64,000 nt of DNA from an uncultured Acidimicrobiaceae bacterium (GTDB lineage Bacteria; Actinomycetota; Acidimicrobiia; Acidimicrobiales; CAIXPF01): the NCBI GenBank assembly GCA_963775055.1, contig CAVZHK010000001.1, forward strand, positions 461,402 to 525,401. The letters are read 5' to 3'. The notes under the pieces were generated by a model that did not search any database, was not told the origin of the DNA, and saw only the letters and a list, made by a program, of their open reading frames with translations. This document shows, one piece after another, positions 1 through 64,000 of this stretch (positions are counted from its first letter, which is position 1; the number at the start of each line of letters is the position of its first letter). The position numbers were made by a program, and so were the translations under genes.

Positions 1-335
1 GCGGCGATCACCGGCACATCGCAATGCAAGATGGCATCCGCCGCAGGGGTCAGTCGGGGCGTGACCACCAACGGCTTGTCCCGGGTCCCGCTGCCCATGA
101 TCTCGCGCACATCGTCACCGGAGCAGAACGATGGATCGGCGCCGGTGAGGACCACACAGCGCGCGCCGGTGACGCGGAACGCGGCCTCCAACTCGTTGTA
201 GGTGTTGTAGGTGAGGGCGTTGTGCCGATGGGGTCGGTTGATGGTGATGATCTCGACCTCACCGCGCCGTTCGATCAGTAGCTCGGTGGGCGTAGCAGCG
301 GAAGGCGAGGCGGTCGAGCTCATGGTCGGCACCAT
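1..335 (-). CDS. enoyl-CoA hydratase/isomerase (crotonase) family protein; 5' part only, gene runs off the window start
   Basis: My own minus-strand translation from the ATG at 335 (alternative 323) reads MVPTMSSTASPSAATPTELLIERRGEVEIITINRPHRHNALTYNTYNELEAAFRVTGARCVVLTGADPSFCSGDDV. This is a typical crotonase N-terminus. The ORF is absent from the ORF track because it has no stop inside the window. Confidence 0.7.
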   Translation of the reverse strand, partial: MVPTMSSTASPSAATPTELLIERRGEVEIITINRPHRHNALTYNTYNELEAAFRVTGARCVVLTGADPSFCSGDDVREIMGSGTRDKPLVVTPRLTPAADAILHCDVPVIA

Positions 336-589
336 ACCCGTTGTCGGATCGTGCCAGAGCCTTCATTGGCAGCGGCTGGCCCGCAGCGCGCGCATGGACC
401 CCGCAGGACTTGTTACGGAAATTGCCGCTACCGCCGATCATCTGCCCGACGCACTGGCAACCGCCGCCCGCGCCGCCGTGCTCACCCGCCAAGGACGCCG
501 GGATGCAGCGCGCATCTGCGACGCCATCTCGGCCTGGTCGGCAACGGCTCGACGTGCCCCGGCGGTGGGCCCACGTTTACTGATAGGTA

Positions 590-1745
590 CTATCGGCCCT
601 GCGCCGCTTCCAGCACGTGGACCACGCAGACGGTGCCGATGCCCACCATGTGAGCCAGGCCCAGGCGGGCATCGGGTTGTTGGCGGTCCCCGGCCTCGCC
701 GCGCGAGCTGGCGGGTGACCTCCACCACCTGGCCGCAACCGGTGGGACCCAGCGGGTGACCCATGGCCAACAGCCCGCCGGAGGGGCTGACGGCGCAGCG
801 TCCGCCGATGTCGAACTCGCCGGCCTCCAACAACGCCGCAGCCTCGCCGGGTCCGCAGTACCCCATTGCCTCGAGGTAGAGCAGTTCTTCAATAGAGAAT
901 GCGTCGTGGACCTCGATCACGTCAAGGTCGGTGGGCCCGATGCCGGCCTGTTCGAACGCCAGCGCGGTGGTCTCCGCGGTCAGGGTGGCGTCGATGGGGA
1001 CGCCGGGCGGATAGGCCCCCTCGCTGCGGGTCACCGAGGCCGTGATGCGGGGGCAACGAACGGGGTCCAGCCCGTAGCGCTCGATCGCTTCCGTACTGGC
1101 CAGTATGACCGCGGCGGCGCCCTCACCCACTGGGCAACACTGCAGCCGGGTCATGGAACCGGAGATGGGGTCGGTCAGCACCTCGTCCATGGTGCGGACC
1201 TTCTGGCGTTGGGCGTTCGGGTTGCGGGCCCCGTTGGCGTGGTTCTTGACCGCCACCCGGGCCACGGCCTCAGCGCTGGTGCCGAAACGGTGGCGGTAGT
1301 CCTCCGCCAACAAAGCGAAATGGGTGAAAGGGACGACGGTGCCGGCCTCGTAGTTGCCCAGGCCGGCACCGTTGGGGGCCACCCGCCAGCCCTCGGCCTT
1401 GTCCACCCCCATGGCCAGCGCCACGTCGGACCGACCCGAGGCCACCTCCAGCGCCGCCATGGCCACCGCGGTAGAACCCGAGGCCGACGCATTCTCCACT
1501 TGTTGGATGGCCAACCCGGTGGCGCCCAGCCGGGCCAGCATCACCCGACCGGGCGCCATACCGAGCAGTGCGGAACCGACGTAGGCCGCTTCGACGCTGG
1601 GCCAGGCCAGGCCGGCGTCACCCAACGCCTGGCGCACCGCGGTCAGGCCCAACTCCACGTACGGGGTGGCAGATGCTGCCTGGTAGCGGTGCAGCCCCAC
1701 ACCGACCACGTGCACCGCCCGGTCAGCCAGCAGGTTGCGGCTCAT
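590..1745 (-). pseudogene. SCP-x/nonspecific lipid-transfer type thiolase, broken by a 1-nt frame change near 703
   Basis: ORF 438..1745 has a thiolase N-terminus and core (ATGLAIQQVENASASGSTAV, GHPLGPTGCGQVVEVTRQL), but its tail is nonsense. The genuine C-terminus RGEAGDRQQPDARLGLAHMVGIGTVCVVHVLE lies in the frame of ORF 590..892. The junction reads cagctc[g]cgcggcgaggcc. Confidence 0.8.
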
Positions 1746-1755
1746 CAGCAGATCT

Positions 1756-1797
1756 CCATCATCCCGGCACCATCATCCCGGCACCATCATCCCGACT
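1756..1797. repeat. 14-bp tandem repeat x3 (ccatcatcccggca, third copy ccatcatcccgact) between the DUF35 stop and the thiolase start
   Basis: Read directly from the sequence at 1756-1769, 1770-1783 and 1784-1797. Confidence 0.9.
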
Positions 1798-1798
1798 G

Positions 1799-2158
1799 TC
1801 ATGCTGGAACCGCGAGCGTTAACATACCATCAAGTACGTCGCCGACGATGCGGCCGCCGATGGTGGGCGCTGGCGACTCGGCGTCGAGCACACCCTTCAG
1901 TACGGGGCCGGCATCGAGCGCCATCTCCACCACCGTGAAAGGGGTCTTCGGCTCCGGGCGATGGTGACGATGCACCGTGGCGACACCTCGTACCACGCCC
2001 ACCAACTCGACCTCGATGGCGGCCAAGGTGGCAGGCAACGCACCACAGACGTCACAACCGTAAGGCTCCGGGGGCACCGCGACCCGGCCGCACCCACAGC
2101 GCGTACCCGCCACGGTTCGTCCCGAGCCCACTTCCCCGCCGCCCTCAACGCCGGCCAT
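1799..2158 (-). CDS. DUF35-type OB-fold/zinc-ribbon protein (thiolase-associated)
   Basis: The 119-aa ORF has a CxC...CxxC zinc-ribbon (RCGCGRVAVPPEPYGCDVCG). It is followed by an OB-like segment. It lies immediately upstream of the SCP-x thiolase, which is the usual pairing. Confidence 0.7.
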   Translation of the reverse strand: MAGVEGGGEVGSGRTVAGTRCGCGRVAVPPEPYGCDVCGALPATLAAIEVELVGVVRGVATVHRHHRPEPKTPFTVVEMALDAGPVLKGVLDAESPAPTIGGRIVGDVLDGMLTLAVPA

Positions 2159-3588
2159 CAGAAGCTGAGACCCACGAGCTTGGTGTCGAGATACTCCTTG
2201 ATGCCGTCCTGGCCACCCTCACGCCCCAGGCCCGACGCCTTGACCCCGCCGAAGGGTGCCGCGGCCCCGGTGGGGTTGATGTCGTTGACCCCGACGATGC
2301 CGAAGTTCAGCCGTTCGATGCTGCGATAGGCCCGGCCCAGATCGTTGGTGTACACGTAGCTGGCCAGGCCGTACTCGGTGTCATTGGCCATGGTCAGCAC
2401 CTCCTCCTCGGTGTCGAACACGATGACGGGGGCCACCGGACCGAACGTTTCCTCCCGGTAGATGACCATTTGATCGGTGACCCCGCTCAACACGGTGGGA
2501 GCGAAGAAGTACCCGTCGGCCAACGGACCCTCGGTGAGACGCTGCCCGCCGGTGACCACGGTGGCGCCCCTTTGCACCGCGTCACGCACCTGCCGATCGA
2601 CCTTTTCCAACGACGGGCGGTCCACCAACGGGCCGATCTGCACGCCCTCGGTGAACCCCGACCCGGCCTGCATCTTGGAGATCCGCCCGGCCAGGGAATC
2701 GATGAAGGCGTCCGCGATGGTGCGCTGTACGTACAGCCGGTTGGGGCAGATGCAGGCCTGGCCGGTGTTGAGGACCTTGACCATGGCGGCCCCGGTAGCG
2801 GCCCGCTTGGGATCGGCGTCGTCGTACACGATGAACGGCGCGTGCCCGCCCAGCTCCATGGACACCCGTTTCATGGTCGGCGCGGCCTGGGCCATGAGCA
2901 GCTTGCCGACCTCGGTGGAACCGGTGAAGGTCAGCTTGCGCACCTCGGGCGCGGCCATCAACTCCGCCCCCACCGGCAGCGGATCCGAGGTCGGCACCAG
3001 GTTCACCACCCCCGGCGGCAGCCCGATCTCGTCGAGGATCTTGAACACCTCAATAGCGCACAGCGGGGTCTGCTCGGCCGGTTTCAGCACGATGGTGCAA
3101 CCGGCGGCCAGGGCCGGGCCGATCTTGCGGGTCAGCATCGACACCGGATAGTTCCACGGGGTGATGGCGGCGCAGACCCCGATCGGTTGGTGCAGCACCA
3201 TGAACCGTTGATCGGCCCGGCTGGAGGGGATGGTCTGACCGTAGACCCGCTTTGCTTCCTCCGAGAACCACAGCAGGAAATCGGCGGCGTAACCGACCTC
3301 GATGCGAGCAGCCCGTAGCGGCTTGCCCTGCTCGCTGGTCATCAGCTTGGCCAGATCCTCCCGGCGTTCGAGCATCAGCTGATGGGCCGCGACCAGTTTC
3401 TCGGACCGTTGGTATGCGGTCAGCGCGGCCCAGCCCGGGAACGCCGCGGCGGCCGCTTCGATTGCGGCGCGGGTGTCGACCGCGTCACCGTCGGCCACGT
3501 GATCCAACACCTTGCCGGTGGCCGGATCGGTGACCGCGAAGGTCTTCCCGCTGACCGCGTCCCGCCATTGCCCATCGATGTACAGCAC
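2158..3588 (-). CDS. gabD: NAD(P)-dependent succinate-semialdehyde dehydrogenase / aldehyde dehydrogenase family
   Basis: The 476-aa ORF is collinear with GabD as I remember it. Matching motifs are ITPWNYP, KPAEQTP, FTGSTEVG, ELGGHAPFIV, EETFGP and GGVKASGLGREG. Confidence 0.85.
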   Translation of the reverse strand: MLYIDGQWRDAVSGKTFAVTDPATGKVLDHVADGDAVDTRAAIEAAAAAFPGWAALTAYQRSEKLVAAHQLMLERREDLAKLMTSEQGKPLRAARIEVGYAADFLLWFSEEAKRVYGQTIPSSRADQRFMVLHQPIGVCAAITPWNYPVSMLTRKIGPALAAGCTIVLKPAEQTPLCAIEVFKILDEIGLPPGVVNLVPTSDPLPVGAELMAAPEVRKLTFTGSTEVGKLLMAQAAPTMKRVSMELGGHAPFIVYDDADPKRAATGAAMVKVLNTGQACICPNRLYVQRTIADAFIDSLAGRISKMQAGSGFTEGVQIGPLVDRPSLEKVDRQVRDAVQRGATVVTGGQRLTEGPLADGYFFAPTVLSGVTDQMVIYREETFGPVAPVIVFDTEEEVLTMANDTEYGLASYVYTNDLGRAYRSIERLNFGIVGVNDINPTGAAAPFGGVKASGLGREGGQDGIKEYLDTKLVGLSF

Positions 3589-3603
3589 CGCCGCAGCGTA
3601 GTG

Positions 3604-4179
3604 TCAGCCGGCCGTCATCGACCGCAGTTTGAGCACGGTGTTCCAGTTCCGCACCGTGATCGGCGTGGCGCAGACCCGGTCCAGGTTGGGTAGCTTGGCC
3701 CGCCCGAACCCGTTGGGGCAGAACAGGTAGAGCTCCCGTCCCCGCACCACCAACTGATCGACGGACCCGTCGGGCATGGCAATGTCCGCCGGCAGCTCAA
3801 CACTGGCGAACCCCACGCCGATCTTGGCCGGTTGATCCAGACGACCAGCGAAGGGGTTGTGGTCCACGATGGACGCCAGCTCGTCCTGTCGCCGGACCAT
3901 GACAGGGACGGTCAGGCCGAAGTGCTCGGTGATCAGGGCTCCGATGTGGCCCGCCAACGTGGTTTCGCGCCGAGTCGCTGCGTCGAATACCACGTTGCCA
4001 CTCTGGATGTAGGTGAGGACGTTGGTGTAGCCGGCGTCGCCCAGCCGTGCACGCAGCTGGCCCATGGGCAGCAGCGCTTTCCCGCCGACATTCACGCCCC
4101 GCAACAACACGGCGTAGCGAACGGTGGGGTCGGTCTGATCCTCGATGCCACGATGGTACCGGCCGTTGACCGACGCCAT
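3604..4179 (-). CDS. DUF1697 domain protein
   Basis: The 191-aa ORF carries the N-terminal signature YAVLLRGVNVGGKALLPMGQLRARLGDAGYTNVLTYIQSGNVVF. Confidence 0.7.
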   Translation of the reverse strand: MASVNGRYHRGIEDQTDPTVRYAVLLRGVNVGGKALLPMGQLRARLGDAGYTNVLTYIQSGNVVFDAATRRETTLAGHIGALITEHFGLTVPVMVRRQDELASIVDHNPFAGRLDQPAKIGVGFASVELPADIAMPDGSVDQLVVRGRELYLFCPNGFGRAKLPNLDRVCATPITVRNWNTVLKLRSMTAG

Positions 4180-4290
4180 CGCCTCCGCGCTACCGGATCA
4201 GTTGCACGATCGGCCAGCCCGGCCCGGCGCAAGATAGGAAGGCTAGAAGCCTACGAGCCCTAGCGTTTCTGCCAGCGGAGCGGTAGGCTG

Positions 4291-4884
4291 GTGGTCATGA
4301 GTGAGGCGTCGATCGTCGAGCTGTCGGTCCAGGAGGTCGAACGGCTGCGCAAGCGGTACCCGGACCTGCGCCACCGCGGCCGGGTGGTGGCCGTCGGTGT
4401 GGATGACGATCCCACCGCTGACGTCTTGGCCGCGCTGGGGTCGGGACCACTGAGCGCGGTCCGCAAGCCGGCGTCGTGGGAACAGGCCCGTCGCAACCTG
4501 GCCATGCGCCAGCGGATCGTCGAGGAGTTCGGTGCGCTCAGCGCCGCGGAGCTCGGCGAATGGGCCACACCGGACGCCGCCAACGCCCACCAGTACGCCA
4601 GCCGGTTGCGAAAGGCGAACAGGGTGTTCTCCGTGCCTTTCGAAGGACGGGCCCTGTTCCCGGGATTCCAGTTTGATGAGAACGGCCGCCCGCTGAGCGC
4701 TATGGCGGACACGTTGGCCCTGCTGCGGACTCGATTCGGTGACGCCGACTGGGCCGTCGCCAGCTGGTTCACCTCCCCCAACCCCCACCTGCCCGGCAAG
4801 CAGCGGCCGGTGGATCTTCTGGCCACGGACCCCGTCTCGGTCATCGTTGCCGCCCGGCGGGGTGTCACACGCGTCGCCAGCTGA
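4291..4884 (+). CDS. Xre/MbcA/ParS-type antitoxin (DUF2384-like C-terminal domain) of a RES-Xre pair
   Basis: The 197-aa ORF starts at GTG 4291 (or ATG 4297). Its C-terminal WFTSPNPHLPGKQRPVDLLATDPVSVIVAARRG is the typical antitoxin domain. It lies 13 nt upstream of a RES-domain gene. Confidence 0.7.
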   Translation: MVMSEASIVELSVQEVERLRKRYPDLRHRGRVVAVGVDDDPTADVLAALGSGPLSAVRKPASWEQARRNLAMRQRIVEEFGALSAAELGEWATPDAANAHQYASRLRKANRVFSVPFEGRALFPGFQFDENGRPLSAMADTLALLRTRFGDADWAVASWFTSPNPHLPGKQRPVDLLATDPVSVIVAARRGVTRVAS

Positions 4885-4897
4885 ACCGTCCGCCTCG

Positions 4898-5563
4898 ATG
4901 CCGGTAGCCGTACCACCGCGGAAAGCGGCTCTGACCGTGCAGATTTGGGATGCCGGTCGGCGCCTGCTGCGGGTGGCGGACGATCAGTTTGGTGCCACCG
5001 AGTTCAATCCGTGCCAAGGAGAGCCGAGCCGGTTCGCACCCTTGATGGTGGACGGGCGGTGCGTGCCCACGTTGTACGCCGCCGAGACCCTCGACGCGGT
5101 GCTGATGGAGTCGGTGTTCCACGACATTGTGCTCGAACGGGCGGACGGGGCGCCGCCAGAGGTGTACCTGGCCGATCTGGCCACCGTCAGGCGGTCTACC
5201 ATCGCACCCCGCCGGGCGCTGCGTCTCGGGCGGCTGGACGATGACGCCTTGGACCAGTGGGGCGTACTCCGCGCCGAGCTGATCGACACGGACGCCGACA
5301 CCTACCAGCAGACGGTGCGTTGGGCGGCCTACGCCCACCGCCTCGGCGCCGCTGACCGGCAGCCACTCGACGGGCTGATCTGGCATTCCCGGCGCGCCTC
5401 CCTGGGACTCCGTGCCCGTGAGCGCGCCATCGTGCTGTTCGGTGACCGGGTGGCCCGCAAGGACCTACGCAGCAGCGGTATCCCCGTGCCGCTTCTCACC
5501 GCCACCGGCCTCAGCGAACTCGACGCCGTCGCTGACCGCCTCGGAGTCACCCTCGTGCGCTGA
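4898..5563 (+). CDS. RES domain toxin (MbcT/ParT family, NAD-targeting)
   Basis: The internal ATG at 4898 of ORF 4739..5563 is the likely start, because the upstream part overlaps the antitoxin. The layout is RES-like (SRFAP ... LYAAETLDAVLMESVFH). Confidence 0.7.
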   Translation: MPVAVPPRKAALTVQIWDAGRRLLRVADDQFGATEFNPCQGEPSRFAPLMVDGRCVPTLYAAETLDAVLMESVFHDIVLERADGAPPEVYLADLATVRRSTIAPRRALRLGRLDDDALDQWGVLRAELIDTDADTYQQTVRWAAYAHRLGAADRQPLDGLIWHSRRASLGLRARERAIVLFGDRVARKDLRSSGIPVPLLTATGLSELDAVADRLGVTLVR

Positions 5564-5641
5564 GGTCCACCACCACGGGAATCCGTTGGTGACAACGGGG
5601 ACGTTGCCGCGCTGCAGCGTCGCCCACCTACCCTGGTCGTC

Positions 5642-6430
5642 ATGGCCGAGACCACGCCACCGCTGCTGTCGCCCACCGCGGGCCTGACACCGCCGGTGGT
5701 GGTGATCACCGGGGCCAGTCGGGGCATCGGCGCCGCCACCGCCCGACGACTGGCGCCGACCCACGCTCTGTGCCTGGCCTATCGCAGCGACGAGATCGCC
5801 GCCCAGCGGGTGCTCGATGAGTGCCGGGTCCTCGGCGCCCGGGCCATCACCGTGCAGGCCGACGTGTCACGGGAGGTGGATGTCATCAGCCTCTTCGAAC
5901 GGGCGGAGTCCGATCTCGGCCCCATCGGAGGGCTGGTCAACAACGCCGGGGTGGTGGATCACGCCCAAGCGGTGGTCGACATGACCTGGCAGCGTTGGGA
6001 GCGGATGTTCATCATCAACGTGCTGGGCGCCATGGCCTGTGCCCGTGAGGCGGTGCGGCGCATGGCCACCAGCCGGGGCGGCACCGGCGGGTCCATCGTG
6101 AACCTGTCCTCGGCCGCGGCCCGGCTGGGTTCACCCAATCAGTACGTCGATTACGCCGCCTCCAAGGCCGCCATCGACACCTTCACGTTGGGTCTGGCCA
6201 TGGAGGTCGCCAACGACGGCATCCGGGTCAACGCTGTGCGCCCGGGCATCATCGACACCGAGATCCACGCCAGCGGCGGCCAACCTGATCGGGCCCAGCG
6301 GCTGGGCGCCACCGTACCCATGCAACGGGCCGGCACCGCCGAGGAAGTGGCCGACGCCATCGCGTTCCTGCTGTCTGACGCCGCCTCCTACACCACCGGG
6401 GCCATCCTGGATGTCGCCGGCGGCCGCTAA
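5642..6430 (+). CDS. SDR family oxidoreductase
   Basis: The 262-aa ORF has TGASRGIG, NNAG, the YVDYAASK catalytic Y-x3-K, and PGIIDT. Confidence 0.85.
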   Translation: MAETTPPLLSPTAGLTPPVVVITGASRGIGAATARRLAPTHALCLAYRSDEIAAQRVLDECRVLGARAITVQADVSREVDVISLFERAESDLGPIGGLVNNAGVVDHAQAVVDMTWQRWERMFIINVLGAMACAREAVRRMATSRGGTGGSIVNLSSAAARLGSPNQYVDYAASKAAIDTFTLGLAMEVANDGIRVNAVRPGIIDTEIHASGGQPDRAQRLGATVPMQRAGTAEEVADAIAFLLSDAASYTTGAILDVAGGR

Positions 6431-6448
6431 CCACACCGATCGGTATGG

Positions 6449-7285
6449 TTAGGCCCGCACCAGCGAACCGTCGCCCATCATCGCTTCCACCTGGGCCTGT
6501 ACCAAGCCGCCCATGGCCGGGTGGGTGAGGATCCAGAACCGGCCGGTCTGCACCGCGTCGAGCACCAGGCGGCCAACGTCGTCGGGGTCCATGCCCTGGG
6601 ACAAGGTCTCACTCAGCATGCTCCAGAACCGCTGACCCTGCTTGGTGTCGATGTGCTGCGCCGCGGACTCGGCGTCGCGGTTGCGTTCGCTGCTCACGAT
6701 GTTGGTGTTGATCGGCCCGGGGCACAACACCGACGCCTTCAACGGTGACTTCTGCACCCGCAGGTCCCGTTCCAAGGACGCCATCAACGCCACCACCCCA
6801 TGCTTGGCCACGTTGTACGCCCCCAACGAGGCGGTGGCCAACAGCCCAGCCATGGACGCGGTGGAGTTGATGTGGCCTTCCCCCTGCTTCTCCATCAACG
6901 GCAGGAACGTCTTCACCCCGTAGATCGGACCCCACAGGTCGATGTTGAGGGTCCATTCCCAGTCCGCCAGCGAGGTCTGCCCGATCGGCGCGGCGGTGCC
7001 CACCCCGGCGTTGTTGCACAGCACGTGGACCGCGCCGTAGGTGTCCATGGTGGCCTGCGCCAGGGACTCGATGTCCGCCAGCTTCGACACGTCGGTGCGG
7101 ACCCCGACCGCCGCGTGGCCGGCCGCGGTGAGCTCGTTCACCACCGCATCGAGCGGGCCCTGTTCGATGTCGGCCAACACCAGCTTGGCGCCGGCATCCG
7201 CGAAGGCCCGGGCGATGCCCCGGCCGATCCCGCTGCCACCACCGGTGACCACTACCACCTTGTCCCGAACGTCGTAGTTGCTCAC
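6449..7285 (-). CDS. SDR family oxidoreductase
   Basis: The 278-aa ORF has TGGGSGIGRG, NNAGV, YNVAKHG and PGPINT. Confidence 0.85.
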   Translation of the reverse strand: MSNYDVRDKVVVVTGGGSGIGRGIARAFADAGAKLVLADIEQGPLDAVVNELTAAGHAAVGVRTDVSKLADIESLAQATMDTYGAVHVLCNNAGVGTAAPIGQTSLADWEWTLNIDLWGPIYGVKTFLPLMEKQGEGHINSTASMAGLLATASLGAYNVAKHGVVALMASLERDLRVQKSPLKASVLCPGPINTNIVSSERNRDAESAAQHIDTKQGQRFWSMLSETLSQGMDPDDVGRLVLDAVQTGRFWILTHPAMGGLVQAQVEAMMGDGSLVRA

Positions 7286-7310
7286 GGCAATCCTCTCGTT
7301 GTGCTGGTTC

Positions 7311-8174
7311 TCACAGCGGATGGGCAGCCTCGGCGGCGATCACCGTGTTGCGCAAAAGCATGGCCACCGTGGTCGGGCCCACGCCACCGAGCCGGGGCGT
7401 CATCCACGATGCGACCTCCGCCACCGAATCGTCGACATCGGCCAGCAACCGTCGGCCTTCCCAGCTGATGCCGCCGCTGATCACCACCGCGCCGGGGCGA
7501 ACCATGTCCGCCGTGACATAGTTGGCCACCCCCAACGCGGCGATCACGATGTCACCTTGACGGATGTAGGACGCCGGATCCGCCACCGCGGAGTGCACCA
7601 CGGTCACCGCGGCGTCGGCACCGGCGGCCTTGGCTGACATCATCAGCGCCATGGGCCGCCCGAGCGTGGGCCCCCGCCCGATGACCACCACGTGGCGGCC
7701 GCGGGTCTCGATGCCGTAGTGGACGAGGATGGCCTGGATGCCGGCGGGGGCGCAGGGCGTGGGTGCGGTCACACCCAACACCAGCTTGCCCAGGTTCTCG
7801 GGATGCAGCCCGTCGGCGTCCTTGGCGGGGTCGATGGCCCCGAGGATGGCCTCGGTGTCGAGCTGAGCGGGCAGGGGCAGCTGCACCAGGAACGCGTTGA
7901 CCGCGGGATCCGCGTTGAACGTGGCCACCGCATCAGCCAGCTCGGCCTGTGAGATGTCTCCCGGAAGATGGCGATGGAGCGATGCCACCCCGACCGCGGC
8001 ACAGGCCTGGTGCTTCTTGGCCACGTACCCGGCGGAGGGCGCGTGATCCCCAACCAAGATGGTGCCCAAGCCAGGTTGCACCCCCCGCCCCGTCAGCGTC
8101 GCGGCCCGGGCCTGGACATTCGCCAACACCGCTTCAGCCACCGGTTGGCCGTGCAGGAAAGAAGCGGCGCTCAC
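7311..8174 (-). CDS. folD: bifunctional methylenetetrahydrofolate dehydrogenase/cyclohydrolase
   Basis: The 287-aa ORF has PGLGTILVGDHAPSAGYVAKKHQAC, LPLP, DADGLHPENLG, VVIGRGPTLGRP and GGVGPTTVAMLL. Confidence 0.9.
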   Translation of the reverse strand: MSAASFLHGQPVAEAVLANVQARAATLTGRGVQPGLGTILVGDHAPSAGYVAKKHQACAAVGVASLHRHLPGDISQAELADAVATFNADPAVNAFLVQLPLPAQLDTEAILGAIDPAKDADGLHPENLGKLVLGVTAPTPCAPAGIQAILVHYGIETRGRHVVVIGRGPTLGRPMALMMSAKAAGADAAVTVVHSAVADPASYIRQGDIVIAALGVANYVTADMVRPGAVVISGGISWEGRRLLADVDDSVAEVASWMTPRLGGVGPTTVAMLLRNTVIAAEAAHPL

Positions 8175-8365
8175 CAGGCTTGCTTAGCCGATGAGCCGGA
8201 ATCTCGCCCAACCCCGCGCCGCCCGGCCCCGGCCACCGGGCACGGGCGTTGGTCGGTCCGGCCGGGTTAATCTCCCGTCGGTCGCACTCGCGGCCGATGG
8301 GATCAGCCGGCTCGAATCAGGTGCCCACGCCGACCCACCCCTTACCCCAGGAGGCAACGCGTTCC

Positions 8366-9301
8366 ATGGCCCTTGATCCCATCGCCGCAGGATTTCTCGA
8401 ACAACTCGAAGCTGCCGGCATGCCGCCGTTGAACGAGATGTCCCCCGCCGACGCCCGCGCCGCCTCCGGTGCCTTCGCCGACCTCGCCGGCGCCGGTGAC
8501 GACATCCCCGAGCAGACCGACCGCACCATTCCCGGCCCCGGTGGGGACCTCCCGGTGCGCATATACACCCCCGCCGGTGACGGCCCGTTCCCATGCGTGG
8601 TGTACTTCCACGGCGGCGGCTGGGTGCTTGGCGACCTCGCCGGGGTGAATGGCGTGTGCCGCTCCATCGCCGCCCGGGCCGGTTGCATGGTGGTGTCGGT
8701 GGACTACCGGCTCTCGCCCGAGCACAAGTTCCCCGCCCCCCTCGACGATTGCTTTGCGGCAACCCAGTGGGTGGCAGCCAACGGTGCGGAGATCGGCGTG
8801 GACCCCTCCCGCATCGCGGTGGCCGGGGATAGCGCCGGTGGCAACCTGGCCGCCGCGGTGGCGTTGCGGGCCAAGCAGGAGGGCGGCCCGGCGCTGGCCT
8901 ACCAGGTGCTGGTGTACCCCGTCACCGACCACAGCTACGGCACCGGCTCCTACGCCGCCAACGGTGAGGGCAACCTGCTCACCACCGACATGATGCGTTG
9001 GTTCTGGGATCACTACCTCAACGGTGACGCCGACGGTGCCAACCCCCTGGCCAGCCCGCTGAAGGCCACGGATCTGTCGGGGCTGCCCCCGGCGTTGGTC
9101 ATCACCGCCGAGTTCGATCCGCTGCGCGATGAGGGCGAGGCCTACGCCAAGCGCCTCACCCAGGCTGGCGTGGCCACCACCTCGAAGCGTTACGACGGTC
9201 AGATCCACGCCTTCTGGCAGATGATGGCGGTGTTCCCAGCGTCCAGCGAGGCCGTGGATCAAACCGCCACCGCACTGCGTGGCGCGTTCGGCACCGCCTG
9301 A
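8366..9301 (+). CDS. alpha/beta hydrolase, hormone-sensitive-lipase-type esterase
   Basis: The motifs are the HGGGW oxyanion motif, the GDSAGGNLA nucleophile elbow, and DPLRDEG...H. The ATG at 8366 is preceded by aggagg at 8349-8354, so the longer ORF-track start at 8249 is unlikely. Confidence 0.8.
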   Translation: MALDPIAAGFLEQLEAAGMPPLNEMSPADARAASGAFADLAGAGDDIPEQTDRTIPGPGGDLPVRIYTPAGDGPFPCVVYFHGGGWVLGDLAGVNGVCRSIAARAGCMVVSVDYRLSPEHKFPAPLDDCFAATQWVAANGAEIGVDPSRIAVAGDSAGGNLAAAVALRAKQEGGPALAYQVLVYPVTDHSYGTGSYAANGEGNLLTTDMMRWFWDHYLNGDADGANPLASPLKATDLSGLPPALVITAEFDPLRDEGEAYAKRLTQAGVATTSKRYDGQIHAFWQMMAVFPASSEAVDQTATALRGAFGTA

Positions 9302-9334
9302 CCCTGTCGTCGGACCGCACTACCGTGGTTGGCG

Positions 9335-10900
9335 ATGTCCGACCACGAATCACTTGACGACAGTCCCGTTGGCGCCGAGGAAGGCCATCCTCGGCGCCAG
9401 CTCATTTTGGCCATCATGTGCCTCTGCCTGGTGCTCATCGTGGCCGCCGTCAGCTCGCTCAACGTGGCCCTGCCCACCATCGTGCGAGAGCTCGATCCCA
9501 GCAGCACCGAGCAGTTGTGGATCCTGGATGCCTACGCCTTGGTGTTCGCCGGTCTGCTGCTGCTATGCGGTGCCCTAGGTGACCGCTTCGGCCGCAAGAA
9601 GGCGCTGCTGGTCGGCCTGACCATCTTCGCGGTGGCCTCCACCGTGGCCGCCTACGCCGACGATCCCCGCCAGCTCATCGCCTTCCGAGCGGTGATGGGC
9701 ATCGGGGCGGCGCTCATCATGCCCGCCACCTTGTCCACCATCACCGTGGTGTTCGCGCCCAGGGACCGGGCCAAGGCCATCGCCGTGTGGGCCGGTCTGG
9801 CGGGGGCCGGCGGGGCCATCGGGCCACTGCTGTCGGGGCTGTTGCTCGAGAAGTTCTGGTGGGGATCGGTGTTCTTCATCGTGGCCCCCATTGCCGTGGT
9901 AGCCATCGCCGCCATCGCCCTCGTGGTGCCCGAATCAGCCGATTCCGAACGTCACCCACTGGATTTCGTGGGTGCCGCGCTGTCCGTGGTGGCGCTGTGC
10001 GGGGTGGTGTTCGGCATCATCGAGGGCCCCGAGATCGGCTGGGGCGATCCGGTCACCATCGGCGCCTTCGTGGTGGGCATACTGGCCGGTATCGGCTTCG
10101 TGCTGTGGGAGTGCCGGGTGGAACATCCCTTGCTGGATCCCCGCCTCTTCCGCATTCCCCGCTTCGGTTTGGGCAGCCTTTCCGTCACCGCCTCGTTCCT
10201 GTCGATGTTCGGCATGTTCTTCCTGTTCACGTTGTATCTGCAGTTCGTGCTGGGCTACTCGGCGCTGGGCTCCGCGGTGCGGTTGTTGCCGTTCTCCGCC
10301 ATCATGATCGCCATCGCCCCCCGCAGCCCGCAGCTGACCGCCCGCTTCGGCACCCGGGCCGTGGTGGCCGCTGGTTTCGCGGTGCAATCCGTCGGCTTCG
10401 CTTTGGCCATGGGGTTCAAGGTCGACACCAGCTATTGGTACCTGCTCCTGACGGTGGCGCCCATGGCCGCCGGCATGGCCCTGCTGATGCCGCCGATCAC
10501 CAACGCCATCGTCACCTCGTTGCCCCAGGACAAGGCCGGGGTGGCCTCCGCGGTGAACGACACCACCCGTGAGGTGGGTGGCGCGGTCGGCATCGCGCTC
10601 ATGGGAACGTTGCTGACCACCGGGTACCAGTCGGCGCTGGGTGGGGCCACCGCAGCACTGCCCGAGGCGCAGGCCGAGATGGCGAAGGATTCCGTGGGCG
10701 GGGCCATGGTGGTGGCCAGCCAACTGCAGGGCCCCGCCGCCGCCGAGCTGGTGAACGCCGCCCGTCAGGCCTTTGTCGATGGTTCCACGATCGCCTTCGG
10801 TGCGGCCGGCGTGCTCGGTGTGATCATGGCCGTGTTGATCGCCCGCACGTACCCCGACGACGTGTTGGAGGACCTCCCACTGCAAGCGGTCGCGGTCTGA
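9335..10900 (+). CDS. MFS transporter, DHA2 (EmrB/QacA-like, about 14 TMS) family
   Basis: The ORF is about 521 aa and hydrophobic throughout. It has GALGDRFGRKKALLVG (MFS motif A). An alternative TTG start lies at 9329. Confidence 0.8.
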   Translation: MSDHESLDDSPVGAEEGHPRRQLILAIMCLCLVLIVAAVSSLNVALPTIVRELDPSSTEQLWILDAYALVFAGLLLLCGALGDRFGRKKALLVGLTIFAVASTVAAYADDPRQLIAFRAVMGIGAALIMPATLSTITVVFAPRDRAKAIAVWAGLAGAGGAIGPLLSGLLLEKFWWGSVFFIVAPIAVVAIAAIALVVPESADSERHPLDFVGAALSVVALCGVVFGIIEGPEIGWGDPVTIGAFVVGILAGIGFVLWECRVEHPLLDPRLFRIPRFGLGSLSVTASFLSMFGMFFLFTLYLQFVLGYSALGSAVRLLPFSAIMIAIAPRSPQLTARFGTRAVVAAGFAVQSVGFALAMGFKVDTSYWYLLLTVAPMAAGMALLMPPITNAIVTSLPQDKAGVASAVNDTTREVGGAVGIALMGTLLTTGYQSALGGATAALPEAQAEMAKDSVGGAMVVASQLQGPAAAELVNAARQAFVDGSTIAFGAAGVLGVIMAVLIARTYPDDVLEDLPLQAVAV

Positions 10901-11021
10901 AACGGCGGGTCGGGCGGTGCTCAGCGGACCGGCGTTCCCACCCCAGTGAATGTGCTTAGACTCGCGCGGCGTCGTGCCCCGACCAAGGGGCCAGCCGACC
11001 GGACAAAGGGGAACAGACGTG

Positions 11022-12128
11022 ATGAAAACTCGCGGGGCAGTGGTGCGGGAAACTCCCGGCAAGTGGGAGATCGTGGACATCGAGTTCGACGAACCCCGCC
11101 AGGGTGAACTGGTGCTGGACATGGTGGCCGCCGGCCTGTGCCACTCCGATGATCACTTCTGCACCGGTGACCTCCCCCCCGGCTTGCTGCCCTTCGCCGG
11201 TGGTCACGAGGGCGCCGGGATCGTGTCCAAGATCGGCCCCAACACCCCCGGGTGGGAGATCGGGGACCACGTGGTGATGTCGTTCCTGCCGGGTTGCGGC
11301 CGTTGCCGTTGGTGCGCCTCGGGCCAGCAGAACCTCTGTGACATGGGCGCCAACACCCTCACCGGTTGCCGGATGGATGGCAGCTACCGGGGTCGGGTCA
11401 ACGGACAGGACATGGGTCAGGCGGCGGGGATCTCCACGTTCTGTGAGCGTTCGCTGGTGGACGTAGCCTCCTGCGTGAAGGTTGACAAGGACATCCCGCT
11501 CGAGAAAGCGGTGTTGGTGGGCTGCGGTGTGGGTACCGGTTGGGGTTCCGCGGTGAACGCCGCGGAGACCAAGCCCGGTCAGACCATCATCATCATGGGC
11601 ATCGGCGGCATCGGCATCCACGCCGTGCAGGGCGCCAAGCACGCTGGCGCCACCCACGTCATCGCCGTGGATCCGGTGGAGTTCAAGCGGGAGATGGCCC
11701 AGAAGGTGGGCGCCACCCACATCTTCGCGACCATGGACGAAGCGGCGGACTTCGCCCGTTCGGTCACCGACGGCCAGGGTGCGGATGCCGCTTGCGTCAC
11801 CACCGGTGTGCTCAAGACCGAGCATGTGCTGCAAGCCTTCAACGCCATCCGCAAGGCCGGCACCGTGGTCGTCACCGGCATTGGCAAGATCGACGAGCAG
11901 GTACAGGTCCCGGCGTTCGAGTTGACGCTGTTCCAAAAGCGCATCCAGGGTGCGTTGTTCGGCGCCTCCAGCCCCAGCCGTGACATCCCGTGGATGCTGC
12001 GGATGTACCAGTCGGGCCAGCTGTTGCTAGACGAGCTGATCACCACCACGTACAAGCTCGATGACATCAACCAGGGCTATGCCGACATGCACGCCGGCAA
12101 GAACATCCGCGGCGTCATCGTTTACTGA
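11022..12128 (+). CDS. zinc-dependent alcohol dehydrogenase, NDMA-dependent ADH-like
   Basis: Translation from the ATG at 11022 reads MKTRGAVVRETPGKWEIVDIEFDEPRQGELVLDMVAAGLCHSDDH and includes GHEGAG and GIGGIG. The upstream part of ORF 10950 has no homology-like character. Confidence 0.85.
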   Translation: MKTRGAVVRETPGKWEIVDIEFDEPRQGELVLDMVAAGLCHSDDHFCTGDLPPGLLPFAGGHEGAGIVSKIGPNTPGWEIGDHVVMSFLPGCGRCRWCASGQQNLCDMGANTLTGCRMDGSYRGRVNGQDMGQAAGISTFCERSLVDVASCVKVDKDIPLEKAVLVGCGVGTGWGSAVNAAETKPGQTIIIMGIGGIGIHAVQGAKHAGATHVIAVDPVEFKREMAQKVGATHIFATMDEAADFARSVTDGQGADAACVTTGVLKTEHVLQAFNAIRKAGTVVVTGIGKIDEQVQVPAFELTLFQKRIQGALFGASSPSRDIPWMLRMYQSGQLLLDELITTTYKLDDINQGYADMHAGKNIRGVIVY

Positions 12129-12154
12129 CAGCCCTTTCCCCCGCGTTCCCCGAT

Positions 12155-12186
12155 CTCCGGCCCATACCGCTCGGTGTGGGCCGGAG
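12155..12186 (+). terminator. putative intrinsic terminator hairpin after the ADH gene
   Basis: The sequence ctccggccca-taccgctcggtg-tgggccggag forms a 10-bp GC-rich stem. It lies 27 nt after the stop and is followed by gcgcgctttggggg, a weak U-tract. Confidence 0.35.
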
Positions 12187-12227
12187 GCGCGCTTTGGGGG
12201 TCCCTCCCCGGGCCACATACCGATTGC

Positions 12228-12730
12228 TCCGGTGACGAAACTCGACCAGGGCCAGCCCAGAACCCTTTACTTCCTCCGGTGACGAAACTCCCGGCCAGTC
12301 CCGCTCCGCCCCACCGTTTCCCCGGTGACGAAACCCGTTCCTGCGCCGTCGGTTGGAGACTGGTGCAGCTGGCGCGGGTTCATGTGTGCAGTTTGGGGGC
12401 GACACCTGCAGACACCGGCGGATTTCGACCGTGCGTGAGCGGGACGGCACCGTACGTCGAGCGTTTCGGTCTGACGGAGACGGGCGTGTCCAAAACCCGC
12501 CACGTGGGCACAAACCGTCCCGTTGCTTGGCTTGTCCGGCGCGCCGCCACGCAGCTCACGGTGAGCTAGCCGAGGCGGGCCGGCAGCATTTCGTCACCGG
12601 AGAAATCCCGACGCCCCGAAACGACACAAGCCGACCGGCCGACCCGACCCGCCGACCCGACCCGACCCGCCTGACCGGACGGACCCGACCCGCCTGACCG
12701 GCCGACCCAGCCAACACATTTCGTCACCGA
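12228..12730. repeat. array of a roughly 16-nt motif yCyCGGTGACGAAAy: 3 direct copies, then 2 inverted copies, around a central inverted-repeat element and a GACCC-rich microsatellite
   Basis: The core ggtgacgaaa occurs at 12231-12240, 12278-12287 and 12324-12333, with spacing of 47 and 46 bp. The reverse core tttcgtcacc occurs at 12589-12598 and 12719-12728. A 20-bp direct repeat gacccgacccgcctgaccgg lies at 12659-12678 and 12682-12701. No convincing ORF is present. Confidence 0.8.
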
Positions 12731-12801
12731 GGAACCCCGATGCCTGCAATCGCAGCGGGTTGCGCGTCCATAGCGAAGCACCAACAGCGGCGGATTCGCG
12801 G

Positions 12802-14124
12802 TCAACCGTGTCGGCGCGGCCCGGCCTCGGCCTGCTGCAACTCGACCAGCACCTCCTCGGTGTGCTGACCCAACTCGGGCGCAGGTCCACGCACCGATAG
12901 ATCCACACCGCGCAGATGGAACGGCGCCGCCACGGTCCGGAACCGCAACCCTTGCGTCGGATCCTCGACCAGTGGGAACAGGCCCATGGCGGCCGCCTGG
13001 GGATCCTCGATCAGCTCCGGCAGCGTCTGCACCGGGGCCCAGATGACACCGGCCTCATCAAAGCGCCGGGCCCACTCGTGACGGGCCTCGGTGGCCAGCA
13101 CCGCATCAAGGGCTTCGATCAATTCCGGTGCGTGCTCCAACCGAGAACCTACCTCGCGGTATCGATCGTCCATGGTCCACTCCAGCCGATCGAGCGCCAC
13201 GCAGACGTTGTCCCAATAGTCACGAGGGCCGGGCATGCACAGCGCCACCCAGCGATCATCGGCGCAGCGGTAACGGCAGGTCAGCGGATTGGGCCAGGCG
13301 CTGCGGGCCGCCTTCGGGGGTTGGGCCCCATCGATCAGCGCCACCGACAGGTCAGTGGCCAGCGTCCACGCCGCTACCTGGAACAGCGCCACCTCCACGG
13401 TCTGAGCCTCTCCCGTGGCATCACGTTGCCGCATCGCCGCCAGCACCGCCGCCAGCAGGGCCAGCGCCGTGGTGTGGTCACCTTGACCCGGGCGGAACCC
13501 TGGCGGCGGCGCACCGGGCTCGCCGATGAGCGCGGACACGCCACCCTTGGCGAAAAACGCCGTCCAGTCATAACCCGGCTTCCCGGCATCGGGCCCGACG
13601 CTGCCATAACCCCCGATCGAGGCGTACACCACCGTCGGGTTGTGCACCACCAGATCGGCCGGGGTCAGGCCATAGCGCTCCCGACGTTCCTCGGTGAGGT
13701 TGGTGAGGAAGATCTCAGCGCCAGCCACCAACCGATGCACCAACGCCACCCCGTCGGGATGTGACAGATCCGCCACCACCGATCGCTTGCCTCGATTGTC
13801 GACCGTGAAATAGGGGTCGGGATGGGGACCGGGACCGGCGCCAGGCCCAAACACCCGGTGGGCGCCGCGCAGGATGTCACCGGTGGGCGGCTCGACCTTG
13901 ATGACGTCGGCGCCCAGATCGGCCATCAACGCCCCGGCCGACGGACCGGCGATCATGTTGGCCACCTCGATGACCCTCACCCCCGACAGCGGCCGCACGG
14001 TACCCACGCCGACCGCGCCAGCACCGACCCGATGGACGCCATCCGCGCCGGGCGCGCCAGGCACCCCGGGATCGACAGCGCCCGGGGTCGAGGAGGGGTT
14101 TCTCGGGTTCGACGACACCACCAT
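12802..14124 (-). CDS. family III CoA-transferase (CaiB/BaiF type)
   Basis: The ORF contains RPLSGVRVIEVANMIAGPSAGALMADLGADVIKVEPPTGD plus the conserved core. The start is uncertain: ATG at 14124, or a GTG further in. The ORF-track start at 14298 would overlap the divergent EEP gene. Confidence 0.75.
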   Translation of the reverse strand: MVVSSNPRNPSSTPGAVDPGVPGAPGADGVHRVGAGAVGVGTVRPLSGVRVIEVANMIAGPSAGALMADLGADVIKVEPPTGDILRGAHRVFGPGAGPGPHPDPYFTVDNRGKRSVVADLSHPDGVALVHRLVAGAEIFLTNLTEERRERYGLTPADLVVHNPTVVYASIGGYGSVGPDAGKPGYDWTAFFAKGGVSALIGEPGAPPPGFRPGQGDHTTALALLAAVLAAMRQRDATGEAQTVEVALFQVAAWTLATDLSVALIDGAQPPKAARSAWPNPLTCRYRCADDRWVALCMPGPRDYWDNVCVALDRLEWTMDDRYREVGSRLEHAPELIEALDAVLATEARHEWARRFDEAGVIWAPVQTLPELIEDPQAAAMGLFPLVEDPTQGLRFRTVAAPFHLRGVDLSVRGPAPELGQHTEEVLVELQQAEAGPRRHG

Positions 14125-14196
14125 CGCGGGGACCGTAATGGGACCGGGCCCAGGCGGCACCCTCAGGCGATGGGGCGGGCCGATACCGTGGGCCGG

Positions 14197-14901
14197 ATGC
14201 GGGTGCTGTGCTGGAACGTTCGGGGCGCCACCGACGCCAAGTGGGAACACATCACCGGACTCCGCCCTGACGTCGCCGTGCTGGCCGAGGTTGCCCAACA
14301 GCCCCGCCGGTTGCAGGCGTCGCTGTTGGAGCCGGCACCAGCGTGGCAGTGGGTCGGGCTCAACCCGGCCAAGGGGCTGGCGGTGTCCGCCTTTGGGGAC
14401 CGGGCCGAGACGTGCGGGGCGTTGGCTCCTGCGGCCACCGGACGATGGTCGGTGGCGGCCCGGCTGGGATCGCTCACGGTTTTGGGGATCTGGTCCTGCC
14501 CCAGCGCCAGCGGCGGATACGCAACCGAGGTGCTACGGAGCCTCGACGCTCACGCCCGTTGGCTGGACCCTGAGGCCGACGTGATCGTGGCCGGAGACTT
14601 CAACATCGACGGGGCCGGTGCGCTGCGTCGACGATCAGGCGCGTTCAGCAAGGTGATCGACCGATTCCAGGACCTCGGCCTCGCGAGCGCGTACCATACC
14701 GTATGGCAGGAGCCGTTCGGGGCCGAGTCCAGCCCGACCTATTTCCATCACCGCAATCGGGCCCGGCCGTTCCACATCGACTTCTGCTTCCTGTCCGCGC
14801 CGCTACTCGATCGACTGCGGGCGGTGACGGTGGGCAAGTACGAGCAATGGGTCGACAGCGGCATCTCAGACCACGTGCCCCTCACCATCGAGCTCGACTG
14901 A
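14197..14901 (+). CDS. endonuclease/exonuclease/phosphatase (EEP) family protein
   Basis: Translation from the ATG at 14197 reads MRVLCWNVRGATDAKWEHI. Further in are AGDFNID and the C-terminal ISDHVPLTIELD. The upstream 125 codons of ORF 13822 are antisense to the CoA-transferase gene. Confidence 0.7.
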   Translation: MRVLCWNVRGATDAKWEHITGLRPDVAVLAEVAQQPRRLQASLLEPAPAWQWVGLNPAKGLAVSAFGDRAETCGALAPAATGRWSVAARLGSLTVLGIWSCPSASGGYATEVLRSLDAHARWLDPEADVIVAGDFNIDGAGALRRRSGAFSKVIDRFQDLGLASAYHTVWQEPFGAESSPTYFHHRNRARPFHIDFCFLSAPLLDRLRAVTVGKYEQWVDSGISDHVPLTIELD

Positions 14902-14929
14902 CCCCGGCAGGCCGGCCACACACCGACGG

Positions 14930-15632
14930 CTACGCCGCGGCGTGGCCCAGGTACAACTGACGCAGCCGTTCTGGGTCCTGTTGCAGCGGGGCGCACGGGC
15001 CCTCGTAGGCGATGTTGCCCCGTACCAACACGTATGCCCGGTCCCCGTTGGCCAACGCCGAGCGCGGCGAACTGTTCCACCAGCAACACCCCCACGCCGC
15101 CCGCTGCCAAGGTCCGCACGATGGGCATCAGCCGCTTGATGATGGTGGGGGCCAGGCCCAACGACATCTCGTCGAGCATCAACACCTTGGGCTTGGCCAC
15201 CAACGCCCGGGCGATCACCAGCATCTGCTGCTCACCGCCGGAGAGCAAACCGGCCCGGGCATCCCGGCGGGAAGCCAACTCGGGAAACAACTCGAAGGCC
15301 TGTCCGATCTCAGATCTGGGTCCGGCCACCAACAGGTTCTCTTCCAACGTGAGCTCGGCGAAGATGGCCCGACCCTGTTCGATGTGCGCCAGACCCTTAC
15401 GGGCCCGGGCCATACGGGACAGTTTGTTGATGAGCTGCCCGTCCAGCAGGATCTGACCGCTGCCGGCGGGAATAATGCCGGAGATGGCCTCCAGCATGGT
15501 GGTCTTGCCGGCCCCATTGGCACCGAGCAACACCACCACCTCGCCGGCACCCACGGTCAGGTTCACCCCTCGTACGATGGGCGACCCGGCGCGCGGCACC
15601 ACGACCTCGACGAGCTCCAACCCACCGCTCAC
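14930..15632 (-). pseudogene. livF: branched-chain amino acid ABC transporter ATP-binding protein (LivF type), 1-nt frame break near 15058
   Basis: Walker A GANGAGKTT, LSGGEQQML and LMLDE are present. After LLVEQFAAL the listed ORF turns to nonsense. The adjacent frame gives the canonical end LANGDRAYVLVRGNIAYEGPCAPLQQDPERLRQLYLG with a stop at 14930. Confidence 0.8.
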
Positions 15633-17434
15633 AGCTCGGCCCTTGCGCCAGCTGGGCCACCGGCCAGTTCGGCAACCCCGCCGACGGCCTCTTCCAGTTC
15701 CACGTCATCACCGAGGTAGGCCGCGGAGACCCTCGGGTCCGACAGCACCGCCTCAGGGGTTCCCTCGGCGATGACAATGCCGAAGTCCAGCACCGTGATG
15801 CGCGAACACGCACTGGCCACCAGTTCCACGTTGTGCTCGATCAGCACCACCGAGCAACCGAAACGCCTCGGTATATCCCGGATGCGCTGACCCAACGCTG
15901 CCGCTTGCTCGGCACCCAGACCCGCCGCCGGCTCGTCCAGGAAGGCCACCACCGGACGGGACGCCACCGCCGCGGCCACCTCGAGGATGCGGCGTGTGCC
16001 GACATCGATGAACTCGATGGGCTGATCACCCGCTGGCAGCCCGAAGAACCCGAGCAGCTCGTCCACGTGGGCCGCGTCCAGGCGCCGACCGGCGTAGAGG
16101 CTGAGGTATTCCCCCACGGTCAGCTCGGGGATGGCCCGGCCCTGCTGGAAGGTTCGGCGCATGCCGGCGGCCGCACGCTTGTGTGCGACCAGTGCATCTA
16201 TGGGGCTGCCATTGAGCAGGGTCTGGCCCTGGTAACCGGGGACGAAACCGCACACTGCGTCGACCAACGTGGATTTGCCGGCACCGTTGGGCCCGATCAC
16301 GCCCACCACCGTCGCCGGGGGCACCGAGAGATTCACTGCATCGAGCGCGGTGAGGGCGCCGTAGCGCACGGTCAGCCCTCGCAGCTCCAGCACCGGCGCG
16401 TCGCTCGCCGGGCGGGGCGCGGCGGCCACCTCGGGCGGGGGGGCCGGCGACGGCGAGGTGGAGGGTCGGGGGCGGCGCCACGGGAAGGTGGAGGAGATCC
16501 CGGCCCCGCCCTGGGAAAGGGCGTGAATGGCGCCCAACCCGAAAAGGATCTGCGGATACTCCACCGGCCAGCCGATGCGACCGAAAGTCTCCGGGATCAG
16601 CGCCGCCAGGCTCCCTGCCACCACCGCCCCGGACAGGCTTTGGGAACCGAACATCACCGCAGCGGCCACGACGGCGAGAGATCCCAGCGCGGTAAACGAA
16701 CGAACGTCGATGGAACCTTCGAGCTGGGCCGCATACAACCCACCGGCGACACCGGAGATCAACGCGCTCACGATGAACGCTGACAGCTTGACCTGCGGAA
16801 CGGACAGCCCGGCGGCGGCCGTGGCCCGCTCGCTGGAACGCACCGCCCGCCAGGCCTGACCCATCCGGCGCCGGCCCAGCCACTCGAGGGACACGCCAGT
16901 GAGGATCAGCATCACGAAACACAACAGGAAATACATGCGGTTGGAGCTGAACCCCATCGGCCGCAACGGGCGGAACGTGGCGTCAAGGGAACCAGGAAAG
17001 TTGTGGCGGGAGAACACCGAACCGATGGCCACCCCGAAGGCCAGGGTCACCACGGCCAGATTCACGCCCCGCAACCGCAGGGCCAAGCCACCCACCACCA
17101 AACCGGCGGGTACGGCACAGAGGGCCCCGATCACCACCATGATCAGGAACGGCAGGCGCTGATTGACGTTGAACCACAGCACCACCCAGGCGCTGATGCC
17201 GGCAAAGCCCAGCGGGCAGAGCGACAACAGGCCGGCCCGACCAAAAAGCATGCCCACGGAAAGGGACAACATGGCCTGGATCACCGCGAAGGTGGCCGCG
17301 AACTGCCACGTGCTGTCCGGGGCGGTCATACCCACCAGTATGAGCAGGCCCAGCAGAGCGGTGGGGAGACCGAGGCGTCTGATGTCGGCGGAGGCGAAAA
17401 GTCCCTGCGGACCCGACCCGTTAGCGAGCCTCAC
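15629..17434 (-). CDS. fused branched-chain amino acid ABC permease (LivM-like) and ATP-binding (LivG-like) protein
   Basis: The N-terminal roughly 330 aa are hydrophobic and permease-like. A Pro/Ala linker is followed by an ATPase domain (GPNGAGKST, LDEPAAGL, IEHN). The GTG start at 17434 overlaps the livH stop. The ORF-track extension to 17563 lies inside livH. Confidence 0.8.
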   Translation of the reverse strand: MRLANGSGPQGLFASADIRRLGLPTALLGLLILVGMTAPDSTWQFAATFAVIQAMLSLSVGMLFGRAGLLSLCPLGFAGISAWVVLWFNVNQRLPFLIMVVIGALCAVPAGLVVGGLALRLRGVNLAVVTLAFGVAIGSVFSRHNFPGSLDATFRPLRPMGFSSNRMYFLLCFVMLILTGVSLEWLGRRRMGQAWRAVRSSERATAAAGLSVPQVKLSAFIVSALISGVAGGLYAAQLEGSIDVRSFTALGSLAVVAAAVMFGSQSLSGAVVAGSLAALIPETFGRIGWPVEYPQILFGLGAIHALSQGGAGISSTFPWRRPRPSTSPSPAPPPEVAAAPRPASDAPVLELRGLTVRYGALTALDAVNLSVPPATVVGVIGPNGAGKSTLVDAVCGFVPGYQGQTLLNGSPIDALVAHKRAAAGMRRTFQQGRAIPELTVGEYLSLYAGRRLDAAHVDELLGFFGLPAGDQPIEFIDVGTRRILEVAAAVASRPVVAFLDEPAAGLGAEQAAALGQRIRDIPRRFGCSVVLIEHNVELVASACSRITVLDFGIVIAEGTPEAVLSDPRVSAAYLGDDVELEEAVGGVAELAGGPAGARAEL

Positions 17435-18278
17435 TCCACATCTCCTTCCGCTGGGACCACAACAGGGCGGCGGACACCACCACGAAGGAGATCGACGGGC
17501 CGTAGTTGCCCACAACGCCCCAATCGAGGGACATCGACTCGATGATGCCGATGGCCAGCCCACCCACGATCGTCAGGGTGAAGCTGCGCATGGCACCGAA
17601 AACCGCCGCTGCCATGCCCGGGATGACCAGGCTGACCAGGCTTGGGATGGATCCGCGAGTGGGTGCCACCAACAACAACACCATGGTGGTCACTGCGCCG
17701 GCGAGGGCCCACACCAACACCGTGACCCTGGTGGTGTTGACGCCCATCAACTCCGCCGTGACCGGCCGGGCTGACACCGCCCGAAGCTGGATGCCCAGGC
17801 GGGTGTTGTTCAGCACCAGCCACAGGCCGACGCTGAAGATCACGGCGATGAACAGGATCACGATCACCGCGCCGGTGACCGCCACATTGCCGACGTTTCT
17901 GGTGAGCGAGGCGAACAACCGGGGAAAGAACCGTTGGTTGTCGTGAAAGCGCAACAGGCTGGCGGCGAAGATCGAGATGGCCATGGCCATGGACACCGTG
18001 GATCGAACCATGACATTCGACTCACGGAAGAACCTGGCCATGAGCCATCCCTGGAAACCGGTGAGCACCATGGCGATGACCACGGCCGCCGCCATCGCCA
18101 CCCACACGTTCCAGCCCTGCACTTCCAACAGGTCGGTCATGAAATAGACCGCGAACGTGGGCGCGAAGGTCTGGGAGAAGTTGACGACGGCACCCACCCG
18201 GAAGAGCAGCACAATGCAGACTCCCACCAGGGCATAGGTGCCGCCGCCGGCCAGACCGGCGACGGCCAGATCGATCAT
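17421..18278 (-). CDS. livH: branched-chain amino acid ABC transporter permease (LivH type)
   Basis: The 285-aa ORF is hydrophobic. It begins MIDLAVAGLAGGGTYALVGVCIVLLFR and contains the GIQLRAVSARPVTAELMGVN motif. Confidence 0.85.
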   Translation of the reverse strand: MIDLAVAGLAGGGTYALVGVCIVLLFRVGAVVNFSQTFAPTFAVYFMTDLLEVQGWNVWVAMAAAVVIAMVLTGFQGWLMARFFRESNVMVRSTVSMAMAISIFAASLLRFHDNQRFFPRLFASLTRNVGNVAVTGAVIVILFIAVIFSVGLWLVLNNTRLGIQLRAVSARPVTAELMGVNTTRVTVLVWALAGAVTTMVLLLVAPTRGSIPSLVSLVIPGMAAAVFGAMRSFTLTIVGGLAIGIIESMSLDWGVVGNYGPSISFVVVSAALLWSQRKEMWSEAR

Positions 18279-18293
18279 CGGGTCAGGCGCCGA

Positions 18294-19532
18294 TCAGGCT
18301 TTGTGCGGGAAGACCCGCCAATCGGTGCCTGGGGCCACCACGAAGTCCCCATCCTTGTACTGCAGGATCTTGGAGGTGTCGTTGGGCTGCACGCCGCCCA
18401 CGTTGCCGATGAACTTGAACGGCTTGCCCAGCAGCGGGGTTTCGTAGTTGACCGCGGCCAGCGCGGCGTTCACCGTGTCGCGGGTGATCTCGCCCTTGAT
18501 GGACTCGAGCGTGCTGATCATGATGTTGGCGGCGATGTAACCGGCCTCACCGAAGCTGGTGGGGGCGGCACCGTTGGCCTCGACCAGGGCGATGAAGTCC
18601 TTGATCTCGGCCGGGGTCTTGTCATTGATGTTCGTGTAGGGCTCGAACTCGGAGTTGCAATACACGCCCTCGAGGGTGTCACCGGCGGCCTTGGCCAGGG
18701 TCAGCGAATAGCCCGAGGTCAACATGCCGTGAGGTATGCTCTTGGTCAAACCCTGGGGAGCGGCGATGGCCAGGTACGCCTGGTACTCGGGTTCGGTGAA
18801 GGCCAGCAGCACCGCCTCGCAGCCGTCGCTCTTGACCTTGGCCACCGACGGGGTGAGATCGGCGCCGACCTCGGAGAGGATCATGGAGTGCAGCTTGGTC
18901 TTGTTGGCGCCCTCCCACAGGGGGATGAAGACCGTTTTGAACAGCTCGGTGAGCGGCACGTTCTGGCCGACGAAGCAGACCTTCTTCTTGCCCAGGTCAT
19001 GGATGAAGTAATCCATCATGTGCAGCGTGGGGACGAACGGTCCGGTGTTCACGTTGGAGATGGTCGGCGCCTCGGCGCAGGCCATGACCCCGCCCAGCAC
19101 GTTGATCTTCTGCTCGGCGTAGTACTTGCCGTTGGTGGTGCAGTCCACGATGGAACCGCCACAGCACAACCCGACGATCTCGTCGTTCTCGACCAGGCGC
19201 TGGGCGGCGGAGGCGGCCCCGTCAGCGGTGTCCTGGGCGTCCTCGGAGACCAACTCGATGGGCCGGCCGTTGAGGCCGCCCTGGTCGTTGTATCGCTTGA
19301 AGACCATCTTGGCCACCTCGGCGGACTCAGGGAACACGTTGGCCCCCGAGACGCTGGTGACATCACCGATCTTGATGGGCTCGCCAGTGGCGGCATTGGC
19401 GCTGGCGCTGCTGTCGCTAGCAGTGTCGGCGTCATCACCGCCGCAGGCCGCTGCCAAGAGGCTCAGCGCGGCACACAGCGCCACCATCAGGCGCCACGGG
19501 CGCGCCCGCCGGCCCATCTCCGGTTTGATCAT
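18294..19532 (-). CDS. ABC transporter substrate-binding lipoprotein (LivK/type I periplasmic binding fold)
   Basis: The 412-aa ORF has a signal peptide with the lipobox LLAAAC followed by GGDD. It heads the liv-type operon. Confidence 0.8.
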   Translation of the reverse strand: MIKPEMGRRARPWRLMVALCAALSLLAAACGGDDADTASDSSASANAATGEPIKIGDVTSVSGANVFPESAEVAKMVFKRYNDQGGLNGRPIELVSEDAQDTADGAASAAQRLVENDEIVGLCCGGSIVDCTTNGKYYAEQKINVLGGVMACAEAPTISNVNTGPFVPTLHMMDYFIHDLGKKKVCFVGQNVPLTELFKTVFIPLWEGANKTKLHSMILSEVGADLTPSVAKVKSDGCEAVLLAFTEPEYQAYLAIAAPQGLTKSIPHGMLTSGYSLTLAKAAGDTLEGVYCNSEFEPYTNINDKTPAEIKDFIALVEANGAAPTSFGEAGYIAANIMISTLESIKGEITRDTVNAALAAVNYETPLLGKPFKFIGNVGGVQPNDTSKILQYKDGDFVVAPGTDWRVFPHKA

Positions 19533-19767
19533 GTCTTCCCCCTGGGTCCAGTCGGTCCGTCAGATATCTGAGGCCGCTCGGTTTTCTAGCAGCTTGGTTC
19601 ATGTGGCAATGGTCACCCAAGCCGGCCAGACGGCACCGGTGGCTCAATCGTTCCACGGTGCAGAACGAGCGATGGGCTTTCGGCGCTGGGAACCGGGGGT
19701 TAGATTCGCCGTCCGGTGGCCGGGCCAGAACCAGCCCCACCACCACAATTACAGCCAAGGGGGCTCG

Positions 19768-20496
19768 ATGAGCGACACCGGTGCCGAACGTCCATACACA
19801 CTGACCAATGAGGCGCGCGCCATCCTCAACTCGGTGTCCACCGCCACCATCGCGTCACAGTTGCAGCGCAAAGGACTTCGCAACTGCTTTCTGAACGGGT
19901 TGAAGCCCACCCAACCCGGCAAACGCCTTCTGGGGTATGCCCATACCCTACGGTACGTGGCGCTACGGGAGGATCTGCAGAAGACCCACGGCGGACTCAT
20001 GAACGCCCAACGTCAAGGGGTGGAGGGCATCAGCACCGATGAGGTCCTGGTGATCGAGGCCCGTGGTGAACCCCATGCGGGCACCATCGGCGACATCTTC
20101 ACCATGCGGGTCAAGGCCCTGGGCGGCGCCGGGGTCATCACCGACGGCGCGCTGCGGGACACCCCCGCCATCAAGAAGATCGACCTGGCGGTGTACCACC
20201 AGTCCAGCCACGCGGCCACCCTGGGCAAGTTGCACCTTCCGTGGGAGACCCAGACCGTCATCACCTGCGCCGGTGTGGCCGTGGTGCCGGGCGACGTGCT
20301 GGTCGGGGACGATGAGGGTGTGTGTGTGATCCCCGCAGCCATGGTGGAGGAGATCGCGGCAGCGTCTGTGACCATGGAGGCCGAGGAGGAGTGGGCGCTG
20401 GAGCGTGTCGCCGCTGGTGACAGCTCGGTCGGCACGTTTCCCATCGCCCCCGAGCGCCGGGCCGAGTACGAGGCCTGGCGCGCCGCCAAGGGCTGA
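19768..20496 (+). CDS. RraA family protein (4-hydroxy-4-methyl-2-oxoglutarate aldolase / oxaloacetate decarboxylase-like)
   Basis: The ATG at 19768 is preceded by aaggggg. The ORF has GTIGDIFTMRVKALGGAGVITDGALRD and GDVLVGDDEGVCVIP. The upstream part of ORF 19126 is antisense to the binding-protein gene. Confidence 0.75.
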   Translation: MSDTGAERPYTLTNEARAILNSVSTATIASQLQRKGLRNCFLNGLKPTQPGKRLLGYAHTLRYVALREDLQKTHGGLMNAQRQGVEGISTDEVLVIEARGEPHAGTIGDIFTMRVKALGGAGVITDGALRDTPAIKKIDLAVYHQSSHAATLGKLHLPWETQTVITCAGVAVVPGDVLVGDDEGVCVIPAAMVEEIAAASVTMEAEEEWALERVAAGDSSVGTFPIAPERRAEYEAWRAAKG

Positions 20497-20548
20497 GCCC
20501 CAGCCGGCCCACTTCCCATCCGCCCTTTCGACAATCAGGAGCCGTTCC

Positions 20549-20926
20549 ATGCCGCGTCGTTCCATCGACATCGACACGTTCGCCCACGTCAACCCCATCC
20601 CGGCGGCGTCGCGGGTGGGGCCGCTGGTGGTGTCGAGCATCATCCCGCCGTTCAACGCCGGCGAACGCAAGATCCCCGATGACATCCAGGACTGCATCCG
20701 CAACATCTACCTGCACATGGGCAAGATGTTGGAGGCTGCCGGCGCCAGCTGGTCGCAGGTGGCCAAGATCACGTTCTACGTGAGCGACATCGCCTATCGG
20801 GAGGAGCTCAACGACCAGTTCGTGGAGCACTTCCCCGACGCCGCCTCCCGCCCGGCCCGGTACACCGCGCTGGCCCAGGGTGGCCCCAAGGTCTCCGCCG
20901 AGTTCATCGCCTACGTCGACGACTGA
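20549..20926 (+). CDS. RidA/YjgF/L-PSP family protein
   Basis: The ATG at 20549 is preceded by caggag. The product is 125 aa with a YjgF-like layout (ILEAAGASWSQVAKITFYVSD ... ARYTAL ... AEFIAYV). Confidence 0.7.
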   Translation: MPRRSIDIDTFAHVNPIPAASRVGPLVVSSIIPPFNAGERKIPDDIQDCIRNIYLHMGKMLEAAGASWSQVAKITFYVSDIAYREELNDQFVEHFPDAASRPARYTALAQGGPKVSAEFIAYVDD

Positions 20927-21096
20927 CCCGCTCCCCGCAGCGTACCGATCAGTACGCTGAGGGCTGGGCGGTGGTCGAGTCGACGTCGATTCGGTCGGGG
21001 GCCGACACTCCTTCGGCGGAGATCCAGCGAGTCCAGACCGATTCGGCCCGACTCAGCCCGATCCGGCGAGCTTTGAAGAGATTCGGCGGGGTCTAC

Positions 21097-21501
21097 TCAG
21101 CTCAAGGTGGCGGCGCCGGCCCGGGCCACCTCGGCGTCCTCGTCTGCCGAACCACCGGACACGCCGATGGCCCCCACCAGCTCGCCGCGACTGTAGAGCG
21201 GCACGCCACCGCCAAACACGATGAGCCGGGGCACCTTGGTGATGCCGTGCACCAGCGACGGCTCGTTCTCGATGGCGCCCCACCACCGGTCCGTCGGCAT
21301 CCCGCCGAACCCGGCCACGGTGTACGCCTTGTCAGCGGCGATGCCAGCGGACAGGCGGGGGGCGCCGTCCATCCGGGCGCTGAGCACCGGGTCCCCGGCA
21401 GGGTCCGCGACGCACAAGCAGAACAACCTGCCCATGGCCTCGGCCTTGGCCAACGCCGCGGCCAGCACCCGTTGGGCAGCGGCCAGCGAGATGGTGTTCA
21501 T
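21097..21501 (-). CDS. GlcG/HbpS-like (DUF336) heme-binding protein
   Basis: Translation from the ATG at 21501 reads MNTISLAAAQRVLAAALAKAEAMG. Further in are AADKAYTVAGFG and GAIGVSGGSADEDAEVA. Confidence 0.7.
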   Translation of the reverse strand: MNTISLAAAQRVLAAALAKAEAMGRLFCLCVADPAGDPVLSARMDGAPRLSAGIAADKAYTVAGFGGMPTDRWWGAIENEPSLVHGITKVPRLIVFGGGVPLYSRGELVGAIGVSGGSADEDAEVARAGAATLS

Positions 21502-21868
21502 CGGCAGGGTGTCAGACACGGTGGCCTCCAGAATCGTCGCCGCCGACCGTATCGCGACCCCGCGGCGCGGGCCGGAACCGTTCCCTGCCCACGACGATGG
21601 CGAGTTGTGCACCGCGGCCCAGCACGCCTACCCGTCGCGTAACGCAACGACGCTGGTGGGAACGTGGCCACCTGGGAAGCAAGCGGCGGCCCGGTGGCGA
21701 ACTCGCCAAAGTTGCCGAGGCCGCGCTTCGTTCGGCACAGGTCGACCCGTCCCAGCCCACCCCGGGCGCCCAAAGCCCGGTGCCCGGCGGACCGCAACCA
21801 GCTCCGTCACGGCCGCTTGGGATGCCCAGTTCCTGCGCCGGGGACCGCGGCGGCAACGCATCGCGGTT

Positions 21869-22795
21869 TCAGCGCAGCAGGCCGGCGAGGGTTCCGTAGT
21901 AATCGAGCCACCAACCCGACGGCTTGGAGCGATCCACCGCGAAGACCACCAGATGGCTCACGCCCAGCGCCCGCATGGCATCGATCTGATCAAGCCAGGG
22001 CCCGGGACCGGCTTCGGGCACCATGATGCGGGCCTCGATGGGAAACGCTGCCGGGTCGCGATCCGCCGCCTCCAGGTGAGCACGCAACCGGCCCACCGCC
22101 TCGGCCAAGTCCTGGTCGGGCAGCAACAATGCCATCCACCCATCGGCGCAGCGGGCCACCCGCTTGAGCGCGCGATCACCGTTGTTGGTGCCCATCCAGA
22201 TGGGGATGGGATGGGGCGGCAAGGGGTTGATGCCGGTGCGGACCAGCTGGTGCCGCTCGCTGGTGAAGTCGACCAAGGGCTCGCTCCACAGCCGGCGCAG
22301 CACCGAGATCTGCTCCTCCAACATGGCCCCGTTGCGCCCGAACGGTTGGCCCATGCCCTGGTATTCGAACTCGTTCCAGCCCACCCCGACGGACAGGCGC
22401 AACCGGCCGCCGCTGAACACGTTGATGGCCGCGGCCTGCTTGGCCACCAGCGCCGTCTGGCGTTGGGGCAGGACCAGCACACTGGTGGCCAATGTCATGC
22501 GACTGGTCCATGCCGATAGGTACGCGTACAAGGCAAGGATCTCGGTGAAACGGTCCTCGGCGGTGTACGGCGGGCGACCGAACCCGGCTACGGCCTCGCT
22601 CCAACGGGAGGCGTCCACCCCCAGCACGTGGTCGTAGGCGATGAGGTGGTCGTAGCCCAGCTCCTCGATGGCCCGGGCGTAGCCGCTGATCTCGGCGGCG
22701 TCGGTGCCGAAGACGTATTGCGGAAACAGCGCACCCAGGGCCAGATCGGAACCGGTGGTGGTCACGGCGTCTCCTTGCTGCGAGGCGGCGAACAC
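21869..22795 (-). CDS. LLM-class (luciferase-like) F420-dependent oxidoreductase
   Basis: The 308-aa ORF has GYDHLIAYDHV, LATSVLVLPQRQTALVAKQAAAINVFSGGRLRLSVGVGWNEFEY and IWMG. Confidence 0.75.
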   Translation of the reverse strand: MFAASQQGDAVTTTGSDLALGALFPQYVFGTDAAEISGYARAIEELGYDHLIAYDHVLGVDASRWSEAVAGFGRPPYTAEDRFTEILALYAYLSAWTSRMTLATSVLVLPQRQTALVAKQAAAINVFSGGRLRLSVGVGWNEFEYQGMGQPFGRNGAMLEEQISVLRRLWSEPLVDFTSERHQLVRTGINPLPPHPIPIWMGTNNGDRALKRVARCADGWMALLLPDQDLAEAVGRLRAHLEAADRDPAAFPIEARIMVPEAGPGPWLDQIDAMRALGVSHLVVFAVDRSKPSGWWLDYYGTLAGLLR

Positions 22796-22896
22796 TTGCC
22801 GGTCCGCGGCGGGTCACCTTAGGTTGCCCCATCGATCCGGCCGCTGCTCCCCCGCAGTACCCACCTGCCGGTCCCCCGACGAAGGACGCGCCACCC

Positions 22897-23688
22897 ATGA
22901 TGACCGACGAGCAGATCCACGCGGCCGCCCAAGCGCTGTATCAGGCGGAGATCACCAACACCCCGATGACGCCGATCTCCCAGACCTACGCCGAGGCCAC
23001 CATCGATGACGCCTACCGCATCGGCGGGCTGGTCACGGACATCAAGCTGGCCAACGGTCGCAAGGTGAAAGGCCACAAGATCGGTTTGACCTCCAAGGCC
23101 ATGCGCTCGCTGACGGGGGCCACCGAACCCGATTACGGCACGTTGTTCGATGACTGGTTCATCCTCGAAGGCCAGCCCATCCCTCGCAGCCGCATGAACC
23201 GCCCGCTGGTTGAGGTGGAGCTGGCCTTCGTGCTGAAAGACGAGTTGGGCGGGCCGGCCTGCACCGCGGCGGATGTGATCCGGGCCACCGACTTCGTGCT
23301 GCCGTCCATTGAGATCGTGGATTCCCGCTTCCAGGGGCGCGGTCCCAACGGCCTGGTGGATTCCATCTCCGACGCCGCGTCGTGCGGGCTCATCGTGCTG
23401 GGCGGCAACCCCCGTCGCCTCACCGATCTGGACATTCGCGAGGTGGGCGCGTCCATGGCAATCAACGGGATCATCGAGGAGAGTGGCGTGGCCCGGGCGG
23501 TGATGGACAACCCCATCAGCTCGGTGGCGTGGCTGATCAACAAGCTGTCCGAGTTCGGCGTCACCCCCCAGCCCGGTCACGTGATCCTGTCCGGTTCGTT
23601 CCTGAAGGCCACCGTGTTCCAACCCGGGGACAACGTGATCGCCCTGTTCTCCCACGGCCTGGGCGAAGTGGCCTTCACCTGCAGCTGA
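22897..23688 (+). CDS. 2-keto-4-pentenoate hydratase / 2-oxohepta-3-ene-1,7-dioic acid hydratase family
   Basis: The 263-aa ORF has AYRIGGLVTDIKLANGRKVKGHKIGLTSKAMRSL and PSIEIVDSRF, as in MhpD/XylJ-type hydratases. Confidence 0.75.
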   Translation: MMTDEQIHAAAQALYQAEITNTPMTPISQTYAEATIDDAYRIGGLVTDIKLANGRKVKGHKIGLTSKAMRSLTGATEPDYGTLFDDWFILEGQPIPRSRMNRPLVEVELAFVLKDELGGPACTAADVIRATDFVLPSIEIVDSRFQGRGPNGLVDSISDAASCGLIVLGGNPRRLTDLDIREVGASMAINGIIEESGVARAVMDNPISSVAWLINKLSEFGVTPQPGHVILSGSFLKATVFQPGDNVIALFSHGLGEVAFTCS

Positions 23689-23793
23689 GCGCACGTGAGC
23701 GGTTACCGACCGGTCCCCCGTTGCGGCTACCGTCTAGAGCATGACTGAGGGGGCTCAGTTTTCTCGTTCGAGGTCACCTGAAGGGGCAGCCAG

Positions 23794-24951
23794 ATGAAGC
23801 GAAGCACGGACCGGATCCTGACCACCCACGTCGGCAGCTTGGGCCGCCCGGTGGAACTGCTCGACATTCTCAAGGAGCGCGAGAACGGCCGTCCCTATGA
23901 CGCCGCGGAGCTCCAGGTTGAGATCACCAAGGCGGTGGCGGACCGGGTGGCCAAGCAAGTCGAAAACGGCATCGACATCATCACCGATGGCGAGATGTCC
24001 AAGACCAGCTTCATCGATTACGTCAAGGATCGGCTGGCCGGCTTCGAGATCGATGATGCGCCCAACCGGGGCATGGCCCCCACCTGGCAGCTGGAATACG
24101 ACATGTTCCCCGAGTATTACGACATCTACCTGAAGAAGTATGCCGCCACCGTGGCCCCCCTGCGCCGCATCAAGTGCACCGGGCCCATCTCCTACGGCGG
24201 CCAGGCCGCGCTGGCCACCGACATTGCCAACCTCAAGGCCGCCGCCGCCGGGAAGAACTTCAGCGAGATCTTCATGCCGGCCACCACACCGGGCTCCTAC
24301 GGCAAGAACGAATACTACAAAGATCGGGACGAGTACCTTCACGCCATCGCTGATGCCATGCGTGTGGAGTACCTGGGCATCATCGACGCCGGGTTCATTC
24401 TCCAGATCGATGATCCCGGCCTGATCGACACCCTCGGGGATGCCCACAAGCCCATCGAGGAGCGCCACCGCGAGGCCAACGAGGCCATCGACACGTTGAA
24501 CCACGCGTTGCGGGACATCCCCACCGAGAAGATCCGCCACCACACCTGTTACGGCTTGAACCACGGCCCCCGCCTCACCGACATCGATCTGCGGGACGCG
24601 GTGCCGTTCATGTTGCGGATCAACGCCGGGGCGTACTCCTTCGAGGTGGCCAACCCTCGCCACCAGCACGAGTGGAAGATCTGGGCTGACATCAAGCTGC
24701 CCGAAGGCAAGATCCTCATCCCCGGCCTGTTGGGTCACGCCAACAACTACGTGGAACATCCCGAGCTGATCTGCGAGTACATCGTCCGTTACGCCAACCT
24801 GGTGGGCCGGGAAAACATCATCGCCGGGGCCGACTGCGGGTTCTCGTCACGAGCGTCCTACGCCCCCGAGGTGCACCCCACCGTGGTGTGGCCCAAGTTC
24901 AAGGCCCTCTCCCAAGGCGCGGCGCTGGCCTCCAAGGAACTCTGGAAGTAG
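23794..24951 (+). CDS. cobalamin-independent methionine synthase (MetE C-terminal domain)-like protein
   Basis: The 385-aa ORF has ILTTHVGSLGRP, ITDGEMSKTSFIDYV, IDDPGL, HTCYG and ADCGFS (zinc-ligand positions). Confidence 0.7.
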   Translation: MKRSTDRILTTHVGSLGRPVELLDILKERENGRPYDAAELQVEITKAVADRVAKQVENGIDIITDGEMSKTSFIDYVKDRLAGFEIDDAPNRGMAPTWQLEYDMFPEYYDIYLKKYAATVAPLRRIKCTGPISYGGQAALATDIANLKAAAAGKNFSEIFMPATTPGSYGKNEYYKDRDEYLHAIADAMRVEYLGIIDAGFILQIDDPGLIDTLGDAHKPIEERHREANEAIDTLNHALRDIPTEKIRHHTCYGLNHGPRLTDIDLRDAVPFMLRINAGAYSFEVANPRHQHEWKIWADIKLPEGKILIPGLLGHANNYVEHPELICEYIVRYANLVGRENIIAGADCGFSSRASYAPEVHPTVVWPKFKALSQGAALASKELWK

Positions 24952-25018
24952 TCCAGAGCCAGTTGCCGGTGACCGCGCGAACCCCCGGCGCGGCCACCGG
25001 CACCGAATCACCGCTGCG

Positions 25019-25829
25019 TCATGGGCGATCGCGGCGACCGTGGCAAGCCAGCGGATCGGTCAGGAACCCCGAACCGTCGGCCAGGGGCACCGCGTCGGCG
25101 AAGATGATGTCGTTGCTGATGCTCAACGAGTCCACATTGTCGATGCCCGGCATGGCCACACGGTCGTTGGCAAGGATCGTGTAGGTCGCTGAGAAGTCTC
25201 CGTCAGACGTGGCGTCGGGACCGAAGGTGTCAGACCCGATGCCGGCGATGCCGCGGTTGTTGACCATCCACTGAACGGCCTCACCCGAAAAGCCAGGCGT
25301 ATCACCAAAGAACGCCTCGGTGCCGTAGAACTCGTCGAATCCGGTCTGGATGATGACCATCGCACCTCGGGGGATGCGTGCCCCACCGGCGCTCGTATTG
25401 GAGAATGTCGGTCCTCCTCAGCTGGAACGCATCGTGGCCGGTCGCCTTCATACGAGGGCGCACGTCAATAACGTAGGCCGGCCACACGAACTCGGCGGCG
25501 TCGAGATCGTCGATTGTCCGGCCGCCTTCGATGAAGTGCCCCGGCGCATCGATGTGGGTGCCGGTGTGGGTGCCGGCGTGCACCAGCTCCACCAAATATC
25601 CGTAGTTCCGGAATGGTGGCGACGATTTCGATGTCTGGCACGGATCCCCCGGGAACACCGAGGCGTTCTCGTCGAGCACATGACCCAACCGACTCATCCC
25701 GTTCTCGCATGCCAGCTCGGCGCCCTCACCGCTGTCGATGTCGATGCCGCTGGTTGCCACCGCACCTCCGGCTCCGCCAAGAACCACCACTGCTGAGATC
25801 GCAGCCGCGATCCACCGACGACGAACCAT
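25019..25829 (-). pseudogene. putative cyclase (kynurenine formamidase-like) with signal peptide; 1-nt frame break near 25380
   Basis: ORF 25302..26027 carries SVFPGDP and HAGTHTGTHIDAPGHF. After DILQYE the reading continues in the frame of ORF 25019..25360 (GARIPRGAMVIIQTGFDEFYG ... GIGSDTFGPD). The likely start is the ATG at 25829, preceded by aggagga. Confidence 0.75.
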
Positions 25830-26089
25830 GTTCCGTCCTCCTGATCTTCCCGCACTTTCCCGGTCAGGGTATCGGCTCGCAGCGGTCACCCAACCCTGCG
25901 CAAGCGTGAAGGACTGTGGACGTCTCACCCCCGCACCACTCCCCCATGCCGCCGACGATCCTCGCCACCCTCGAGCGCTGATCGACGCCACCCCCTCCGG
26001 TGGTCCGCCGCTCCGCCAGCCCGCCAATCCGCCCGTCCGCCCCGACTGCAGCCGGGCGAGGCGCGCCCCTCACCCGGCTCAGCGACGGG

Positions 26090-27742
26090 TCAGGAGCGTT
26101 CGAGGATGGTGACGGTGCCTTTGACCCCGTCCACCTCCACGATCATGCCGTCCTGCAGCATGCTGGTGCCGAACATGGTGCCGACCACCGCCGGCAACTC
26201 GAACTCGCGGGCCACGATGGCGCAGTGGCTCAACACCCCGCCGATGTCCGCCACCACCCCGCTGACCACGGAGAACAGCGGCACCCACGGCGGCAGGGTC
26301 ATCTCGCACACCATGATGTCCCCGTCCTCGAGGACCGAGGCCTCCGTCAGGCTGCGCACCACCCGCACCGGGCCCCGCACCACCCCGGGAGAACCGGGCA
26401 CGCCCTTGAGCACATCGGGGTCCTGCACTGCGGTGGGGTCTGGCGGAGTGATACCCAACAGGCGCACGGTGACGGCGTCCATGAACGGGTCGGCCTCAGG
26501 CGCGGGCGGGGTGCCCAAAACCGGCGGTGGGCTGATCTTGGACCACGCCGCCATCTCCGCCCGGCGCTGCGCCAACAGTTCCTTGCGGTCGGTGCCGTTG
26601 CGGAACGTGTCCACCAATTCGTCGCGGAAGAAGTAGAACACGTCACTGGCGTCGTTGATGAGCCCTTTCTCCACCAGCCGCCGACCCATCTCCAACACGA
26701 AACGCCGCAGGATGGCGATGTACATCTGATCAATCCAGAAGGCGTGGTTCTCCGTCAGCGGATTGGAGTATTGCGCGGCGTCGTACATGGCCTCGAAGCG
26801 GGCGAGCTTCTCGGGATCGGAGGCCAGCTTGGTGCGGGCCTTGGCCAGCAACTGCTCCCGGGTGCGCACCGAGCGTTCGTGCACCACCTCAGGCGAGGCG
26901 CTGTCATCCAGGGAGACGTAACTGTTCAACACACCGAGCGGTATGGTCGGGTCTTCTCGCCAGGTGACATCGGCGATGTCGTACACCGCGTCGCTGCGCC
27001 AGCCGAACTCGTGGAGATACGCATGCAACTCGGCCAGGAAAGCTCGCCCCTCGTCGGTGAGCTGCAGTTGGTTGAGCCGTTCCGCCGGTTGGGTGGTCTC
27101 GAACAGGGCCTTGAGCGCCGGGCTGTCACGCACGATTCGGCTAAGGCGCCACAGGCCCCGACTGGCGGCCACCGAACGGGTCTCGAAGCCCTGAATAGAG
27201 TGATAGGCCTCCGTCGGGTCCGCAGGCTGCATAACCTCGTCGTAGAAATCGCAGTACTGGGAAGAGGCGATCAGCACGAAGTTGATGCGACCGTGGATGC
27301 GCCAGAAATCGAGCATCCGGCCTTCGAGCTCGACCAGCTTGGCCAGGATCTGCGCGTCGCTGAGGGTGGTGTAATCCAGCGCCTGCTCGGTGCGGTTCTT
27401 GGCGATGATCTCCGGTTCCCACTCATTGGTCCACTCATGACCAACGCGGGGCACTTTGGCCGCCAACGTGTCCTCATAACGGGTCTTTCGATCCGCTAGC
27501 TCGGCCTGGTCCGCCAACGGATGGAAGCTGGCGTAATAGTAATAGTTCACCATCTTGCTGGTGACCTGCACGCCAGCATCGAACTCCGCCTGGGCCTGCG
27601 TGAAGCCCTCGGCCAGGGTCATCACCACCAGGTCCGAGGCCAGCGGGGTTATGGGCCGGGGGGCGTGCATCTTGTCGAAAGCCCAGAAGCCCTCGATCTC
27701 GTCGGGACCGGGGAAGCCGGCCTCGTTCGCCACAATCGTCAC
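26090..27742 (-). CDS. PEP-utilising-enzyme mobile (swivel phosphohistidine) domain protein with a long N-terminal domain of unclear function
   Basis: The C-terminus reads GSPGVVRGPVRVV ... GDIMVCEMTLPPWVPLFSVVSGVVADIGGVLSHCAIVAREFELPAVVG. The start is assigned to the GTG at 27742, preceded by gggag. I see no ATP-grasp motifs. The ORF-track N-terminal 190 aa are antisense noise. Confidence 0.7.
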   Translation of the reverse strand: MTIVANEAGFPGPDEIEGFWAFDKMHAPRPITPLASDLVVMTLAEGFTQAQAEFDAGVQVTSKMVNYYYYASFHPLADQAELADRKTRYEDTLAAKVPRVGHEWTNEWEPEIIAKNRTEQALDYTTLSDAQILAKLVELEGRMLDFWRIHGRINFVLIASSQYCDFYDEVMQPADPTEAYHSIQGFETRSVAASRGLWRLSRIVRDSPALKALFETTQPAERLNQLQLTDEGRAFLAELHAYLHEFGWRSDAVYDIADVTWREDPTIPLGVLNSYVSLDDSASPEVVHERSVRTREQLLAKARTKLASDPEKLARFEAMYDAAQYSNPLTENHAFWIDQMYIAILRRFVLEMGRRLVEKGLINDASDVFYFFRDELVDTFRNGTDRKELLAQRRAEMAAWSKISPPPVLGTPPAPEADPFMDAVTVRLLGITPPDPTAVQDPDVLKGVPGSPGVVRGPVRVVRSLTEASVLEDGDIMVCEMTLPPWVPLFSVVSGVVADIGGVLSHCAIVAREFELPAVVGTMFGTSMLQDGMIVEVDGVKGTVTILERS

Positions 27743-27914
27743 GACTGTCTCCCTCTGTTCTCCGCTGGCGCCGGCGGGACCCCGCAGCGGGGTGCGAAAT
27801 AGCAGGCTGCGCTGCAGGATGGGCCATGGTTGGTGTTGAATCTGTGGCGCCTGGCACACCAGCACACCGGGTGCCCGGAAGCCCACCCGCCGACCCGACC
27901 CCTCGGAGGTCCCC

Positions 27915-29098
27915 ATGAGCCAGACCGCCACCGCAACCTTGGCCGACGCCCTCGATGCCATCCTTGCCGAGGCCGTTCGCAGCGGACAGGTCCCCGGCGT
28001 CGTGGCCACCGTGGGTGACCGCGACGGGGTGCTGTACGAGGGTGGGCACGGAGTCCGCAAGCTCGGCGAGGACAGCGCCATGACCCCCGACACGGTGGTG
28101 TGGATCGCCTCCATGACCAAGGCCATCACCAGCGCTGCGGCCATGCAGCTGGTGGAGCGAGGCCAGCTCAGCCTTGACGGTGACATCGGCGAGGTGCTGC
28201 CGTTCCTTGCGTCCCCGCAGGTGCTCGACGGCTGGAGCGCCGACGGCACCCCCAAGCTGCGCCCCGCCAACGGTCCGGTCACACTGCGCCACCTGCTGAC
28301 CCACACGTCGGGATTCGCCTACAACATGTGGAGCGCTGACTGCGGTCGGTACGAGGAGCACGTCGGCTCCCCCGGCGTCATCTCCTGCCAGAACGTAGCG
28401 ATTGAGCTGCCGTTGATGACCGATCCCGGCACCCGCTGGGAGTACGGCATCGGGATCGACTGGGCCGGCAAGGCGGTAGAGGCCGTCAGCGGCGTGAAAC
28501 TTGACCGATATCTGCAGGACAACTTCTTCACACCGTTGCAGATGCACGACACCGGGTTCTCGTTGGACGCTTCCCGGATGGCCCGCCTGGCCGCGGTGCA
28601 TGCCCGCACGCCGGACGGTTTGGCGCCCATCGAGTTCGGCTTGCCAGCGGAGCCCGAGTTCCACATGGGCGGCGGCGGGCTGCTGTCCACGGTCGGTGAC
28701 TATCTTCGGTTCCTGCGCATGATCCTGGGTGGCGGCACGCTCGATGGGGCCCGGGTGCTGTCCCCGACCACGGTGGAGCTCATGGGCCGGAACCACATCG
28801 GGGATCTGGAGATGGGCGTCATCGGGTTCGGTGCTGCCGGGGTTCACCAACGACGTGGATCTGTTCCCGGGCATCGTGAAGCGTTGGGGCCTGTCGTTCA
28901 TGATCAATGAGACCGACGCCCCCACCGGTCGCAAAGCCGGCAGCCTGGCCTGGGCCGGCCTCGCCAACAGCTACTACTCGGGTGGACCCCGCCAGCGGGG
29001 TGGCCGGGGTGCTGGCCACCCAGATCCTGCCGTTCGCCGATCAGGCTGTGCTCGACCTGCTGACAGCGTTCGAAACCGCGGTGTACGCCAACCGCTGA
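27915..29098 (+). pseudogene. serine hydrolase / class C beta-lactamase-family protein with two 1-nt frame breaks (about 28830 and about 28975)
   Basis: The SxxK motif is present (IASMTKAITSAA). After GDLEMGVIG the reading continues in a second frame (SVLPGFTNDVDLFPGIVKRWGLSFMINE ... AGLANSYY). It then continues in a third frame (WVDPASGVAGVLATQILPFADQAVLDLLTAFETAVYANR, stop at 29098). Confidence 0.8.
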
Positions 29099-29237
29099 GT
29101 CCCGCTGCGGGCCTCACCCCGGGGCTGTCGTCACCCGAGGCCGTCGTCACCCGGGCAGCCTTCGCACGGGCCATCACCCGGCCAGATTCACCCCGGCCGG
29201 ATTCAGCCCGACCCGCGTCGGAAGCGGCCTTGGGGCG

Positions 29238-30806
29238 TCAGCGATCGCCATATCCCTCTCGGACAAGAACCCGGCTGATGAAGTGATCTCCTGCGATGGC
29301 GATCGCGGGGGACGTGACGGCCGCCGGGTCACCGCTCGCCGAAGCAACCAGCATGGCGACGGTGGCGTCCTCGGCCAACACCATACGCAAAGGTATGTTT
29401 CTGGCGGAGGCCCCGAGGGCTGCGGCTCGAATTCGATCATGGGCAGCGACGGCGCCCAACGCCGGCGTGAGGGCGGCGGCCAACACCGGCGCTTCCAGCA
29501 GATCGGCGGTCGCACGCGCCCGGGCCGCCATGGCGTCACCGTCCACCTCGAGGTGATCGAGGGCGTCTCGCAACCACGCCACCGCTGACCCCGTGGCCCG
29601 CAGCGCGGCCACCATCGGCGACCACTCGGCATGCCACGCCCCCGCTGCCCGCTCATGCTCGTGGGCCATGGCCGCCAGCAACGTGGCCACACTGCCCGGT
29701 ACGGTCTGGGCCGCGGCACACGCTGAGATGGCGGCCACGGGATTTCGTTTGTGCGGCATTGAGGAAGACCCGCCGCGGCCCTCAACCGCATCGGATACCT
29801 CGGCCACCTCGCTCTGGGCCAACAACACCAGGTCGGTGGCGATCTTGGCCACCACCCCGGCAGTGACCCCCAGCGCTCCCGCCAATCGGCCGATGCGGCT
29901 GCGTTCGGTGTGCCACGCCATGGCCGGCGCCGCCAAACCAAGGCGACGGGCGAAGGCCTCCAGCAGCCCGGGGCCATGCTCGCCGTACATCGACAGCGTG
30001 CCCACCGGTCCGCCGAGCTGCGCCACGAACACGGCATCGGCCGCGCCGTTATCGTGCAGCGCGGCCAGCTGGCGGCGAGCAGCACCGAGCCCGCTCAACC
30101 ACCCCGCCGCCTTGAAGCCGAACGTGATCAGCTCGGCGTGCTGGCCGAGGGTGCGACCAACCATCACCGTGGAACGATGCTGCGACGTCAGCGCCGCACA
30201 ACGGGCCATGGTTTCGTTGAGATCGCTGTTGATGGCGGCCACGGCGTTGCGGCTGACCAGCATGGCCGCAGTGTCGATGATGTCCTGGCTGGTGGCCCCA
30301 CGATGCACAGCATCCCCCGCGCCCGACCCATCCCCGGCCCCCGCGGCACCTGCTCCCCCCGGTGCGACGGCACGCGCCGGCGCACCGCCCACCCCACCCC
30401 CGACGCCCGCCGCACCGACACCGTCCTCCCCACCAGCGCGGTCATCATCGCCAACGACACCGCCCTCCCCACCGGCGCAGTCGCCATCGCCGTTCACCCT
30501 TGGCCCGCCCCGATGGAGCGCGTTCACGGCGCTCACCAACCGGCGCACGAGAGGGATAACCGGGTTGCCGCCAGCGGCAGCGCCCAGGCCGATGTCCTCG
30601 ATGGCCTCAGGGCCAAGGGCCTCGGACCGGCAGCATCGAGCGATGGCCTCAGCCGCAGCGTGAGACATCAGCCCAACGTCCGCTGCGGCCCGAGCCAACG
30701 CCGACTCCGCGTCGAGCATGGCCTGCAGCCAGGCAGCATCAGTGGTGGCTTCGAAGGCCCCGCCACGCCACAACACCGAGCCGAACAGGCCCCGACCGTC
30801 CGTCAT
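29238..30806 (-). CDS. pcaB: 3-carboxy-cis,cis-muconate cycloisomerase with an unusual Gly/Ala/Asp-rich insertion
   Basis: This is a fumarate-lyase-family protein. It has GGNPVIPLV, HRGATSQDIIDTA, GRTLGQHAE and GSSSMPHKRNP. It lies directly downstream of pcaHG. The start is the ATG at 30806 (or 30818). The ORF-track start at 31088 overlaps pcaG. Confidence 0.8.
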   Translation of the reverse strand: MTDGRGLFGSVLWRGGAFEATTDAAWLQAMLDAESALARAAADVGLMSHAAAEAIARCCRSEALGPEAIEDIGLGAAAGGNPVIPLVRRLVSAVNALHRGGPRVNGDGDCAGGEGGVVGDDDRAGGEDGVGAAGVGGGVGGAPARAVAPGGAGAAGAGDGSGAGDAVHRGATSQDIIDTAAMLVSRNAVAAINSDLNETMARCAALTSQHRSTVMVGRTLGQHAELITFGFKAAGWLSGLGAARRQLAALHDNGAADAVFVAQLGGPVGTLSMYGEHGPGLLEAFARRLGLAAPAMAWHTERSRIGRLAGALGVTAGVVAKIATDLVLLAQSEVAEVSDAVEGRGGSSSMPHKRNPVAAISACAAAQTVPGSVATLLAAMAHEHERAAGAWHAEWSPMVAALRATGSAVAWLRDALDHLEVDGDAMAARARATADLLEAPVLAAALTPALGAVAAHDRIRAAALGASARNIPLRMVLAEDATVAMLVASASGDPAAVTSPAIAIAGDHFISRVLVREGYGDR

Positions 30807-30860
30807 CGACCCACCCATCCCCTTGTCGAGGGCAATGCGAAGGCACGAACAAAGCCCATG

Positions 30861-30981
30861 TGTGCAGTTTTGGACAGGGACTCTGGTGACGCCCCCAAAC
30901 TGTCGACAGAGCGCAAGCACTCCGCCACGGAACGTCGACAGTTTGACCCCGTCCGGTCGACCTCGTGTCCAAAACTGCACA
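30861..30981. repeat. nested perfect inverted repeats in the pcaG-pcaB intergenic gap (MITE/REP-like or structured RNA)
   Basis: The outer 16-bp arms are tgtgcagttttggaca at 30861-30876 and tgtccaaaactgcaca at 30966-30981. The inner 12-bp arms are caaactgtcgac at 30896-30907 and gtcgacagtttg at 30934-30945. Confidence 0.85.
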
Positions 30982-31023
30982 GATGAACCGGACGCGGCCG
31001 ACCCAGGCGGGTAATGGCAGCCA

Positions 31024-31569
31024 TCAGATGTCGAAAAAGACGGTCTCGGCGTTGCCCTGCAGGCGTATGGCGAGGTGGTAACCGTCATCGGCGGCGGTGG
31101 CCACCAGGGTGGCGCGTCGTTCGGCCGGGACCAGCGCCAGTACCGGATCGTGGGCGTTGGCCCGTTCCTCGTCGGCGAAGTACGCCCGGCTGATCACTCG
31201 ATCGAGCAAACCACGAGCGAAGATCGACAGCGCCAGGTGCGGCGCCTGCGGCCTGCCGCCGGCGCCGCGAACGGGACCTGGTTTGACGGTGTAGATGGCC
31301 CAGCGACCCTCCCCGTCCGTCGGGCAACGGCCGAAGCCCACCGACCCCGACTCGTCGAATGCGCCATCCGGTCCGGCCTGCCAACTCTCCACCAGCGCGT
31401 CCACCACCGGCGCGCCCTCGCCGTCACGCACCGTGCCCCGCAACCAGAACCCACCGGGCGTACCATCAGGTATGGCGAAGGCCAACGCCGGATCGGCCAA
31501 CACCAGGTGCAGGAACGGCCCCACCGTTTGGGACGGCGTCAGGCCCGGCAGCACCGCCGGATCAGCCAT
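31024..31569 (-). CDS. pcaG: protocatechuate 3,4-dioxygenase alpha subunit
   Basis: Translation from the ATG at 31569 reads MADPAVLPGLTPSQTVGPFLHL, and this start overlaps the pcaH stop. It ends with the typical ...HLALSIFARGLLDRVISRAYF. Confidence 0.85.
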   Translation of the reverse strand: MADPAVLPGLTPSQTVGPFLHLVLADPALAFAIPDGTPGGFWLRGTVRDGEGAPVVDALVESWQAGPDGAFDESGSVGFGRCPTDGEGRWAIYTVKPGPVRGAGGRPQAPHLALSIFARGLLDRVISRAYFADEERANAHDPVLALVPAERRATLVATAADDGYHLAIRLQGNAETVFFDI

Positions 31570-32272
31570 GCGCCGCCCCGCTCTCGAACGGCGTTGACCC
31601 GGTGCCGCGCAACACGACGTCCCAACGGAAGCCCAGCGCCCACTCCGGCTCGGACAAGCCGTGGTCATAGCTGGCCACCAACCGGGCCCGGGCGTGAGGG
31701 TCAGGAACCGAGTTGAAGATGGGGTCCTGGAAGAACAGTGGATCATCGGGAAAGTACATCTGGGTCACCAGACGCTGGGTGAAGCTCTGACCCAACAGCG
31801 AGAAGTGGATGTGGGCCGGACGCCAGGCGTTGTGATGATTGCCCCACGGGTAGGCCCCGGGTTTGACGGTGACGAAGCGATAGTTGCCAGCCGTATCGGT
31901 CATCACCCGTCCGGCACCGGTGAAGTTGGGGTCCAGCGCGCCGGGCCACTGGTCACGGGGATGGGCATAGCGGCCAGAAGCGTTGGCCTGCCAGATCTCC
32001 ACCAGCGTCTCCGGCAACGGGTCGCCGCCGCTGTCCAGCACCCGACCAGCCACCACAATGCGCTGGCCCACCGCCTCACCGCCCGGGCCCCGGGTGAGAT
32101 CGGCTTCGGCCGGCAAGCGCAGTTGAGGCCCGCTGGTTTCGCCAAGGCCGCCCTCAAGCCGGATCGGGGTCTGCTGGGGGGCACGCAACCCGGTGCTGCG
32201 GTACTCCGGCGAGTCCAGTGGTGGGTGGGTACCGGCGGGCGGGCGAAGGTAACGAGGCGGCGACTGGCTCAA
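31562..32272 (-). CDS. pcaH: protocatechuate 3,4-dioxygenase beta subunit
   Basis: The 236-aa ORF has IWQANASGRYAHPRD, TDTAGNYRFVTVKPGAYPW and RPAHIHFSL. Confidence 0.9.
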   Translation of the reverse strand: MSQSPPRYLRPPAGTHPPLDSPEYRSTGLRAPQQTPIRLEGGLGETSGPQLRLPAEADLTRGPGGEAVGQRIVVAGRVLDSGGDPLPETLVEIWQANASGRYAHPRDQWPGALDPNFTGAGRVMTDTAGNYRFVTVKPGAYPWGNHHNAWRPAHIHFSLLGQSFTQRLVTQMYFPDDPLFFQDPIFNSVPDPHARARLVASYDHGLSEPEWALGFRWDVVLRGTGSTPFESGAAHG

Positions 32273-32456
32273 GACGGTCTCCCCGAGTTAGCGCTTTGGC
32301 GAGGACCCGAAAGCGGTGACGGCTAGGTACTGCGTGCACGGTAGTCCCGGCGGGCTCATGAGGGGATTGGGCGGCGGTACCATCGTGAAGAACGTATGCG
32401 CCCGACGATGAAGTGGTCCGTCGGCGGCAAGCCCAACCGAATCAAGGGAGCACCGC

Positions 32457-32981
32457 ATGTCGAACTCAACAGGCAACGCCGCCGAAGGTCGGCCGGCGGT
32501 GCATCGGCTCAATCACGCCGTGCTGTTCATCACCGATCTTGATCGCGCGGTGCGGTTCTACACCGAGGTCCTCGGCATGAAGCTGGCCCACACGATGGGT
32601 GACAAGGCCGCGTTCCTGACCGCAGATGGCTCGGGCAACGATCATGACCTGGGGCTGTTCGTCATGGACGGCGCTGAACCCCGCAACCCCCGGGCGGTTG
32701 GCCTGTACCACCTGGCCTGGCAGGTCGACACCATCGATGAACTGGCCGTGCTGCAGGAAGATCTGGTCAGGGTCGGTTCGTTGGTGGGGTCTTCGGATCA
32801 TGGGCGCTCGTGTTCGCTGTACGCCTTGGACCCTGACGGCAATGAGTTCGAGGTGATGTGGGCCTCGCCCCAGTCCACCTGGCCCGACAGCACGCCCGGT
32901 GTGAAGCCGCTCGATTTGGACGGTGATGTGGGCCGTTTCGCCGGGGTGCCGACGTTGCACGAGATGGTCAGCGCCGGATGA
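32457..32981 (+). CDS. VOC (glyoxalase/bleomycin resistance/extradiol dioxygenase) family protein
   Basis: The 174-aa ORF has [24 protein letters not shown] and HLAWQV. Confidence 0.7.
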
Positions 32982-33015
32982 CGCCGCAACGCACCCGCTG
33001 AGCGATTCTGTCGCC

Positions 33016-33523
33016 ATGCATTTCGAACACGAGCCACCCCTCACCGTCGAACGTACCATTCGGTATGACGCGCTGATCGACACGACATTGGGCACCATGA
33101 CCGTGGCGCTTGATCCCTTCAGCGCGCTCCATGCGGTCAACAACTTTGTGTTCCTGGCCCGGGCCGACTATTACAACGGGCTCACGTTTCATCGCATCAT
33201 CAAGGGTTTCATGTGCCAGGCCGGTTGCCCCACCGGCGACGGCACCGGCGGTCCGGGCTACACCTTTGCCGATGAACTGCCCAAGCCCGGCCGGTACGAA
33301 CTGGGCTCCATTGCCATGGCCAACGCCGGGCCCAACACCAACGGCAGCCAATTCTTCATCGTCTCCGGGCCGCGGGTATGAAACTGCCACCGCAGTACAG
33401 CCTTTCGGCAAAGTGGTGCGGGGGCTCGAGGTGCTCGACGCGTTGCAGAACGTTCCCACCGCCGGCGACGCCCCCGTCGACCCGCCCATCATCAACGCCG
33501 TGACCATCACCGAGAAGACCTGA
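33016..33523 (+). pseudogene. peptidyl-prolyl cis-trans isomerase (cyclophilin type), frame break(s) near 33375
   Basis: Translation from the ATG at 33016 includes [30 protein letters not shown] and [19 protein letters not shown], then a premature stop at 33379-33381. The rest of the protein (FGKVVRGLEVLDALQNVPTAGDAPVDPPIINAVTITEKT) lies in the frame of ORF 33110..33523. Confidence 0.8.
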
Positions 33524-33551
33524 ACGCGGGTCCAGGTCGGGCAGCGATGGG

Positions 33552-34343
33552 TCAGCCAGTGGGTGCGGTGGGGAACAACCGGGCCTGCATCCTGCGCATC
33601 CCCACCAGCCAGCGTTCGATGTCGGACACCTTGCGTTCCATCCAGGTTTGGGCGATGGGGTCGGTGAGGACCAGGAATCGTTCCTCGGCGAAGGCGTCGA
33701 GCACCTGGCGGGCGACCTCGTCCGGCTGGCGGATGGGCCCGGCGGCGGTGCGGGCGAAGTCCGAGGCGGTGTCGAGCATGGGGGTGTTGACGCCGAGCGG
33801 GGCCAATAAGTGCACCCGGATGCCGCGGTCGTGGTAGCTGATGGACAGCCACTCGGCCAGGCCCACCACCGCGTGCTTGGTGGTGGCGTAGGTGCAGGTG
33901 CCGTGGCTGGTGAGGATGCCGGCCATGGAGGCGGTGTGCTGGATGACGCCGCTGCCACGCTCCAGCATGTGAGGTAACACGGCGCGCACCGCGTACACGT
34001 GGGCCATGACATTGACCTGCCACTGTTGATCCCAAATGGAGATTGGCGTGGCCAGGATGTCCCCATCGTTGGCGATGCCGGCGTTGTTGCACAGCACGTC
34101 GATGCGGCCAAATCGGGCCATCACAGCATCGACCATGGCGTTGACCGCGGCCTCGTCGCCCACGTCGCAACCGATGGCCACCGCCGTGGCGCCCAGCTCC
34201 CCCGCCACCGCCTCAGCCCCAGCGAGGTTGCGATCCACCACGGCCACCCCGGCGGCGCCTTGCTCGGCCAGTGCCCGACAGAGGGCGGCCCCGATACCGC
34301 TCCCGCCTCCGGTCACGATGCAGACCTTGTCGCTGTAATCCAC
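33552..34343 (-). CDS. SDR family oxidoreductase
   Basis: The 263-aa ORF has TGGGSGIGAA, NNAGI and YATTKHAV. Confidence 0.85.
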   Translation of the reverse strand: MDYSDKVCIVTGGGSGIGAALCRALAEQGAAGVAVVDRNLAGAEAVAGELGATAVAIGCDVGDEAAVNAMVDAVMARFGRIDVLCNNAGIANDGDILATPISIWDQQWQVNVMAHVYAVRAVLPHMLERGSGVIQHTASMAGILTSHGTCTYATTKHAVVGLAEWLSISYHDRGIRVHLLAPLGVNTPMLDTASDFARTAAGPIRQPDEVARQVLDAFAEERFLVLTDPIAQTWMERKVSDIERWLVGMRRMQARLFPTAPTG

Positions 34344-34440
34344 CGCTTCACTCCCCTGGTCGCTGCTGCTTGCGGCCGTTCACCGTCGAGCCGTGTCAGG
34401 TGTTCGGCGCGCCACCCTAGGTCCGACGATGGTTCGAGGG

Positions 34441-35634
34441 TCACCAGAGGCGGGCCAGCACTCCGTCCAGCACCAGCATCGCATGGTTGCTGGCCCGCAG
34501 GCGTTGGCCGTCGGTGATCAGCAGGCCCTCGTAACAAAGCTCGTCGATTCGCCCGATGAGCTCGGCCAACTCCGTGTCGAAAGGACCGCCGTCGGGGGGC
34601 GGCAGCTGCGACAGGTCAAGCCCGTCGGTCAGCCGCAGTCCGGTGAACACCATCTGACGGGCCCGATCCAGCCGATCCACTTGCTCAATCCGGCTGGTCG
34701 TCTCAGCGTCCGCAGCGGTGGCGTCGATGGCGGCGGCGTCGGTCGCCAGCCATCTGTCGAGGTTGGGGTTGCGGGCCAGTACCCAGCTCGCGGGCGCTGT
34801 CGCTGGCAGGTGCGAGGTGGCCGACGGACCCACGCCGAACCACAAGTGGTTGTGCCAATAGCCCAGGTTGTGACGGCACTGGTGACCAGGCCGGGCGTGG
34901 TTGGAGACCTCGTAGCGATGCAGGCCGGCGGCGCCCAGGATGTCCTCGGCGGCGAGCAGGGCCCGGCGTTGAGCCTCCTCGTCAACGATGACATTGCGAC
35001 GTTCGAAGGGCGTTCCGGGCTCGACGGTGAGGGTGTAGGCAGCCAGATGGTGGACCCCAGTGGCAGCGAGGGAGCGGAGGTCGGCTTCCACATCCTGGCC
35101 GGGCGCGACGGTGATCAGATCGGCGTTCACGCTCCAGCCGTCCACGGCCAGGACGGCGTCGAGGGCGGTCAGCCCCGTAGCGGCGTCGTAACCACGGCCG
35201 AGGGCGGTGAGCACGTGATCTTGGGTGGACTGCACGCCCACGCTGACGCGGTTGAAGCCCAGGTCACGCCAGCGAGGGGGGCGATCGGGGGTGATGTTGC
35301 GAGGGTGGGCCTCGAGGGTCCATTCAGCGTCGGCGGCCACAGCGAATCGATGTCGAATCGACGTGACCAGACGCTCAAGTTCGTCGTCGCTTAGGTGGCT
35401 GGGGGTACCACCGCCCAAGTAGACGGTGTCGAGCGGGCCGCTGTCAGGCCAGGCGTCGGCGGTGCTGGCCAACTCGTCATCCAGCCGTGCGAGGTAGGCC
35501 TCGACCAGGTCTTCTCGGCGGCGGAGGACGTGAAAGCTGCAAAACGGGCAGATGGTGGGGCAGAACGGGATGTGGACGTAGAGGTGTGACACCCGGTGGG
35601 GTGGCGTCTGGGCGGGGGTGCTCGACTCGGGCAC
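34441..35634 (-). CDS. hemW: radical SAM heme chaperone / oxygen-independent coproporphyrinogen oxidase-like
   Basis: The ORF has the radical-SAM cysteine motif in LYVHIPFCPTICPFCSF, plus GGGTPS. The start cannot be upstream of 35666 because tRNA-Arg lies there. Candidates are GTG at 35634 or GTG at 35592. Confidence 0.8.
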   Translation of the reverse strand: MPESSTPAQTPPHRVSHLYVHIPFCPTICPFCSFHVLRRREDLVEAYLARLDDELASTADAWPDSGPLDTVYLGGGTPSHLSDDELERLVTSIRHRFAVAADAEWTLEAHPRNITPDRPPRWRDLGFNRVSVGVQSTQDHVLTALGRGYDAATGLTALDAVLAVDGWSVNADLITVAPGQDVEADLRSLAATGVHHLAAYTLTVEPGTPFERRNVIVDEEAQRRALLAAEDILGAAGLHRYEVSNHARPGHQCRHNLGYWHNHLWFGVGPSATSHLPATAPASWVLARNPNLDRWLATDAAAIDATAADAETTSRIEQVDRLDRARQMVFTGLRLTDGLDLSQLPPPDGGPFDTELAELIGRIDELCYEGLLITDGQRLRASNHAMLVLDGVLARLW

Positions 35635-35666
35635 CGGACCCCCTTCAGGTCGAGGCGACTGTGGGG

Positions 35667-35739
35667 CGCCCCCGGCAGGGATCGAACCTGCGACCCTCGG
35701 ATTAGAAGTCCACCGCTCTGTCCACTGAGCTACGGGGGC
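35667..35739 (-). tRNA. tRNA-Arg (anticodon TCT)
   Basis: I folded it by hand as GCCCCCG-TA-GCTC-AGTGGAC-AGAGC-G-GTGGA-CTTCTAA-TCCGA-GGGTC-GCAGG-TTCGATC-CCTGC-CGGGGGC-G. It is 73 nt and CCA is not encoded. Confidence 0.9.
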
Positions 35740-35803
35740 GGGCGTCACCATCGATACCGCTTGGGCCGAGGCTGGTCCGGAGCCTATGCTAGGGCCTCCA
35801 CAT

Positions 35804-35882
35804 GGTGGTCGTAGCTCAGCCAGGTTAGAGCGCCAGGTTGTGGCCCTGGAGGTCGGGGGTTCAAGTCCCCTCGGTCACCCCA
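35804..35882 (+). tRNA. tRNA-His (anticodon GTG), with G-1 and encoded CCA
   Basis: An extra 5' G lies opposite the discriminator C. The fold has the D arm GCTC/GAGC, anticodon stem CCAGG/CCTGG with loop TTGTGGC, T arm GGGGG-TTCAAGT-CCCCT, and acceptor GTGGTCG/CGGTCAC. Confidence 0.9.
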
Positions 35883-35927
35883 TAAATGCGGTGGGCACGG
35901 CGAATGTGCCACGCTCACCGGCATCAC

Positions 35928-36002
35928 GCGCCTCTAGCTCAACGGCAGAGCAACGGACTCTTAATCCGCAGGTTCTCGGTTCGAATCCGAGGGGGCGCAC
36001 CA
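35928..36002 (+). tRNA. tRNA-Lys (anticodon CTT), encoded CCA; integration target
   Basis: It folds as GCGCCTC-TA-GCTC-AACGGCA-GAGC-A-ACGGA-CTCTTAA-TCCGC-AGGTT-CTCGG-TTCGAAT-CCGAG-GGGGCGC-A-CCA. Confidence 0.9.
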
Positions 36003-36022
36003 CAAACATGCAGGTCAGAGTC
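35955..36022 (+). repeat. att repeat copy 1 (3' 48 nt of tRNA-Lys plus 20 nt downstream)
   Basis: The 68 bp ggactcttaatccgcaggttctcggttcgaatccgagggggcgcaccacaaacatgcaggtcagagtc are identical to 50456-50523. Confidence 0.9.
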
Positions 36023-36109
36023 ACTTGATCCGCTCTCGCCGACCGGGGTCTCGGCGGCAATCTCACACGAATCTCACAAGGCTCTCAGATCGTGGCGTAC
36101 TGTGATGCC

Positions 36110-37204
36110 ATGAGAGGCAGCATTCGAGCCAAGAAGCCCGGGAGCTGGGAGCTTTCGTTCGACGCCGGCCGCGACCCCTTGACTGGGCGACGTCGGCAGC
36201 GGTCCTCCATGTTCCATGGCACTAAGCGCGACGCCGAGCGGGAGCTGCGACGGGTCGTGCGAGATGCCGAAGAGGGCCGTCTCGTCGGCGGCAGCGTGCT
36301 CGATGTCAGACCTGCTCGCCGGATGGCTCGATCTGTGCGCCGACAGCCTCTCACCCACCACCCTGCGCGAGTACCGGCGGCTGGTCGACAAACGCATCGT
36401 GCCTGCGATCGGGGCAGTGGCGGTCACCAAACTGACCACCCACGCCCTCGACGACTACTACCTGGCACTTTCCCGGGATGCCGGACTGTCCGCGGCGTCG
36501 GTCCGTCAGATCCATTCGATCATCCGCCGGGCGCCTCCGCCAAGCAGTGCGCTGGGGCTGGATCGAACACAACGTCGCGGTGAGCGCCACCAAACCACGG
36601 ATGGCCCGATCCACCATCAAGCCTCCCTCCATGGGTCGCGTCCACGAGCTGCTCACCGAATCCGACCGCTACCACCCCTCCTTCGGAGTCCTGGTCCGCG
36701 TAGCCATCGCAACCGGCATGCGACGCGGTGAACTCTGCGGCCTCCGGTGGTGCGACGTCGAGCTCTCACGACGACAACTCCACGTCACCCAAGCCGTCGT
36801 CGCCGTGCCCGACGGCACCGCCATCAAAGCACCCAAGTCCGGCGCGACACGGCGCCTCTCAATCGACCACCAGACCGCAACCATCCTCGAAGACCACCTG
36901 GTGGCGATCCAGCGACAGCGCTGGGCCGCCGGAAACGCCACTCTGAACGGCGACGGGTATGTGTTCAGCCACGCTCTCGACGGCTCACGACCGCTCCACC
37001 CCGACAACGTGACCGCAGCGTTCCGACGGCTACCTTCCAACAACGGCACCGTGCGGCTGCACGACCTACGGCACGCCCACGCCACGCAACTGCTCTCAAA
37101 TGGCGTCGACATCAGCGCCGTCCAGCAGCCGCCTCGGCCACGCGAACTCCTCGACCACACTCAACATCTACGCCCACGCCCTCGAGGAAACCGACGAGCG
37201 CTAG
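36110..37204 (+). pseudogene. tyrosine recombinase/integrase A, three 1-nt frame breaks (about 36300, about 36530, about 37127)
   Basis: The arm-binding N-terminus is MRGSIRAKKPGSWELSFDAGRDPLTGRRRQ. A second frame gives LSPTTLREYRRLVDKRIVPAIG. A third frame gives ATGMRRGELCGLRW and LHDLRHAHAT. A final frame gives RLGHANSSTTLNIYAHALEETDER, with the catalytic Tyr and a stop at 37204. Confidence 0.8.
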
Positions 37205-37624
37205 CCTCAGTCATCGGAGCGTTGCTAGGGCCAACCTGAACCGGCGACTGTCGGGTTATGAGCGATGGCGGGCGGTGGCGGACCTTGCTGGCCTGCACGA
37301 ACCACGGTTGTTCACCGTTCGCCGGCCCCCCTTCGCCGTGTGAGCCTACGGGGCGGTAGATGACCGATTGATGTCAGGCGTCGCTGAGGATCGCTCCCGA
37401 GCTTGGGTGATCGTCGTTCCCGGGTGGCTAGCGCCGTCGTTTCCGAGCGGGCCAACCGGGCCACTCCGCCGGCACCCGAGCGCGGCCGACCGGCCTTGCC
37501 GGGTGGTGATATCGAGCGGTCGTGCTGGACGACCGAGTGGGGCGGAGGGGGTGCGAACTCAAGCGCAACTAGCACCGGATCGAGACCACTTGCTAGAGAC
37601 TAGCGGGCTCGATTTCTCGCGTAT

Positions 37625-37953
37625 CTACGCAGTCGGTGGCTGGTAGCTCGGGCGGAGGCTACTGCCCTCATCGACTTCTTCCGCAGTAAACAGGAGTTCC
37701 GCAGTTGATGAAGGCACTGTCCCCGCCGACAACGATGTCGTCAGCACCGCTGCAACGGAGGCTGAAGTTGGCAGTTCGACGATCCCGACAGCCGAGAGAT
37801 TGTCGCTTGACCAGTAGGGACCAGCGACGACCCTGCCTCCGACACTCTCGAACAGGCCCTGGAGGACTTCTCGACGGCTGGAGATGCGCCGGCCGCCACA
37901 AGCGCCCGGACTGCTTCAGCGGTATAGGTTCCTCGTATCAGATAGTGTGCCAT
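37625..37953 (-). pseudogene. GYD domain protein, frame break near 37888
   Basis: The first frame gives MAHYLIRGTYTAEAVRALVAAG. My own translation of the next frame gives ISSRREVLQGLFESVGGRVVAGPYWSSDNLSAVGIVELPTSASVAAVLTTSLSAGTVPSSTAELLFTAEEVDEG, with a stop at 37625. Confidence 0.65.
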
Positions 37954-38141
37954 CGCATCCTCGTCTTCAGGGTTCTCGAAGGGCTTCGTGTCGCCTGCAA
38001 CCTAGCTCCGGACGATCGGGCTCGCATCGTACGGCTCTACCTGAGTCCCGGCCCGGCCGGCGCCTCGCCCCCGGGGCGGTAGTGGTCGTTGCCGGATGGA
38101 CCGACCGGGCCCTCCGCCGCCTGTGTCAACGGGCCATTGAT

Positions 38142-38345
38142 GGGAGGATGTCCCGAGTCTCGTGGAACTTCGGGGTGGCCCGGGTGTGATGTTATGCGGT
38201 CTTGGCGAGTGGTTGGTGGATTCTGGTTTGTAGGTTGAGGGGGGCGGCGAGCTGCGCGAGTTGGCGGTGGCCTTTGACCCGGTTGTATTGCTCTTCGGCG
38301 CACAGGATCCCGGCGGCAGCCCAGCGCAGTCGCATGTCCCCGGGG
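38142..38345 (-). mobile_element. IS256-family remnant (one terminal inverted repeat plus the last ~50 codons of the transposase)
   Basis: The stretch gggaggatgtcccgagtctcgtggaacttcggggtgg...gcgcatgtccccgg aligns by eye with 51356-51555 of the full IS copy. Homology stops at the palindrome ggggactgcccc/ggggcagtccc (38342-38365). Confidence 0.8.
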
Positions 38346-38632
38346 ACTGCCCCGGGGGCAGTCCCGAACCTCTACACCGCCCTCCACCACCTCCACACCA
38401 CCGGACCCTGGCCCCTACCCACCTGAACAGTTACTCGACGGCTGCGTGCTGTACTCCCGTGGGGCGATCTGGTCGGTGACGCCGGCAACGGGTGGCCTGG
38501 GCACGCCGATCGACAATGCTCCGCCTTATCGTGCGAGCCAGGGCCTGGCTACTGTCGTCCTGGATGGGCCAGTGCCCTGGTGGGGTTTGGGCTAGCCTGC
38601 GGACCGTTCGGTCGCATAGGGAGGGGTTCCAG

Positions 38633-39782
38633 GTGGAGACATGGAACGGGTTGAGTGCTGCCGAGGCGATCGCTGTGGAGGCCGACGCCCGTTGGGATGA
38701 GCTGGAGGCAGGCTGTCGGTTTCCTGACGATCTGTATCGGGGGCTGGCTGGGGCAGGGGTGTTCACCCAACTTGTTCCCGCCGAGTCTGGCGGCGCAGGA
38801 CGCAGCCCGTGCGACACTTTTGATCTGGGGATGGAATTGGCGCGGTACAACGGCAGCTTGGGCTGGATCGCCAGCCAGGGCGCGGCGATGATGGCCCTCT
38901 TTTACTCGCTGGCGTCGCCTGGGCTACGCGACGCGGTGCTGGGCGATCCCTTGGTCCGTCTTGCGGGTGTCAACACCGCGGTTGGACGGTTCCGCACGGC
39001 AGGTGATGGTGTCGAGATCAGCGGACGGTGGCCGTTCACCTCCGGCTGCGAGGGCTCGTCGTGGTGCGTGGTGTTGTTGTTGCCGGACGGGTCCAATGAT
39101 CGCGGCGAGCTGCGTATGGCTTGTGTGCGGGCCGACCAATACCGGGTCGATCGCGATTGGGATCCGGATGGCTTGCGCGGCACCGGCAGTCATTCCATTG
39201 TCGTCACCGGGGAGTACTGCCCTTCGGATTACCTCTTCGACATCAACCTTCGATCAACTCTCGAGCATCCGGTGGCGTGCGCAAGTCCCGCGGTGGGCGG
39301 GCCGTGGCCGATCTCGGCGTCCGTTGCTGCCACCCAACTCGGCCTGGCCCGACGAGCCCTCGACGAGGCCACAGTGATCGTGGACAGCAAAGCGCCGGCG
39401 CCAACGTTCACGCCCCTGAGATCGAGCCACGCCGTACAACGCGAACTCAGCCGGCTCGAGGGCCTATGGTGGGCGGCGCAGGCCGGAATGCGAGAAGCAC
39501 TGACTGAACTATGGGAGGCAGCCATTTCCGACGGTGTCTCGCTGCAGCACCGGCGCAAGGTGCCATCTGCAACCACACGGCCAACGCGGCCGCAGGGCGG
39601 ATTGTAGAGGACAGCGTGGCTTCTCGCCGGGACCAGCGCTTTGTCGCATTCTCACCCGCTGGCCCGCTGCTTGCGGGATAGCCGGCCGTTGCTCGGCCAC
39701 ATCTCTGCGAATGAACGGGTCCTTGAGTACGCCGACCAGGTCCGCCAGAGCGGCGCCCAGTTGCCGTTCGCCCTGATCTGAC
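38633..39782 (+). pseudogene. acyl-CoA dehydrogenase-fold (flavin-dependent oxidoreductase/monooxygenase-like) protein, at least 2 frame breaks (about 39555, about 39628)
   Basis: The GTG at 38633 is preceded by gggagggg. The ORF has ISGRWPFTSGCEGSSW and LRGTGSHSIVV. The C-terminus can be recovered only by frame hopping, as AICNHTANAAAGRIVEDSV then GTSALSHSHPLARCLRDSRPLLGHISANE, with a stop at 39782. Confidence 0.6.
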
Positions 39783-39983
39783 CAAGGGCAGGCGCCGATC
39801 GACGTCGTGCGGAAGGCCGCGTCGTCACCGAGCGGGCCGACCGGACCAGTCCTCCGGACTGTTGGGGGGCGGATCGAATCCCTGAGCCTGCTATCGAGCT
39901 GGGCGCAAGTCGCGCCGGTCGAGAGACGGGAGGGCACGGTCTTTATGCCTCGCAGCGGTTGCGGTGCTGGAGTGGGCTTGGCT

Positions 39984-40793
39984 TCAGGCCGTTCCTCTAG
40001 CAACGAGAACAACGTCTGGGAAGGTGTAGCTGCCGCTGCCGTTCCTGTACGGGGCCGCACGCTCTCGAACCCCGTTCTCGATTCGGTCCTGGATCTCTTG
40101 GGGCTGCTCGTGGAGCCCGGTGATGATCCATCCCGAGTTGAGGAGGACGTCGAGGTCCTTGATGGTGACGGGCTTCTCCTTGACCTGGCAGTCGACCTCG
40201 CTATAGCCACAGCCCTGCAGCAACTCGACGTATACGAAGGGCTCGGCCACATCGAGAAGCGCACCACCAGGTACGGTCTCGGGCGGAAGCACAGCGGAAA
40301 CCGCCTCGGCGAACGATCCCCAGGACGGCTGTCGAGACTGGATCGGGTGAACGATGACCAACCGCCCACCCGGCACCAGGACTCTTCGGATCTCACCGAA
40401 TGCTTGCTCGGGCCGAGCCATGTGATGCGCACAGTAGTTGACGACAGCAAGGTCGAACCGGTCGGCGCTGAACGGCAAATCCTCGGCGTTGGCAACCCGG
40501 AAGTCCAGTTTCGGGTGGTGCCGTTGGGCTTCGGCGATCATCTGAGCCGAGAAGTCCACTCCTGTTACCTCGGCTGCGTACTCGCTGAGCTGAGCCGACA
40601 ATACCCCGGGCCCGCACCCGACATCGAGCACTCGTTCCCGCGGATCGATACCTACGGCCTCTCGGATGAGGTCGAGCTGGCCGCTGTTCGCGGTGAGATT
40701 CGCCACATGCTCGACATAGAGGGGGGCGGCTCCTTCCCACGCACCATGCTCATAGAACTCAACCTTGTCCGGTTCGTACGACGCCATCACCAA
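39984..40793 (-). CDS. class I SAM-dependent methyltransferase
   Basis: The 269-aa ORF is intact. It has motif I VLDVGCGPGVL and the post-I and motif II regions (DLAVVNYCAHHM, LVPGGRLVI). Confidence 0.8.
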   Translation of the reverse strand: MVMASYEPDKVEFYEHGAWEGAAPLYVEHVANLTANSGQLDLIREAVGIDPRERVLDVGCGPGVLSAQLSEYAAEVTGVDFSAQMIAEAQRHHPKLDFRVANAEDLPFSADRFDLAVVNYCAHHMARPEQAFGEIRRVLVPGGRLVIVHPIQSRQPSWGSFAEAVSAVLPPETVPGGALLDVAEPFVYVELLQGCGYSEVDCQVKEKPVTIKDLDVLLNSGWIITGLHEQPQEIQDRIENGVRERAAPYRNGSGSYTFPDVVLVARGTA

Positions 40794-41179
40794 CCTCCCT
40801 CACCAAATCCGACTGCGCAGCAATCGGCCCCGCCGGGCAGTACACCACACGTTCGACGGCTCCGCATGAGAACAGGGTCGATGTTTCGTCGCGTTGACCG
40901 GTACTGGATCTCACCGGGGCGGCAGCACTCTCGGCCACCGAGGGTAACGAGCAAGCGGACGTCGAGCTGGCGAGCCATCAGAGTGCGGCGCTCCGGTCGG
41001 CATCGCGTAGGGATCGAGCCCTGGGCGCTCTGCTGGACCGCTCGGATCCTTCGCAGTGCGCCGGCAGGGTCCTTGCCTGACTCGGCCACGCCGGCCGAAG
41101 GTTACGTAGCCGCCCGATAACGACGTCGTGCCGACCGCCCTTGGCCACGGCACTCCGGCACTTAGGGTCCGCCGATGAA

Positions 41180-41690
41180 TTACGTGGTTGTAGTTTGTTT
41201 GCGGCGAGGCTTCAGTGGAGTTCCAGCGATGGTGTAGTTCCATTCGCCGTGGAAGGCGTGTCCGGTGAGCGGGACGGCTTGGAGTTCGGCGTCGGTGACC
41301 TTGACACCTTTGGGGTAGCTGCCGGTGTCGCGTTCGGCTCGGACCTTGAGCCGGTACGGGTGGTGGTGGCGGCGATGAGGTCGACAACGACTTCGTGGCT
41401 GGTGAGGGGACGGCCTCGCCAGTTTATTGTGATGTGGGAGAAGAGGCGGTGCTCGATCCGGTTCCATTTCGACGTTCCGGGAGGGAAGTGACAGACCGTG
41501 ATGATGAGACCGGTCCGAGCGGCGAGCTCGCCGAGCTCGGCGTTTCCAGAGGCGACCGCGGTAGCTGTTGGATCCTCCTGCATCGCCGGTGATCAGCAGC
41601 CGTTTCGCGTTCGGGTACAACACCTGGCCGGCGCTGTGCCACCACCTGGCGATGCTCGACGCCGCGAACGCCGCGGTGTCCCCGTCGCTC
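41180..41690 (-). pseudogene. ISAzo13-family (Rhodopirellula-type DDE) transposase, C-terminal fragment with frame break
   Basis: The fragment has DTAAFAASSIARWW, LLITGDAGGSNSYRGRLWK, PPGTSKWNRIEHRLFSHITINWRGRPLTSHEVVVDLIAATTT and GEWNYTI. These are spread over two frames, and the N-terminal half is absent. Confidence 0.7.
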
Positions 41691-42208
41691 ACATGTTTCT
41701 CGAAGCGCTCGGTCAACAAGCAATCGAATCAGGCATGAAAGTCGCCTGGTTCACGCTCGAAAACCTCGGCGGCTTGGTCCGCCGCCACCGAGCCGATGAC
41801 ACCGTCACCCGAGCCGTGACCCGCATCCTGCACTCCGAACTCGTCGTGATAGATGACATCGGGCTTCTCCCCGTCAGCCCCGACGCCGCCGAAGGCCTCT
41901 ACCGCCTCGTCGACGCCGCCTACGAGAAACGCTCCATCGCCGTGTCATCCAACCTGCACCCCTCAGGATTCGACGGAAATCATGCCCAAAACCTCGCCGG
42001 CGCCACCGTCGACCGACTACTCCACCACGCCCACCTCTGCCTCACCACCGGCGACAGCGTCCGCCTCCAACAAGCAACCACCGGAATTGGAGTCAAGCCC
42101 CTGGCCTAAACACCGCGCAGCCCTGGTGGCCACCACCGCGCAACTCTGGTGGCCACCACCGCGAGGTTCCCATGACCGCCACCGCGCAGAAACCCGTGGC
42201 CATTGACA
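41691..42208 (+). mobile_element. IS21-family fragment: 3' part of the istB helper ATPase plus the repeat-rich IS end
   Basis: The IstB-like sequence is FLEALGQQAIESGMKVAWFTLENL ... VVIDDIGLLPVSPDAAEGLYRLVDAAYEKRSIAVSSN ... ATVDRLLHHAHL, with a stop at 42109. It is followed by ctggtggccaccaccgcg x2 and a related third copy, ending ...cattgaca at 42208. Confidence 0.7.
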
Positions 42209-42488
42209 GTCGGCTCGCGTCCACCTCGAAGAGCGTGTGCTCGAAGCATTCTCTGGTGGTGCCATCGAATCCGGACGTGTCGACGCACACGTCGCAAACG
42301 TCGAGCCAGAACCGGTCATGTCGGGAGTAGCTGAAGTTGCCCAGGTACCCTCCACTGACACCGATCCAGTTGTGCACGAGCCTGCCGATCTCTCGACGGG
42401 TGAGCTTCACCGAGTCCATCGCCGACCCGATACTGCTTCCGCACTCAGCGGATCGATCCAGCACATGACCTCTATCGTGCCAGCCCAT
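42209..42488 (-). pseudogene. hypothetical protein gene truncated at its 3' end by the IS21 fragment
   Basis: Translation from the ATG at 42488 reads MGWHDRGHVLDRSAECGSSIGSAMDSVKLTRREIGRLVHNWIGVSGGYLGNFSYSRHDRFWLDVCDVCVDTSGFDGTTRECFEHTLFEVDASRL. The reading frame then runs into IS21 end sequence. Confidence 0.3.
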
Positions 42489-43449
42489 CGAGGCACTCCG
42501 ACCGACTGACCTCGAGCACGTGTCGGCCGCGCGATCGGCTGCCGTGCCACCACCGCCCGTAGCGTTCGGCACTCACCCGAAGCCTCCGGCCCAGCATCTA
42601 TTGCCCCTGCGGAAATCCCTCAGACACAGCTGGAGATCCTGCGGATCTCCGACCGGGAGATGGCGACAGCGCTGCGGCGCGGCATTGTTCGAGTGGTCGT
42701 GCTTGTCAACGTGACCGCCGCCTGCAACCACGTCGCGCCGCAAGCGCGTCCACGTCGATGGTGGACGATGCGATAGCGAGCCCGGGGCAATCGGACATTC
42801 CGTCGCCGGCCCGATCGGCGCCACCTCCCGGCAGCGTCCCGGCATCTCCTACTCGCCATGGGAGGTGGGATCCGTTGTCACGTCATAGCTCTCGGCAGGG
42901 TCCCTACGTACGGCATGGACAACAACACCGCCAGGCGAACAGTCACAGTAGAGGAGGCCACGGATGCTCGGTTGCTCACGGCCACGGCCATGCCCCAGCC
43001 TCCGCCGGCAGTTGGCACGCTGCCGCGACGAGCGGTGCATCAGCGCCGAGCGTGATTGGGTCAACACCTTCGCCGTGCACCACGAAGCGATCGATTCGGC
43101 CGCAACTTCAGCGCTTCAACCTGGCCGACGGGTCGTTGAGACGCCAACGGGCCGGTCACGACAGGAGCAAATCTGTTACTCCATTCCGAACGAAACGGCC
43201 CGAACACCTCAACGCGATCGTCAACACGATCCTCAACGACACCAGCGAACTGATCTGAACGACGCGGTTTCAGCCTCAACGATGCGCTCTGCTGGCCAAC
43301 GGCGACCTCAACGCGCTCTCGGCGGTCTCGATGGGCCGGCCGTCCAGACGCACCACGTTCATTGACTCCGCCACCCGGGCCCCTGTGTCGCGTCCGGTCC
43401 GTCGCGTGCGCTTATCCCCATCGACCGACTCAAACCTGGAGGAATCCCC

Positions 43450-43653
43450 TTGTCTGCCAAGCTCACCTACACCGTTACCGAGGCCGCCCAGCTGCTCGGC
43501 ATCTCCCGCACAAGCGCCTACGACTGCGTGCGGCGAGGCGAGATCCCCGCCCTTGTCCTCGGCCGGCGCATCGTGATCACCCGCAACGCCCTTGAACACC
43601 TGCTCGGCCCACTCCCCATGGCCGCCACGCACGTCGACCGCGACCACTCGTGA
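43450..43653 (+). CDS. xis: excisionase-family helix-turn-helix DNA-binding protein
   Basis: The TTG start is preceded by ggagga. The 67-aa product has the MerR-type Xis signature YTVTEAAQLLGISRTSAYDCVRRGEIPALVLGRRIVITRNALEHLL. Confidence 0.7.
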   Translation: MSAKLTYTVTEAAQLLGISRTSAYDCVRRGEIPALVLGRRIVITRNALEHLLGPLPMAATHVDRDHS

Positions 43654-43819
43654 CGAATCCCAACACACCCCCAGCTCGCTCCCGTGCGACCGCAACGACA
43701 ACGCGGCCAACACGTCTGAAATGAGGCTCACAGACTTGCCGGTTCCCCAAGGGGAACCGGCTGAAGGCACAACACCACCACCAAGCCACCGCCACGCCGC
43801 AGCTACCTCACCCAACGCC

Positions 43820-44362
43820 ATGCGCACCATCGAAGCCTCCAACACGAGCGCCGACCCCATCCGCTACCGGCAGCGCTGGCTCGCCGACCTTTTCCTCGCC
43901 CGCGACGAAGCCGCCGAACAATGGGCGCAGGCTGGCGCAGTCCAAGAAGCGTCGCTCCAGGCAGCCATCGACGCCATGCAACGCAGGGAAACCCGCCGCA
44001 CGTGTCGCCCGTCAACACGAACAAGCGATACAACGCTTGCGTACCGCCGAAGATGCCGAACAACGACGGCTGCGACGCAACGCCCGCCAACGCGCCAGCT
44101 ACGCCCACAGACGCAACCGAGGACACGCCGATCCCGAGGGCCGTACCGGGCTCCGCACAGATTGCGATCGTCGTCGACCCCGGTGCCTACGCCACCGTCA
44201 AAGCCGAGGCCTACAGAGCGGCGCACATCAATCCCCGTCGTTCTCGGCGAGATCCTCACCACCACCAAGCTCCCTGACCGTGCCAGCTCCAGAAGTCCGG
44301 TCCCCGATGGCAGCGCACAGGACAAGGACGACACGCCAACCAACACGCCCGGATCGCCATAG
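43820..44362 (+). pseudogene. hypothetical element protein (coiled-coil, then a ribbon-helix-helix-like segment), readable only across at least 2 frame changes
   Basis: Segments lie in three frames. They are DPIRYRQRWLADLFLARDEAAEQW, then LRTAEDAEQRRLRRNARQRASYAHRR, then IAIVVDPGAYATVKAEAYRAA followed by IPVVLGEILTTT. Confidence 0.3.
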
Positions 44363-44669
44363 ATAGCGACATCTGGCATCAACTTCACCTCGACGCCATC
44401 AACTCCAACTACACCACTGGCCACTGGGTCGGCCTCCATATCGAACACTGGGCACAACCCAATGAGTCCCGCCCTTTGGGGCCAGCAAGCCGCTGCTGAC
44501 CACAGCCTCGGCGAGGGCCCGTGTGTGTGTGTGTCGGCTTCGCATCTCACGGAAAATCTCACGCACTCGTTGCGACACGCTAACAATGGGCACGACGGGA
44601 CGAACTCGCTGCGGACAGAACGCCTGCTCAGGGCGTCGCGAGGCGTCTCAACGGACGGCTGTCAAGGCC

Positions 44670-44713
44670 CTCTTAATCCGCAGGTTCTCGGTTCGAATCC
44701 GAGGGGGCGCACC
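44670..44713 (+). repeat. att repeat copy 2 (44-bp core of the tRNA-Lys 3' end)
   Basis: The sequence ctcttaatccgcaggttctcggttcgaatccgagggggcgcacc is identical to 35958-36001. The next 20 nt (gcaaacgggcaggtcagggc) are a diverged version of the tail seen in copies 1 and 3. The upstream 30 nt retain a weak D-arm-like ctcaacgg. Confidence 0.9.
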
Positions 44714-44828
44714 GCAAACGGGCAGGTCAGGGCGGTAGTGGACGCCCGGAGCGGCCGATCACCCGGCAGAAAGTTTGGCGCCAGCGGCGCGTTAGACCGA
44801 CTGATAGACACCCCGATAGACTGCGCCG

Positions 44829-46280
44829 GTGGGGCAGGCCGCGGACCCGTTTGAGTCCAAGATCGACCGCTCGGGGTGCCACCACCTCTGGACGGGTAGC
44901 AAGTCCGCCCGCGGTGCCGGACAGGTACGAATTGGCGGCAAGCTGCACACGGCGGCCCGGATCGCTTGGGAACGGGTCCACGGGGCCGCGCCGGAAGGCG
45001 CCAAGGTCCTGTCCTGCCCCACCGAACCGGCCTGCGTTCGCGTCGAGCATCTCCACCTGAAACAGGCGAAAGCGAAAGACATCGGGCGCCGCTCAACCCG
45101 CGGCAGCGGCTCAATGAGCCAACTCGGACCGGACACCTGGAAACTCACCGTCGACGCTGGCCGCGACGGTCACGGTCGAAGGCAGCGGGTCTACCGCACC
45201 GCGAGAGGCACCCGAGCAGACGCAAGCCGAGCACTCGCCGCCCTGGTCACAGAAATAGGGGAAAGCCCTGCCGTGCCAACGTCCGCTTCGAGAAACTTGA
45301 CCGTCAACGAACTGGCTGAGTGGTACCTCGCGTTCGCCCGAGACGAACGCGGGCTCGAGCATTCCACCTTGGTCGGCTATCGCGAGGTCTACGACAACTG
45401 GCTGCGACATCACATCGGGCACATGAAAGCGGCCGGGCTCGACGGCGCCGCTCTCGACAACGCGTTCGGCCGCATGCGCCGAGGCGGGATGTCCGACAGC
45501 CGCATGAACAACGCCCGGGCGTTGATCTCCGGGGCCTACAAGTGGGGCCAACGCCACCACAAAGTCCCCGTCAACCCCGTCGATCGCTTCGAGTTGCCCT
45601 CCAGCTCCAGCGCCCCCAGGCCCACCGCCACCCCTGAGCTGGACGAGCTGCTCCGGCTACTCAACGGGGCCGAGGACCACGATCCCGAACTCGCCCCGGT
45701 GCTCAAGCTCGGCGCCACCACCGGCATGCGCCGAGGCGAACTCTCAGGTTTGCGCCGAGACCGCCTGCGCCTCGACCGAGGCGAACTGGTGGTGGACACC
45801 GCCATCAACGACGCCGGCGGGATCGTCGTCGAGAAACCCACCAAGACCAAACACAATCGCACCGTCAGCCTCGACCCCGTCACGATCGGCCTGTTGCGCC
45901 AGCACCTCGCGGGCATGGACCAGCGCGCCGCCACCTGCGGCGCCGCTGTGCCCGAGAACGGTTTCGTGTTCAGCCTCGACCCCACCTGCCGGACGCCGAT
46001 GCGACCCGAACTGATGACCAGACGCATGCGACAGCTCCGCGAGGCCCTGGGCATCCGCCTCGGCGAGTTCGACGCCACCATCCTCGCGTTGCGCAAGTGG
46101 ACCAGCACCGAGCTGATGGACGCCGGCTTCAACCCCTCAACGGTCAGCGGCCGCCAAGGCCACAGCGTGCAAGTCATGCTGGCCCACTACTCCACCCACC
46201 GCCGCTCCGCCGACCAAGCCGCCGCCCAACACCTCGGCCACAAAGTCCACGGCCCCCAGGAAGACACTCACAGCACATGA
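44829..46280 (+). CDS. tyrosine recombinase/integrase B with an in-frame N-terminal HNH-like Cys/His extension
   Basis: The 483-aa ORF is uninterrupted. Residues 1-95 read FESKIDRSGCHHLWTGSKSARGAGQVRIGGKLHTAARIAWERVHG...CPTEPACVRVEHLHL. The canonical integrase part starts at MSQLGPDTWKLTVDAGRDGHGRRQR (ATG at 45114). The catalytic region has ATTGMRRGEL, LRKWTSTE, GHSVQVMLAHYS. Confidence 0.8.
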   Translation: MGQAADPFESKIDRSGCHHLWTGSKSARGAGQVRIGGKLHTAARIAWERVHGAAPEGAKVLSCPTEPACVRVEHLHLKQAKAKDIGRRSTRGSGSMSQLGPDTWKLTVDAGRDGHGRRQRVYRTARGTRADASRALAALVTEIGESPAVPTSASRNLTVNELAEWYLAFARDERGLEHSTLVGYREVYDNWLRHHIGHMKAAGLDGAALDNAFGRMRRGGMSDSRMNNARALISGAYKWGQRHHKVPVNPVDRFELPSSSSAPRPTATPELDELLRLLNGAEDHDPELAPVLKLGATTGMRRGELSGLRRDRLRLDRGELVVDTAINDAGGIVVEKPTKTKHNRTVSLDPVTIGLLRQHLAGMDQRAATCGAAVPENGFVFSLDPTCRTPMRPELMTRRMRQLREALGIRLGEFDATILALRKWTSTELMDAGFNPSTVSGRQGHSVQVMLAHYSTHRRSADQAAAQHLGHKVHGPQEDTHST

Positions 46281-46538
46281 TCCATGGTGCGGCGCCAGCC
46301 CCATCCAAGCCGCACCCACTCCGGGCACCGATTCCATCCGGGCAGGGGAGTTGCCGCGGCCACGAGACCATCACGCACGGTTGCACAGACCATCACCCGT
46401 CGCTACGGACGACAACGCTCCCTGCTGCGGTGACCACCCGTCACCCCGAACAAGTGGCGCCGACCCCATAGCCGGGCTCGAGAGATGCGCTTACAAGCCG
46501 GCGTGGCTCGGCCAGGATCAGCGAGCCAGCACCAGTGA

Positions 46539-46591
46539 CCAATCCCGTGATTGGATGGGTCATTGCCATGTGATTCATAGTGGTATATGGT
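46539..46591 (+). promoter_or_regulatory. putative operator palindrome plus promoter for a leaderless RES-Xre operon
   Basis: The palindrome CCAATCccgtGATTGG lies at 46539-46554. TTGCCA lies at 46563-46568, then 17 nt, then TATGGT at 46586-46591. This ends 6 nt before the ATG at 46598. Confidence 0.35.
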
Positions 46592-46597
46592 TGTGCT

Positions 46598-46987
46598 ATG
46601 GTGACGGTGAGCAGGCCCGAGCTGCGGGCACATGATCATGCGATGCGAGTCCCTTTCGCAACAGCAGCGAAAGAGCTGCGAGATCTGCTGACACCTCGGC
46701 TTGTCGCCTACCTCAGCGGGGTTCGCGAGACACGAGCCGTTCACCAGTGGGCCGACGGGACCCGAGAAGCGAAATCCGGCGAGGTCGAGGACCGCATTCG
46801 CTTCGCGTTGCAGGTCGCGCTGCTGCTCAGCGAGCACGACGCACCACGTGTCGTCCAAGCCTGGTTCCAAGGACTGAACCCACACCTCGGGGACCGCTCA
46901 CCCGCAAGACTCCTTCGCGAAGGTGATCTCGACGAATTCGGTCCCATGGTGCTCGCCGCGGCGAGAGCCTTCCTCGTCGGCGGGTGA
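46598..46987 (+). CDS. Xre/ParS/MbcA-type antitoxin (DUF2384-like)
   Basis: The ORF has LVAYLSGVRETRAVHQWADG and WFQGLNPHLGDRSPARLLREGDLDEFGPMVLAAARAF. It overlaps the RES gene by 4 nt. An alternative GTG start lies at 46580. Confidence 0.7.
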   Translation: MVTVSRPELRAHDHAMRVPFATAAKELRDLLTPRLVAYLSGVRETRAVHQWADGTREAKSGEVEDRIRFALQVALLLSEHDAPRVVQAWFQGLNPHLGDRSPARLLREGDLDEFGPMVLAAARAFLVGG

Positions 46988-47655
46988 GACAGGCCGCCGC
47001 ACCGACGGTGCTCTACCGGCTCGGGCGACGCCCCGACCCGTGGGCATGGCCGGACTGGGCCTACGCCGAGGCCGACGGCACGTTCGGCAACCGCTACGAC
47101 GACCCCCAGGGGATCTACCGGGTTCTCTACGCCTCAACGCAACGAACTGGAACCTTCGTGGAGTGTCTCGCCTACTACCGTGCCGACATCCACGTCATCG
47201 CGGAACTCGCAGCCATCATGGGCGACGAGGGCGACAACGAACCTCCTGCCCCCGGCGTCGTGCCTAACGAATGGGTAGACCAACGCTGCGTCGGGCGGGC
47301 CGTACTTTCCGGGGACTACGCCGATGTCGGCCACCACCAATCACTCGCCGAGCTACGCGCCGCCCTCGCCGCCCAAGCAGTCCACCACGGCCTGCACGAT
47401 CTCGACGCCGCCACCATCCGACTGACCGCCCCCCGAGCCCTGACCCAAGCCATATCCCGCTACGTGTTCAGCCAAACCATCAACGGCCACCGACGTTGGA
47501 ACGGGCTCACCTACCTCTCAAAGCACGGCGACAACCTCCGCAACTGGGCCATCTTCGAGCCCGCAGATCCCGACATCATCGACATCACCAATTTCACAAA
47601 CCAAGACCCCGGCCTCAACGCCGCTCTCACACTCCACAACCTACAACTCGGGTAA
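46984..47655 (+). CDS. RES domain toxin
   Basis: The 223-aa ORF has GNRYDDPQGIYRVLYASTQRTGTFVECLAY (R...Y...S/E layout) and NGLTYLSKHGDNLRNWAIFE. Confidence 0.7.
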   Translation: MRQAAAPTVLYRLGRRPDPWAWPDWAYAEADGTFGNRYDDPQGIYRVLYASTQRTGTFVECLAYYRADIHVIAELAAIMGDEGDNEPPAPGVVPNEWVDQRCVGRAVLSGDYADVGHHQSLAELRAALAAQAVHHGLHDLDAATIRLTAPRALTQAISRYVFSQTINGHRRWNGLTYLSKHGDNLRNWAIFEPADPDIIDITNFTNQDPGLNAALTLHNLQLG

Positions 47656-47824
47656 CGACCCAATCCTCCATTCACGCGTGACTATTCCGACCGGTCCTCG
47701 CCGGTGGGGCGTGCATCTGCTTCCCCCGCGGGTGTCAGTCCTCAGGGACGCAAGCTTCTTCCTGTGGCGCTGGCACGATCATGGTCGTGACGATGCTTAT
47801 CCAGGAGGATCCAAAACAGGCCAT

Positions 47825-49604
47825 ATGACATATGCTGAAATAGAGCAAGCGATCGCCGGGCTGTCTACTCTTCACGAGATCAACAACGTCTGGCCAGCAG
47901 ATGCCGATGATCGTCCCACCGACGTGCTGTACGCGCTGGATTCTATAGCGTTAGGACTGTCATTCTCCAAATTCCTCCCGATCAGCGTACGACCGGCGTC
48001 CGGTGGTCCGCCTTGGGTCCACGTAGACGGGAACCCCTCAGAAGTCGCCCTGAGACTGTCCTCCGCCCTGGACCACCTCTCGACGCCGATTCTGCGCAGC
48101 CGGATCGGGCTTTTCCTCTGGTGGAACCTGCCCGACCGGAGCGTCGGGATACTCAATCAGACGCTCGAAGCGTCAGTAGTCGTGGCGCGCACGTCTCCGG
48201 ACCCGACGGATAGGTTGTCAACGATCTGGGCGGCATCTGAGCTGGCCCGATCGACGAGGCGCCATGGCGATCTCGACGCCTTGCGTGCCTGCACCGCCGA
48301 CGCCGCCTTTATGCTGGCCTTCGCCGACCATGATGCGGCCGAACTCCTAGGGCTGCGGATGGACGGCGGCCTCATGTTCCTCTATGGCATCGCTGCCGCG
48401 TGGGATCCGCTTCCAATCCGCCGCGAGTTGAACGCGGTTTGCGAGATCGCGGCAGCGCCGAATCCATCCGTTCACCTTGCCCTCCCCTCACCTACCGTCC
48501 ATTGATTGGATTCACAGGATTCGATATCTACTCGCCAGCGGATCCGACGACGAGCGTGTACGGGTGGTGGAGGAAGTCGTTGCCGATCGCCAACTTGCGG
48601 CCAGGCGGTCTCCTTTCCCTCGCGGAGCGGCACCGCCGCTGATGGAGGCCGCAGAGTTGTCTCGCTCCATCGAAGACGCCGCCTTCGAAGTTCAGCAGTT
48701 GCCGAACAAGTCCCCTTTGCGGTCCCGAATGCAACAGCTCACAGAAGATCTCGTAGTCGAACTCCAAGACCTCAGCTGGCGGCACAACCACCCGCGGCGA
48801 TCCCTCGTGTCCTCAGAAGATCTGAGCGAGGATGCGCAAGCGGCCCGCGACGAATGGCGCTGCGAGTTGGCGGACGTTCCGCCGTCTGTCGAGCATCGCT
48901 TGGTTTGGCTGGGAAGCCGGGGTTCGATCCTCGGCGCTCCTGCGGGACTTGAGGTCGCAGCGCAAGAGCACCGCCGTAGCATCGGTCAGTTCCGCTCGAC
49001 TGTCCGGGCGTACGGTTTCATGGCACCGGACACCCTCCGAAGGCAAGACTTGGACGCACTTGCGTTCGCCGAGATGGCTCGACATCGATTTGTGGCCTGG
49101 GGAGAGGTCGCCGCCGAGGCGTTGCAGACCGCCAATTTGGATGTCGAATTGACACTTCTCTTTCAAGGTGCGTTGGTCGCCGAAGCTGTCGCCGAGCGAT
49201 TTGCCCATGCACTGAGGTTGTTCGTCGCCGGCGACGCCGACGCTGCCGCCCACATCGTGATACCAAGGATCGAAGCGACTATTCGACAGGTCGCGATCGC
49301 CCGGAAGATACCGGCGTTGGAAGTCGCCTACCGCTCATTGGGAAACATCTCGTTTCTCGACCGGCTGCTTCGTCGGATCAGCGACGGCGCTCCCCTGAGC
49401 GACCGTCCAGTGTGGAATCAGTTCCGACTCCTGTTGACCGACGATCAATGCGTAGGCATTCGAAACGTCTCAAGTCACGGGCTCCGGCGAGATATTGGGA
49501 TGATAGAATCAACGTCGATCGAGGAGGCGGCCCTTCTGCTTCATGTCGCAGCCTTTCTCTCAACCTTGGACAAGGCCGGTAATTGCAAAGAAATGTCGCA
49601 TTAG
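47825..49604 (+). pseudogene. large hypothetical protein (about 590 aa if ORFs 47678..48505 and 48477..49604 are joined), tentatively DUF4209-like at the C-terminus
   Basis: The two long ORFs overlap by 29 nt in adjacent frames. The DNA is visibly AT-richer than its surroundings. The C-terminal motif LLLTDDQCVGIRNVSSHGL is reminiscent of DUF4209, from memory only. The ATG at 47825 is the first Met after the GC drop. Confidence 0.5.
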
Positions 49605-50332
49605 TCGACAATAATGATTGCAACGAAACCGCTCACCATCGACCCACCTGGTCAAGATCTTTAGATCAATGATGTCAGCATCCTGCGTCCGGTGAAGTGG
49701 AGCGATCTGCGCCGATGTCCTCCGACCATCCGCGGGCGCCTGATCGGCATGCCCTTTGAGAGTGACCATCGGTGCTGGGGACCTGGGCCGGGCAGGCGAC
49801 GACGCAACCCGCCCGTTGATCTCTACCGAGCGCACCTCGTCGGGCGGGCACTGGTCATCTTCGGCCACGCCATCACCAAGATGGAGTTCGGCACCGAACT
49901 TTGTCGGCTGGGGCGCAGTCCGCCGGACCAGACTCGCCGCAGTGCGCGGCACCGCCAAGATCTCCTGGCCCGACCCCGAAACTGCTGGTGCATCGCGAGG
50001 CGGAAGGCCGCGTGCTGCACGGGACGGCACGCGCTCGCTCAAGCGGCCCACACGGCAGAGGCCTGGATCGCCGGGACGACCGTCCGGCGAACATGCGGTT
50101 GGTCTCCAACGACGCCGTGTCCCAACGAGGCACCGAATTCGAACTCGTCACCGACCTTCCTCCACCGAGCGCATAGATCGAATGGATCCACCGGCAACGG
50201 CCACCGAGCGCGAGCCCCAGGGAAAGACCGAACCGGTCGCTATATCCGCTGGCCGTGTCGCCCTCGCGTGCCGTACTGCGGACAGCGCAAGCACGTTCCC
50301 CAACCGTCGACCTGCGGATTACGGCCGGGGTC

Positions 50333-50581
50333 TTGGCGCCTAACTTGGCGCCAAACTCCACGGACTGGGGCCCACCAAACCGCGCTAGGCGGACGACCGT
50401 CTGTACAGAAGCCCACGTGAGAGCACTAGATCCCACCCACTGGACAGTCCTTTCGGGACTCTTAATCCGCAGGTTCTCGGTTCGAATCCGAGGGGGCGCA
50501 CCACAAACATGCAGGTCAGAGTCGGTGCGACCCTCTGCTGTAAGCCATCGTGGTTGCTTTGGCGCCTAACTTGGCGCCAAA
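50333..50581. repeat. 23-bp direct repeat ttggcgcctaacttggcgccaaa (50333-50355 and 50559-50581) bracketing att copy 3
   Basis: The two copies are identical when read from the sequence. Each contains the perfect palindrome TTGGCGCCAA. Confidence 0.85.
50456..50523 (+). repeat. att repeat copy 3 (68 bp identical to copy 1)
   Basis: See copy 1. There is no 5' half of a tRNA upstream. Confidence 0.9.
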
Positions 50582-50770
50582 GTCGGCCGACCTCGTGGTC
50601 GGGGTGGGAAACGAGGCCGGAGCGGTGATCGAGTCCAAGTGTTCATACCCCTGCTAAGCGCAGCGGGCCGGCCGAATTCGACACCTTGTCCCGAGATTTC
50701 CCTGCGAGCAGCGAGCCGCTCGGGGGTGACCACCCCAGCTGTGGCCGTCACACTCTGGCGGCCACAGGCG

Positions 50771-51102
50771 TCAGGAGGTTTGGTCTGGGTGAGCGTCCTC
50801 ATATCCCACGCTAAGCGCGTCCGGCAGGCGAGATTCGACAACCAGTTCCTCGAGGCCGCCGTTGCGGTCTGACGTGAACACGATCCGAGAGCCGTTGAGC
50901 GACCACTCCGGGTTCCGTCGAGAACGTCGTTGGCGGTGAGCCGCCGCGGCGCGCCCCCATGCAGGTCCCGCACGAAGATCTCAGGTTCGCCATCCCGATC
51001 CGGTGCAAAGACGAACGAGCCCACCGAGGGACTGGACCGACCACAAGCCACCGACATGGCGACCAGAGCCGCCACCAATGACGGCGAGCGCAGCGCGGCC
51101 AT
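50771..51102 (-). pseudogene. small lipoprotein with TolB-like PD40 beta-propeller repeats, frame break near 50910
   Basis: The N-terminus MAALRSPSLVAALVAMSVACG carries a lipobox. It is followed by FVFAPDRDGEPEIFVRDLHGGAPRRLT. The next frame gives PEWSLNGSRIVFTSDRNGGLEELVV, with a stop at 50771. Confidence 0.5.
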
Positions 51103-51356
51103 ACGCGCAGAACCGTGAACCCGGTCCCGGGGGTGTGAGCGGCTCGACGCGTCGTTCAACAGGGCCGCTACCACCTTTGGGTACGGCCCGCCGCCGCCGC
51201 CACCGTGTAAGCGCCCAGCGGTCCCATAAGCGCACGTCGCACGCCAACCCGACGGGGAGGTGTCATGGGCCCGTGCAAGCGGCTCAGTGCGTAGCGGCAG
51301 GGGATTTGGGTGTGCTGATGCCGGCGACGAAGTAGCAGGCCGCCGTGATCAGCACG

Positions 51357-52890
51357 GGAGGATGTCCCGAGTCTCGTGGAACTTCGGGGTGGTCCGGGTG
51401 TGATGTTATGCGGTCTTGGCGAGTGGTTGGTGGATATTGCTGTGTAGGGCGAGGGTGGCGGCGAGCTGTGCGAGTTGCCGGTGTCCTTTGACCCTGCGGT
51501 ATTGCTCTTCGGCGCAGAGGATCCCGGCGGCCGCCCACCGCAGGCGCATGTCCCCGGCCCGGCGGTGCGGGTTCGCTCCGGTGGGCGGGGTCCAGTTCCT
51601 CACGTTGTGAGCGTGGGCTTTGACGATCTCGATGGTTGATTCGACCGGGTTCGTGGTGGCCAGGGTCCGGGCGAGGGTGCCGTTGATCCCGAGCTTGTTG
51701 ATGGTCACGGTCTCCGCGAGGCCTTCGCGTAGTGATGCTGCGGCGTCAGGCCAACGCAGCTCCAACTGGGCCGCGAGCGCTTCAAGAGCGGCGGTGGCTT
51801 CGCGCCAGTCCGGGTTCGCCCACGCCGCCCGCAGCTTGCGCCGAACAAAGGACTTCTCGACCTTGGGGAGGTAGTCAAGAACGTTCCGTTCCTTATGAGC
51901 CCTGCACCTGGCGATGACGTAGGGCTGCCCGTCGAACACCCGGCGTATGGCGGCATGTAAGCCTTTGCCGCCGTCCAGCACGAACAACACCCCCTCGGAG
52001 ACATCGAGCCCGCGTTCCACCGCCCCGGGGAGCAGGTCCGAGCAGACGGTGCCGTTCTCGGTGGTGCCTTGCACCAGACCGAGGCAGTGCTTGTTGCCTT
52101 CGGCGTCCACGCCGAGGGCAGTGATCATGGCTTGGTCGCCTAGGTCGAAGCCGTCGATGTAGATCACCAACCACCGGCTCCCGGACAGGTCCCGATCACG
52201 GAGCTCAGCCAGCCGGGCGGCGGTGGCGGTCACGAACCGGCGTGACACCGCTGATTTCGAGGTTGATCCGGCGGCGATGTCGCCAATGGGTTCCAGGGCA
52301 GCGGTGGCGTAGTTCCGGGTCGACACCCCTGCCAGCATGGCGGTCACTGCTCGTTCGGAGAGCAGATCGACCTGCTGGAAGCAGTCCCACGTTTCCAGGC
52401 GGACCTCGCCGCCTTCAACAGCACGGACCCGGGGCCGGCGGAGGGGGACGCGCCGCCCACCAACAGGGACCGACCCGTCCTCCTGACCGTGACGAGACGC
52501 GCGTTCGGGATGGTTGGTGGCGTCCTTTCGGGCCGACGATCTGATCGACTTCCGCCGCCATCAGCTCTTGCATGACGCCCAAGCCGATCTGCACCGACGC
52601 TGCGAGCAGTCCTTGGCGGACCGTTGCTTGGAACGTTTCGAGCTGGCCGGCGGCGATCTCCGCCAACCGGCCGGAAAGTTCGGGGTGGGACAGGTCAACC
52701 ATCCCGATCCCTGGCATCAGCCGCAAGCCGGCTCTCACCCCTACCGGACACCGGCTTGGACGTGGTTGACTTCGACATGTTGGTCCTCCTTCTCGACATC
52801 GAGTGTTTGAGACCCCTCGAGCCTGCCACCGGCAGGACCCGAGGAGGAGGACCACCCCTCTCAGAATCCACGACTACCGGGACAACCTCC
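51357..52890 (-). mobile_element. IS256-family insertion sequence (about 1.53 kb) with imperfect roughly 40-bp terminal inverted repeats
   Basis: The ends are ggaggatgtcccgagtctcgtggaacttcggggtggtcc and ggaccacccctctcagaatccacgactaccgggacaacctcc. Flanking AGCACG(G) is duplicated on both sides. Confidence 0.85.
51406..52717 (-). pseudogene. IS256-family (mutator-type) transposase, 1-nt frame break near 52496
   Basis: The N-terminal ORF ends with ...GPKGRHQPSRTRV. The adjacent frame continues RHGQEDGSVPVGGRRVPLRRPRVR...AMLAGVSTRNY...YIDGF...VIARCRAHKERNVL. The junction gtc[t]cgtcac carries one extra base. Confidence 0.8.
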
Positions 52891-53207
52891 AGCACGGCGA
52901 ACCACACACTGAATGCCACGACAGCGTCCGTGCCCCAGTCGTCACCAAGGATGGGCAGGCTGACGAGATAGATCACCGGTAGCGACCCGGCGAGCACCGC
53001 TGACGCCTTCAGCCGCTTCCGCCTGAGTCGAGCACCGTCGGTGACATCCATCGAGCGCGCCAACTTGCTGCGTTGTGTGACACCTGCAGACCTTCGTCCG
53101 CACCCGATGGTGCTCGAATGTTGCGGAAATCCTGGTCACAGCGCAGATTGCGGGCCCTCGAGGCCGATCTCGTATTTAACCGGAGGAGCCCGTGGGATGG
53201 AGTTGCA

Positions 53208-53416
53208 GTGACGAAGCTGTGTGGGCAAGCCGCAGAGCAGCCCGGTCGACACCGCATCGAGGTCCGCGTGACTCCCGAGCAGGACGTGTTCATCCGCGAG
53301 GCAGCCGACAGAGAGGGAGGGCACCACCGTCACCGCGTTCGTTCTCGACACCGTGACGGCCCGTGCCCGAGCTGGTCGAGTTGTTCCGCCGCCACCCCGA
53401 GACCCCCGAAGCGTGA
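53208..53416 (+). pseudogene. DUF1778 (TacA-like, RHH) antitoxin, two frame breaks (about 53319, about 53369)
   Basis: The GTG at 53208 is preceded by ggaggag. The first frame gives RIEVRVTPEQDVFIREAADREG. The second gives TTVTAFVLDTVTARAR. The third gives ELVELFRRHPETPEA*, whose stop overlaps the toxin GTG (GTGA). Confidence 0.6.
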
Positions 53417-53923
53417 CCGACCCCGAGCCGCGGGTCATACGACTCGACGAGACCCACGACCTCGGTGAGTTCGACTCGGGAAACGCCGAGCTCGACGGTT
53501 GGCTCCGACGCCGCGGCATGGCCGCGCAGCAGGTGGATTCGGCCCGTACGTGCGTGGCCGTGCGAGCCGGTCGGGTCCTCGGATATTTCAGCCTGACGAT
53601 GGGGCCGGTGCTGCGGGCCGAGGCCCGGCCCGGCTGGCGCGGGGTCTGCCCGACTACCCGGTCGGGATGGTGCTGTTTGCCCGCCTCGCGGTCGACCTGA
53701 GCGAGCAGGGCCGGGGTCTGGGTCGCGGCTGCTGGCCGACGCCCCGCGCAAGGCCGTCACCGGCGGCGAAGCTGCCGCGGCACGACTTGTCGTAGTCGAC
53801 GCGATCGACGATCTGGCGGTCGCGTTCTACCAGCGGCACGGCTTCATCGCGGTCCCCGAACACCCCCGCCGGCTCTATCGACGCGTGAAGGACATCCGCG
53901 CGAGCCTCGATCAGTCGGGATGA
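53413..53923 (+). pseudogene. GNAT-family acetyltransferase toxin (TacT-like), two frame breaks (about 53624, about 53728)
   Basis: The first frame gives VIRLDETHDLGEFDSGNAELDGWL...VLGYFSLTMGPVLRAEA. The second gives PARLARGLPDYPVGMVLFARLAVDLSEQGRGLGRG. The third gives LLADAPRKAVTGGEAAAARLVVVDAIDDLAVAFYQRHGFIAV. Confidence 0.65.
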
Positions 53924-54080
53924 TCACGGACATCCGTGACCACCGACTGAAATGCCACGAACCCCGATGGTTGCCAACCAGTCCGCCGTGCGGGCCGCTG
54001 TGACGAATGGACCCCAATTGCGGTGGGTCCTGGCGGTCGTCGGGACTCGTCGACCAACCCCGCCTTCCAAGCGCGCCGTG

Positions 54081-54899
54081 TCACGGGACGTCAACGATGG
54101 TCATGATCTCCTCATCCTCATCGTTGGTGTTGTCGCTGAACATGTATGTGTGCGCGGCCTTCAGGGTGAAGGTCAACACGACGGTGGTACCCGGTGCGAT
54201 CGATTTGAGGCCGCCGGGAAAGTCGATGGGTAGCGGCGGCGGACCATTCTGTCCGCCTTCCATCCAGGCGCCGACCTCTTCACCGCCGCTGAGATCGGTG
54301 CCACTGGGGACTCCTCCGATGTTCATCTCGTGGGGGCGCGTGCCGGTGTTGGTGACAGCGACGACGTGCGTGCCGGCTGTGAGGGTTGGGACCGTGATCG
54401 CGTCGTCGCCGAGCGTGATGGCGAGGTCGGCCTTCGGCACGACGGTCTGCTTCGAGTCGGTCACCGTGAACATTGTGATCATCCCGTGTTCGAGGTGGTT
54501 CATGCCATCGGCGGCGGGAAAGTGGCAGATGAAGGCGTACGTGCCGGGAGTGAGTGTTCGCGCGTAGCCGAGTTGGTTGCCGGCTCCGATGGCGGTGGCA
54601 CCACCCGGGTCGGCGATCAGCACCGCGCTGTCTGGGGCGTCTTTCTCGAACAGGGCTGCCGCCTCCTCGATCGTGGTGCCCGGTTCGAGTTGGGCGAGGC
54701 CGAGTTCGTGCGCCAGCGAGCCGACGTTGGTGATGTCGAGCTCGACGGACGGTCCGGTGATGGTCTTGGGCATGGTGATGGAGTAGTCGGCGAGCTCCAC
54801 CTTGACCGGCCCGGCGGAAAGGCTCGGTGCGTCACTGCCGCACGCGGAGACGAGCGTGGCGGCGAGGACGGCGACAGGGATGAGGGCGAGATGTTTCAC
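54081..54899 (-). CDS. secreted lipoprotein with two cupredoxin-like domains
   Basis: The GTG at 54899 is preceded by ggagga. A signal peptide and lipobox are present (LVSAC). Domain 1 has candidate copper ligands (HELG ... YAFICHFPAADGMNHLEHGM). Domain 2 (VAVTNTGTRPHEMN) lacks the Cys. Confidence 0.65.
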   Translation of the reverse strand: MKHLALIPVAVLAATLVSACGSDAPSLSAGPVKVELADYSITMPKTITGPSVELDITNVGSLAHELGLAQLEPGTTIEEAAALFEKDAPDSAVLIADPGGATAIGAGNQLGYARTLTPGTYAFICHFPAADGMNHLEHGMITMFTVTDSKQTVVPKADLAITLGDDAITVPTLTAGTHVVAVTNTGTRPHEMNIGGVPSGTDLSGGEEVGAWMEGGQNGPPPLPIDFPGGLKSIAPGTTVVLTFTLKAAHTYMFSDNTNDEDEEIMTIVDVP

Positions 54900-55046
54900 G
54901 GCAGTTCCTCCGAGTGACGGCTGGGTGTAGTGCACGATGCGCCCAACGTCGTGGACGGCACATCGGCCTCCGGTCACCGGTTTGTCACAATGGTCTCGTG
55001 ACACCGGCCCCTTGCATGCGCCGCTCAGCCGGTCGAAGGTGATCGG

Positions 55047-57038
55047 GTGACTCGCGCGTGGGTTCGGCACGGACTGCTCGGTACCGCCGTTGTGCTGGGC
55101 GTCGCGGGAGCCGTCGGATCGCTGCGTACCGGTGACTTGCCCGGCAACGGTGACAGTTGGGGACTCGCGGTCTCGTTCATCGGCTTCGCGGTGTTGGGTT
55201 GGGCCGTGAGCGGACGGCGACCGGAGCTGCTGATTGGTTGGCTGCTTCTCGCTGGTGGCACCGTTGGCGTCACCGCTTTCCTCGCCTCGTGGTGGTCGTT
55301 CCTATCGTTGATCCATGATCCGGGGTCCCTGCCCGGTGGTCCCGTCGCGGCGTGGCTTGCGGTGTGGCTGTCTGCACTGCCGTGGACGCTCGTGCTCGTC
55401 GCGCCGCTCGTGTTGTTCCCGACCGGCCACACGCGCAGCCGTCGCTGGTTCTGGTTCGGAACCGCGATCGGCGTGATCATCGGCACCTTGGTGACGGTCG
55501 CTGCCGTGGTCTCGCTTCCGGTGGCGGCGCGCAATGCGGCGGAGCTCATCGACGCCCCCGGCATCGCACAGGCGGGCGCAGCCGATTTTGCGCTCGGTCT
55601 GCAGGCGATCGCCCGGCTGGTCGCGTTCGTTGCCACCGTGGTCGGCCTCGTCGGCCTTGTCGTCGCTCGCCATCGTGTTCACGATGAGGACCGGCGGCCG
55701 TACACATCGGCGCTGGTCGGTGCCGCTGTCGTTGTCGCCATGTTCATGATCGACGCGCTGGTACCTGTCCTCACCGGTGAGCGGTACGCGCTGCCCGAGG
55801 CGGTCACGGCACTGGCGATCGTGGCGCTGCCAACCTCGATCGCGATCGCAGTTGTCCGTTTCCAGCTGTATGAGCTGCGCGCCCTTGTCAATCGCTCGGC
55901 CCTCGTTGTGCTCACGGGCGTCGCGCTCACCGCGGTGTATCTCGGCGTTTTGACGCTGTTCGCTGCTGCCGTTCGCGACAGCACGCCTCTCACAGTGTCG
56001 GGCGTTGTTGCCGCAGGTGCTGTCGTAGCAGTGAGCGCGCCGGTCGCTGCAGCGGCGACGCGGATGACTCGACGATGGTTCGGTCGCGGCGACGCGCCGG
56101 CATTGATGGCCACTCGCTTCGCCGAGCAACTCCCCGTCGACGGCGATCCGCTCGCCGCCATGCGCGTCCTGGCCGAGACGATGCGCAACGAGTTGCGGCT
56201 CGGCTCGATCGAGTTGACCGTCGATGGACTCGACAGCACCAGAATCGGCGAACCCGGCGGACCGGTCACACGCGTCGAGCTGCGTTACGGGCAATGCCGT
56301 GTCGGTGACGTGATGGTCACCGCCAGACAAGGCGAGTCACTCGCCGCCGTCGACAGGCGGACGCTGAGCGACATCGCCGGATACGTGTCGATCGCGGCCG
56401 AGGCGATCCGCGTCAGCGAGGATCTGCGCAGCGCTCAACACGCGCTCGAGAGCGCCCACTCCGAGGAGCGACGCCGCGTGCGCCGCGACCTCCACGACGA
56501 TGTCGGTCCAACCTTGGCCTCAGCACGATTGAAGCTGGCCGCCCAACGGCGCCATCTGCCCGACGGAACCTCGGTTGAGGACATCATCGACCAACTCGCC
56601 GACGCAATCCGCGGGCTCCGGCGGGTGGTCGATGGACTGCAACCATCAGTGCTCGAAGACGTCGGTCTCGTCCCCGCACTGCAGATCCTCTTGACCGACA
56701 TCCGCCAGACGACCGGGATGCACATCACCTTCGACGCGCCCTCGATGCTGCCAGACCTACCCACAGCAACGTCCAGTACGGCTTACCGCGTGGTAGCGGA
56801 AGCACTCGCCAACGTCGTACGCCACAGCCGAGCGACGGTGTGCACGCTTCGCGTCGACCACGATGACGGCATACTGCACATCGAGGTTGCCGACAACGGC
56901 CACGGCTTCGACACCTCGATAAAGACGGGGATGGGCTTGCGCAACATTGCCAACCGGGCCGGTTTGGCGGGCGGCATCGCCACCATCTCCAGCTCCCCCG
57001 AGTCGGGCACTACCGTCGTACTGGAGGTACCGGTGTGA
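55047..57038 (+). CDS. membrane-bound sensor histidine kinase (HisKA_3/NarL-type), multi-TM N-terminal domain
   Basis: The 663-aa ORF has about 330 aa of hydrophobic helices, with RFQLYELRALVNRSALV. It has the H-box RRRVRRDLHDDVGPTLA and the HATPase region (VVAEALANVVRHS, DNGHGF, GMGLRNIANR). Confidence 0.85.
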   Translation: MTRAWVRHGLLGTAVVLGVAGAVGSLRTGDLPGNGDSWGLAVSFIGFAVLGWAVSGRRPELLIGWLLLAGGTVGVTAFLASWWSFLSLIHDPGSLPGGPVAAWLAVWLSALPWTLVLVAPLVLFPTGHTRSRRWFWFGTAIGVIIGTLVTVAAVVSLPVAARNAAELIDAPGIAQAGAADFALGLQAIARLVAFVATVVGLVGLVVARHRVHDEDRRPYTSALVGAAVVVAMFMIDALVPVLTGERYALPEAVTALAIVALPTSIAIAVVRFQLYELRALVNRSALVVLTGVALTAVYLGVLTLFAAAVRDSTPLTVSGVVAAGAVVAVSAPVAAAATRMTRRWFGRGDAPALMATRFAEQLPVDGDPLAAMRVLAETMRNELRLGSIELTVDGLDSTRIGEPGGPVTRVELRYGQCRVGDVMVTARQGESLAAVDRRTLSDIAGYVSIAAEAIRVSEDLRSAQHALESAHSEERRRVRRDLHDDVGPTLASARLKLAAQRRHLPDGTSVEDIIDQLADAIRGLRRVVDGLQPSVLEDVGLVPALQILLTDIRQTTGMHITFDAPSMLPDLPTATSSTAYRVVAEALANVVRHSRATVCTLRVDHDDGILHIEVADNGHGFDTSIKTGMGLRNIANRAGLAGGIATISSSPESGTTVVLEVPV

Positions 57039-57706
57039 CCGTCGACGTCATCCGTTTGGTGATTGCGGACGACCATCCCGTCTACCGCGACGGACTCGCC
57101 CGGCTGCTCGCCGAGATCGGCGGTTTCGACGTGGTCGGTGTTGCTGCCGACGGCCTCGAGGCAGTCGAGCGAGCTGCCTCGCTCGCTCCTGACGTCGTCG
57201 TGATGGACATTCGCATGCCGAACCTCGACGGCATCGAGGCTACCCGTCGAATCACCTCGGCGAACCCGAGCACGGGTGTGGTCGTGCTCAGCATGTTCGA
57301 GGAAGACGAACTCGTTTTCGCCGCGGTCCGAGCCGGAGCCCGCGGCTACCTGTTGAAGGACGCCGACGAGGACCAGATCGCCGCGGTGCTACGAGGGATC
57401 GCCCACGGCGAGGCGATCTTCGGTCCGACAACGGCGCGCCGTTTGCTGGAGATGCTCGGACGGGTGCCGAACCAGCCCGATCGCCCAGCGCCCGACCCAT
57501 TCCCACAGTTGACCGAACGCGAACGCGACGTTCTCGAGCTGCTCTCACGCGGAAAGCGCAACGCAATGATCGCCGGCGAGCTGTTCCTCAGCGAGCGGAC
57601 AGTGCGCAACTACGTGTCGAACATCTTCACCAAACTGCAGGTAGCCGATCGTGCCCAGGCAATCGCAGCCGCCCGCGACGTCGGCATCGGCCAGCCACCG
57701 AAGTAG
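57035..57706 (+). CDS. LuxR/NarL-family response regulator
   Basis: The receiver domain has VIADDHPVYRDG...VVVMDIRMPNLDG. The C-terminal HTH has LTERERDVLELLSRGKRNAMIAGELFLSERTVRNYVSNIFTKLQV. The start overlaps the kinase stop. Confidence 0.9.
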   Translation: MTVDVIRLVIADDHPVYRDGLARLLAEIGGFDVVGVAADGLEAVERAASLAPDVVVMDIRMPNLDGIEATRRITSANPSTGVVVLSMFEEDELVFAAVRAGARGYLLKDADEDQIAAVLRGIAHGEAIFGPTTARRLLEMLGRVPNQPDRPAPDPFPQLTERERDVLELLSRGKRNAMIAGELFLSERTVRNYVSNIFTKLQVADRAQAIAAARDVGIGQPPK

Positions 57707-57968
57707 CGCACGAAGCCGAGCTCGACTGCCTCACCGACGCCGGTCGCCTCGCCATAGGGGCAAGCCAACCAAAGTCACGTCGAGAACTCAACACACTACA
57801 CGTCCGGGAACCAGTCCGCGAACACGCTCTCATCGACCACTCGACCCAGGTTCATCGCGTAGAGCCGGATCAGTGGAAGCAGCCCGAGACGGTGCCGGTG
57901 CCTTGACGAATCGATGTGAGTGACTGGACATGAGATGCTCCTTTCGGAACGGTTTGGGGTAACAGTGG

Positions 57969-58445
57969 TCAGTCGCAGTTGAAGACGCCGTAGGCCTCGC
58001 CGAGTTGGTCGAGTTGCGTGCGGCCCGGTAGGTCTTGCTGCTCCGCGTTCACCATGGCATCGGCGAAGGCGGGCTCCGTGGCAGCGAGGTCAAGGCCGTC
58101 GGCGATGACATCGGCGGCAAGCGCTATGGCCTCGGCGACGAGCTCGTCGCCTTCGGGCGGCGTCAGGGCGCGGAAGGCGGCGATGTGCTCGCGGTAGATG
58201 GGCCCGAACTCGGCCGAGAAAGCTGCCAGTTCAGCGGCGGTTGGTGGGTCGGACGTGATCGTTCGTGAGCCGATCTCGTCTCGGACGCCGCCGAGCTGGT
58301 CGCAGAAGATGAGGTCGGCCTGCTCAACGAACTGCGTCTTCGATGGTCCTGACGCGGTGTCATCGTCGCCGCATCCGGCCACGACCCCGATCAGCGCGGC
58401 CCCCAATACCGCTGCCGTTACCAGTCTCCGGCTTCCGTCGTGCAT
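57969..58445 (-). CDS. lipoprotein of unknown function
   Basis: Translation from the ATG at 58445 reads MHDGSRRLVTAAVLGAALIGVVAGCGDDD, which includes a lipobox. It is divergent from the second kinase gene. Confidence 0.55.
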   Translation of the reverse strand: MHDGSRRLVTAAVLGAALIGVVAGCGDDDTASGPSKTQFVEQADLIFCDQLGGVRDEIGSRTITSDPPTAAELAAFSAEFGPIYREHIAAFRALTPPEGDELVAEAIALAADVIADGLDLAATEPAFADAMVNAEQQDLPGRTQLDQLGEAYGVFNCD

Positions 58446-58597
58446 GTGTCGCTCCCATTCGCTCGTGGACAATCAGAGCGTCGGGTTGGCGCCGTCCCGG
58501 TGTCATGGTGCTGGAGCCACCGCGCTGGCGGGCAAGACGCCCGGGGCACCCGAGGCCGCAGTCCCCAGACATCGGGACGGTCCAACGATCATGATGG

Positions 58598-60628
58598 GTG
58601 GCGATGAACTCCCTTTCAACGACGCGTGGATCAGAGGCCGAGGCGGCTAGCGCATGGTGGCCGCTGGCAGCAGTCGTTGTTTGCTTCGCGATCGTGCCGA
58701 CGAGCATGACGCTCGCGTGGCGGTCCTTCGAGACCGAGGGCCAGGACCTGTGGGCGAATGTCGGGCTTGCCGTGGCTTGTCCCGCTGCAGGTGCGTTGAT
58801 CCTGCGGAGGGTTCACAACCTCGTTGGATGGCTGCTGATCGAGGCAGGTGTCGCCGCTTCTATCTTGCTGATCACGCTCACCTACGCCGAGCGTGCGCTT
58901 GTCGACCGGCCCGGATCACTCCCGGCAGGATCGTTCGCCGCGTGGGTAGCTAACTGGGCGTGGGTGCTCGGCTTTCTCCCCGTGATGACTCTTCTGCCCT
59001 TGCTGTTCCCCGACGGTGAGGTCCTGTCGCGGCGGTGGCGATGGTTCGTTGGGGTAGCGGTGGCTGCGATCGCCATCGGAGTCCTTGGCGGGATGTTGAT
59101 GCCGGAGATTCCGATCCGCGACCGTGAGCCCATCGCCAACCCGCTTATCCGAGTTGACCTTGGCGCCATCACCGGCATCGCCGAGACGCTATTCGCGCTC
59201 TGCGTTCCTGTCGGCCTACTCTCCGGCCTTGCGGCCGTCGTCGTGCGGTGGCGCCGAGGCTCGGTGAGTGTCCGCCAACAGCTGAAGTGGCTGGTGCTCG
59301 CGATATTGGCGGTCGCCGCGGCCGTGACCGTCGGCACGGTGCTGCTGGCCGGTGTCGCCGAGGGTGTCGCCGCCGCCGTCGCAGTGGCGTTGCTCCCCGC
59401 TGCGATCGCAGTGGCCGTCGTTCAGCATCGGCTCTACGACATAGACGTTCTCGTGAACCGCGCTCTCGTCTACGTGATCGCGGGCGGACTGTTACTCGCC
59501 GCGTACCTCGCGGTCGTCGCAGCGGTGGCGGCGGTCATCGACGGCGCTGTGGTCGGACCGGCCCTGGGCACTGGTGTAATCGCCGTGGCCTTCGCGCCGG
59601 TGCGCGTCCATGTGCAACGACGGGTCAACCGGTTCCTCTACGGCGACCGCGGCGACCCGGCCACAGCGCTCGATCGCCTTGGCTCCCGGCTGGCCGAGCT
59701 CGGCGACGCTGAGCGACTGCTGGACACGTTGGCAGGCACCATCGCCGAAGCCCTTCGGGTGCCCTATGTGGTTGTGTCAACCGTCGACGGCCAGACGGGA
59801 AGCGTTGGGCGCCGACCGGCCCGGTGGATGCATGTCGACCTCGTCGACCGAGGCGAACCGATGGGCACGCTCAAGATCGGGCGTCGAAGTGAACGCGAGC
59901 GGTTTTCCCGCGACGACGAACGTCTGGTGGAGGTCCTCGGGCGACAAGCCGCGCTCGTCCTGCGCGCCGAGAACCTTCAGCACGACCTCAGGCGTGCCCA
60001 AGCCCGTCTGATCGCCGCCGTGGAGGATGAGCGTCGCCGTCTTCGGCGCGACCTGCACGACGGGCTCGGCCCCACCCTGGCCGGTATTGCCCTCAGCTCC
60101 GCCGCCGTCGCCAACATGCTGGAGGGCCACGACGTTCCCGCGAAGGCGAGCGATCGGCTCAAACGAATCGGCGAACAGGCCCAGGCTGCGGCGGAGGACA
60201 TCCGCCGACTCGTCTACGGGCTACGCCCTCCGGCCCTCGACGAGCTCGGGCTCGTCGGCGCGTTGTCGGCTCACGCCGCGACACTCGGCGGTCCCGCCGG
60301 CATCGGAGTCTCTGTCCAAGCCGACATCGACGACGCCGAGCTGCCAGCCGCGATCGAAGTGGCGGTTTTCCGGATCGCATGCGAAGCGCTGGCCAACACC
60401 GTCCGCCATAGCGACGCCGCCGCCGCGTCGCTGAAAATGTGGATCGACGGGTCGATACACCTCGAGGTACGCGACGACGGCCGGGGCCTTGCCGCCGGTT
60501 GGCAACCCGGCGTCGGCATCACCTCCATGCGCGAGCGGGCCGCCCAGTTAGGCGGCACTCTCTGTGTCGCGTCCAGCCGGACCGGCGGCACGATCGTCGA
60601 GGCCCAGCTCCCCATGGAGCTCCTATGA
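58598..60628 (+). CDS. membrane-bound sensor histidine kinase, paralogue of 55047..57038
   Basis: The 676-aa ORF has the same architecture. It has HRLYDIDVLVNRALVYV, a GAF-like middle region, the H-box RRRLRRDLHDGLGPTLAG, and the ATPase motifs ALANTVRHS, DDGRGL and GVGITSMRERA. Confidence 0.85.
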   Translation: MAMNSLSTTRGSEAEAASAWWPLAAVVVCFAIVPTSMTLAWRSFETEGQDLWANVGLAVACPAAGALILRRVHNLVGWLLIEAGVAASILLITLTYAERALVDRPGSLPAGSFAAWVANWAWVLGFLPVMTLLPLLFPDGEVLSRRWRWFVGVAVAAIAIGVLGGMLMPEIPIRDREPIANPLIRVDLGAITGIAETLFALCVPVGLLSGLAAVVVRWRRGSVSVRQQLKWLVLAILAVAAAVTVGTVLLAGVAEGVAAAVAVALLPAAIAVAVVQHRLYDIDVLVNRALVYVIAGGLLLAAYLAVVAAVAAVIDGAVVGPALGTGVIAVAFAPVRVHVQRRVNRFLYGDRGDPATALDRLGSRLAELGDAERLLDTLAGTIAEALRVPYVVVSTVDGQTGSVGRRPARWMHVDLVDRGEPMGTLKIGRRSERERFSRDDERLVEVLGRQAALVLRAENLQHDLRRAQARLIAAVEDERRRLRRDLHDGLGPTLAGIALSSAAVANMLEGHDVPAKASDRLKRIGEQAQAAAEDIRRLVYGLRPPALDELGLVGALSAHAATLGGPAGIGVSVQADIDDAELPAAIEVAVFRIACEALANTVRHSDAAAASLKMWIDGSIHLEVRDDGRGLAAGWQPGVGITSMRERAAQLGGTLCVASSRTGGTIVEAQLPMELL

Positions 60629-61278
60629 CCGGGAGCCCCACTCGCGTCCTTCTCGCCGATGACCACCCCGTGTTCCTCGACGGGCTCAGCGCGCTGCTCG
60701 AATCACGCGGCTTCGACGTCGTCGGCCAAGCGGCGACCGGACGCGAAGCGCTCTCGCTGGCCCGGGAACTCCGGCCCGACGTGGTCGTGATGGACCTCCA
60801 CATGCCCGATGTCGGCGGCGTCGAAGCCACGATCCAGATCACCCGGTCGGTACCGGAAACCGCCGTGCTCGTGCTCACCATGTTCGACGACGACACCTCC
60901 CTCGCTGCCGCGCTGCGAGCCGGGGCGCGCGGCTACCTGCTCAAAGGTGCGGGCCAAATCGAGATCGCCCACGCCATCGAAGCCGTCGCCCGCGGCGAAG
61001 CCATCTTCGGCCCGAGCGTCGCCGACCGCATCCTCGGTCGGTTCTCCGATCCGAACACGGACGCTCACCCGTTCCCCAACCTCACCGATCGCGAGCGCGA
61101 GGTGCTCGCGCTCCTCGCTGGCGCCTCATCGAACGCTCAAATCGCCCGCGCCCTCGCGCTCAGCCCCAAGACGGTCCGCAACCACGTGAGCAATATCCTC
61201 ACCAAGCTGCACGTCACCGATCGCACCCAAGCCGCGTTGCGCGCCAGCGAAGCAGGCCTCGGCCCCGCCCACACGTGA
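60625..61278 (+). CDS. LuxR/NarL-family response regulator, paralogue of 57035..57706
   Basis: The ATG at 60625 overlaps the kinase stop (ATGA). The ORF has [12 protein letters not shown]...[12 protein letters not shown] and [45 protein letters not shown]. Confidence 0.9.
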
Positions 61279-61370
61279 CCGCCGACCCCAGGTCATCGGG
61301 TTCTCCGTCGCGATCGTCGGCGTCACCGGCAACGCGGAACCTCAGGGAGCCGCCCCGAAAAACCGGGAGG

Positions 61371-62341
61371 CCGCCCGGGACGAACGGGGACTTGAGCATT
61401 CCACCTTGGTCGGCTATCGGGAGGTGTACGACAGCTGGCTGCGAGACCAGATCGGGCATCTGACAGCGGCCAAGCTCGACGGCGCCGCCCTTGACAACGC
61501 GTTCGGACGTATGCGCCGCGGCGGGATGTCCGACAGCCGCATGAACAACGCTCGGGCGTTGATCGCCGGGGCGTACAAGTGGGGCAAGCGCCACCACAGG
61601 GTCGCCGCCAACCCCGTCGACCGCTTCGAGCTTCCCACGAGCGCCAGTTCGCCCAAGCCGACCGCTACCCCTGAGCTGGACGAGCTGCTGCGCCTGCTGA
61701 ACGGCGCGGAGGACCACGATCCCGAGCTCGCCCCGGTACTCAAACTTGGCGCCACCACTGGCATGCGCCGCGGCGAGCTGTCCGGCCTGCGCCGCAACCG
61801 ACTCCGCCTCGACCGAGGCGAGCTGCTGGTGGACACCGCCATCAACGACGCCGGCGGGATCGTCGTGGAGAAGCCCACCAAGACCAACCGCAACCGCACC
61901 GTCAGCGTGGACCCCGTCACCATCAGCCTGCTCCGGGAGCACCTCGCGGACATGGACCAGCGCGCCGCCACCTGCGGCGTCGCCGTGGACGGGGACGGGT
62001 TCGTGTTCAGCCTCGACCCCACCTGCCGCACACCGATGAGACCCGAGCTGATGACCCGACGCATGCGCCAGCTCCGCAAGACCCTGGGCATCCAACCTGG
62101 CGAGTTCGACGCCACCATCCTTGCGCTACGCAAGTGGACCAGCACCGAGCTGATGGACGCCGGCTTCAATCCTTCCACCGTCAGTGGCCGACAAGGGCAC
62201 ACCGTCCAAGTCATGCTGGCCCATTACTCCACCCGCCGCCGCTCCGCCGACCAAGCCGCCGCCCAACACCTCGGCAACAAGGTCCACGGCCGCCGAGAAG
62301 ACCCCAGGCCACCTGACCGACGGCACGGAACTCCTCCGTAG
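61371..62341 (+). pseudogene. 5'-truncated tyrosine integrase, close paralogue of integrase B
   Basis: Collinear similarity to 45345-46270 starts abruptly at about 61371. In a ~236-nt stretch I compared by eye I counted 26 mismatches. The N-terminal ~170 codons, including the arm-binding and HNH-like parts, are missing. Confidence 0.8.
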
Positions 62342-62427
62342 GAACTTGTTGTTTCGGCACGCTCGGGACGCTTCGCAAACACGTCCACCACGCGCACCCC
62401 ACACCCAAGACGAGTTCCGAGCCCGAA

Positions 62428-62554
62428 ATGGAGCGACGCACGAAACTCGCGGCGGTGGTCGACCCGCCCCAACTCTCCTGGCTGGCCCACCAAGCCGCGA
62501 CCGCGCGATGACGATCCCGCAGAACTCGTCCGGCTCCTGCTCAGGCTCGCCTAG
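62428..62554 (+). pseudogene. ribbon-helix-helix (CopG-like) antitoxin remnant, frame break near 62508
   Basis: The first frame gives MERRTKLAAVVDPPQLSWLAHQAATAR and the next gives DDPAELVRLLLRLA*. This is a typical RHH beta-strand plus two helices. No recognisable toxin follows. Confidence 0.35.
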
Positions 62555-62757
62555 TAGATCCCCGAAGCCGGGATGCACCGAGCAGGGTGCTCAGACCGCA
62601 GGCCCTCGGCGCGAACAACAGAGTTTGAGACCAGTTTGGCGAAACCCTGGCATGACGGGCATGCGCCAGGCTGCGGGGCTGGCAATCCAACCTCTCGAAG
62701 TCCTCACAGCGCAAATGTCCCTTGCAAGACCCTGATCGGCATCGACCGCGGACGTGG

Positions 62758-62790
62758 TTGATTAGCCCTTGATTAGCCCATGATTAGCCC
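62758..62790. repeat. 11-bp tandem repeat x3 (ttgattagccc ttgattagccc atgattagccc)
   Basis: Read directly from the sequence. It is an AT-rich island about 110 bp upstream of the 62900 gene pair. Confidence 0.9.
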
Positions 62791-62899
62791 TCGTCCAACT
62801 CGTTGGGGAGCGCTCTGCCAATGACCACCACGACGCCCGACGTGAAGCCGAGCGACCCCGGCCAAAAGTGACCCGAGCAAGGGAGACAGAACCAGTCAC

Positions 62900-63088
62900 A
62901 TGGCCGATGGGAAGCTCTGCACAGCCGAGGAGATCGAGAGGCTGTCCCCGGACGAGCGGAACGAGATCATTCGGGCCGGGATCGTCACCGACCTGAGCCA
63001 CGTGCCCGAGGCTTTCCTCAAACGGGCGTGTGCCAACGTACTCGAACACCTCGCTTCCACTGAGTCCGCCACGACGTCGGACCAGTGA
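62900..63088 (+). CDS. small hypothetical protein, first gene of a two-gene (toxin-antitoxin-like) module
   Basis: The 62-aa ORF reads MADGKLCTAEEIERLSPDERNEIIRAGIVTDLSHVPEAFLKRA. Its stop overlaps the next start (GTGA). Confidence 0.4.
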   Translation: MADGKLCTAEEIERLSPDERNEIIRAGIVTDLSHVPEAFLKRACANVLEHLASTESATTSDQ

Positions 63089-63420
63089 ACGGGCGGCGAC
63101 CGGTCCGAGTCGATCCGCGCTTCCTGGAACAACTCGACGCCGGACTCGGCGAGGAACGCCGTTCAACGGAATACCGTCGCGCATCGACTTCTTCGAGCTA
63201 CCCGCAAATCGAGGATGACTTCGCGTTGCGCTTCGAGGAGCTATCGGGTGCCATCCCTGGCCGTCCCGACTATCGCCAGGCAATCACCACCGGTCGACTC
63301 ATTCCGGTGATGATTGCCATCGTCGGCCAGCTCAGCGCCTCTGTCCTACTGCTCGGCGTCGAGCTCCACCGTCGCCCGGCCTACTATCGGATGAGCCACT
63401 CTGTTCGGCAGTCAACCTAA
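63085..63420 (+). pseudogene. hypothetical protein, second gene of the module (possible ParE/RelE-like toxin), probably frame-disturbed around 63140-63200
   Basis: The ORF has VRVDPRFLEQLDAGLGEER, then IEDDFALRFEELSGAIPGRPDYRQAITTGRLIPVMIAIVGQLS...VLLLGVEL. An alternative frame gives PFNGIPSRIDFFELP in the middle part. Confidence 0.3.
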
Positions 63421-63475
63421 GGCTAAGTCGGCAATGCCCGCACGTCTGATACCGGTACCGGTGTAAGCTGGGCCC

Positions 63476-63796
63476 GTGGCTTCGGAGATCTACTCACGTC
63501 ACCTGATCCGAATGGCACGCCGTCAAGCGGGCCTAACTCAACAGGATCTCGCTGATCGCGCCGGCACCAGCCAAGCCGCCATCTCCGCCTACGAGGCCGG
63601 GCGGCGGTCTCCTTCAGTTGACACACTCTGCCGCGTCCTCGCGGCAGCAGGCTTCGAATTGCGCATGCGGCTGGCCGAACCAGACACCCACGACCAAGCT
63701 CGCCAACTCGCGGAGCTACTCCTTCCTGCCGACCAGTTGGCTGCGCACAACCACCGAGAACACCAGCGGGTAGAGCGGAGCCGTGCCAACGCCTGA
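63476..63796 (+). CDS. XRE-family helix-turn-helix protein (antitoxin-like)
   Basis: The 106-aa ORF has LIRMARRQAGLTQQDLADRAGTSQAAISAYEAGRRSPSVDTLCRVLAAAG. It overlaps the next gene by 14 nt. Confidence 0.7.
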   Translation: MASEIYSRHLIRMARRQAGLTQQDLADRAGTSQAAISAYEAGRRSPSVDTLCRVLAAAGFELRMRLAEPDTHDQARQLAELLLPADQLAAHNHREHQRVERSRANA

Positions 63797-64000
63797 GCTC
63801 GACGCCGCCGCGATCATCGGCGTCCTGAACCGGCATGGGGTCCGGTACGTCCTCATCGGCGGTGTCGCCGCTCAACTCCACGACCTCCCCGTCCCGGCAA
63901 CGGTTGACATCGACCTCACCCCAGCCCGGGACCGCCGGAACCTCGAACGACTCGCCGCAGCATTCGATGAACTCCGGGCAGGGCTGCTCACCAACGACCC
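63783..64000 (+). CDS. nucleotidyltransferase-fold protein (toxin-like partner of the XRE gene); 5' part only, runs off the window end
   Basis: My own translation from the GTG at 63783 reads VPTPELDAAAIIGVLNRHGVRYVLIGGVAAQLHDLPVPATVDIDLTPARDRRNLERLAAAFDELRAGLLTND. It is not in the ORF track because there is no stop in the window. Confidence 0.5.
   Translation, partial: MPTPELDAAAIIGVLNRHGVRYVLIGGVAAQLHDLPVPATVDIDLTPARDRRNLERLAAAFDELRAGLLTND

Follow-up and report, generated by a model that had tools for sequence, protein, structure and literature searches.

SpdA proteins and their target sites, sps, are known from the Streptomyces conjugative plasmids pIJ101, pSN22, pJV1 and pSVH1 (Thoma et al. 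2014, PMC4170104). An sps site is a 12-bp palindrome, CGTCACGTGACG, which may have an additional T at its centre and is present in one to three copies, and the N-terminal zinc-finger domain of SpdA, some 40-50 residues long, is conserved. SpdA2 of pIJ101 binds sps, in the form of full palindromes, in gel shift (PMC4170104). Although many Streptomyces plasmids have conserved SpdA and sps, their function is debated, the suggestions being stability, spreading and a connection with the TraB DNA pump. In iteron-type plasmid origins (pSC101, F, P1 and pPS10) direct iterons are combined with an inverted partial iteron at the rep promoter.

The locus described here is an array of short sites in a 64-kb stretch of Acidimicrobiales DNA, the whole of which we refer to as the window. 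It shares with SpdA/sps the 9-nt half-site GTGACGAAA and, through its related loci, both an N-terminal zinc-ribbon DNA-binding module (hhalign probability 97.6%), found in an Acidimicrobiales zinc-ribbon protein of about 190 residues with the working name ZRP, and the placing of repeated sites inside the gene of the binding protein or immediately in front of it. It differs in that the sites are isolated half-sites with a 5' extension of their own, GTTTCTCC, rather than 12-bp palindromes, in that they form polar arrays of up to eight copies at 37-60 bp together with opposed copies, and in that ZRP has an extra conserved Cys/His C-terminal domain. Furthermore, the loci are dispersed over the chromosome and in many cases gene-less, their host belongs to Acidimicrobiales and not to Streptomyces, and a plasmid context (rep, sso, traB, spdB) is absent, the window locus and the ZRP loci having chromosomal neighbours.

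With the iteron origins the arrays have in common a variable number of co-oriented binding sites followed by inverted copies beside the gene of the binder, but there is no Rep-type protein, no AT-rich unwinding region (the GC content of the locus is 0.68) and no plasmid context, sites are spaced about 46 bp apart, with irregularity from locus to locus, as opposed to about 22 bp for iterons, and there are many array loci per chromosome. The REP/BIME/REPIN elements with their RAYT proteins are likewise short conserved extragenic words that are dispersed, clustered in both orientations and often situated between convergent genes, with an associated gene flanked by repeats. The array unit is however neither a palindrome nor a hairpin, the arrays are strictly polar with a direct block followed by an inverted block, ZRP matches no nuclease, recombinase, HUH or transposase family in Pfam, NCBIfam or PDB, and at least eight array loci in one MAG compare with hundreds of REP copies. 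The mycobacterial repeat families MIRU and REP13E12 were dropped as candidates, the host being a member of Acidimicrobiales.

Motif copies and their setting in the window

The initial annotation of the window had placed five copies of a motif, three direct and two inverted, between an alcohol dehydrogenase (ADH) gene and a convergent CoA-transferase gene, and both the copies and the two flanking genes are as described (Table 1). The core GGTGACGAAA is found by exact match five times at 12231-12728, with starts at 12231, 12278 and 12324 on the plus strand and at 12589 and 12719 on the minus strand, and nowhere else in the 64 kb, against a chance expectation of 0.08; none of 100 shuffled sequences reached five copies, so that the motif is far in excess of what base composition would give. 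The 15-mer yCyCGGTGACGAAAy, in which form the motif had been written, fits all five places with 0-1 mismatch and is otherwise present in the 64-kb window only at 8491 and 39198, with two mismatches each, which is the chance level. Spacings between the direct copies measure 47 and 46 bp, in agreement with the 46-47 bp first given, and direct and inverted copies are complementary over 16-19 nt, I1 and D1 pairing over 19 nt with 95% complementarity.

Table 1. Positions of the array sites and of neighbouring features in the window
Feature	Position	Strand	Remarks
NDMA-dependent-type zinc alcohol dehydrogenase (upstream flank)	11022..12128	+	third-position GC 0.86
Terminator-like hairpin of the ADH gene	12155..12186	+	inverted repeat I7, 15-nt arms, 93% complementary
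D1 direct copy, ATTGCTCC-GGTGACGAAA-CT	12223..12242	+	30.0 bits; exact core
D2 direct copy, CTTCCTCC-GGTGACGAAA-CT	12270..12289	+	29.5 bits; exact core
D3 direct copy, GTTTCCCC-GGTGACGAAA-CC	12316..12335	+	29.9 bits; exact core
Diverged MITE-like inverted-repeat element	12380..12505	.	end-to-end alignment with intact copy 30857-30985
I1 inverted copy, plus strand reads CATTTCGTCACCGGAGAAAT	12587..12606	-	34.2 bits, top-scoring copy
GACCC-rich tandem repeat between I1 and I2	12633..12708	.	TRF: period 23 x 3.6, period 5 x 11.6
I2 inverted copy, plus strand reads CATTTCGTCACCGAGGAACC	12717..12736	-	23.8 bits
Family III CoA-transferase (convergent flank)	12802..14052, start approximate	-	L086 ortholog matches Pfam CoA_transf_3

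When the whole window was scanned with a 20-nt family weight matrix, built from relatives and applied with a cut-off of 12 bits, only D1, D2, D3, I1 and I2 were retrieved. The CGTCACC words at 29130-29160 and 30886-30892, which had been taken for related sites, score below 12 bits and are chance words, a 7-mer of this make-up having about 15 chance occurrences per 64 kb by our base-composition estimate. Array sites are under purifying selection: between the window copies and an array of the Acidimicrobiales MAG F1F2.bin.495 (L052), 50 of 54 motif columns but just 29 of 56 spacer columns are identical (Fisher p = 1.5e-6).

The window ADH is 98% identical in amino acid sequence to P0001 of F1F2.bin.495, the closest ADH homologue found; an exact look-up of the window ADH itself gave no record with either start codon. 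The hairpin behind the gene is retained in the syntenic locus of F1F2.bin.495 (L086). Homology ends just past the hairpin, which is the left edge of the variable region, and on the other side the final 15 or so codons of the CoA-transferase are unlike those of the L086 ortholog, nucleotide homology picking up again at about 12850. The copies do surround an inverted-repeat element, as had been proposed, since a diverged full-length copy of the element at 30857-30985 is inserted between the direct and the inverted copies, the alignment of the two elements taking in CATGTGTGCAGTTT on the left and CGTGTCCAAAAC on the right, and the run of GACCC units that had been pointed out is likewise real. ARAGORN placed a tRNA-Pro at 12629-12715, inside this run, but the Rfam tRNA model has no match there.

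The locus was also correctly described as non-coding, its ORFs having a third-position GC of 0.64-0.76 as compared with 0.80-0.86 in the flanking genes and none being of coding type, including a 42-codon ORF after I2 whose composition is non-coding. No sigma-70 promoters were found in the locus, and one terminator-like site there is at chance level. A degraded protein-coding gene, which had been put forward as a possible origin of the region, can be dismissed by the composition of the ORFs and by tblastn, which detected no remnant of ZRP or SpdA. A CRISPR array was likewise rejected, the repeat being 18-20 nt (CRISPR about 24-48) and the spacers 26-29 nt, with inverted copies present and with self-similar spacers in young arrays.

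Related arrays and ZRP genes in Acidimicrobiales

A search covering one genome per species revealed multi-copy arrays in several Acidimicrobiales MAGs, F1F2.bin.495 having at least eight loci. The layout is recurrent and polar, with one to eight co-oriented GTTTCTCC-GGTGACGAAA copies followed by one or two inverted copies, and all 21 clusters that hold both orientations have the convergent order '+..+ -..-'. The window locus, with at least two CTCCGGTGACGAAA-type sites, arranged first in a co-oriented and then in an opposed block ('+++--'), belongs to this family. Arrays are situated outside confidently called genes in what is an incomplete survey by third-position GC, and two scans of viral contigs found no comparable arrays, by which a phage origin was set aside.

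ZRP genes and arrays go together. At least two sites are found within the upstream 1 kb of 11 of the 12 distinct full-length ZRP genes, invariably direct then inverted, the twelfth gene having merely 29 nt of upstream sequence, and the density of sites is 4.97 per kb upstream of ZRP genes as compared with 0.015 per kb elsewhere. This layout is retained among ZRPs with just 37-45% mutual identity. ZRP starts about 115-230 bp beyond the final copy of the opposed block, and a near half-site, CTGTCACACC, is found at its probable promoter. Genes next to the ZRP loci have housekeeping or metabolic functions (e.g. groEL and guaB).

ZRP itself consists of a SpdA-type N-terminal DNA-binding module and the second conserved Cys/His domain mentioned above. 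The N-terminal module is, as judged from its alignments, homologous to pIJ101 SpdA2, with an E value of 3.6e-12 in hhalign and 56% identity over 34 residues in BLASTP. No family in Pfam or NCBIfam corresponds to ZRP, weak treble-clef matches being all that was returned, and in PDB there is no significant match in sequence or fold.

The sites point to the same plasmid system. In its extended form sps is an 18-bp palindrome with the halves TTTCGTCAC and GTGACGAAA, and the motif core is one of these halves. The sps sites of pIJ101 read ACGTCACGTGACGAAAT and CCGTCACGTGACGAAAC(TCGG) and the window copies read CCGGTGACGAAACTCG, that is CTCCG joined to GTGACGAAA, with the right half of the palindrome only and no adjoining CGTCAC, and full sps palindromes are absent from the locus. 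Furthermore, the half-sites are oriented opposite to those of the palindrome, with their AAA tails inward, which means that the array is more than an sps split in two. Among 46 metagenome loci that carry SpdA-like genes, GTGACGAA/TTCGTCAC are enriched about 12-fold in the upstream 300 nt, mostly with the complete palindrome placed at the start codon or with two occurrences within the ORF. A literature search with the 10-mer strings returned nothing relevant.

In the window, tblastn and a scan for Cys motifs detected no ZRP or SpdA gene. The distance from I2 to the CoA-transferase stop is 65 bp, neither a ZRP gene nor the promoter proximal to it is present, and no CTGTCACACCCC-type element is found in the locus. 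Other gene-less arrays are L052, L071 and L050, and in F1F2.bin.495 at least six arrays are without a ZRP gene as compared with three that have one. Since gene-less arrays thus outnumber the others in this MAG, and since some arrays precede unrelated genes, e.g. MoxR or a SnoaL-ADH pair, the label 'ZRP operator' may be too narrow. The absence of the cognate gene and the membership in a dispersed, lineage-wide family are observations that go beyond what the window sequence alone shows.

A candidate protein-binding array and its possible role

We consider it fairly probable (about 0.7) that the locus belongs, as an orphan, to a lineage-specific family of DNA-binding-site arrays, which are built from SpdA-type half-sites and linked to ZRP, and to which ZRP, as we infer, binds. 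ZRP molecules would load on the co-oriented sites and on the opposed site and would together form a polar nucleoprotein array, and this array could control the adjacent gene in the form of autoregulation or, alternatively, could mark DNA in the way SpdA/sps does for plasmid stability. The window cassette would then have lost its ZRP gene and gained the MITE-like element and the microsatellite. It is probably an orphan or truncated ZRP operator-type array, with sites that are predicted to be still occupied in trans by putative ZRP paralogs encoded elsewhere in the genome. Of the two interpretations in the initial annotation, a multi-operator region is accordingly close to the evidence, the core being a half-site of sps and the arrays of relatives lying directly upstream of SpdA-like genes, while transposon ends fare badly, as set out below.

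A bolder proposal, which we regard as rather doubtful, is that in Acidimicrobiales the plasmid-stability module SpdA/sps became chromosomal and was remodelled into a new kind of system, in which ZRP paralogs recognise an asymmetric 18-nt half-sps site in polar arrays that act as oriented protein-loading platforms. Polar arrays at a dozen or more places, some of them before ZRP or other genes and others alone, might then constitute a loop-forming operator regulon or a centromere-like means of marking or guiding chromosomal DNA. If true, a chromosomal loading platform would have no described counterpart among the roles of SpdA or of any type of bacterial operator.

What is new with respect to the plasmid systems is the presence of the SpdA-type module and its half-site in a distant actinobacterial class, the chromosomal location of large polar arrays under purifying selection, and the several dedicated paralogous proteins that accompany the arrays. 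Taken together, the distant class, the chromosomal polar arrays and the dedicated paralogs suggest that the SpdA-type module acts on DNA generally and not in a plasmid-specific manner, and the Acidimicrobiales arrays offer a second, independent system for studying SpdA/sps function. For annotation, the family accounts for one class of the conspicuous repeats that are seen between genes in Acidimicrobiales MAGs and provides about 90 clusters of 'hypothetical' proteins with a putative DNA-binding role and a target site.

Alternative explanations

The copies could instead be the ends of a non-autonomous transposon, with unequal numbers of transposase sites at its two ends (several as against one or two), as in Tn7, Mu or IS21 and as was first suggested. 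Like the ends of Tn7, Mu, IS21 and Tn402 they are asymmetric sets of inward-facing repeats, they are found between convergent genes, a typical landing place of small mobile DNA, and a similar three-unit array is located elsewhere in F1F2.bin.495 (L052), in which the syntenic intergenic region (L086) lacks the window array. The comparison with relatives that had been proposed thus shows a presence/absence difference, but the compared genomes are only 83-90% identical in DNA and it is therefore weak evidence of recent movement, and no target-site duplication is seen at the edges of the array in the window. In addition, no transposase is found in or beside any of about 40 loci, and conserved termini or conserved cargo are lacking; the DNA between direct and inverted copies ranges from 31 to 807 bp and is unrelated among family members, an all-against-all comparison of interiors having revealed no sequence common to different lineages. 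Copy number (1-8) and period (37-60 bp) likewise differ between loci, and this variation fits a multiplication of the co-oriented copies by local tandem duplication. The associated protein is moreover a small zinc-ribbon homologue of SpdA2 that matches neither nuclease nor recombinase families, and transposon ends are consequently improbable.

An RNA element, in which an 18-20-bp helix between direct and inverted copies hides the GGAG and the start codon, or a multi-headed antisense RNA, is suggested by the inverted copies, 16 of 23 of which read TTTCGTCACC-GGAGAAAC-N3-5-ATG. The conserved 5' extension holds CTCC/GGAG and in the inverted copies also serves as a putative ribosome-binding site, the ATG beside the inverted copy is in frame with ZRP at six independent loci, and direct and inverted copies of one locus may have locus-specific flanks in common (e.g. 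L012, L023 and L069). In the window I2 is followed by an ATG at 12740, in the same form of site, GGAG-like sequence and ATG as in the gene-proximal copies of relatives, but no gene comes after the inverted copies there. The fold of the window locus, at -212.1 kcal/mol, is moreover no better than that of shuffled sequences (-210.3 +/- 7.1 kcal/mol, z = -0.25), and with no Rfam 15 match at gathering score or at E values up to 5 a known RNA family was rejected. The GGAG is missing and the core retained in some lineages (L012, L013 and L046), and the invariant core corresponds to the DNA half-site of a protein family for which DNA binding is proven, which makes an RNA or translational role improbable.

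Improbable too is that the locus is debris of an integrated actinomycete conjugative plasmid or ICE, with half-sites from an sps region and GACCC(G) units from clt-like 8-bp TraB sites: SpdA/sps has so far been described on Streptomyces plasmids only, clt loci are direct 8-bp repeats whose pSVH1 unit, which we take to be GACCCGGA (a literature search for a link of this unit to TraB returned unrelated papers only), resembles the GACCCG units, and the window carries integrated elements at tRNA-Lys, but rep, traB, spdB and integrase genes are absent near the window locus and every ZRP locus, full sps palindromes are missing and viral contigs hold nothing comparable. The tandem repeats within other arrays have unrelated units, and the GACCC run thus looks like a product of local slippage.

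The motif array between the ADH and CoA-transferase genes

The 64-kb window has exactly five copies of the sequence GGTGACGAAA, where 0.08 would be expected by chance and no shuffle gave five; a motif no commoner than chance, the refuting case named in the initial annotation, does not agree with this count. The five places are exactly those at which three direct (D1-D3) and two inverted (I1, I2) copies of a 15-mer had been described, which itself matches there with 0-1 mismatch, and the direct copies, described as 46-47 bp apart, follow each other at 47 and 46 bp. Their complementarity to the inverted copies extends over 16-19 nt. The GACCC run proceeds as described and forms a tandem repeat, and the inverted-repeat element said to lie between the copies is indeed found there, aligning end to end (76% identity in aligned columns) with an intact element elsewhere in the window that is about 125-130 bp long and has the inverted repeats CATGTGTGCAGTTTTGGACA...TGTCCAAAACTGCACAGATG at its ends; roughly 180 fetched loci hold no copy of it. 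The locus was likewise rightly judged to lack a coding ORF, since ORF composition is non-coding throughout, and a search of it against Rfam gave no match. The related CGTCACC words pointed out at 29130-29160 and 30886-30892 misfit the extended motif and are taken as chance. ARAGORN reports an 87-nt 'tRNA-Pro (cgg)' at 12629-12715 (-), for which the Rfam tRNA model is blank at E up to 5, and we regard this call as a false positive owing to the GC-rich GACCC repeat.

Features of the window
Feature	Position	Strand
Zinc alcohol dehydrogenase (ADH) gene, flanking	11022-12128	+
Terminator-like hairpin	12155-12186	
Direct motif copies D1, D2, D3 (cores)	12231, 12278, 12324	+
Inverted-repeat element, diverged copy	12380-12505	
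Inverted motif copies I1, I2 (cores)	12589, 12719	-
GACCC-rich tandem repeat	12633-12708	
Family III CoA-transferase gene, flanking, convergent	stop at 12802	
Segments extra to the syntenic F1F2.bin.495 contig	14898-19674, 20932-22789	
Inverted-repeat element, intact	30857-30985	
tRNA-Lys and downstream repeat copies	35928-36002, 44667-44734, 50456-50523	
ORFs at tRNA-Lys region: tyrosine-integrase, IstB(IS21)-like, Mutator-type transposase	36436-37239, 44820-46280, 41492-42109, 51406-52560	

The best homologues of the ADH are all from Acidimicrobiia, and its identity to a protein of the Acidimicrobiales MAG F1F2.bin.495 is 98%. At the syntenic locus of this MAG (L086) the gene order is that of the window and the nucleotide identity of the genes is 83-90%; its ADH/CoA-transferase spacer is 318 bp long and keeps the hairpin, beyond which no alignment is possible, and the C-terminal roughly 15 codons of the CoA-transferase are unlike. 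The L086 spacer contains no motif copy, which shows that the array is not conserved in this intergenic region. In its place L086 carries another small inverted-repeat element, unlike that of the window, AATGGTGGATTGGTGGCAG ... CTGCCACCAATCCACCATT (about 7272-7392), and the spacer between these convergent genes seems to be a collector of small mobile DNA. The window's two additional segments relative to the syntenic contig, one of about 4.8 kb and the other of about 1.8 kb, both fall between blocks of conserved genes.

A dispersed array family and the ZRP genes

Scanning one genome per species for two CGGTGACGAAA copies 25-50 nt apart returned 85 loci, many of the low-GC matches being coding repeats or chance; such collection scans are ascertained on the exact core, and families with a different core fall outside their scope. 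Multi-copy arrays recur within single MAGs of Acidimicrobiales/Acidimicrobiia (at least eight loci in F1F2.bin.495, six in BC3.65, five in BP_73 and three in SJ307), and the family consensus is GTTTCTCC-GGTGACGAAA. Each array has 1-8 co-oriented copies with a period of 37-60 bp that is roughly constant inside one locus and varies among loci, and the near-identical spacers of young arrays point to tandem duplication. One or two inverted copies lie downstream of the co-oriented block, the order '+..+ -..-' being seen in 21/21 clusters with both orientations, and the DNA between the blocks (31-807 bp) is unrelated among lineages and often has short tandem repeats of its own. The '+++--' pattern of the window, with its inserted element and microsatellite, fits this family. 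The layout had initially been likened to transposon ends, a notion that draws on the asymmetry of the array and on its presence in the window and absence from F1F2.bin.495. Of the proposed comparison with relatives, the presence/absence difference was indeed found, but no target duplication and no transposase, and given unrelated interiors and variable arrays we consider this origin improbable.

In many loci the inverted copies are followed by an ORF for a protein of roughly 190-230 aa, the zinc-ribbon protein ZRP, which combines CxxC...GRRPxYCxxxCRQRAYEARRR close to the N-terminus with another conserved cluster of His and Cys. It matches no family in Pfam or NCBIfam and has no sequence or fold match in the PDB; its AlphaFold model has a mean pLDDT of 79. 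The family is small, with 30 clusters in a word-indexed search and, in an exhaustive one run to E 1e-10, 93 representatives, in most of which both domains are covered. ZRP genes are single and lie among housekeeping and metabolic genes, e.g. between groEL and guaB, each behind a spacer of 600-750 bp. At least two sites (CTCCGGTGACGAAA with no more than 2 mismatches), arranged in the polar order in every case, were found in the upstream 1 kb of 11 of the 12 distinct full-length ZRP genes sampled; for the twelfth, just 29 nt of sequence precede the gene. The density of sites is 4.97/kb upstream of ZRP genes vs 0.015/kb elsewhere, and the layout is preserved among ZRPs with a mutual identity of only 37-45%. 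A second conserved element at the annotated ZRP start, cTTCGCTGTCACACCCC followed by TACGGT, 6-7 nt and ATG, looks like a promoter, with a near half-site in it, of a leaderless message.

An RNA-level role of the array is suggested by the form TTTCGTCACC-GGAGAAAC-N3-5-ATG of 16/23 inverted copies, with GGAG and ATG, and by locus-specific flanks common to direct and inverted copies. In six independent loci (L066, L070, L082, L008/L027, L051/L092 and L174) this ATG is furthermore in frame with the ZRP ORF, 31-70 codons ahead of the annotated start and with the frame open in 6/7 cases, which hints at a long form of ZRP besides a short, leaderless one. There is however no thermodynamic signal in the window, some lineages keep the core without GGAG, and the core is a proven DNA half-site, making such a role improbable. 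A separate array of eight copies in the GGAG orientation (L040 5410-5830, MAG F1F2.bin.335), repeating every 57 or 60 bp (both divisible by three), immediately precedes the gene for a MoxR-like AAA ATPase, is in frame with it throughout, and could be a translated repetitive N-terminal extension.

Relation to SpdA and sps of Streptomyces plasmids

The N-terminal module of ZRP by itself is present in many other small metagenome proteins. Upstream of these module genes the translated peptides FVTVT and RHVTKSVT recur, corresponding to the nucleotide words TTCGTCAC and GTGACGAA, and in 46 loci with module-only genes the enrichment of the 8-mer over the upstream 300 nt is about 12-fold. It mostly forms part of the palindrome TTTCGTCAC(T)GTGACGAAA, which lies at the start codon or else occurs two times within the ORF, coding SRDE. 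A literature text search with CGTCACGTGACG led to the already known SpdA/sps system of Streptomyces plasmids, in which a zinc-finger region at the N-terminus is conserved among SpdA proteins and spdA genes have 1-3 sps sites, 12-bp palindromes that code SRDD/E or lie upstream and in some cases have a central T (Thoma et al. 2014, PMC4170104). Purified pIJ101 SpdA2 shifts DNA only when sps is present, and segregational stability falls when spdA2 or sps is lost (PMC4170104); SpdA is later reported to interact with TraB as well as with the spreading proteins Spd (PMC4447253).

The two sps sites of pIJ101 spdA2 are ACGTCACGTGACGAAAT and CCGTCACGTGACGAAAC-TCGG, and the window copies read CCGGTGACGAAAC-TCG. 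A ZRP profile aligns with SpdA2 over 42 columns (97.6% probability, E 3.6e-12), and by BLASTP the two are 56% identical over 34 residues. From half-site match and module homology it follows that the window motif contains one sps-type half-site, whereas sps itself is a palindrome, and that the lineage encodes a matching DNA-binding module beside arrays of half-sites, to which ZRP would bind. A literature search gave no account of isolated half-sites in polar arrays on chromosomes, of the two-domain ZRP family, or of either in Acidimicrobiales. That the locus is a plasmid relic, as SpdA/sps being known from plasmids only and the GACCCG units, which we presume to resemble clt repeats, might suggest, is an improbable reading, since no plasmid gene lies near any of the array/ZRP loci.

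The window locus as an orphan array

No ZRP or SpdA gene was found in the window, only 65 bp separate I2 from the CoA-transferase stop, vs about 115-230 bp from the last inverted copy to the ZRP start in intact loci, and the CTGTCACACC element is absent from the locus. It is therefore an orphan, an array without adjoining ZRP gene, like L052, L071, L050 and L047. L052, an orphan array at a different place on the syntenic F1F2.bin.495 contig, begins with three units that D1-D3 resemble in order and in 46/47-bp spacing; identity is seen at 50/54 motif columns and 29/56 spacer columns (p = 1.5e-6), so that sites are maintained and spacers drift. We conclude from these comparisons that the window locus is a copy of the cassette found upstream of ZRP genes, either truncated or lacking the gene, with its sites probably still occupied by ZRP made elsewhere; at this place between two convergent genes the array may have a function, and the 5' extension may have a role as well.

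At tRNA-Lys, the 3' half of the gene and about 20 nt are repeated twice downstream, one repeat being 88% and the other 100% identical. Behind the first two copies lie tyrosine-integrase ORFs, and transposase ORFs of IstB(IS21)-like and Mutator type are close by, which looks like two integrative elements in tandem; neither contains an SpdA-like gene. In other Acidimicrobiia (L087/L088/L090, about 4695-5425) a SnoaL-like gene has a degenerate array of 5 direct and 2 inverted copies upstream of it and is itself followed by a paralogous NDMA-type ADH that shares 86% identity with the window ADH, so that an array adjoins this type of gene as in the window, on its opposite side.

What the first reader, a model, noticed from the sequence alone, without database searches (positions are those of the whole stretch)
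35928..50523. Two integrase-bearing elements stacked in tandem at tRNA-Lys(CTT), delimited by three direct copies of the tRNA 3' end
- **Repeats.** The intact tRNA-Lys lies at 35928-36002. Its last 48 nt plus the next 20 nt (35955-36022) recur with no mismatch at 50456-50523. A 44-bp core recurs at 44670-44713, followed by a diverged version of the 20-nt tail.
- **Integrases.** Repeat copies 1 and 2 are each followed within about 100 nt by a same-strand tyrosine integrase gene (36110 and 44829). This is the classical picture of serial site-specific integration, each event regenerating the tRNA.
- **Unusual details.** The att identity extends 20 nt beyond the tRNA. The two outer repeats are identical while the middle one has drifted. 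An excisionase-like gene (43450) lies at the distal end of element A, next to integrase B, rather than next to integrase A.
- **Inference.** Copies 1 and 3 could support excision of the whole 14.5-kb composite as one unit, driven by the intact integrase B.
Basis: partly seen in the sequence, partly recalled or inferred. Interest (0 to 1): 0.8.

Follow-up and report, generated by a model that had tools for sequence, protein, structure and literature searches.

The report
Two stacked islands at tRNA-Lys
Two unrelated integrase-bearing genomic islands, one decayed and one apparently intact, sit one after the other at a tRNA-Lys(CTT) gene of an Acidimicrobiales bacterium; this is real, but it is an ordinary case of serial site-specific integration at a tRNA hotspot.

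Summary
tRNA-Lys(CTT) lies at 35928-36002. Its last 48 nt plus 20 nt recur exactly at 50456-50523. A 44-nt exact core with a diverged tail lies at 44670-44734.

- **Element A (36003-44669)** is decayed. Its integrase carries three +1 frameshifts and a premature stop. It also holds IS fragments and a second pseudogene. One excisionase-family gene remains intact and is unusually conserved.
- **Element B (44714-50455)** has an intact 483-aa integrase that is only about 30% identical to A's.
- **Arm sites.** Each element has its own tandem arm-type motifs on both sides of its att sites.
- **Relatives.** In Acidimicrobiales MAGs the same tRNA-Lys locus is empty, holds one A-type element, holds one B-type element, or holds other arrays.
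- **The 20-nt tail.** It is the 5' arm of the tRNA's terminator hairpin, which explains why the outer copies are identical.
B-type arm-like repeats follow copy 3, and a truncated third B-type integrase lies at 61372-62341. The array may therefore be longer.

Tandem accretion at tRNA genes, including decayed-plus-intact pairs at tRNA-Lys, is well documented. Verdict: a new member of a known kind, of low to moderate interest.

The parts
35928..36002 (+). Intact tRNA-Lys(CTT). Its 3' 48 nt plus a 20-nt trailer (35955-36022) form repeat copy 1, which is attL of element A.
   Evidence: ARAGORN; repeat family D2; exact core match.
36060..36077 (+). A-type arm-site candidates on the P' side: ATCTCAC twice, 11 nt apart.
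   Evidence: The same tandem pair occurs in L001 after its att copy.
36110..37205 (+). Integrase A, a tyrosine recombinase pseudogene with three +1 frameshifts (36301, 36534, 37122) and a premature stop.
   Evidence: Pfam Phage_int_SAM_3 and Phage_integrase on separate frames. Alignment to the intact L001 homologue, 1059 of 1122 aligned bases identical.
38142..38343 (.). 202-nt fragment of an IS256-family element, 91% identical to the end of the full copy at 51356-51557.
38492..39607 (+). Cargo ORF of element A with partial acyl-CoA dehydrogenase N- and C-terminal domain matches.
   Evidence: Pfam, E = 1e-6 and 2e-5.
39984..40793 (-). Cargo of element A: SAM-dependent methyltransferase.
   Evidence: Pfam Methyltransf_11, E = 3e-27; positive codon-usage score.
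41180..42109 (.). IS debris: an ISAZ013-type DDE transposase fragment (41180-41719, - strand) and an IstB fragment (41498-42109, + strand).
   Evidence: Pfam, E = 7.7e-27 and 3.6e-23, both matching only part of the profile.
43450..43653 (+). Excisionase-family HTH_17 gene (67 aa). It is intact and much better conserved than its surroundings.
   Evidence: TIGR01764, E = 1e-10, above cut-off; HTH_17, E = 1e-13. One synonymous difference from L018; no indels in 43210-43659, where identity per 150-nt bin is 95-99%, while neighbouring DNA is 90-95% identical with many indels.
43654..44460 (+). Pseudogene: homologue of the 265-aa ORF that follows HTH_17 in L018. It is broken here by at least 8 frame-disrupting indels.
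44544..44562 (+). A-type arm-site candidates on the P side: ATCTCAC twice, 12 nt apart, 108-126 nt before copy 2.
44667..44734 (+). Repeat copy 2, the hybrid attR(A)/attL(B). The exact core is 44670-44713 and the tail has diverged.
44773..44822 (+). B-type arm-site candidates on the P' side: one TTGGCGCC-type site and three [GT]TAGAC sites, 11-12 nt apart.
   Evidence: Triple ATAGAC also occurs upstream of B-type integrases in L016 and L019.
44829..46280 (+). Integrase B, 483 aa, intact. Domain order: HNH_3-like N-terminal domain, arm-binding domain, core-binding domain, catalytic domain.
   Evidence: Pfam; PHROG integrase, E = 5e-46, and HNH, E = 1e-12. Catalytic R, K, R, H and Y are invariant in 30 homologues. 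AF2 model pLDDT 83. Foldseek matches Tn1549 Int and full-length lambda Int. No indels relative to the 93%-identical homologue.
46580..50420 (+). Element B cargo: five same-strand ORFs (46580-46987, 46984-47655, 47678-48505, 48477-49604, 49692-50420) without firm family assignment.
   Evidence: No Pfam, PHROG or NCBIfam match. Weak hits only: Xre_MbcA_ParS_C E = 0.004; PDC-S39 E = 3e-5; DUF4209 E = 0.008. The first two ORFs are conserved in L018.
50333..50365 (+). B-type arm-site candidates on the P side: TTGGCGCCTAACTTGGCGCCAAAC.
50456..50523 (+). Repeat copy 3, the displaced tRNA 3' fragment and attR of element B. It is identical to copy 1.
50559..50591 (+). Second copy of the TTGGCGCCTAACTTGGCGCCAAA motif, lying to the right of copy 3. 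It may be a relic of an older B-type element.
   Evidence: The motif is conserved at the same place in L018.
51314..52721 (-). IS256-family insertion sequence (approximate ends). Mutator-type transposase at 51406-52560.
   Evidence: Pfam Transposase_mut, E = 8e-27; candidate terminal inverted repeats.
61372..62341 (+). Truncated third integrase, B-type. It is 88% identical at the protein level to IntB residues 170-479, and the N-terminal 169 residues are missing.
   Evidence: tblastn and blastn; Pfam Phage_integrase, E = 6e-11; sequence at the breakpoint.

Best explanation
This is an integration hotspot at the 3' half of tRNA-Lys(CTT) in an Acidimicrobiales chromosome. It has been used successively by two different lambda-type (arm-binding) tyrosine-integrase elements.

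**How each integration works.** Each element carries in its attP a copy of the tRNA from the anticodon loop to the 3' end, plus the first 20 nt of the trailer. That trailer piece is the 5' arm of the tRNA's terminator. Each integration therefore rebuilds a complete tRNA and leaves a displaced 3' fragment at the far end of the element.

**Element A (8.7 kb).** It has since decayed. Its integrase is frameshifted, it contains IS debris, and the gene after its xis-like gene is shattered. It resembles a cis-mobilizable relic that keeps both att sites and an intact, conserved excisionase-family gene.

**Element B (5.7 kb).** It keeps an intact integrase with family-typical catalytic residues and arm-type repeats on both sides. 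It is the only part likely to still excise on its own, by recombination of copy 2 with copy 3.

**Shown:** the repeats, the gene states, the arm repeats, and the presence/absence pattern in relatives.

**Inferred:**
- Crossover in the anticodon loop, because the identity begins there.
- The order of arrival of A and B, which cannot be determined.
- Present-day activity of IntB.
- Any use of A's excisionase by B.
For: - **Repeats.** Three co-oriented copies with an exact 44-nt core, 0 expected by chance.
- **Distinct integrases.** The two are about 30% identical. IntA is broken by three +1 insertions relative to the intact L001 homologue. IntB has no indel relative to its 93%-identical homologue, and R301/302, K339, R422, H445 and Y454 are invariant across 30 homologues. 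Its fold matches Tn1549 Int and full-length lambda Int.
- **Element-specific arm repeats.** ATCTCAC pairs lie at 36060/36071 and 44544/44556. TTGGCGCC and TAGAC sets lie at 44773-44822 and 50333-50356.
- **Independent use of the same site by B-type elements.** B-type integrases sit about 110-125 nt after tRNA-Lys(CTT) in L016, L019, L020, L021 and L022. L019 is a clean single 10.2-kb element with 76-nt perfect repeats and a TrwC relaxase.
- **Independent use by A-type elements.** An A-type integrase follows tRNA-Lys(CTT) in L024 and tRNA-Lys(TTT) in L023.
- **Empty sites.** L003 and L004 have the same synteny with no integrase downstream.
- **Other array arrangements.** L001 has a B-type right end, an att copy and then an intact IntA. 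L018 has an A-type right end, an att copy and a 3.9-kb B'.
- **Tail.** It is the 5' arm of the terminator hairpin.
- **Literature.** Islander reports 125 tandem arrays among 3919 tDNA islands (PMC4383910). The accretion model and a decayed-ICE-plus-IME tandem at a streptococcal tRNA-Lys are described in PMC5704250.
Against: - No direct evidence of excision: no circular junction or empty-site reads were available.
- No close relative with an empty site was found. The empty sites are in genomes whose flanking HemN protein is only about 52% identical.
- IntB lacks the first His of the HxxR motif (Leu instead). This is family-wide, but its effect on activity is unknown.
- Element B has no recognisable excisionase, replication or transfer gene.
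- Sequence to the right of copy 3 carries B-type arm-like repeats, an IS, and a truncated B-type integrase 11 kb further on. 'Two elements' may therefore undercount the array.
- The exact crossover position was not determined.
Confidence: 0.85

Rival explanations
1. The array is longer than two elements. DNA to the right of copy 3 is also island-derived: a third, B-type element whose integrase was truncated and separated from its att site by IS-mediated rearrangement. On this view copy 3 is an internal junction, not the true right border.
For: - The tandem TTGGCGCCTAACTTGGCGCCAAA motif of B's P arm recurs 36 nt to the right of copy 3, in both the window and L018.
- An IS256-family element lies at about 51314-52721, and a fragment of the same IS lies inside A.
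- A truncated integrase 88% identical to IntB lies at 61372-62341.
- No gene in 36003-64000 matches the DNA downstream of tRNA-Lys in relatives.
- In a related MAG the pieces are compatible with a B-A-B array.
Against: - There is no fourth tRNA fragment in the window.
- Genes between 54 and 61 kb (two histidine kinase/response regulator pairs) have host-like codon usage.
- The copy 3 trailer retains a degenerate version of the native terminator, as expected for the original chromosomal flank.
- The region after copy 3 shows no integrase-like coding remnant.
Confidence: 0.35
2. A and B behave, or were acquired, as one composite unit. The decayed A is cis-mobilised with B by recombination between copies 1 and 3, and A's conserved excisionase-family gene serves IntB.
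For: - Copies 1 and 3 are identical over 68 nt.
- The A-end/copy 2/IntB block is 92% identical between the window and L018, while the copy 3 flank is only about 77% identical.
- HTH_17 is the only intact, strongly conserved gene of A: one synonymous change, against 5-10% divergence around it.
- B and B' lack an HTH_17 gene, whereas B-type elements in L020 and L022 carry one.
- Composite excision has been demonstrated for a decayed ICE plus IME at a streptococcal tRNA-Lys, with integrases less than 30% identical (PMC5704250).
Against: - Copy 1 is flanked by A-type arm motifs, not B-type ones.
- The identity of copies 1 and 3 is explained by the conserved tRNA trailer alone.
- The right part of B differs between the window and L018 (5.7 kb against 3.9 kb), so the 'unit' is mosaic.
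- The shared junction can equally be vertical inheritance.
- There are no junction data.
Confidence: 0.2
3. Both elements are fixed fossils. IntB is intact by chance or is retained for another role, and nothing at this locus moves any more.
For: - B has no identifiable excisionase, relaxase or replication gene.
- No member of the IntB family above 30% identity appears in IMG/VR viral contigs.
- IntB lacks the first His of HxxR.
- A is clearly dead.
Against: - IntB shows no indel and 93% amino-acid identity to its homologue, inside DNA where neighbouring non-coding or pseudogene sequence accumulates indels.
- All other catalytic residues are invariant.
- Arm repeats are preserved on both sides.
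- The family sits at tRNA-Lys(CTT) with very different cargo in five other genomes, which implies recent mobility of the family.
Confidence: 0.25
4. The repeats or junctions are assembly artefacts: a chimeric MAG contig joined at a repeated tRNA sequence.
For: The source appears to be a metagenome-derived 783-kb contig. The closest relatives are all MAGs.
Against: - The A-end/copy 2/IntB junction and the B-end/copy 3/flank junction both recur in an independent assembly (L018).
- The att/IntA junction recurs in L001.
- A 68-nt repeat is shorter than typical assembly k-mers or reads.
Confidence: 0.03

Closest known systems
Tandem arrays of tDNA-integrated genomic islands as catalogued by Islander (Hudson, Lau and Williams 2015, PMC4383910)
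   Same: An intact tRNA gene is followed by islands, each with its own integrase gene and its own co-oriented 3' tRNA fragment. The identity block starts at the anticodon loop, Islander's 'anticodon-centred' attP class.
   Different: The host lineage (Acidimicrobiales, known almost only from MAGs) and both integrase lineages are uncharacterised. One integrase is a pseudogene. Further island-like relics lie beyond the last fragment.
Site-specific accretion of a decayed element (CIME) with an incoming ICE or IME, for example ICESt1/CIME in Streptococcus thermophilus and the decayed ICE plus IME_Sag2603_tRNAlys in S. agalactiae (reviewed in PMC5704250)
   Same: A decayed element that keeps attL and attR lies next to an element with a functional-looking integrase. 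The integrases are about 30% or less identical. The target is the 3' end of a tRNA-Lys(CTT) gene. The middle site is a chimeric att site.
   Different: No relaxase, coupling protein or other transfer gene is found in A or B, so neither can be called an ICE or IME. Excision of the parts or of the composite has not been tested here.
Actinomycete integrative and conjugative elements (AICEs such as pSAM2 and SLP1; PMC3218068)
   Same: The host is an actinobacterium. A tyrosine integrase targets the 3' end of a tRNA gene. The att identity block runs from the anticodon loop past the 3' end. An excisionase-family HTH gene is present.
   Different: No FtsK-like TraB, Rep, Nudix or Kor genes were detected. 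The integrase is read away from the tRNA rather than lying in a xis-int operon next to attP.
Lambda/Tn916/Tn1549-type heterobivalent tyrosine integrases (arm-binding YRs; PMC8138268)
   Same: The predicted fold of IntB matches Tn1549 Int and full-length lambda Int. It has a three-strand-plus-helix arm-binding domain, and tandem arm-type repeats lie on both sides of the core.
   Different: IntB has an additional ~80-residue HNH_3-like Cys/His domain in front of the arm-binding domain. It has Leu in place of the first His of the RKHRH pentad, and both features are family-wide.

Membership tests
tDNA-integrated genomic island, tandem array (Islander criteria) | Intact tRNA gene plus a displaced fragment of the same tRNA in the same orientation, marking the island ends | tested here: met
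   tRNA-Lys at 35928-36002. 3' fragments at 44670-44713 and 50456-50503, on the same strand.
tDNA-integrated genomic island, tandem array (Islander criteria) | [quoted passage not shown] | tested here: met
   IntA (pseudogene) at 36110-37205 with copy 2. IntB at 44829-46280 with copy 3.
tDNA-integrated genomic island, tandem array (Islander criteria) | Presence/absence polymorphism of the island at the same tDNA in related genomes | tested here: met
   Empty sites in L003 and L004. A single B-type element in L019. A single A-type element in L024. Other arrays in L001 and L018. All relatives are fairly distant; no near-isogenic empty site was found.
Arm-binding (heterobivalent) tyrosine integrase | Catalytic RKHRH pentad plus the tyrosine nucleophile | tested here: inconclusive
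   In IntB, R301/302, K339, R422, H445 and Y454 are invariant in 30 homologues. The first His is Leu in the whole family. IntA and its L001 homologue have the canonical HDLRH.
Arm-binding (heterobivalent) tyrosine integrase | N-terminal arm-binding domain (three strands plus a helix), with arm-type repeats flanking the core on both sides | tested here: met
   AF2 model: strands 94-126 and helix 129-144. Foldseek aligns 374-395 columns with full-length lambda Int. Tandem repeats flank the att sites. Binding itself was not tested.
Excisionase / recombination directionality factor (TIGR01764, HTH_17) | Match to the excisionase-family DNA-binding domain above the curated cut-off | tested here: met
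   TIGR01764: 41.6 bits against a cut-off of 28.8. HTH_17: E = 1e-13.
Excisionase / recombination directionality factor (TIGR01764, HTH_17) | Stimulates excision by a cognate integrase | not testable with these tools
   Needs an in vivo or in vitro recombination assay. HTH_17 proteins can also be plain regulators.
CIME (cis-mobilizable element) for element A | Has lost functional integration and transfer genes but retains attL and attR | tested here: met
   IntA has three frameshifts. Both flanking cores are exact and A-type arm repeats are present at both ends.
CIME (cis-mobilizable element) for element A | Is excised or transferred together with a neighbouring functional element | not testable with these tools
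   No read data and no experiment.
ICE / IME / AICE | Relaxase, coupling protein or T4SS, or FtsK-like TraB plus Rep | tested here: not met
   No such domain was found in any ORF of A or B with Pfam, PHROGs, NCBIfam or PADLOC. A relative of B in L019 does carry TrwC.
Prophage or phage satellite | Structural, packaging or replication genes of phage type | tested here: not met
   The only PHROG hits are integrase, HNH-like and excisionase. No IntB relative above 30% identity occurs in IMG/VR.

The most novel reading that the evidence does not exclude
**Claim 1: the IntB family is an undescribed subgroup.** It comprises hundreds of sequences, so far only in Acidimicrobiales and other Actinomycetota MAGs. 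It may be an undescribed subgroup of arm-binding tyrosine integrases dedicated to tRNA-Lys(CTT). Its members have an extra N-terminal HNH_3-like zinc-type domain that may read a second class of arm site; two distinct repeat types, TTGGCGCC and TAGAC, flank its att sites. The active site lacks the first histidine of the pentad.

**Claim 2: B depends on a gene kept alive inside A.** At this locus B would depend on the orphan excisionase gene retained in the dead neighbour A, so the decayed element is kept as part of a two-part mobile unit.
Probability: 0.2. Interest if true: 0.5.

Novelty: new member of a known kind. Interest (0 to 1): 0.27.

Why it matters
- It documents, for a poorly studied and mostly uncultured actinobacterial order, that the tRNA-Arg/His/Lys(CTT) locus is a shared landing pad for at least two integrase lineages.
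- It gives precise att cores, candidate arm sites and an intact integrase. These could be used to map islands in Acidimicrobiales MAGs or be developed as an integration tool.
- It does not change the understanding of how such islands form. The architecture, the decay-then-accretion history and even the target tRNA have well-studied counterparts.

Tried and rejected
- **Six-frame Pfam scan of whole frames.** Replaced by ORF-wise scans.
- **Exact-protein look-ups of IntB and of the window's IntA ORF (P0143).** Neither is in the context index, although both are in the protein collection on a 783,133-bp contig. I could therefore neither name the source assembly nor read beyond 64 kb.
- **Genome-collection scan with the tRNA-end-plus-tail pattern.** It gave one hit only (L001). 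No close relative with an empty site was obtained this way.
- **Metagenome scan with the flanking HemN-like protein.** It returned only distant relatives, 58% identity or less over the full length.
- **A truncated third integrase start codon right after copy 3.** Rejected. The short ORF there is a conserved flank in L018 with a different sequence, and tblastn finds no IntB N-terminus there.
- **A degenerate fourth att core after the second TTGGCGCC motif.** Rejected. Local alignment finds only the 33-nt motif.
- **The right end of A (HTH_17 and the following gene) as really the end of a lost B-type element.** Judged unlikely. It carries the A-type ATCTCAC pair, and the L018 counterpart's cargo matches that of the A-type element in L024.
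- **Gene conversion to explain the identity of copies 1 and 3.** Not needed once the tail was seen to be a conserved terminator arm.
- **The 20-nt tail as a terminator in the window itself.** Folding is not better than shuffled sequence (z = -0.5 and +0.2). Only the 5' arm survives.
- **Family searches on B cargo.** PADLOC, PHROGs and NCBIfam gave only weak hits.

Full report
**1. Observation**

ARAGORN finds four tRNA genes in the window. Three form a cluster: tRNA-Arg(TCT) at 35664-35740 (-), tRNA-His(GTG) at 35805-35882 (+) and tRNA-Lys(CTT) at 35928-36002 (+).

The direct-repeat search returns a three-copy family:

| Copy | Coordinates | Identity to copy 1 |
|---|---|---|
| 1 | 35955-36022 | reference |
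| 2 | 44667-44734 | 88% |
| 3 | 50456-50523 | 100% |

The 44-nt core CTCTTAATCC...GCGCACC occurs exactly three times, all on the + strand, with none in 100 shuffles. A sensitive blastn-short search finds no fourth copy in the 64 kb.

**2. Anatomy of element A (36003-44669)**

- **Integrase.** The gene starts at 36110 but is split over three reading frames. Alignment to an intact homologue in an Acidimicrobiales MAG (L001, 374 aa, 94% nt identity) pins the damage to three single-base insertions at 36301, 36534 and 37122. A premature stop lies at 37205.
- **Other content.** There is an acyl-CoA-dehydrogenase-like ORF, a SAM methyltransferase on the opposite strand, and three kinds of IS debris: a 202-nt IS256-family end, an ISAZ013 transposase fragment and an IstB fragment.
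- **Right end.** A 67-aa HTH_17 gene at 43450-43653 reaches the curated threshold of the excisionase family TIGR01764. The gene that follows it in a relative (265 aa in L018) is broken here by at least eight frame-shifting indels.
- **Conservation of the HTH_17 gene.** It differs from its L018 counterpart by a single synonymous base. The stretch 43210-43659 has no indel, and its 150-nt bins are 95-99% identical. The surrounding DNA is 90-95% identical and full of indels.
- **Summary.** A is a decayed element in which one small gene is still under constraint.

**3. Anatomy of element B (44714-50455)**

- **Integrase sequence.** IntB (44829-46280, 483 aa) is intact. It has no indel relative to a 93%-identical homologue. 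R301/302, K339, R422, H445 and Y454 are invariant in an alignment of 30 homologues down to 47% identity.
- **Missing histidine.** The first His of the HxxR motif is Leu in the whole family, so this is a family trait and not a lesion.
- **Integrase fold.** An AlphaFold model (pLDDT 83) matches Tn1549 Int and full-length lambda Int. It shows a classical arm-binding domain at residues 94-144.
- **Extra N-terminal domain.** An ~80-residue domain precedes the arm-binding domain. It matches phage HNH-endonuclease families (E = 1e-12) and, in some homologues, Pfam HNH_3.
- **Cargo.** The five downstream ORFs have no firm assignment. There are only weak hints of an Xre/MbcA-type antitoxin and of the defence candidate PDC-S39.
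- **Classification.** No relaxase, replication or phage gene is present, so B cannot be called an ICE, IME, AICE or prophage.
- **Relation to IntA.** IntA and IntB are only about 30% identical.

**4. Arm-type repeats**

Each element has its own short tandem repeats on both sides of its att sites.

- **Element A.** ATCTCAC occurs twice at 36060/36071, after copy 1. It occurs twice again at 44544/44556, before copy 2.
- **Element B.** A TTGGCGCC site and three TAGAC sites lie at 44773-44822, after copy 2. TTGGCGCCTAACTTGGCGCCAAAC lies at 50333-50356, before copy 3.
- **Relatives.** Equivalent repeats sit upstream of A-type integrases in L001, L023 and L024, and of B-type integrases in L016 and L019.

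This is what two independent lambda-type systems should look like. It argues against A+B being a single element.

**5. Comparative evidence**

The lineage is Acidimicrobiales. The only species-representative genome with the tRNA-end-plus-tail pattern is an Acidimicrobiales MAG, and the closest integrase homologues are annotated as such.

| Locus or loci | What follows tRNA-Lys |
|---|---|
| L016, L019, L020, L021, L022 | A B-type integrase about 110-125 nt after tRNA-Lys(CTT), with different cargo in each (TrwC relaxase in L019, RHS toxin in L022) |
| L019 | A clean single 10.2-kb B-type element, bounded by a 76-nt perfect repeat |
| L024 | An A-type integrase after the same tRNA-Arg/His/Lys(CTT) cluster |
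| L023 | An A-type integrase after a tRNA-Lys(TTT) |
| L003, L004 | The same tRNA synteny with no integrase for 5.6-8.4 kb (L010 shares the synteny, but its contig ends 64 nt past the tRNA) |
| L018 (related MAG) | A-right-end / copy 2 / IntB at 92% identity, but with a shorter B' of 3.9 kb |
| L001 (same MAG as L018) | A B-type right end abutting an intact IntA |

The site is therefore polymorphic and the two element types move independently.

**6. The three 'unusual details'**

(a) *Identity extends 20 nt past the tRNA.*
- Aligning all att copies shows that the tail ACAAACATGCAGGTCAGAG is 19/20 identical to the sequence after tRNA-Lys in L022. There it forms the 5' arm of a strong terminator hairpin (z = -5.6).
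- In L019 and L024, hairpins with other sequences follow the tRNA (z = -5.7 and -4.3). In L019 the hairpin lies entirely inside the direct repeat.
- The elements therefore carry the tRNA 3' half plus part or all of its terminator.

(b) *Outer copies identical, middle copy drifted.*
- If the crossover is in the anticodon loop, where identity begins (CTCTTAA), each copy's 3' part has a different origin. This crossover position is inferred from Williams-type site classes and was not tested.
- The 3' part of copy 1 then comes from A's attP, that of copy 2 from B's attP, and that of copy 3 from the pre-existing site.
- Copies 1 and 3 carry the lineage's conserved trailer, and B's attP carries a variant. 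No special mechanism is needed.

(c) *Excisionase at the far end of A.* In the excised circle this gene lies just upstream of attP and intA. Split int/xis placement is a known arrangement; this rests on my own knowledge of islands such as the Yersinia HPI and the KplE1 prophage, and was not checked here.

**7.

- The tandem TTGGCGCC motif of B's P arm recurs 36 nt to the right of copy 3, both here and in L018.
- An IS256-family element follows at about 51.3-52.7 kb.
- A truncated integrase 88% identical to IntB (residues 170-479) lies at 61372-62341, directly after a response-regulator gene.
- Nothing in 36-64 kb matches the DNA downstream of tRNA-Lys in relatives.

The array may therefore have had a third, B-type member that was later rearranged. 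I give this about 0.35, for two reasons. There is no fourth tRNA fragment in the window. The two kinase/regulator pairs in between have host-like codon usage.

**8. Mechanism**

- **Best supported (0.85).** Serial site-specific integration (accretion) of two unrelated arm-binding-integrase elements at tRNA-Lys(CTT), followed by decay of A.
- **Order of arrival.** It cannot be deduced, because both orders give the same chimeric copies.
- **Element B on its own.** It is probably still excisable by recombination of copy 2 with copy 3.
- **Open questions.** Whether B uses A's conserved excisionase-family gene, and whether A+B can leave together, remain open (about 0.2).
  - The streptococcal tRNA-Lys tandem shows this can happen with integrases less than 30% identical (PMC5704250).
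  - Here, however, copy 1 is flanked by A-type arm sites and not B-type ones.

**9. Novelty and score**

- Tandem islands at tRNA genes are catalogued by the hundred: 125 arrays in Islander (PMC4383910).
- The decay-then-accretion scenario is textbook for ICE/IME biology (PMC5704250).
- New here are the host order and the integrase lineages. The most interesting side observation is the IntB domain architecture. I did not find it mentioned in a broad tyrosine-recombinase classification (PMC8138268) or in a full-text search.
- Overall: a new member of a known kind, interest about 0.27.

Noticed in passing
window 61372-62341 (+): Truncated tyrosine integrase, 88% identical at the protein level (87.5% nt) to IntB residues 170-479. 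It lacks the N-terminal 169 residues and starts right after a response-regulator gene. No tRNA fragment lies nearby.
   Followed up: partly
window 44829-45080 (IntB residues 1-85) and homologues P0001-P0120: The IntB family has an extra N-terminal HNH_3-like Cys/His domain in front of the usual arm-binding domain. It also has Leu instead of the first His of HxxR, and both features are conserved across the family. I did not find this described in the papers searched.
   Followed up: partly
window 43210-43659: The excisionase-family HTH_17 gene and its upstream region are 95-99% identical per 150-nt bin (98-99% over the gene itself), and indel-free, relative to L018. The surrounding pseudogenised DNA of element A is 90-95% identical with many indels. 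This suggests the gene is still in use.
   Followed up: partly
window 50333-50365 and 50559-50591; L018 13890-13925: A 33-nt motif containing tandem TTGGCGCC (part of a perfect palindrome, TTGGCGCCAA) lies on both sides of copy 3. It is conserved in the related MAG.
   Followed up: partly
window 38142-38343 and 51314-52721: A 202-nt fragment of an IS256-family element lies inside element A. It is 91% identical to the end of a full copy just downstream of copy 3, so the same IS family has hit the hotspot at least twice.
   Followed up: partly
window 55002-57692 and 58595-61264: Two paralogous HisKA_3 histidine kinase / LuxR-type response regulator pairs lie in tandem. The regulator genes are 66% identical at nt level. 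They sit between copy 3 and the truncated integrase.
   Followed up: no
L001 134-1561: In a related MAG, a B-type right end abuts an att copy followed by an intact A-type integrase. This is the reverse order of the window and shows that arrays are assembled in different orders.
   Followed up: yes
window 48477-49604 (+): This ORF in element B has weak matches to the PADLOC candidate defence family PDC-S39 (E = 3e-5) and to DUF4209 (E = 0.008). It is possibly a defence cargo gene.
   Followed up: no
window 12629-12715 (-): ARAGORN calls a tRNA-Pro(CGG) of 87 nt with the anticodon at position 29. That is unusually long for a tRNA-Pro.
   Followed up: no
L019 9801-20134: A clean single B-type element of about 10.2 kb with a TrwC relaxase, in a 2.9-Mb Acidimicrobiales contig. 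Its 76-nt perfect repeats include the whole tRNA-Lys terminator hairpin. It is a good reference for the family.
   Followed up: partly

Follow-up and report, generated by a model that had tools for sequence, protein, structure and literature searches.

A tRNA-Lys islet of an uncultured Acidimicrobiaceae bacterium carrying a predicted RES-Xre pair and a frameshifted gene of a candidate HEPN family

Background

Element B is an islet of approximately 5.8 kb (~44735–50455) in a 64-kb stretch of DNA from an uncultured Acidimicrobiaceae bacterium; the whole stretch is referred to here as the window. Besides an integrase, the islet carries a putative toxin-antitoxin pair and, on the same strand, a long coding region that is split between two reading frames. 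This raises the question of whether these genes belong to one system or are separate passengers of the same mobile element. An original prediction had treated them together as a candidate defence or addiction module, in which a RES-Xre pair was followed by a large gene of unknown function. The reading favoured here, with a probability of about 0.72, is that element B is a tRNA-Lys islet with two independent conflict modules, the RES-Xre pair and a HEPN-family protein.

Results

The edges of element B were identified from repeats of a tRNA-Lys gene situated at 35928–36002. The 3' end of this gene recurs as a 68-nt repeat starting at 35955, 44667 and 50456; the attL-like copy at the left edge (44667–44734, forward strand) was 88% identical to 35955–36022, while the attR copy at the right edge (50456–50523, forward strand) was 100% identical. 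A tyrosine integrase of 483 aa is encoded at 44829–46280 on the forward strand (Pfam Phage_integrase, E = 2.5e-10), and in L005, a metagenome relative with 92% nucleotide identity, the integrase of the next element was 84.5% identical to it in amino-acid sequence. Both features tested for a tRNA-targeting integrative islet were present, that is, an integrase and direct repeats of the tRNA 3' end on either side. Element B is best explained as a small islet inserted at tRNA-Lys by a tyrosine recombinase, in tandem with a decayed element A. No recognisable genes were found in element B beyond the integrase, the RES-Xre pair and the large gene; this agrees with the original prediction of three gene units as the only cargo besides the integrase, the coordinates of which were all confirmed. 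The low G-C content described for the third gene was also observed. The two lowest values among 400-nt bins of the window (47601–48000, 0.578; 49201–49600, 0.575) fell within or at this region, and the large gene had a G-C content of 0.60–0.62, compared with 0.65 for RES-Xre.

The first cargo gene (46598–46987, forward strand, start codon ATG) encodes a predicted Xre/MbcA-like antitoxin of 129 aa. Its similarity to Pfam Xre_MbcA_ParS_C was below the cut-off (17.5 bits against 24.5; E = 0.004), and the best PDB sequence match of the antitoxin profile was MbcA (6fkg_C, E = 0.037), which was colinear over residues 46–124. The second gene (46984–47655, forward strand, start codon GTG) overlaps the first by 4 nt (GTGA); this overlap, and the position of the antitoxin upstream of the toxin, fit a RES-Xre arrangement. 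The 223-aa product of the second gene had no direct match in Pfam, NCBIfam or PADLOC, even at E ≤ 10, and it was identified through its homologues and its predicted fold. A total of 1232 homologues were recovered, several of which carry the name RES domain-containing protein in the source data, and PF08808 (RES) was matched by 22 of 27 aligned homologues (51–89% identical; best E = 1.3e-12). Three residues were invariant in the 27 aligned sequences: R37 (47092–47094), E60 (47161–47163) and S179 (47518–47520), all encoded on the forward strand. The AF2 model (pLDDT 90.4) included a helical insertion between E60 and S179. Comparison by Foldseek matched this model to the VPA0770 toxin, NatT and P. 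putida Res with probabilities of 0.98–1.00, and weakly to ParT (E about 1, probability 0.14). The best-matching PDB entries were RES/ADP-ribosyltransferase-type toxins (8gug, 8qnq, 6gw6, 9r35 and 6d0i), with TM-scores of only 0.4–0.6 because of the insertion. Judged by its homologues and model, the 223-aa protein is a divergent RES toxin missed by standard profiles, and the predicted RES-Xre (MbcTA-like) pair was borne out by this route rather than by a direct Pfam match.

The pair was compared with known RES-Xre systems, that is, MbcTA (Rv1989c/Rv1990c) of Mycobacterium tuberculosis, the P. putida pair, NatRT of P. aeruginosa, VPA0769/0770 of Vibrio and ParST of Sphingobium. As in MbcTA and other such pairs, the antitoxin gene precedes and overlaps the toxin gene; the antitoxin aligns colinearly with MbcA, and the toxin has the R/E/S triad and predicted ADP-ribosyltransferase-like fold of known RES toxins. 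The element B toxin differs in falling below the Pfam RES cut-off and in its length, the P. putida Res, ParT and VPA0770 chains being about 145–160 aa. A further difference was that the antitoxin was more conserved across loci than the toxin (87–96% against 68–91% identity); dN/dS for the antitoxin was 0.10.

Regulatory sites upstream of the antitoxin had been proposed as a palindrome and a promoter, and both sequences are present. Conservation of the palindrome, CCAATC-n4-GATTGG (46539–46554), was limited to the close relatives L003, L005 and L006; L007, L012, L015 and L016 lack it. As the 320-nt intergenic stretch contains 10 comparable inverted repeats, this palindrome among them, it is no more than would be expected by chance, and its role in the original prediction was not upheld. 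The promoter-like sequence TTGCCA-17-TATGGT (46563–46591, forward strand), located by a consensus scan, has a -10 hexamer that ends 6 nt before the ATG at 46598, which implies a leaderless mRNA. The spacing of TAnnnT hexamer, 6-nt gap and ATG was invariant across six lineages; this supports the earlier proposal, and the antitoxin-toxin transcript is probably leaderless. Direct repeats of the form GT(C/G)ATTG-n3-TGTGATT (46559–46576, forward strand) overlap the -35 hexamer and the spacer. These GTGATT repeats were kept in six lineages, with unalignable DNA farther upstream, and the motif occurred once in the window where 0.09 chance matches were expected. The direct-repeat pair, instead of the palindrome, is the conserved candidate operator, which distinguishes this locus from known RES-Xre systems. 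The P. putida RES-Xre complex autoregulates by binding its promoter (PDB title 9r35).

The large gene was called as two ORFs. ORF1 (47825–48505, forward strand, 226 aa as called) begins with an ATG at 47825, after a spacer of 169 nt from the RES gene, and corresponds to the DUF7380 region; ORF2 was called from a TTG (48477–49604) and overlaps ORF1 by 29 nt in an adjacent frame. The ORF2 frame as a whole (48452–49604, forward strand) encodes a helical middle and a DUF4209/HEPN domain, so the split leaves ORFs of 226 aa and 320–375 aa. In L005 the same gene is an intact ORF of 592 aa, to residues 1–223 of which ORF1 was 90% identical. DNA alignment with this relative identified one extra G at 48451–48452 on the forward strand (GCGGCAG here, GCGCAG in L005), and deleting one G restores a 592-aa ORF in the window. 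By this comparison ORF1 and ORF2 are a single 592-aa gene, as had been suspected. For the large gene as a whole dN/dS was 0.26, with values of 0.23 and 0.27 for its N- and C-terminal parts, which indicates that the break is either recent or an assembly error; the extra G means that the gene has been either recently inactivated or mis-assembled. A relative in L010 is interrupted by an IS21 element. Given this and the disruption here, the large gene may be non-functional, and is probably inactive in the sequenced genome.

Relatives of the large gene were found by phmmer (163, mostly 560–600 aa, with E down to 1.7e-15 against typical members). In an alignment of 30 of these, DUF7380 was matched by 29, DUF4209 by 25 and PADLOC PDC-S39 by 29. 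The clade of the window gene was aligned by hhalign with 43 family members at a probability of 100% (E = 3e-41) over 537 columns, residues 4–591 against 10–566. Individual sequences of the clade were harder to place: ORF2 matched PDC-S39 at E = 3e-5 over part of the model only, the window protein scored 15.5–19.3 bits against Pfam DUF4209 (E = 0.0012–0.008; below the cut-off of 22.3), no DUF7380 match was found in ORF1 or the rejoined protein, and the intact L005 protein had no PADLOC or Pfam match at the thresholds used. The large gene is, by profile comparison, a divergent member of a family combining DUF7380, helical repeats and DUF4209, the PADLOC candidate PDC-S39. The initial guess of a DUF4209-type protein was firm at the level of the family, although the window protein itself stayed below the cut-off; membership of PDC-S39 also supported the idea of conflict-system cargo.

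The original prediction had found no catalytic motif and had labelled the function of the large gene unknown; neither description held. The sequence RNVSSH (49461–49478, forward strand), within GIRNVSSHG, is the Rx4-6H motif of HEPN domains, and the gene belongs to a recognised family of HEPN proteins, which are predicted RNases. In family alignments of 30, 43 and 46 sequences, the R and H of RNxxxH were invariant and the N was at least 90% conserved, while the glutamate and arginine of an upstream PRxExxxR helix were invariant in the 30- and 46-sequence alignments. PMC3710099 places DUF4209 (the C6orf70 family) among the HEPN domains, predicts that it is catalytically active and notes its occurrence in restriction-modification-related operons; its assignment to HEPN rests on profile comparisons (Anantharaman et al. 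2013).

The protein resembles PDC-S39 in length (about 560–600 aa), in an N-terminal R..D.LW and in the C-terminal PRxExxxR and RNxxxH motifs. It differs from typical members in that the element B/L005 clade is a divergent branch, and in that the element B copy is frameshifted. PDC candidates were nominated from a location inside or adjoining restriction-modification, BREX or DISARM systems, whereas the element B gene lies on a tRNA islet beside a toxin-antitoxin pair and not inside a restriction-modification or BREX system. The Rx4-6H motif is shared with the C6orf70/ERMARD HEPN domain (DUF4209; Anantharaman et al. 2013); unlike the element B protein, eukaryotic members have a predicted single transmembrane region and endomembrane localisation. 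A precedent is HEC-08, a single-gene HEPN (DUF3644) defence in which mutation of the Rx4-6H histidine abolishes defence (Payne et al. 2024 preprint). Both are single proteins with one HEPN domain and accessory domains, and a mechanism of this kind is proposed for the element B protein; however, HEC-08 belongs to another HEPN family, has an N-terminal HEPN domain and zinc-ribbon accessory domains, and is unrelated in sequence to the element B protein.

The RES-Xre pair and the large gene were adjacent and on the same strand in the window, L003 and L005. At four other loci (L007, L012, L014 and L016; 68–78% toxin identity) RES-Xre occurred without the large gene in four unrelated contexts, where its neighbours included a type I restriction-modification system, a helicase, a HEAT-repeat protein and a glycosidase. 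Conversely, no RES/Xre gene of the same subfamily was found near 13 large-gene loci with usable flanks, which comprised L001 and L017–L027 (searched up to 8 kb) and L010 (about 2 kb upstream); the profiles used represented a narrow subfamily, so that distant RES genes could have been missed. The relatives concerned were L001, L010 and 11 viral contigs. The close clade of the large gene amounted to only about five loci, most of them too short for upstream context. Each module was found elsewhere without the other, and the cargo was thus interpreted as two independent modules rather than a three-gene system. The linked cases all belong to one element lineage at about 92% identity and so count as a single observation; nothing in this survey of homologues supported the proposed functional tie between the large gene and RES-Xre, linkage being confined to this lineage.

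Discussion

Under the favoured reading, the first module would be an MbcTA-like RES-Xre pair, a type II toxin-antitoxin system expressed as a leaderless and probably self-repressed mRNA from the ATG at 46598. The antitoxin would bind DNA and cap the toxin with its C-terminal domain, while the translationally coupled toxin would adopt an ADP-ribosyltransferase-like fold. If it acts like characterised RES toxins, the toxin would consume NAD+ or ADP-ribosylate a target on loss of the antitoxin; this would keep the islet stable, and infected cells might also be killed. The second module would be the 592-aa protein, in which a DUF7380 region at the N-terminus is followed by a TPR-like helical solenoid and, at the C-terminus, by a DUF4209-type HEPN domain bearing RNxxxH. 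In the likely mechanism, the helical part would restrain the HEPN domain until two such domains are allowed to pair and cleave RNA by a trigger, which is plausibly a phage component.

Several other explanations were weighed. One of them is a single tripartite module for defence or addiction, in which the three genes cooperate and the HEPN protein serves as a sensor or second effector alongside RES-Xre. It would account for their adjacency and common orientation in the window, L003 and L005, for their being the sole cargo of the islet and for the purifying selection on all three. It was considered improbable, given that RES-Xre adjoins unrelated genes elsewhere, that large-gene relatives occur without RES/Xre of the same subfamily, that the adjacent cases represent one lineage, and that the genes within element B are separated by the 169-nt spacer and unlike in G-C content. 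The large protein might instead have a regulatory or nucleotide-binding role, its HEPN-like domain being non-catalytic and the protein neither an RNase nor a defence factor. Some HEPN families are indeed non-catalytic (PMC3710099), comparison with solved HEPN RNases gave no structural match, and the PDC systems are described as candidates, with no test of PDC-S39 reported in the papers found. This explanation is unlikely but less so than a tripartite module; it is opposed by the invariance of R and H in Rx4H and of E and R in PRxExxxR, by the predicted activity and the observed operon context of DUF4209/C6orf70 (PMC3710099), by the presence of the gene on mobile islets and (pro)viral contigs, and by its inactivation on more than one occasion, a typical fate of costly conflict genes.

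The split itself admits two further interpretations. The 29-nt overlap would suit a functional division, either by programmed ribosomal frameshifting or as two cooperating polypeptides (the DUF7380 part and the HEPN part), and two short library proteins, P0125 (314 aa) and P0123 (402 aa), begin at the equivalent of Met56 of ORF2. Those short proteins may be fragments at contig ends, however, and full-length relatives are single ORFs of 545–603 aa. There is no slippery sequence at 48451 (GAG ATC GCG GCA), and it is the ORF2 frame, from 48452 on, that encodes the residues conserved among relatives (QRRxHPF..PS.DWIHRIRYL), so that a shift at the ORF1 stop codon would skip conserved sequence; this interpretation was judged very improbable, the least credible of those considered. 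A sequencing or assembly error, in which case the organism has an intact 592-aa gene, must be taken more seriously, although it is not the preferred account. The window and a 92% identical relative differ here by one base only (GG against G), the parts before and after the break have equally low dN/dS values, and the gene has no other stop codons or indels; against this, the site is no long homopolymer, public annotation of the same contig (783 kb) has the halves as separate proteins of 226 aa and 320 aa, and inactivated copies exist elsewhere, an example being L010 with its IS21 insertion. The independent Logan contig L002 ends before the frameshift site and provides no check on the extra G.

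Two independent modules, then, remain the preferred reading, and since both belong to catalogued families, current understanding is unchanged. The gain is one of annotation: two hypothetical proteins become one disrupted HEPN-family gene, and an unnamed 223-aa protein becomes a RES toxin. The comparison also yields a concrete predicted operator and leaderless start for this RES-Xre subfamily, while the intact relative in L005 offers a route into PDC-S39, a candidate family related to the eukaryotic ERMARD/C6orf70 HEPN domain. More speculatively, the DUF7380-solenoid-DUF4209 protein might be a single-protein abortive-infection RNase, carried as exchangeable cargo by tRNA-Lys mini-islets whose modules and integrases pass between tandem neighbours; its repeated inactivation would then reflect a cost to the host. 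This is a tentative suggestion; if true, it would give the bacterial C6orf70/ERMARD-type HEPN family its first functional representative.

A conserved and apparently non-protein-coding block (49805–50205) separates the large gene from attR. Its mismatches with L005 had no codon periodicity, no frame was common to both sequences, and a fold-energy signal was absent (z = 0.36 and 0.14). Identity to L005 across this block was 94–96%, compared with ~92% in the genes.

Organization of element B

G-C content across the window was approximately 65–70%. A tRNA-Lys(CTT) gene was identified at 35928–36002 using ARAGORN, and a 68-nt stretch covering its 3' half recurred twice, at 44667–44734 (88% identity) and 50456–50523 (100% identity). 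Therefore, a tandem pair of elements is present at tRNA-Lys, of which element B occupies approximately 44735–50455. This element encoded an intact tyrosine integrase (44829–46280; Pfam E = 2.5e-10), a 129-aa antitoxin ORF from the ATG at 46598, and a 223-aa toxin ORF from the GTG at 46984, which shared four nucleotides (GTGA) with the antitoxin. After a spacer of 169 nt there followed two large-gene ORFs, 47825–48505 (ORF1) and 48477–49604 (ORF2), which overlapped by 29 nt in adjacent frames; no further recognisable genes were found in element B. This layout, with its coordinates and overlaps, was present in the sequence as the original prediction had described it. The third gene had also been placed in the least GC-rich DNA of the window, and the two lowest 400-nt bins (0.578 and 0.575) were both located within the large coding region.

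The large gene is a single gene with one extra nucleotide

The long coding region that had been described as two ORFs was shown to be one gene. A metagenome contig reached via the toxin (L005) was 91.8% identical to window positions 46473–50519 and contained a single, intact ORF of 592 aa after the RES gene. DNA alignment identified one extra G in the window at 48451/48452 (GCGGCAG, against GCGCAG in L005); deleting this nucleotide restored the 592-aa ORF, which had no other defect. Programmed frameshifting was considered and rejected; the absence of a slippery sequence at the site makes it unlikely, and from 48452 onwards it is the ORF2 frame that encodes the positions conserved among relatives. 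The dN/dS ratio was 0.23 upstream of the break and 0.27 downstream, and such low values on both sides indicate that the break is either recent or an assembly error. In the public annotation, the source contig has two separate proteins of 226 aa and 320 aa in place of the whole, and the one independent contig, L002, stops short of the frameshift site. In this genome, the large gene is probably non-functional.

The large protein belongs to a divergent branch of PDC-S39

A word-indexed protein search with ORF2 matched only the ORF2 protein itself, and the same kind of search with a 30-sequence profile returned two proteins only. Exhaustive comparison by phmmer identified 163 relatives, comprising a few close, full-length proteins (586–603 aa, 40–53% identity) and many proteins of 560–600 aa that were similar mainly in their last ~140 residues. 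Invariant positions in the 30-sequence alignment included an N-terminal R..D.LW, a PRxExxxR helix and L-R-N-x-x-x-H-G-L. Pfam domains DUF7380 and DUF4209 were matched by 29 and 25 of the 30 family members respectively, while the PADLOC phage defence candidate family PDC-S39 was matched by 29 (best E = 2.3e-32). The clade containing the window's protein was a divergent branch, the members of which individually fell under the cut-offs. Profile-profile comparison with 43 typical members gave a probability of 100% (E = 3e-41), colinear over residues 4–591; the match being full-length, ORF1 and ORF2 represent the DUF7380 and DUF4209 ends, respectively, of a single architecture. With this result the likeness to DUF4209, guessed at from the C-terminal GIRNVSSHG, was borne out at family level, and a gene that had been thought of unknown kind belongs instead to a catalogued candidate family.

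DUF4209 has been classified as a C6orf70-type HEPN domain and a predicted catalytically active RNase, with bacterial members found in operons related to restriction-modification systems (Anantharaman et al. 2013, PMC3710099). Under that classification, the GIRNVSSHG segment contains a predicted HEPN Rx4-6H motif (RNVSSH, 49461–49478), where the original prediction had recognised no catalytic motif besides this clue; its arginine and histidine are R546 and H551 when numbered along the L005 protein. PDC-S39 itself is one of 145 candidates picked in a preprint for their embedding in restriction-modification, BREX or DISARM systems; all 145 are candidates only, and the supplements of the preprint contained no entry for PDC-S39 or DUF4209. 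The same preprint described HEC-08, a different single-gene HEPN protein, for which phage defence depended on the Rx4-6H motif.

When C-terminal domains were scanned in isolation (E ≤ 10), DUF4209 alone was matched, and nothing else from the HEPN clan. The family profile matched only designed helical repeats among PDB sequences, and Foldseek comparison of the large-protein model with PDB and BFVD produced nothing significant. DUF4209 and PDC-S39 are already catalogued, and what is new is modest, namely a divergent PDC-S39 branch; its value lies mainly in pointing to the intact homologue in L005 as a test case for PDC-S39.

The RES toxin and its antitoxin

Direct searches of Pfam, NCBIfam and PADLOC with the toxin (46984–47655) gave no match, even at E ≤ 10. 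There were 1232 homologues, several of them called RES domain-containing protein by their sources, and PF08808 was matched by 22 of 27 aligned homologues (best E = 1.3e-12). Residues R37, E60 and S179 were invariant. An AlphaFold model (pLDDT 90.4) produced significant PDB matches only to RES/ADP-ribosyltransferase-type toxins (VPA0770, NatT and P. putida Res), with ParT matched weakly. Hence, the RES assignment, initially a guess, was upheld by homologues, invariant residues and fold. An extra helical segment, inserted between E60 and S179, makes the window toxin longer than these toxins. RES toxins act through NAD+ depletion or protein ADP-ribosylation: NAD+ is consumed by the NADases Res of P. 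putida and Photorhabdus and by the NAD+ phosphorylase MbcT, whereas ParT modifies the enzyme Prs by ADP-ribosylation. RES-Xre pairs are of a well-characterised kind, and the new part, a divergent RES subfamily missed by Pfam, is modest.

The antitoxin (46598–46987) matched Xre_MbcA_ParS_C with E = 0.004, which is under the curated cut-off. The best PDB sequence match to a six-sequence antitoxin profile was MbcA (colinear, E = 0.037), which in M. tuberculosis is the antitoxin partner of the RES toxin MbcT. In comparison with the 92%-identical L005, the antitoxin gene had a dN/dS of 0.10 and the toxin gene one of 0.29; therefore, both genes have been kept by selection. Across five relatives (L005, L007, L012, L015 and L016), amino-acid identity was 87–96% for the antitoxin and 68–91% for the toxin, so that the antitoxin was the more conserved partner, opposite to what toxin-antitoxin pairs usually show.

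Proposed promoter and candidate operator

A consensus scan identified TTGCCA-17-TATGGT at 46563–46591 (chance expectation for the region, 0.5 sites); these promoter-like hexamers and the palindrome CCAATC-n4-GATTGG occurred where the original prediction had placed them. Upstream DNA was aligned for six lineages with toxins 68–91% identical. The far-upstream DNA was not alignable; kept in both sequence and spacing were a block, GT(C/G)ATTG-n3-TGTGAT(T/C), and a TAnnnT hexamer with the ATG exactly 6 nt further on. This conservation supports a promoter with a transcript start at or beside the ATG. The proposal that the antitoxin-toxin mRNA is leaderless is backed by the hexamer-ATG spacing across the six lineages, such that a leaderless transcript appears likely from sequence comparison. 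Leaderless mRNAs are common in actinobacteria.

The palindrome was considered as an operator, and this role was downgraded. Only the closest relatives kept it, and the 320-nt intergenic region contained ten inverted repeats of this kind, the palindrome included; it was neither conserved nor unusual. The GT(C/G)ATTG/TGTGATT repeat motif was unique in the window (0.09 matches expected by chance), and the conserved direct repeats overlapped the -35 hexamer and spacer; they are therefore a better operator candidate than the palindrome. A P. putida Xre-RES complex has been observed bound to its promoter (PDB 9r35), and by analogy the RES-Xre pair of element B may be autoregulated. The conserved, putatively leaderless promoter with direct-repeat motifs is a modest addition.

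Linkage of the two modules

RES-Xre and the large gene were linked only within the lineage of element B. Both modules were present in the window, L003, L004 and L005, but these loci are ~92% identical and therefore count as one observation of linkage. RES-Xre relatives with 68–78% toxin identity had unrelated neighbours and lacked the large gene; one neighbourhood contained a type I restriction-modification system and a TrwC relaxase, and others a helicase, a HEAT-repeat protein or a glycosidase. The large gene had its nearest independent relatives in L009 and L010 (Aeromicrobium metagenome bin), where the relative was followed by an HTH_17 gene and an ORF without assignment; RES or Xre genes of the window's subfamily were absent from the 2 kb upstream in L010. 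A local hmmsearch of 12 broad-family loci (a Streptomyces plasmid and 11 IMG/VR contigs) found no RES/Xre of the subfamily within 8 kb, although this profile was narrow and distant RES genes could escape it. Recurrent co-occurrence, for which the original prediction had recommended a survey of homologues, was thus seen nowhere outside the element lineage with the subfamily profile. The G-C content of the large gene (0.60–0.62) differed from that of RES-Xre (0.65), which suggests separate origins.

A locus search with a four-sequence alignment of the large gene identified one locus in the genome collection, one in the metagenome collection and none among viral contigs. Plasmid and phage searches yielded an unannotated Streptomyces plasmid, a weak match in Agrobacterium and no phage. 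Relatives of the window's organism were actinobacterial metagenome bins. In L010, an IS21-type element at 150–2170 (IstA and IstB; IstB Pfam E = 1.9e-76) cuts the large-gene homologue after approximately codon 170, and is a second independent inactivation in this gene family. Full-length but distant DUF7380-DUF4209 relatives (21–29% identity) were observed on 11 IMG/VR (pro)viral contigs (L017–L027).

The sequence comparisons establish what the genes are, that the large gene is one gene with a frameshift, that purifying selection has acted, and that linkage is absent elsewhere. The cargo can be read as a pair of independent conflict modules carried by a small integrative islet, for which we infer enzymatic activities, a trigger and any anti-phage role as follows. 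RES-Xre would be a self-repressed, leaderless and translationally coupled toxin-antitoxin pair that stabilises the islet; abortive infection might result too. The large protein would act as both sensor and effector: its DUF7380 and solenoid part would keep a single HEPN domain inactive until a trigger permits HEPN dimerisation and RNA cleavage. HEPN RNases generally require a pair of domains to make up a composite active site.

Other features of the tandem islets

Cargo and integrase were shuffled between tandem islets, as seen when L005 (1–7902) was compared with window 44670–50519. In L005, the Xre-RES-large-gene module (92% identical) followed a truncated integrase unlike that of element B, while the next element in L005 had an integrase 84.6% nucleotide-identical to that of element B and, as cargo, a nucleotidyltransferase/HEPN toxin-antitoxin pair. 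Between the large gene and attR, a 400-nt block (49805–50205) was 94–96% identical to L005, compared with ~92% for flanking genes. Its mismatches lacked codon periodicity, no reading frame was common to the window and L005, and no sign of a stable fold came from RNA folding (z = 0.36 and 0.14); the block might be an attP arm or some other site acting at the level of DNA. A 33-nt repeat (TTGGCGCCTAACTTGGCGCCAAA...) had two copies, 88% identical, one in element B near attR (50333–50365) and the other just outside the element (50559–50591), and may represent either an integrase arm-type site or what is left of another element. The sole match in an Rfam scan of 44000–51000 was to CRISPR-DR31, in coding sequence beside the frameshift (48410–48446; 24.6 bits, gathering score 35, E = 0.065); it was sub-threshold and single-copy, and was considered a chance match.

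Element A (36023–44666), the neighbour at tRNA-Lys, was decayed. It retained a truncated integrase (36478–37239), an acyl-CoA dehydrogenase-like ORF (38492–39607), an IstB fragment (41498–42109) and an HTH_17 excisionase-like gene (43450–43653). A 202-nt stretch of this element (38142–38343) was 91% identical to 51356–51557, which overlaps the 3' end of a mutator-family transposase gene (51406–52347).
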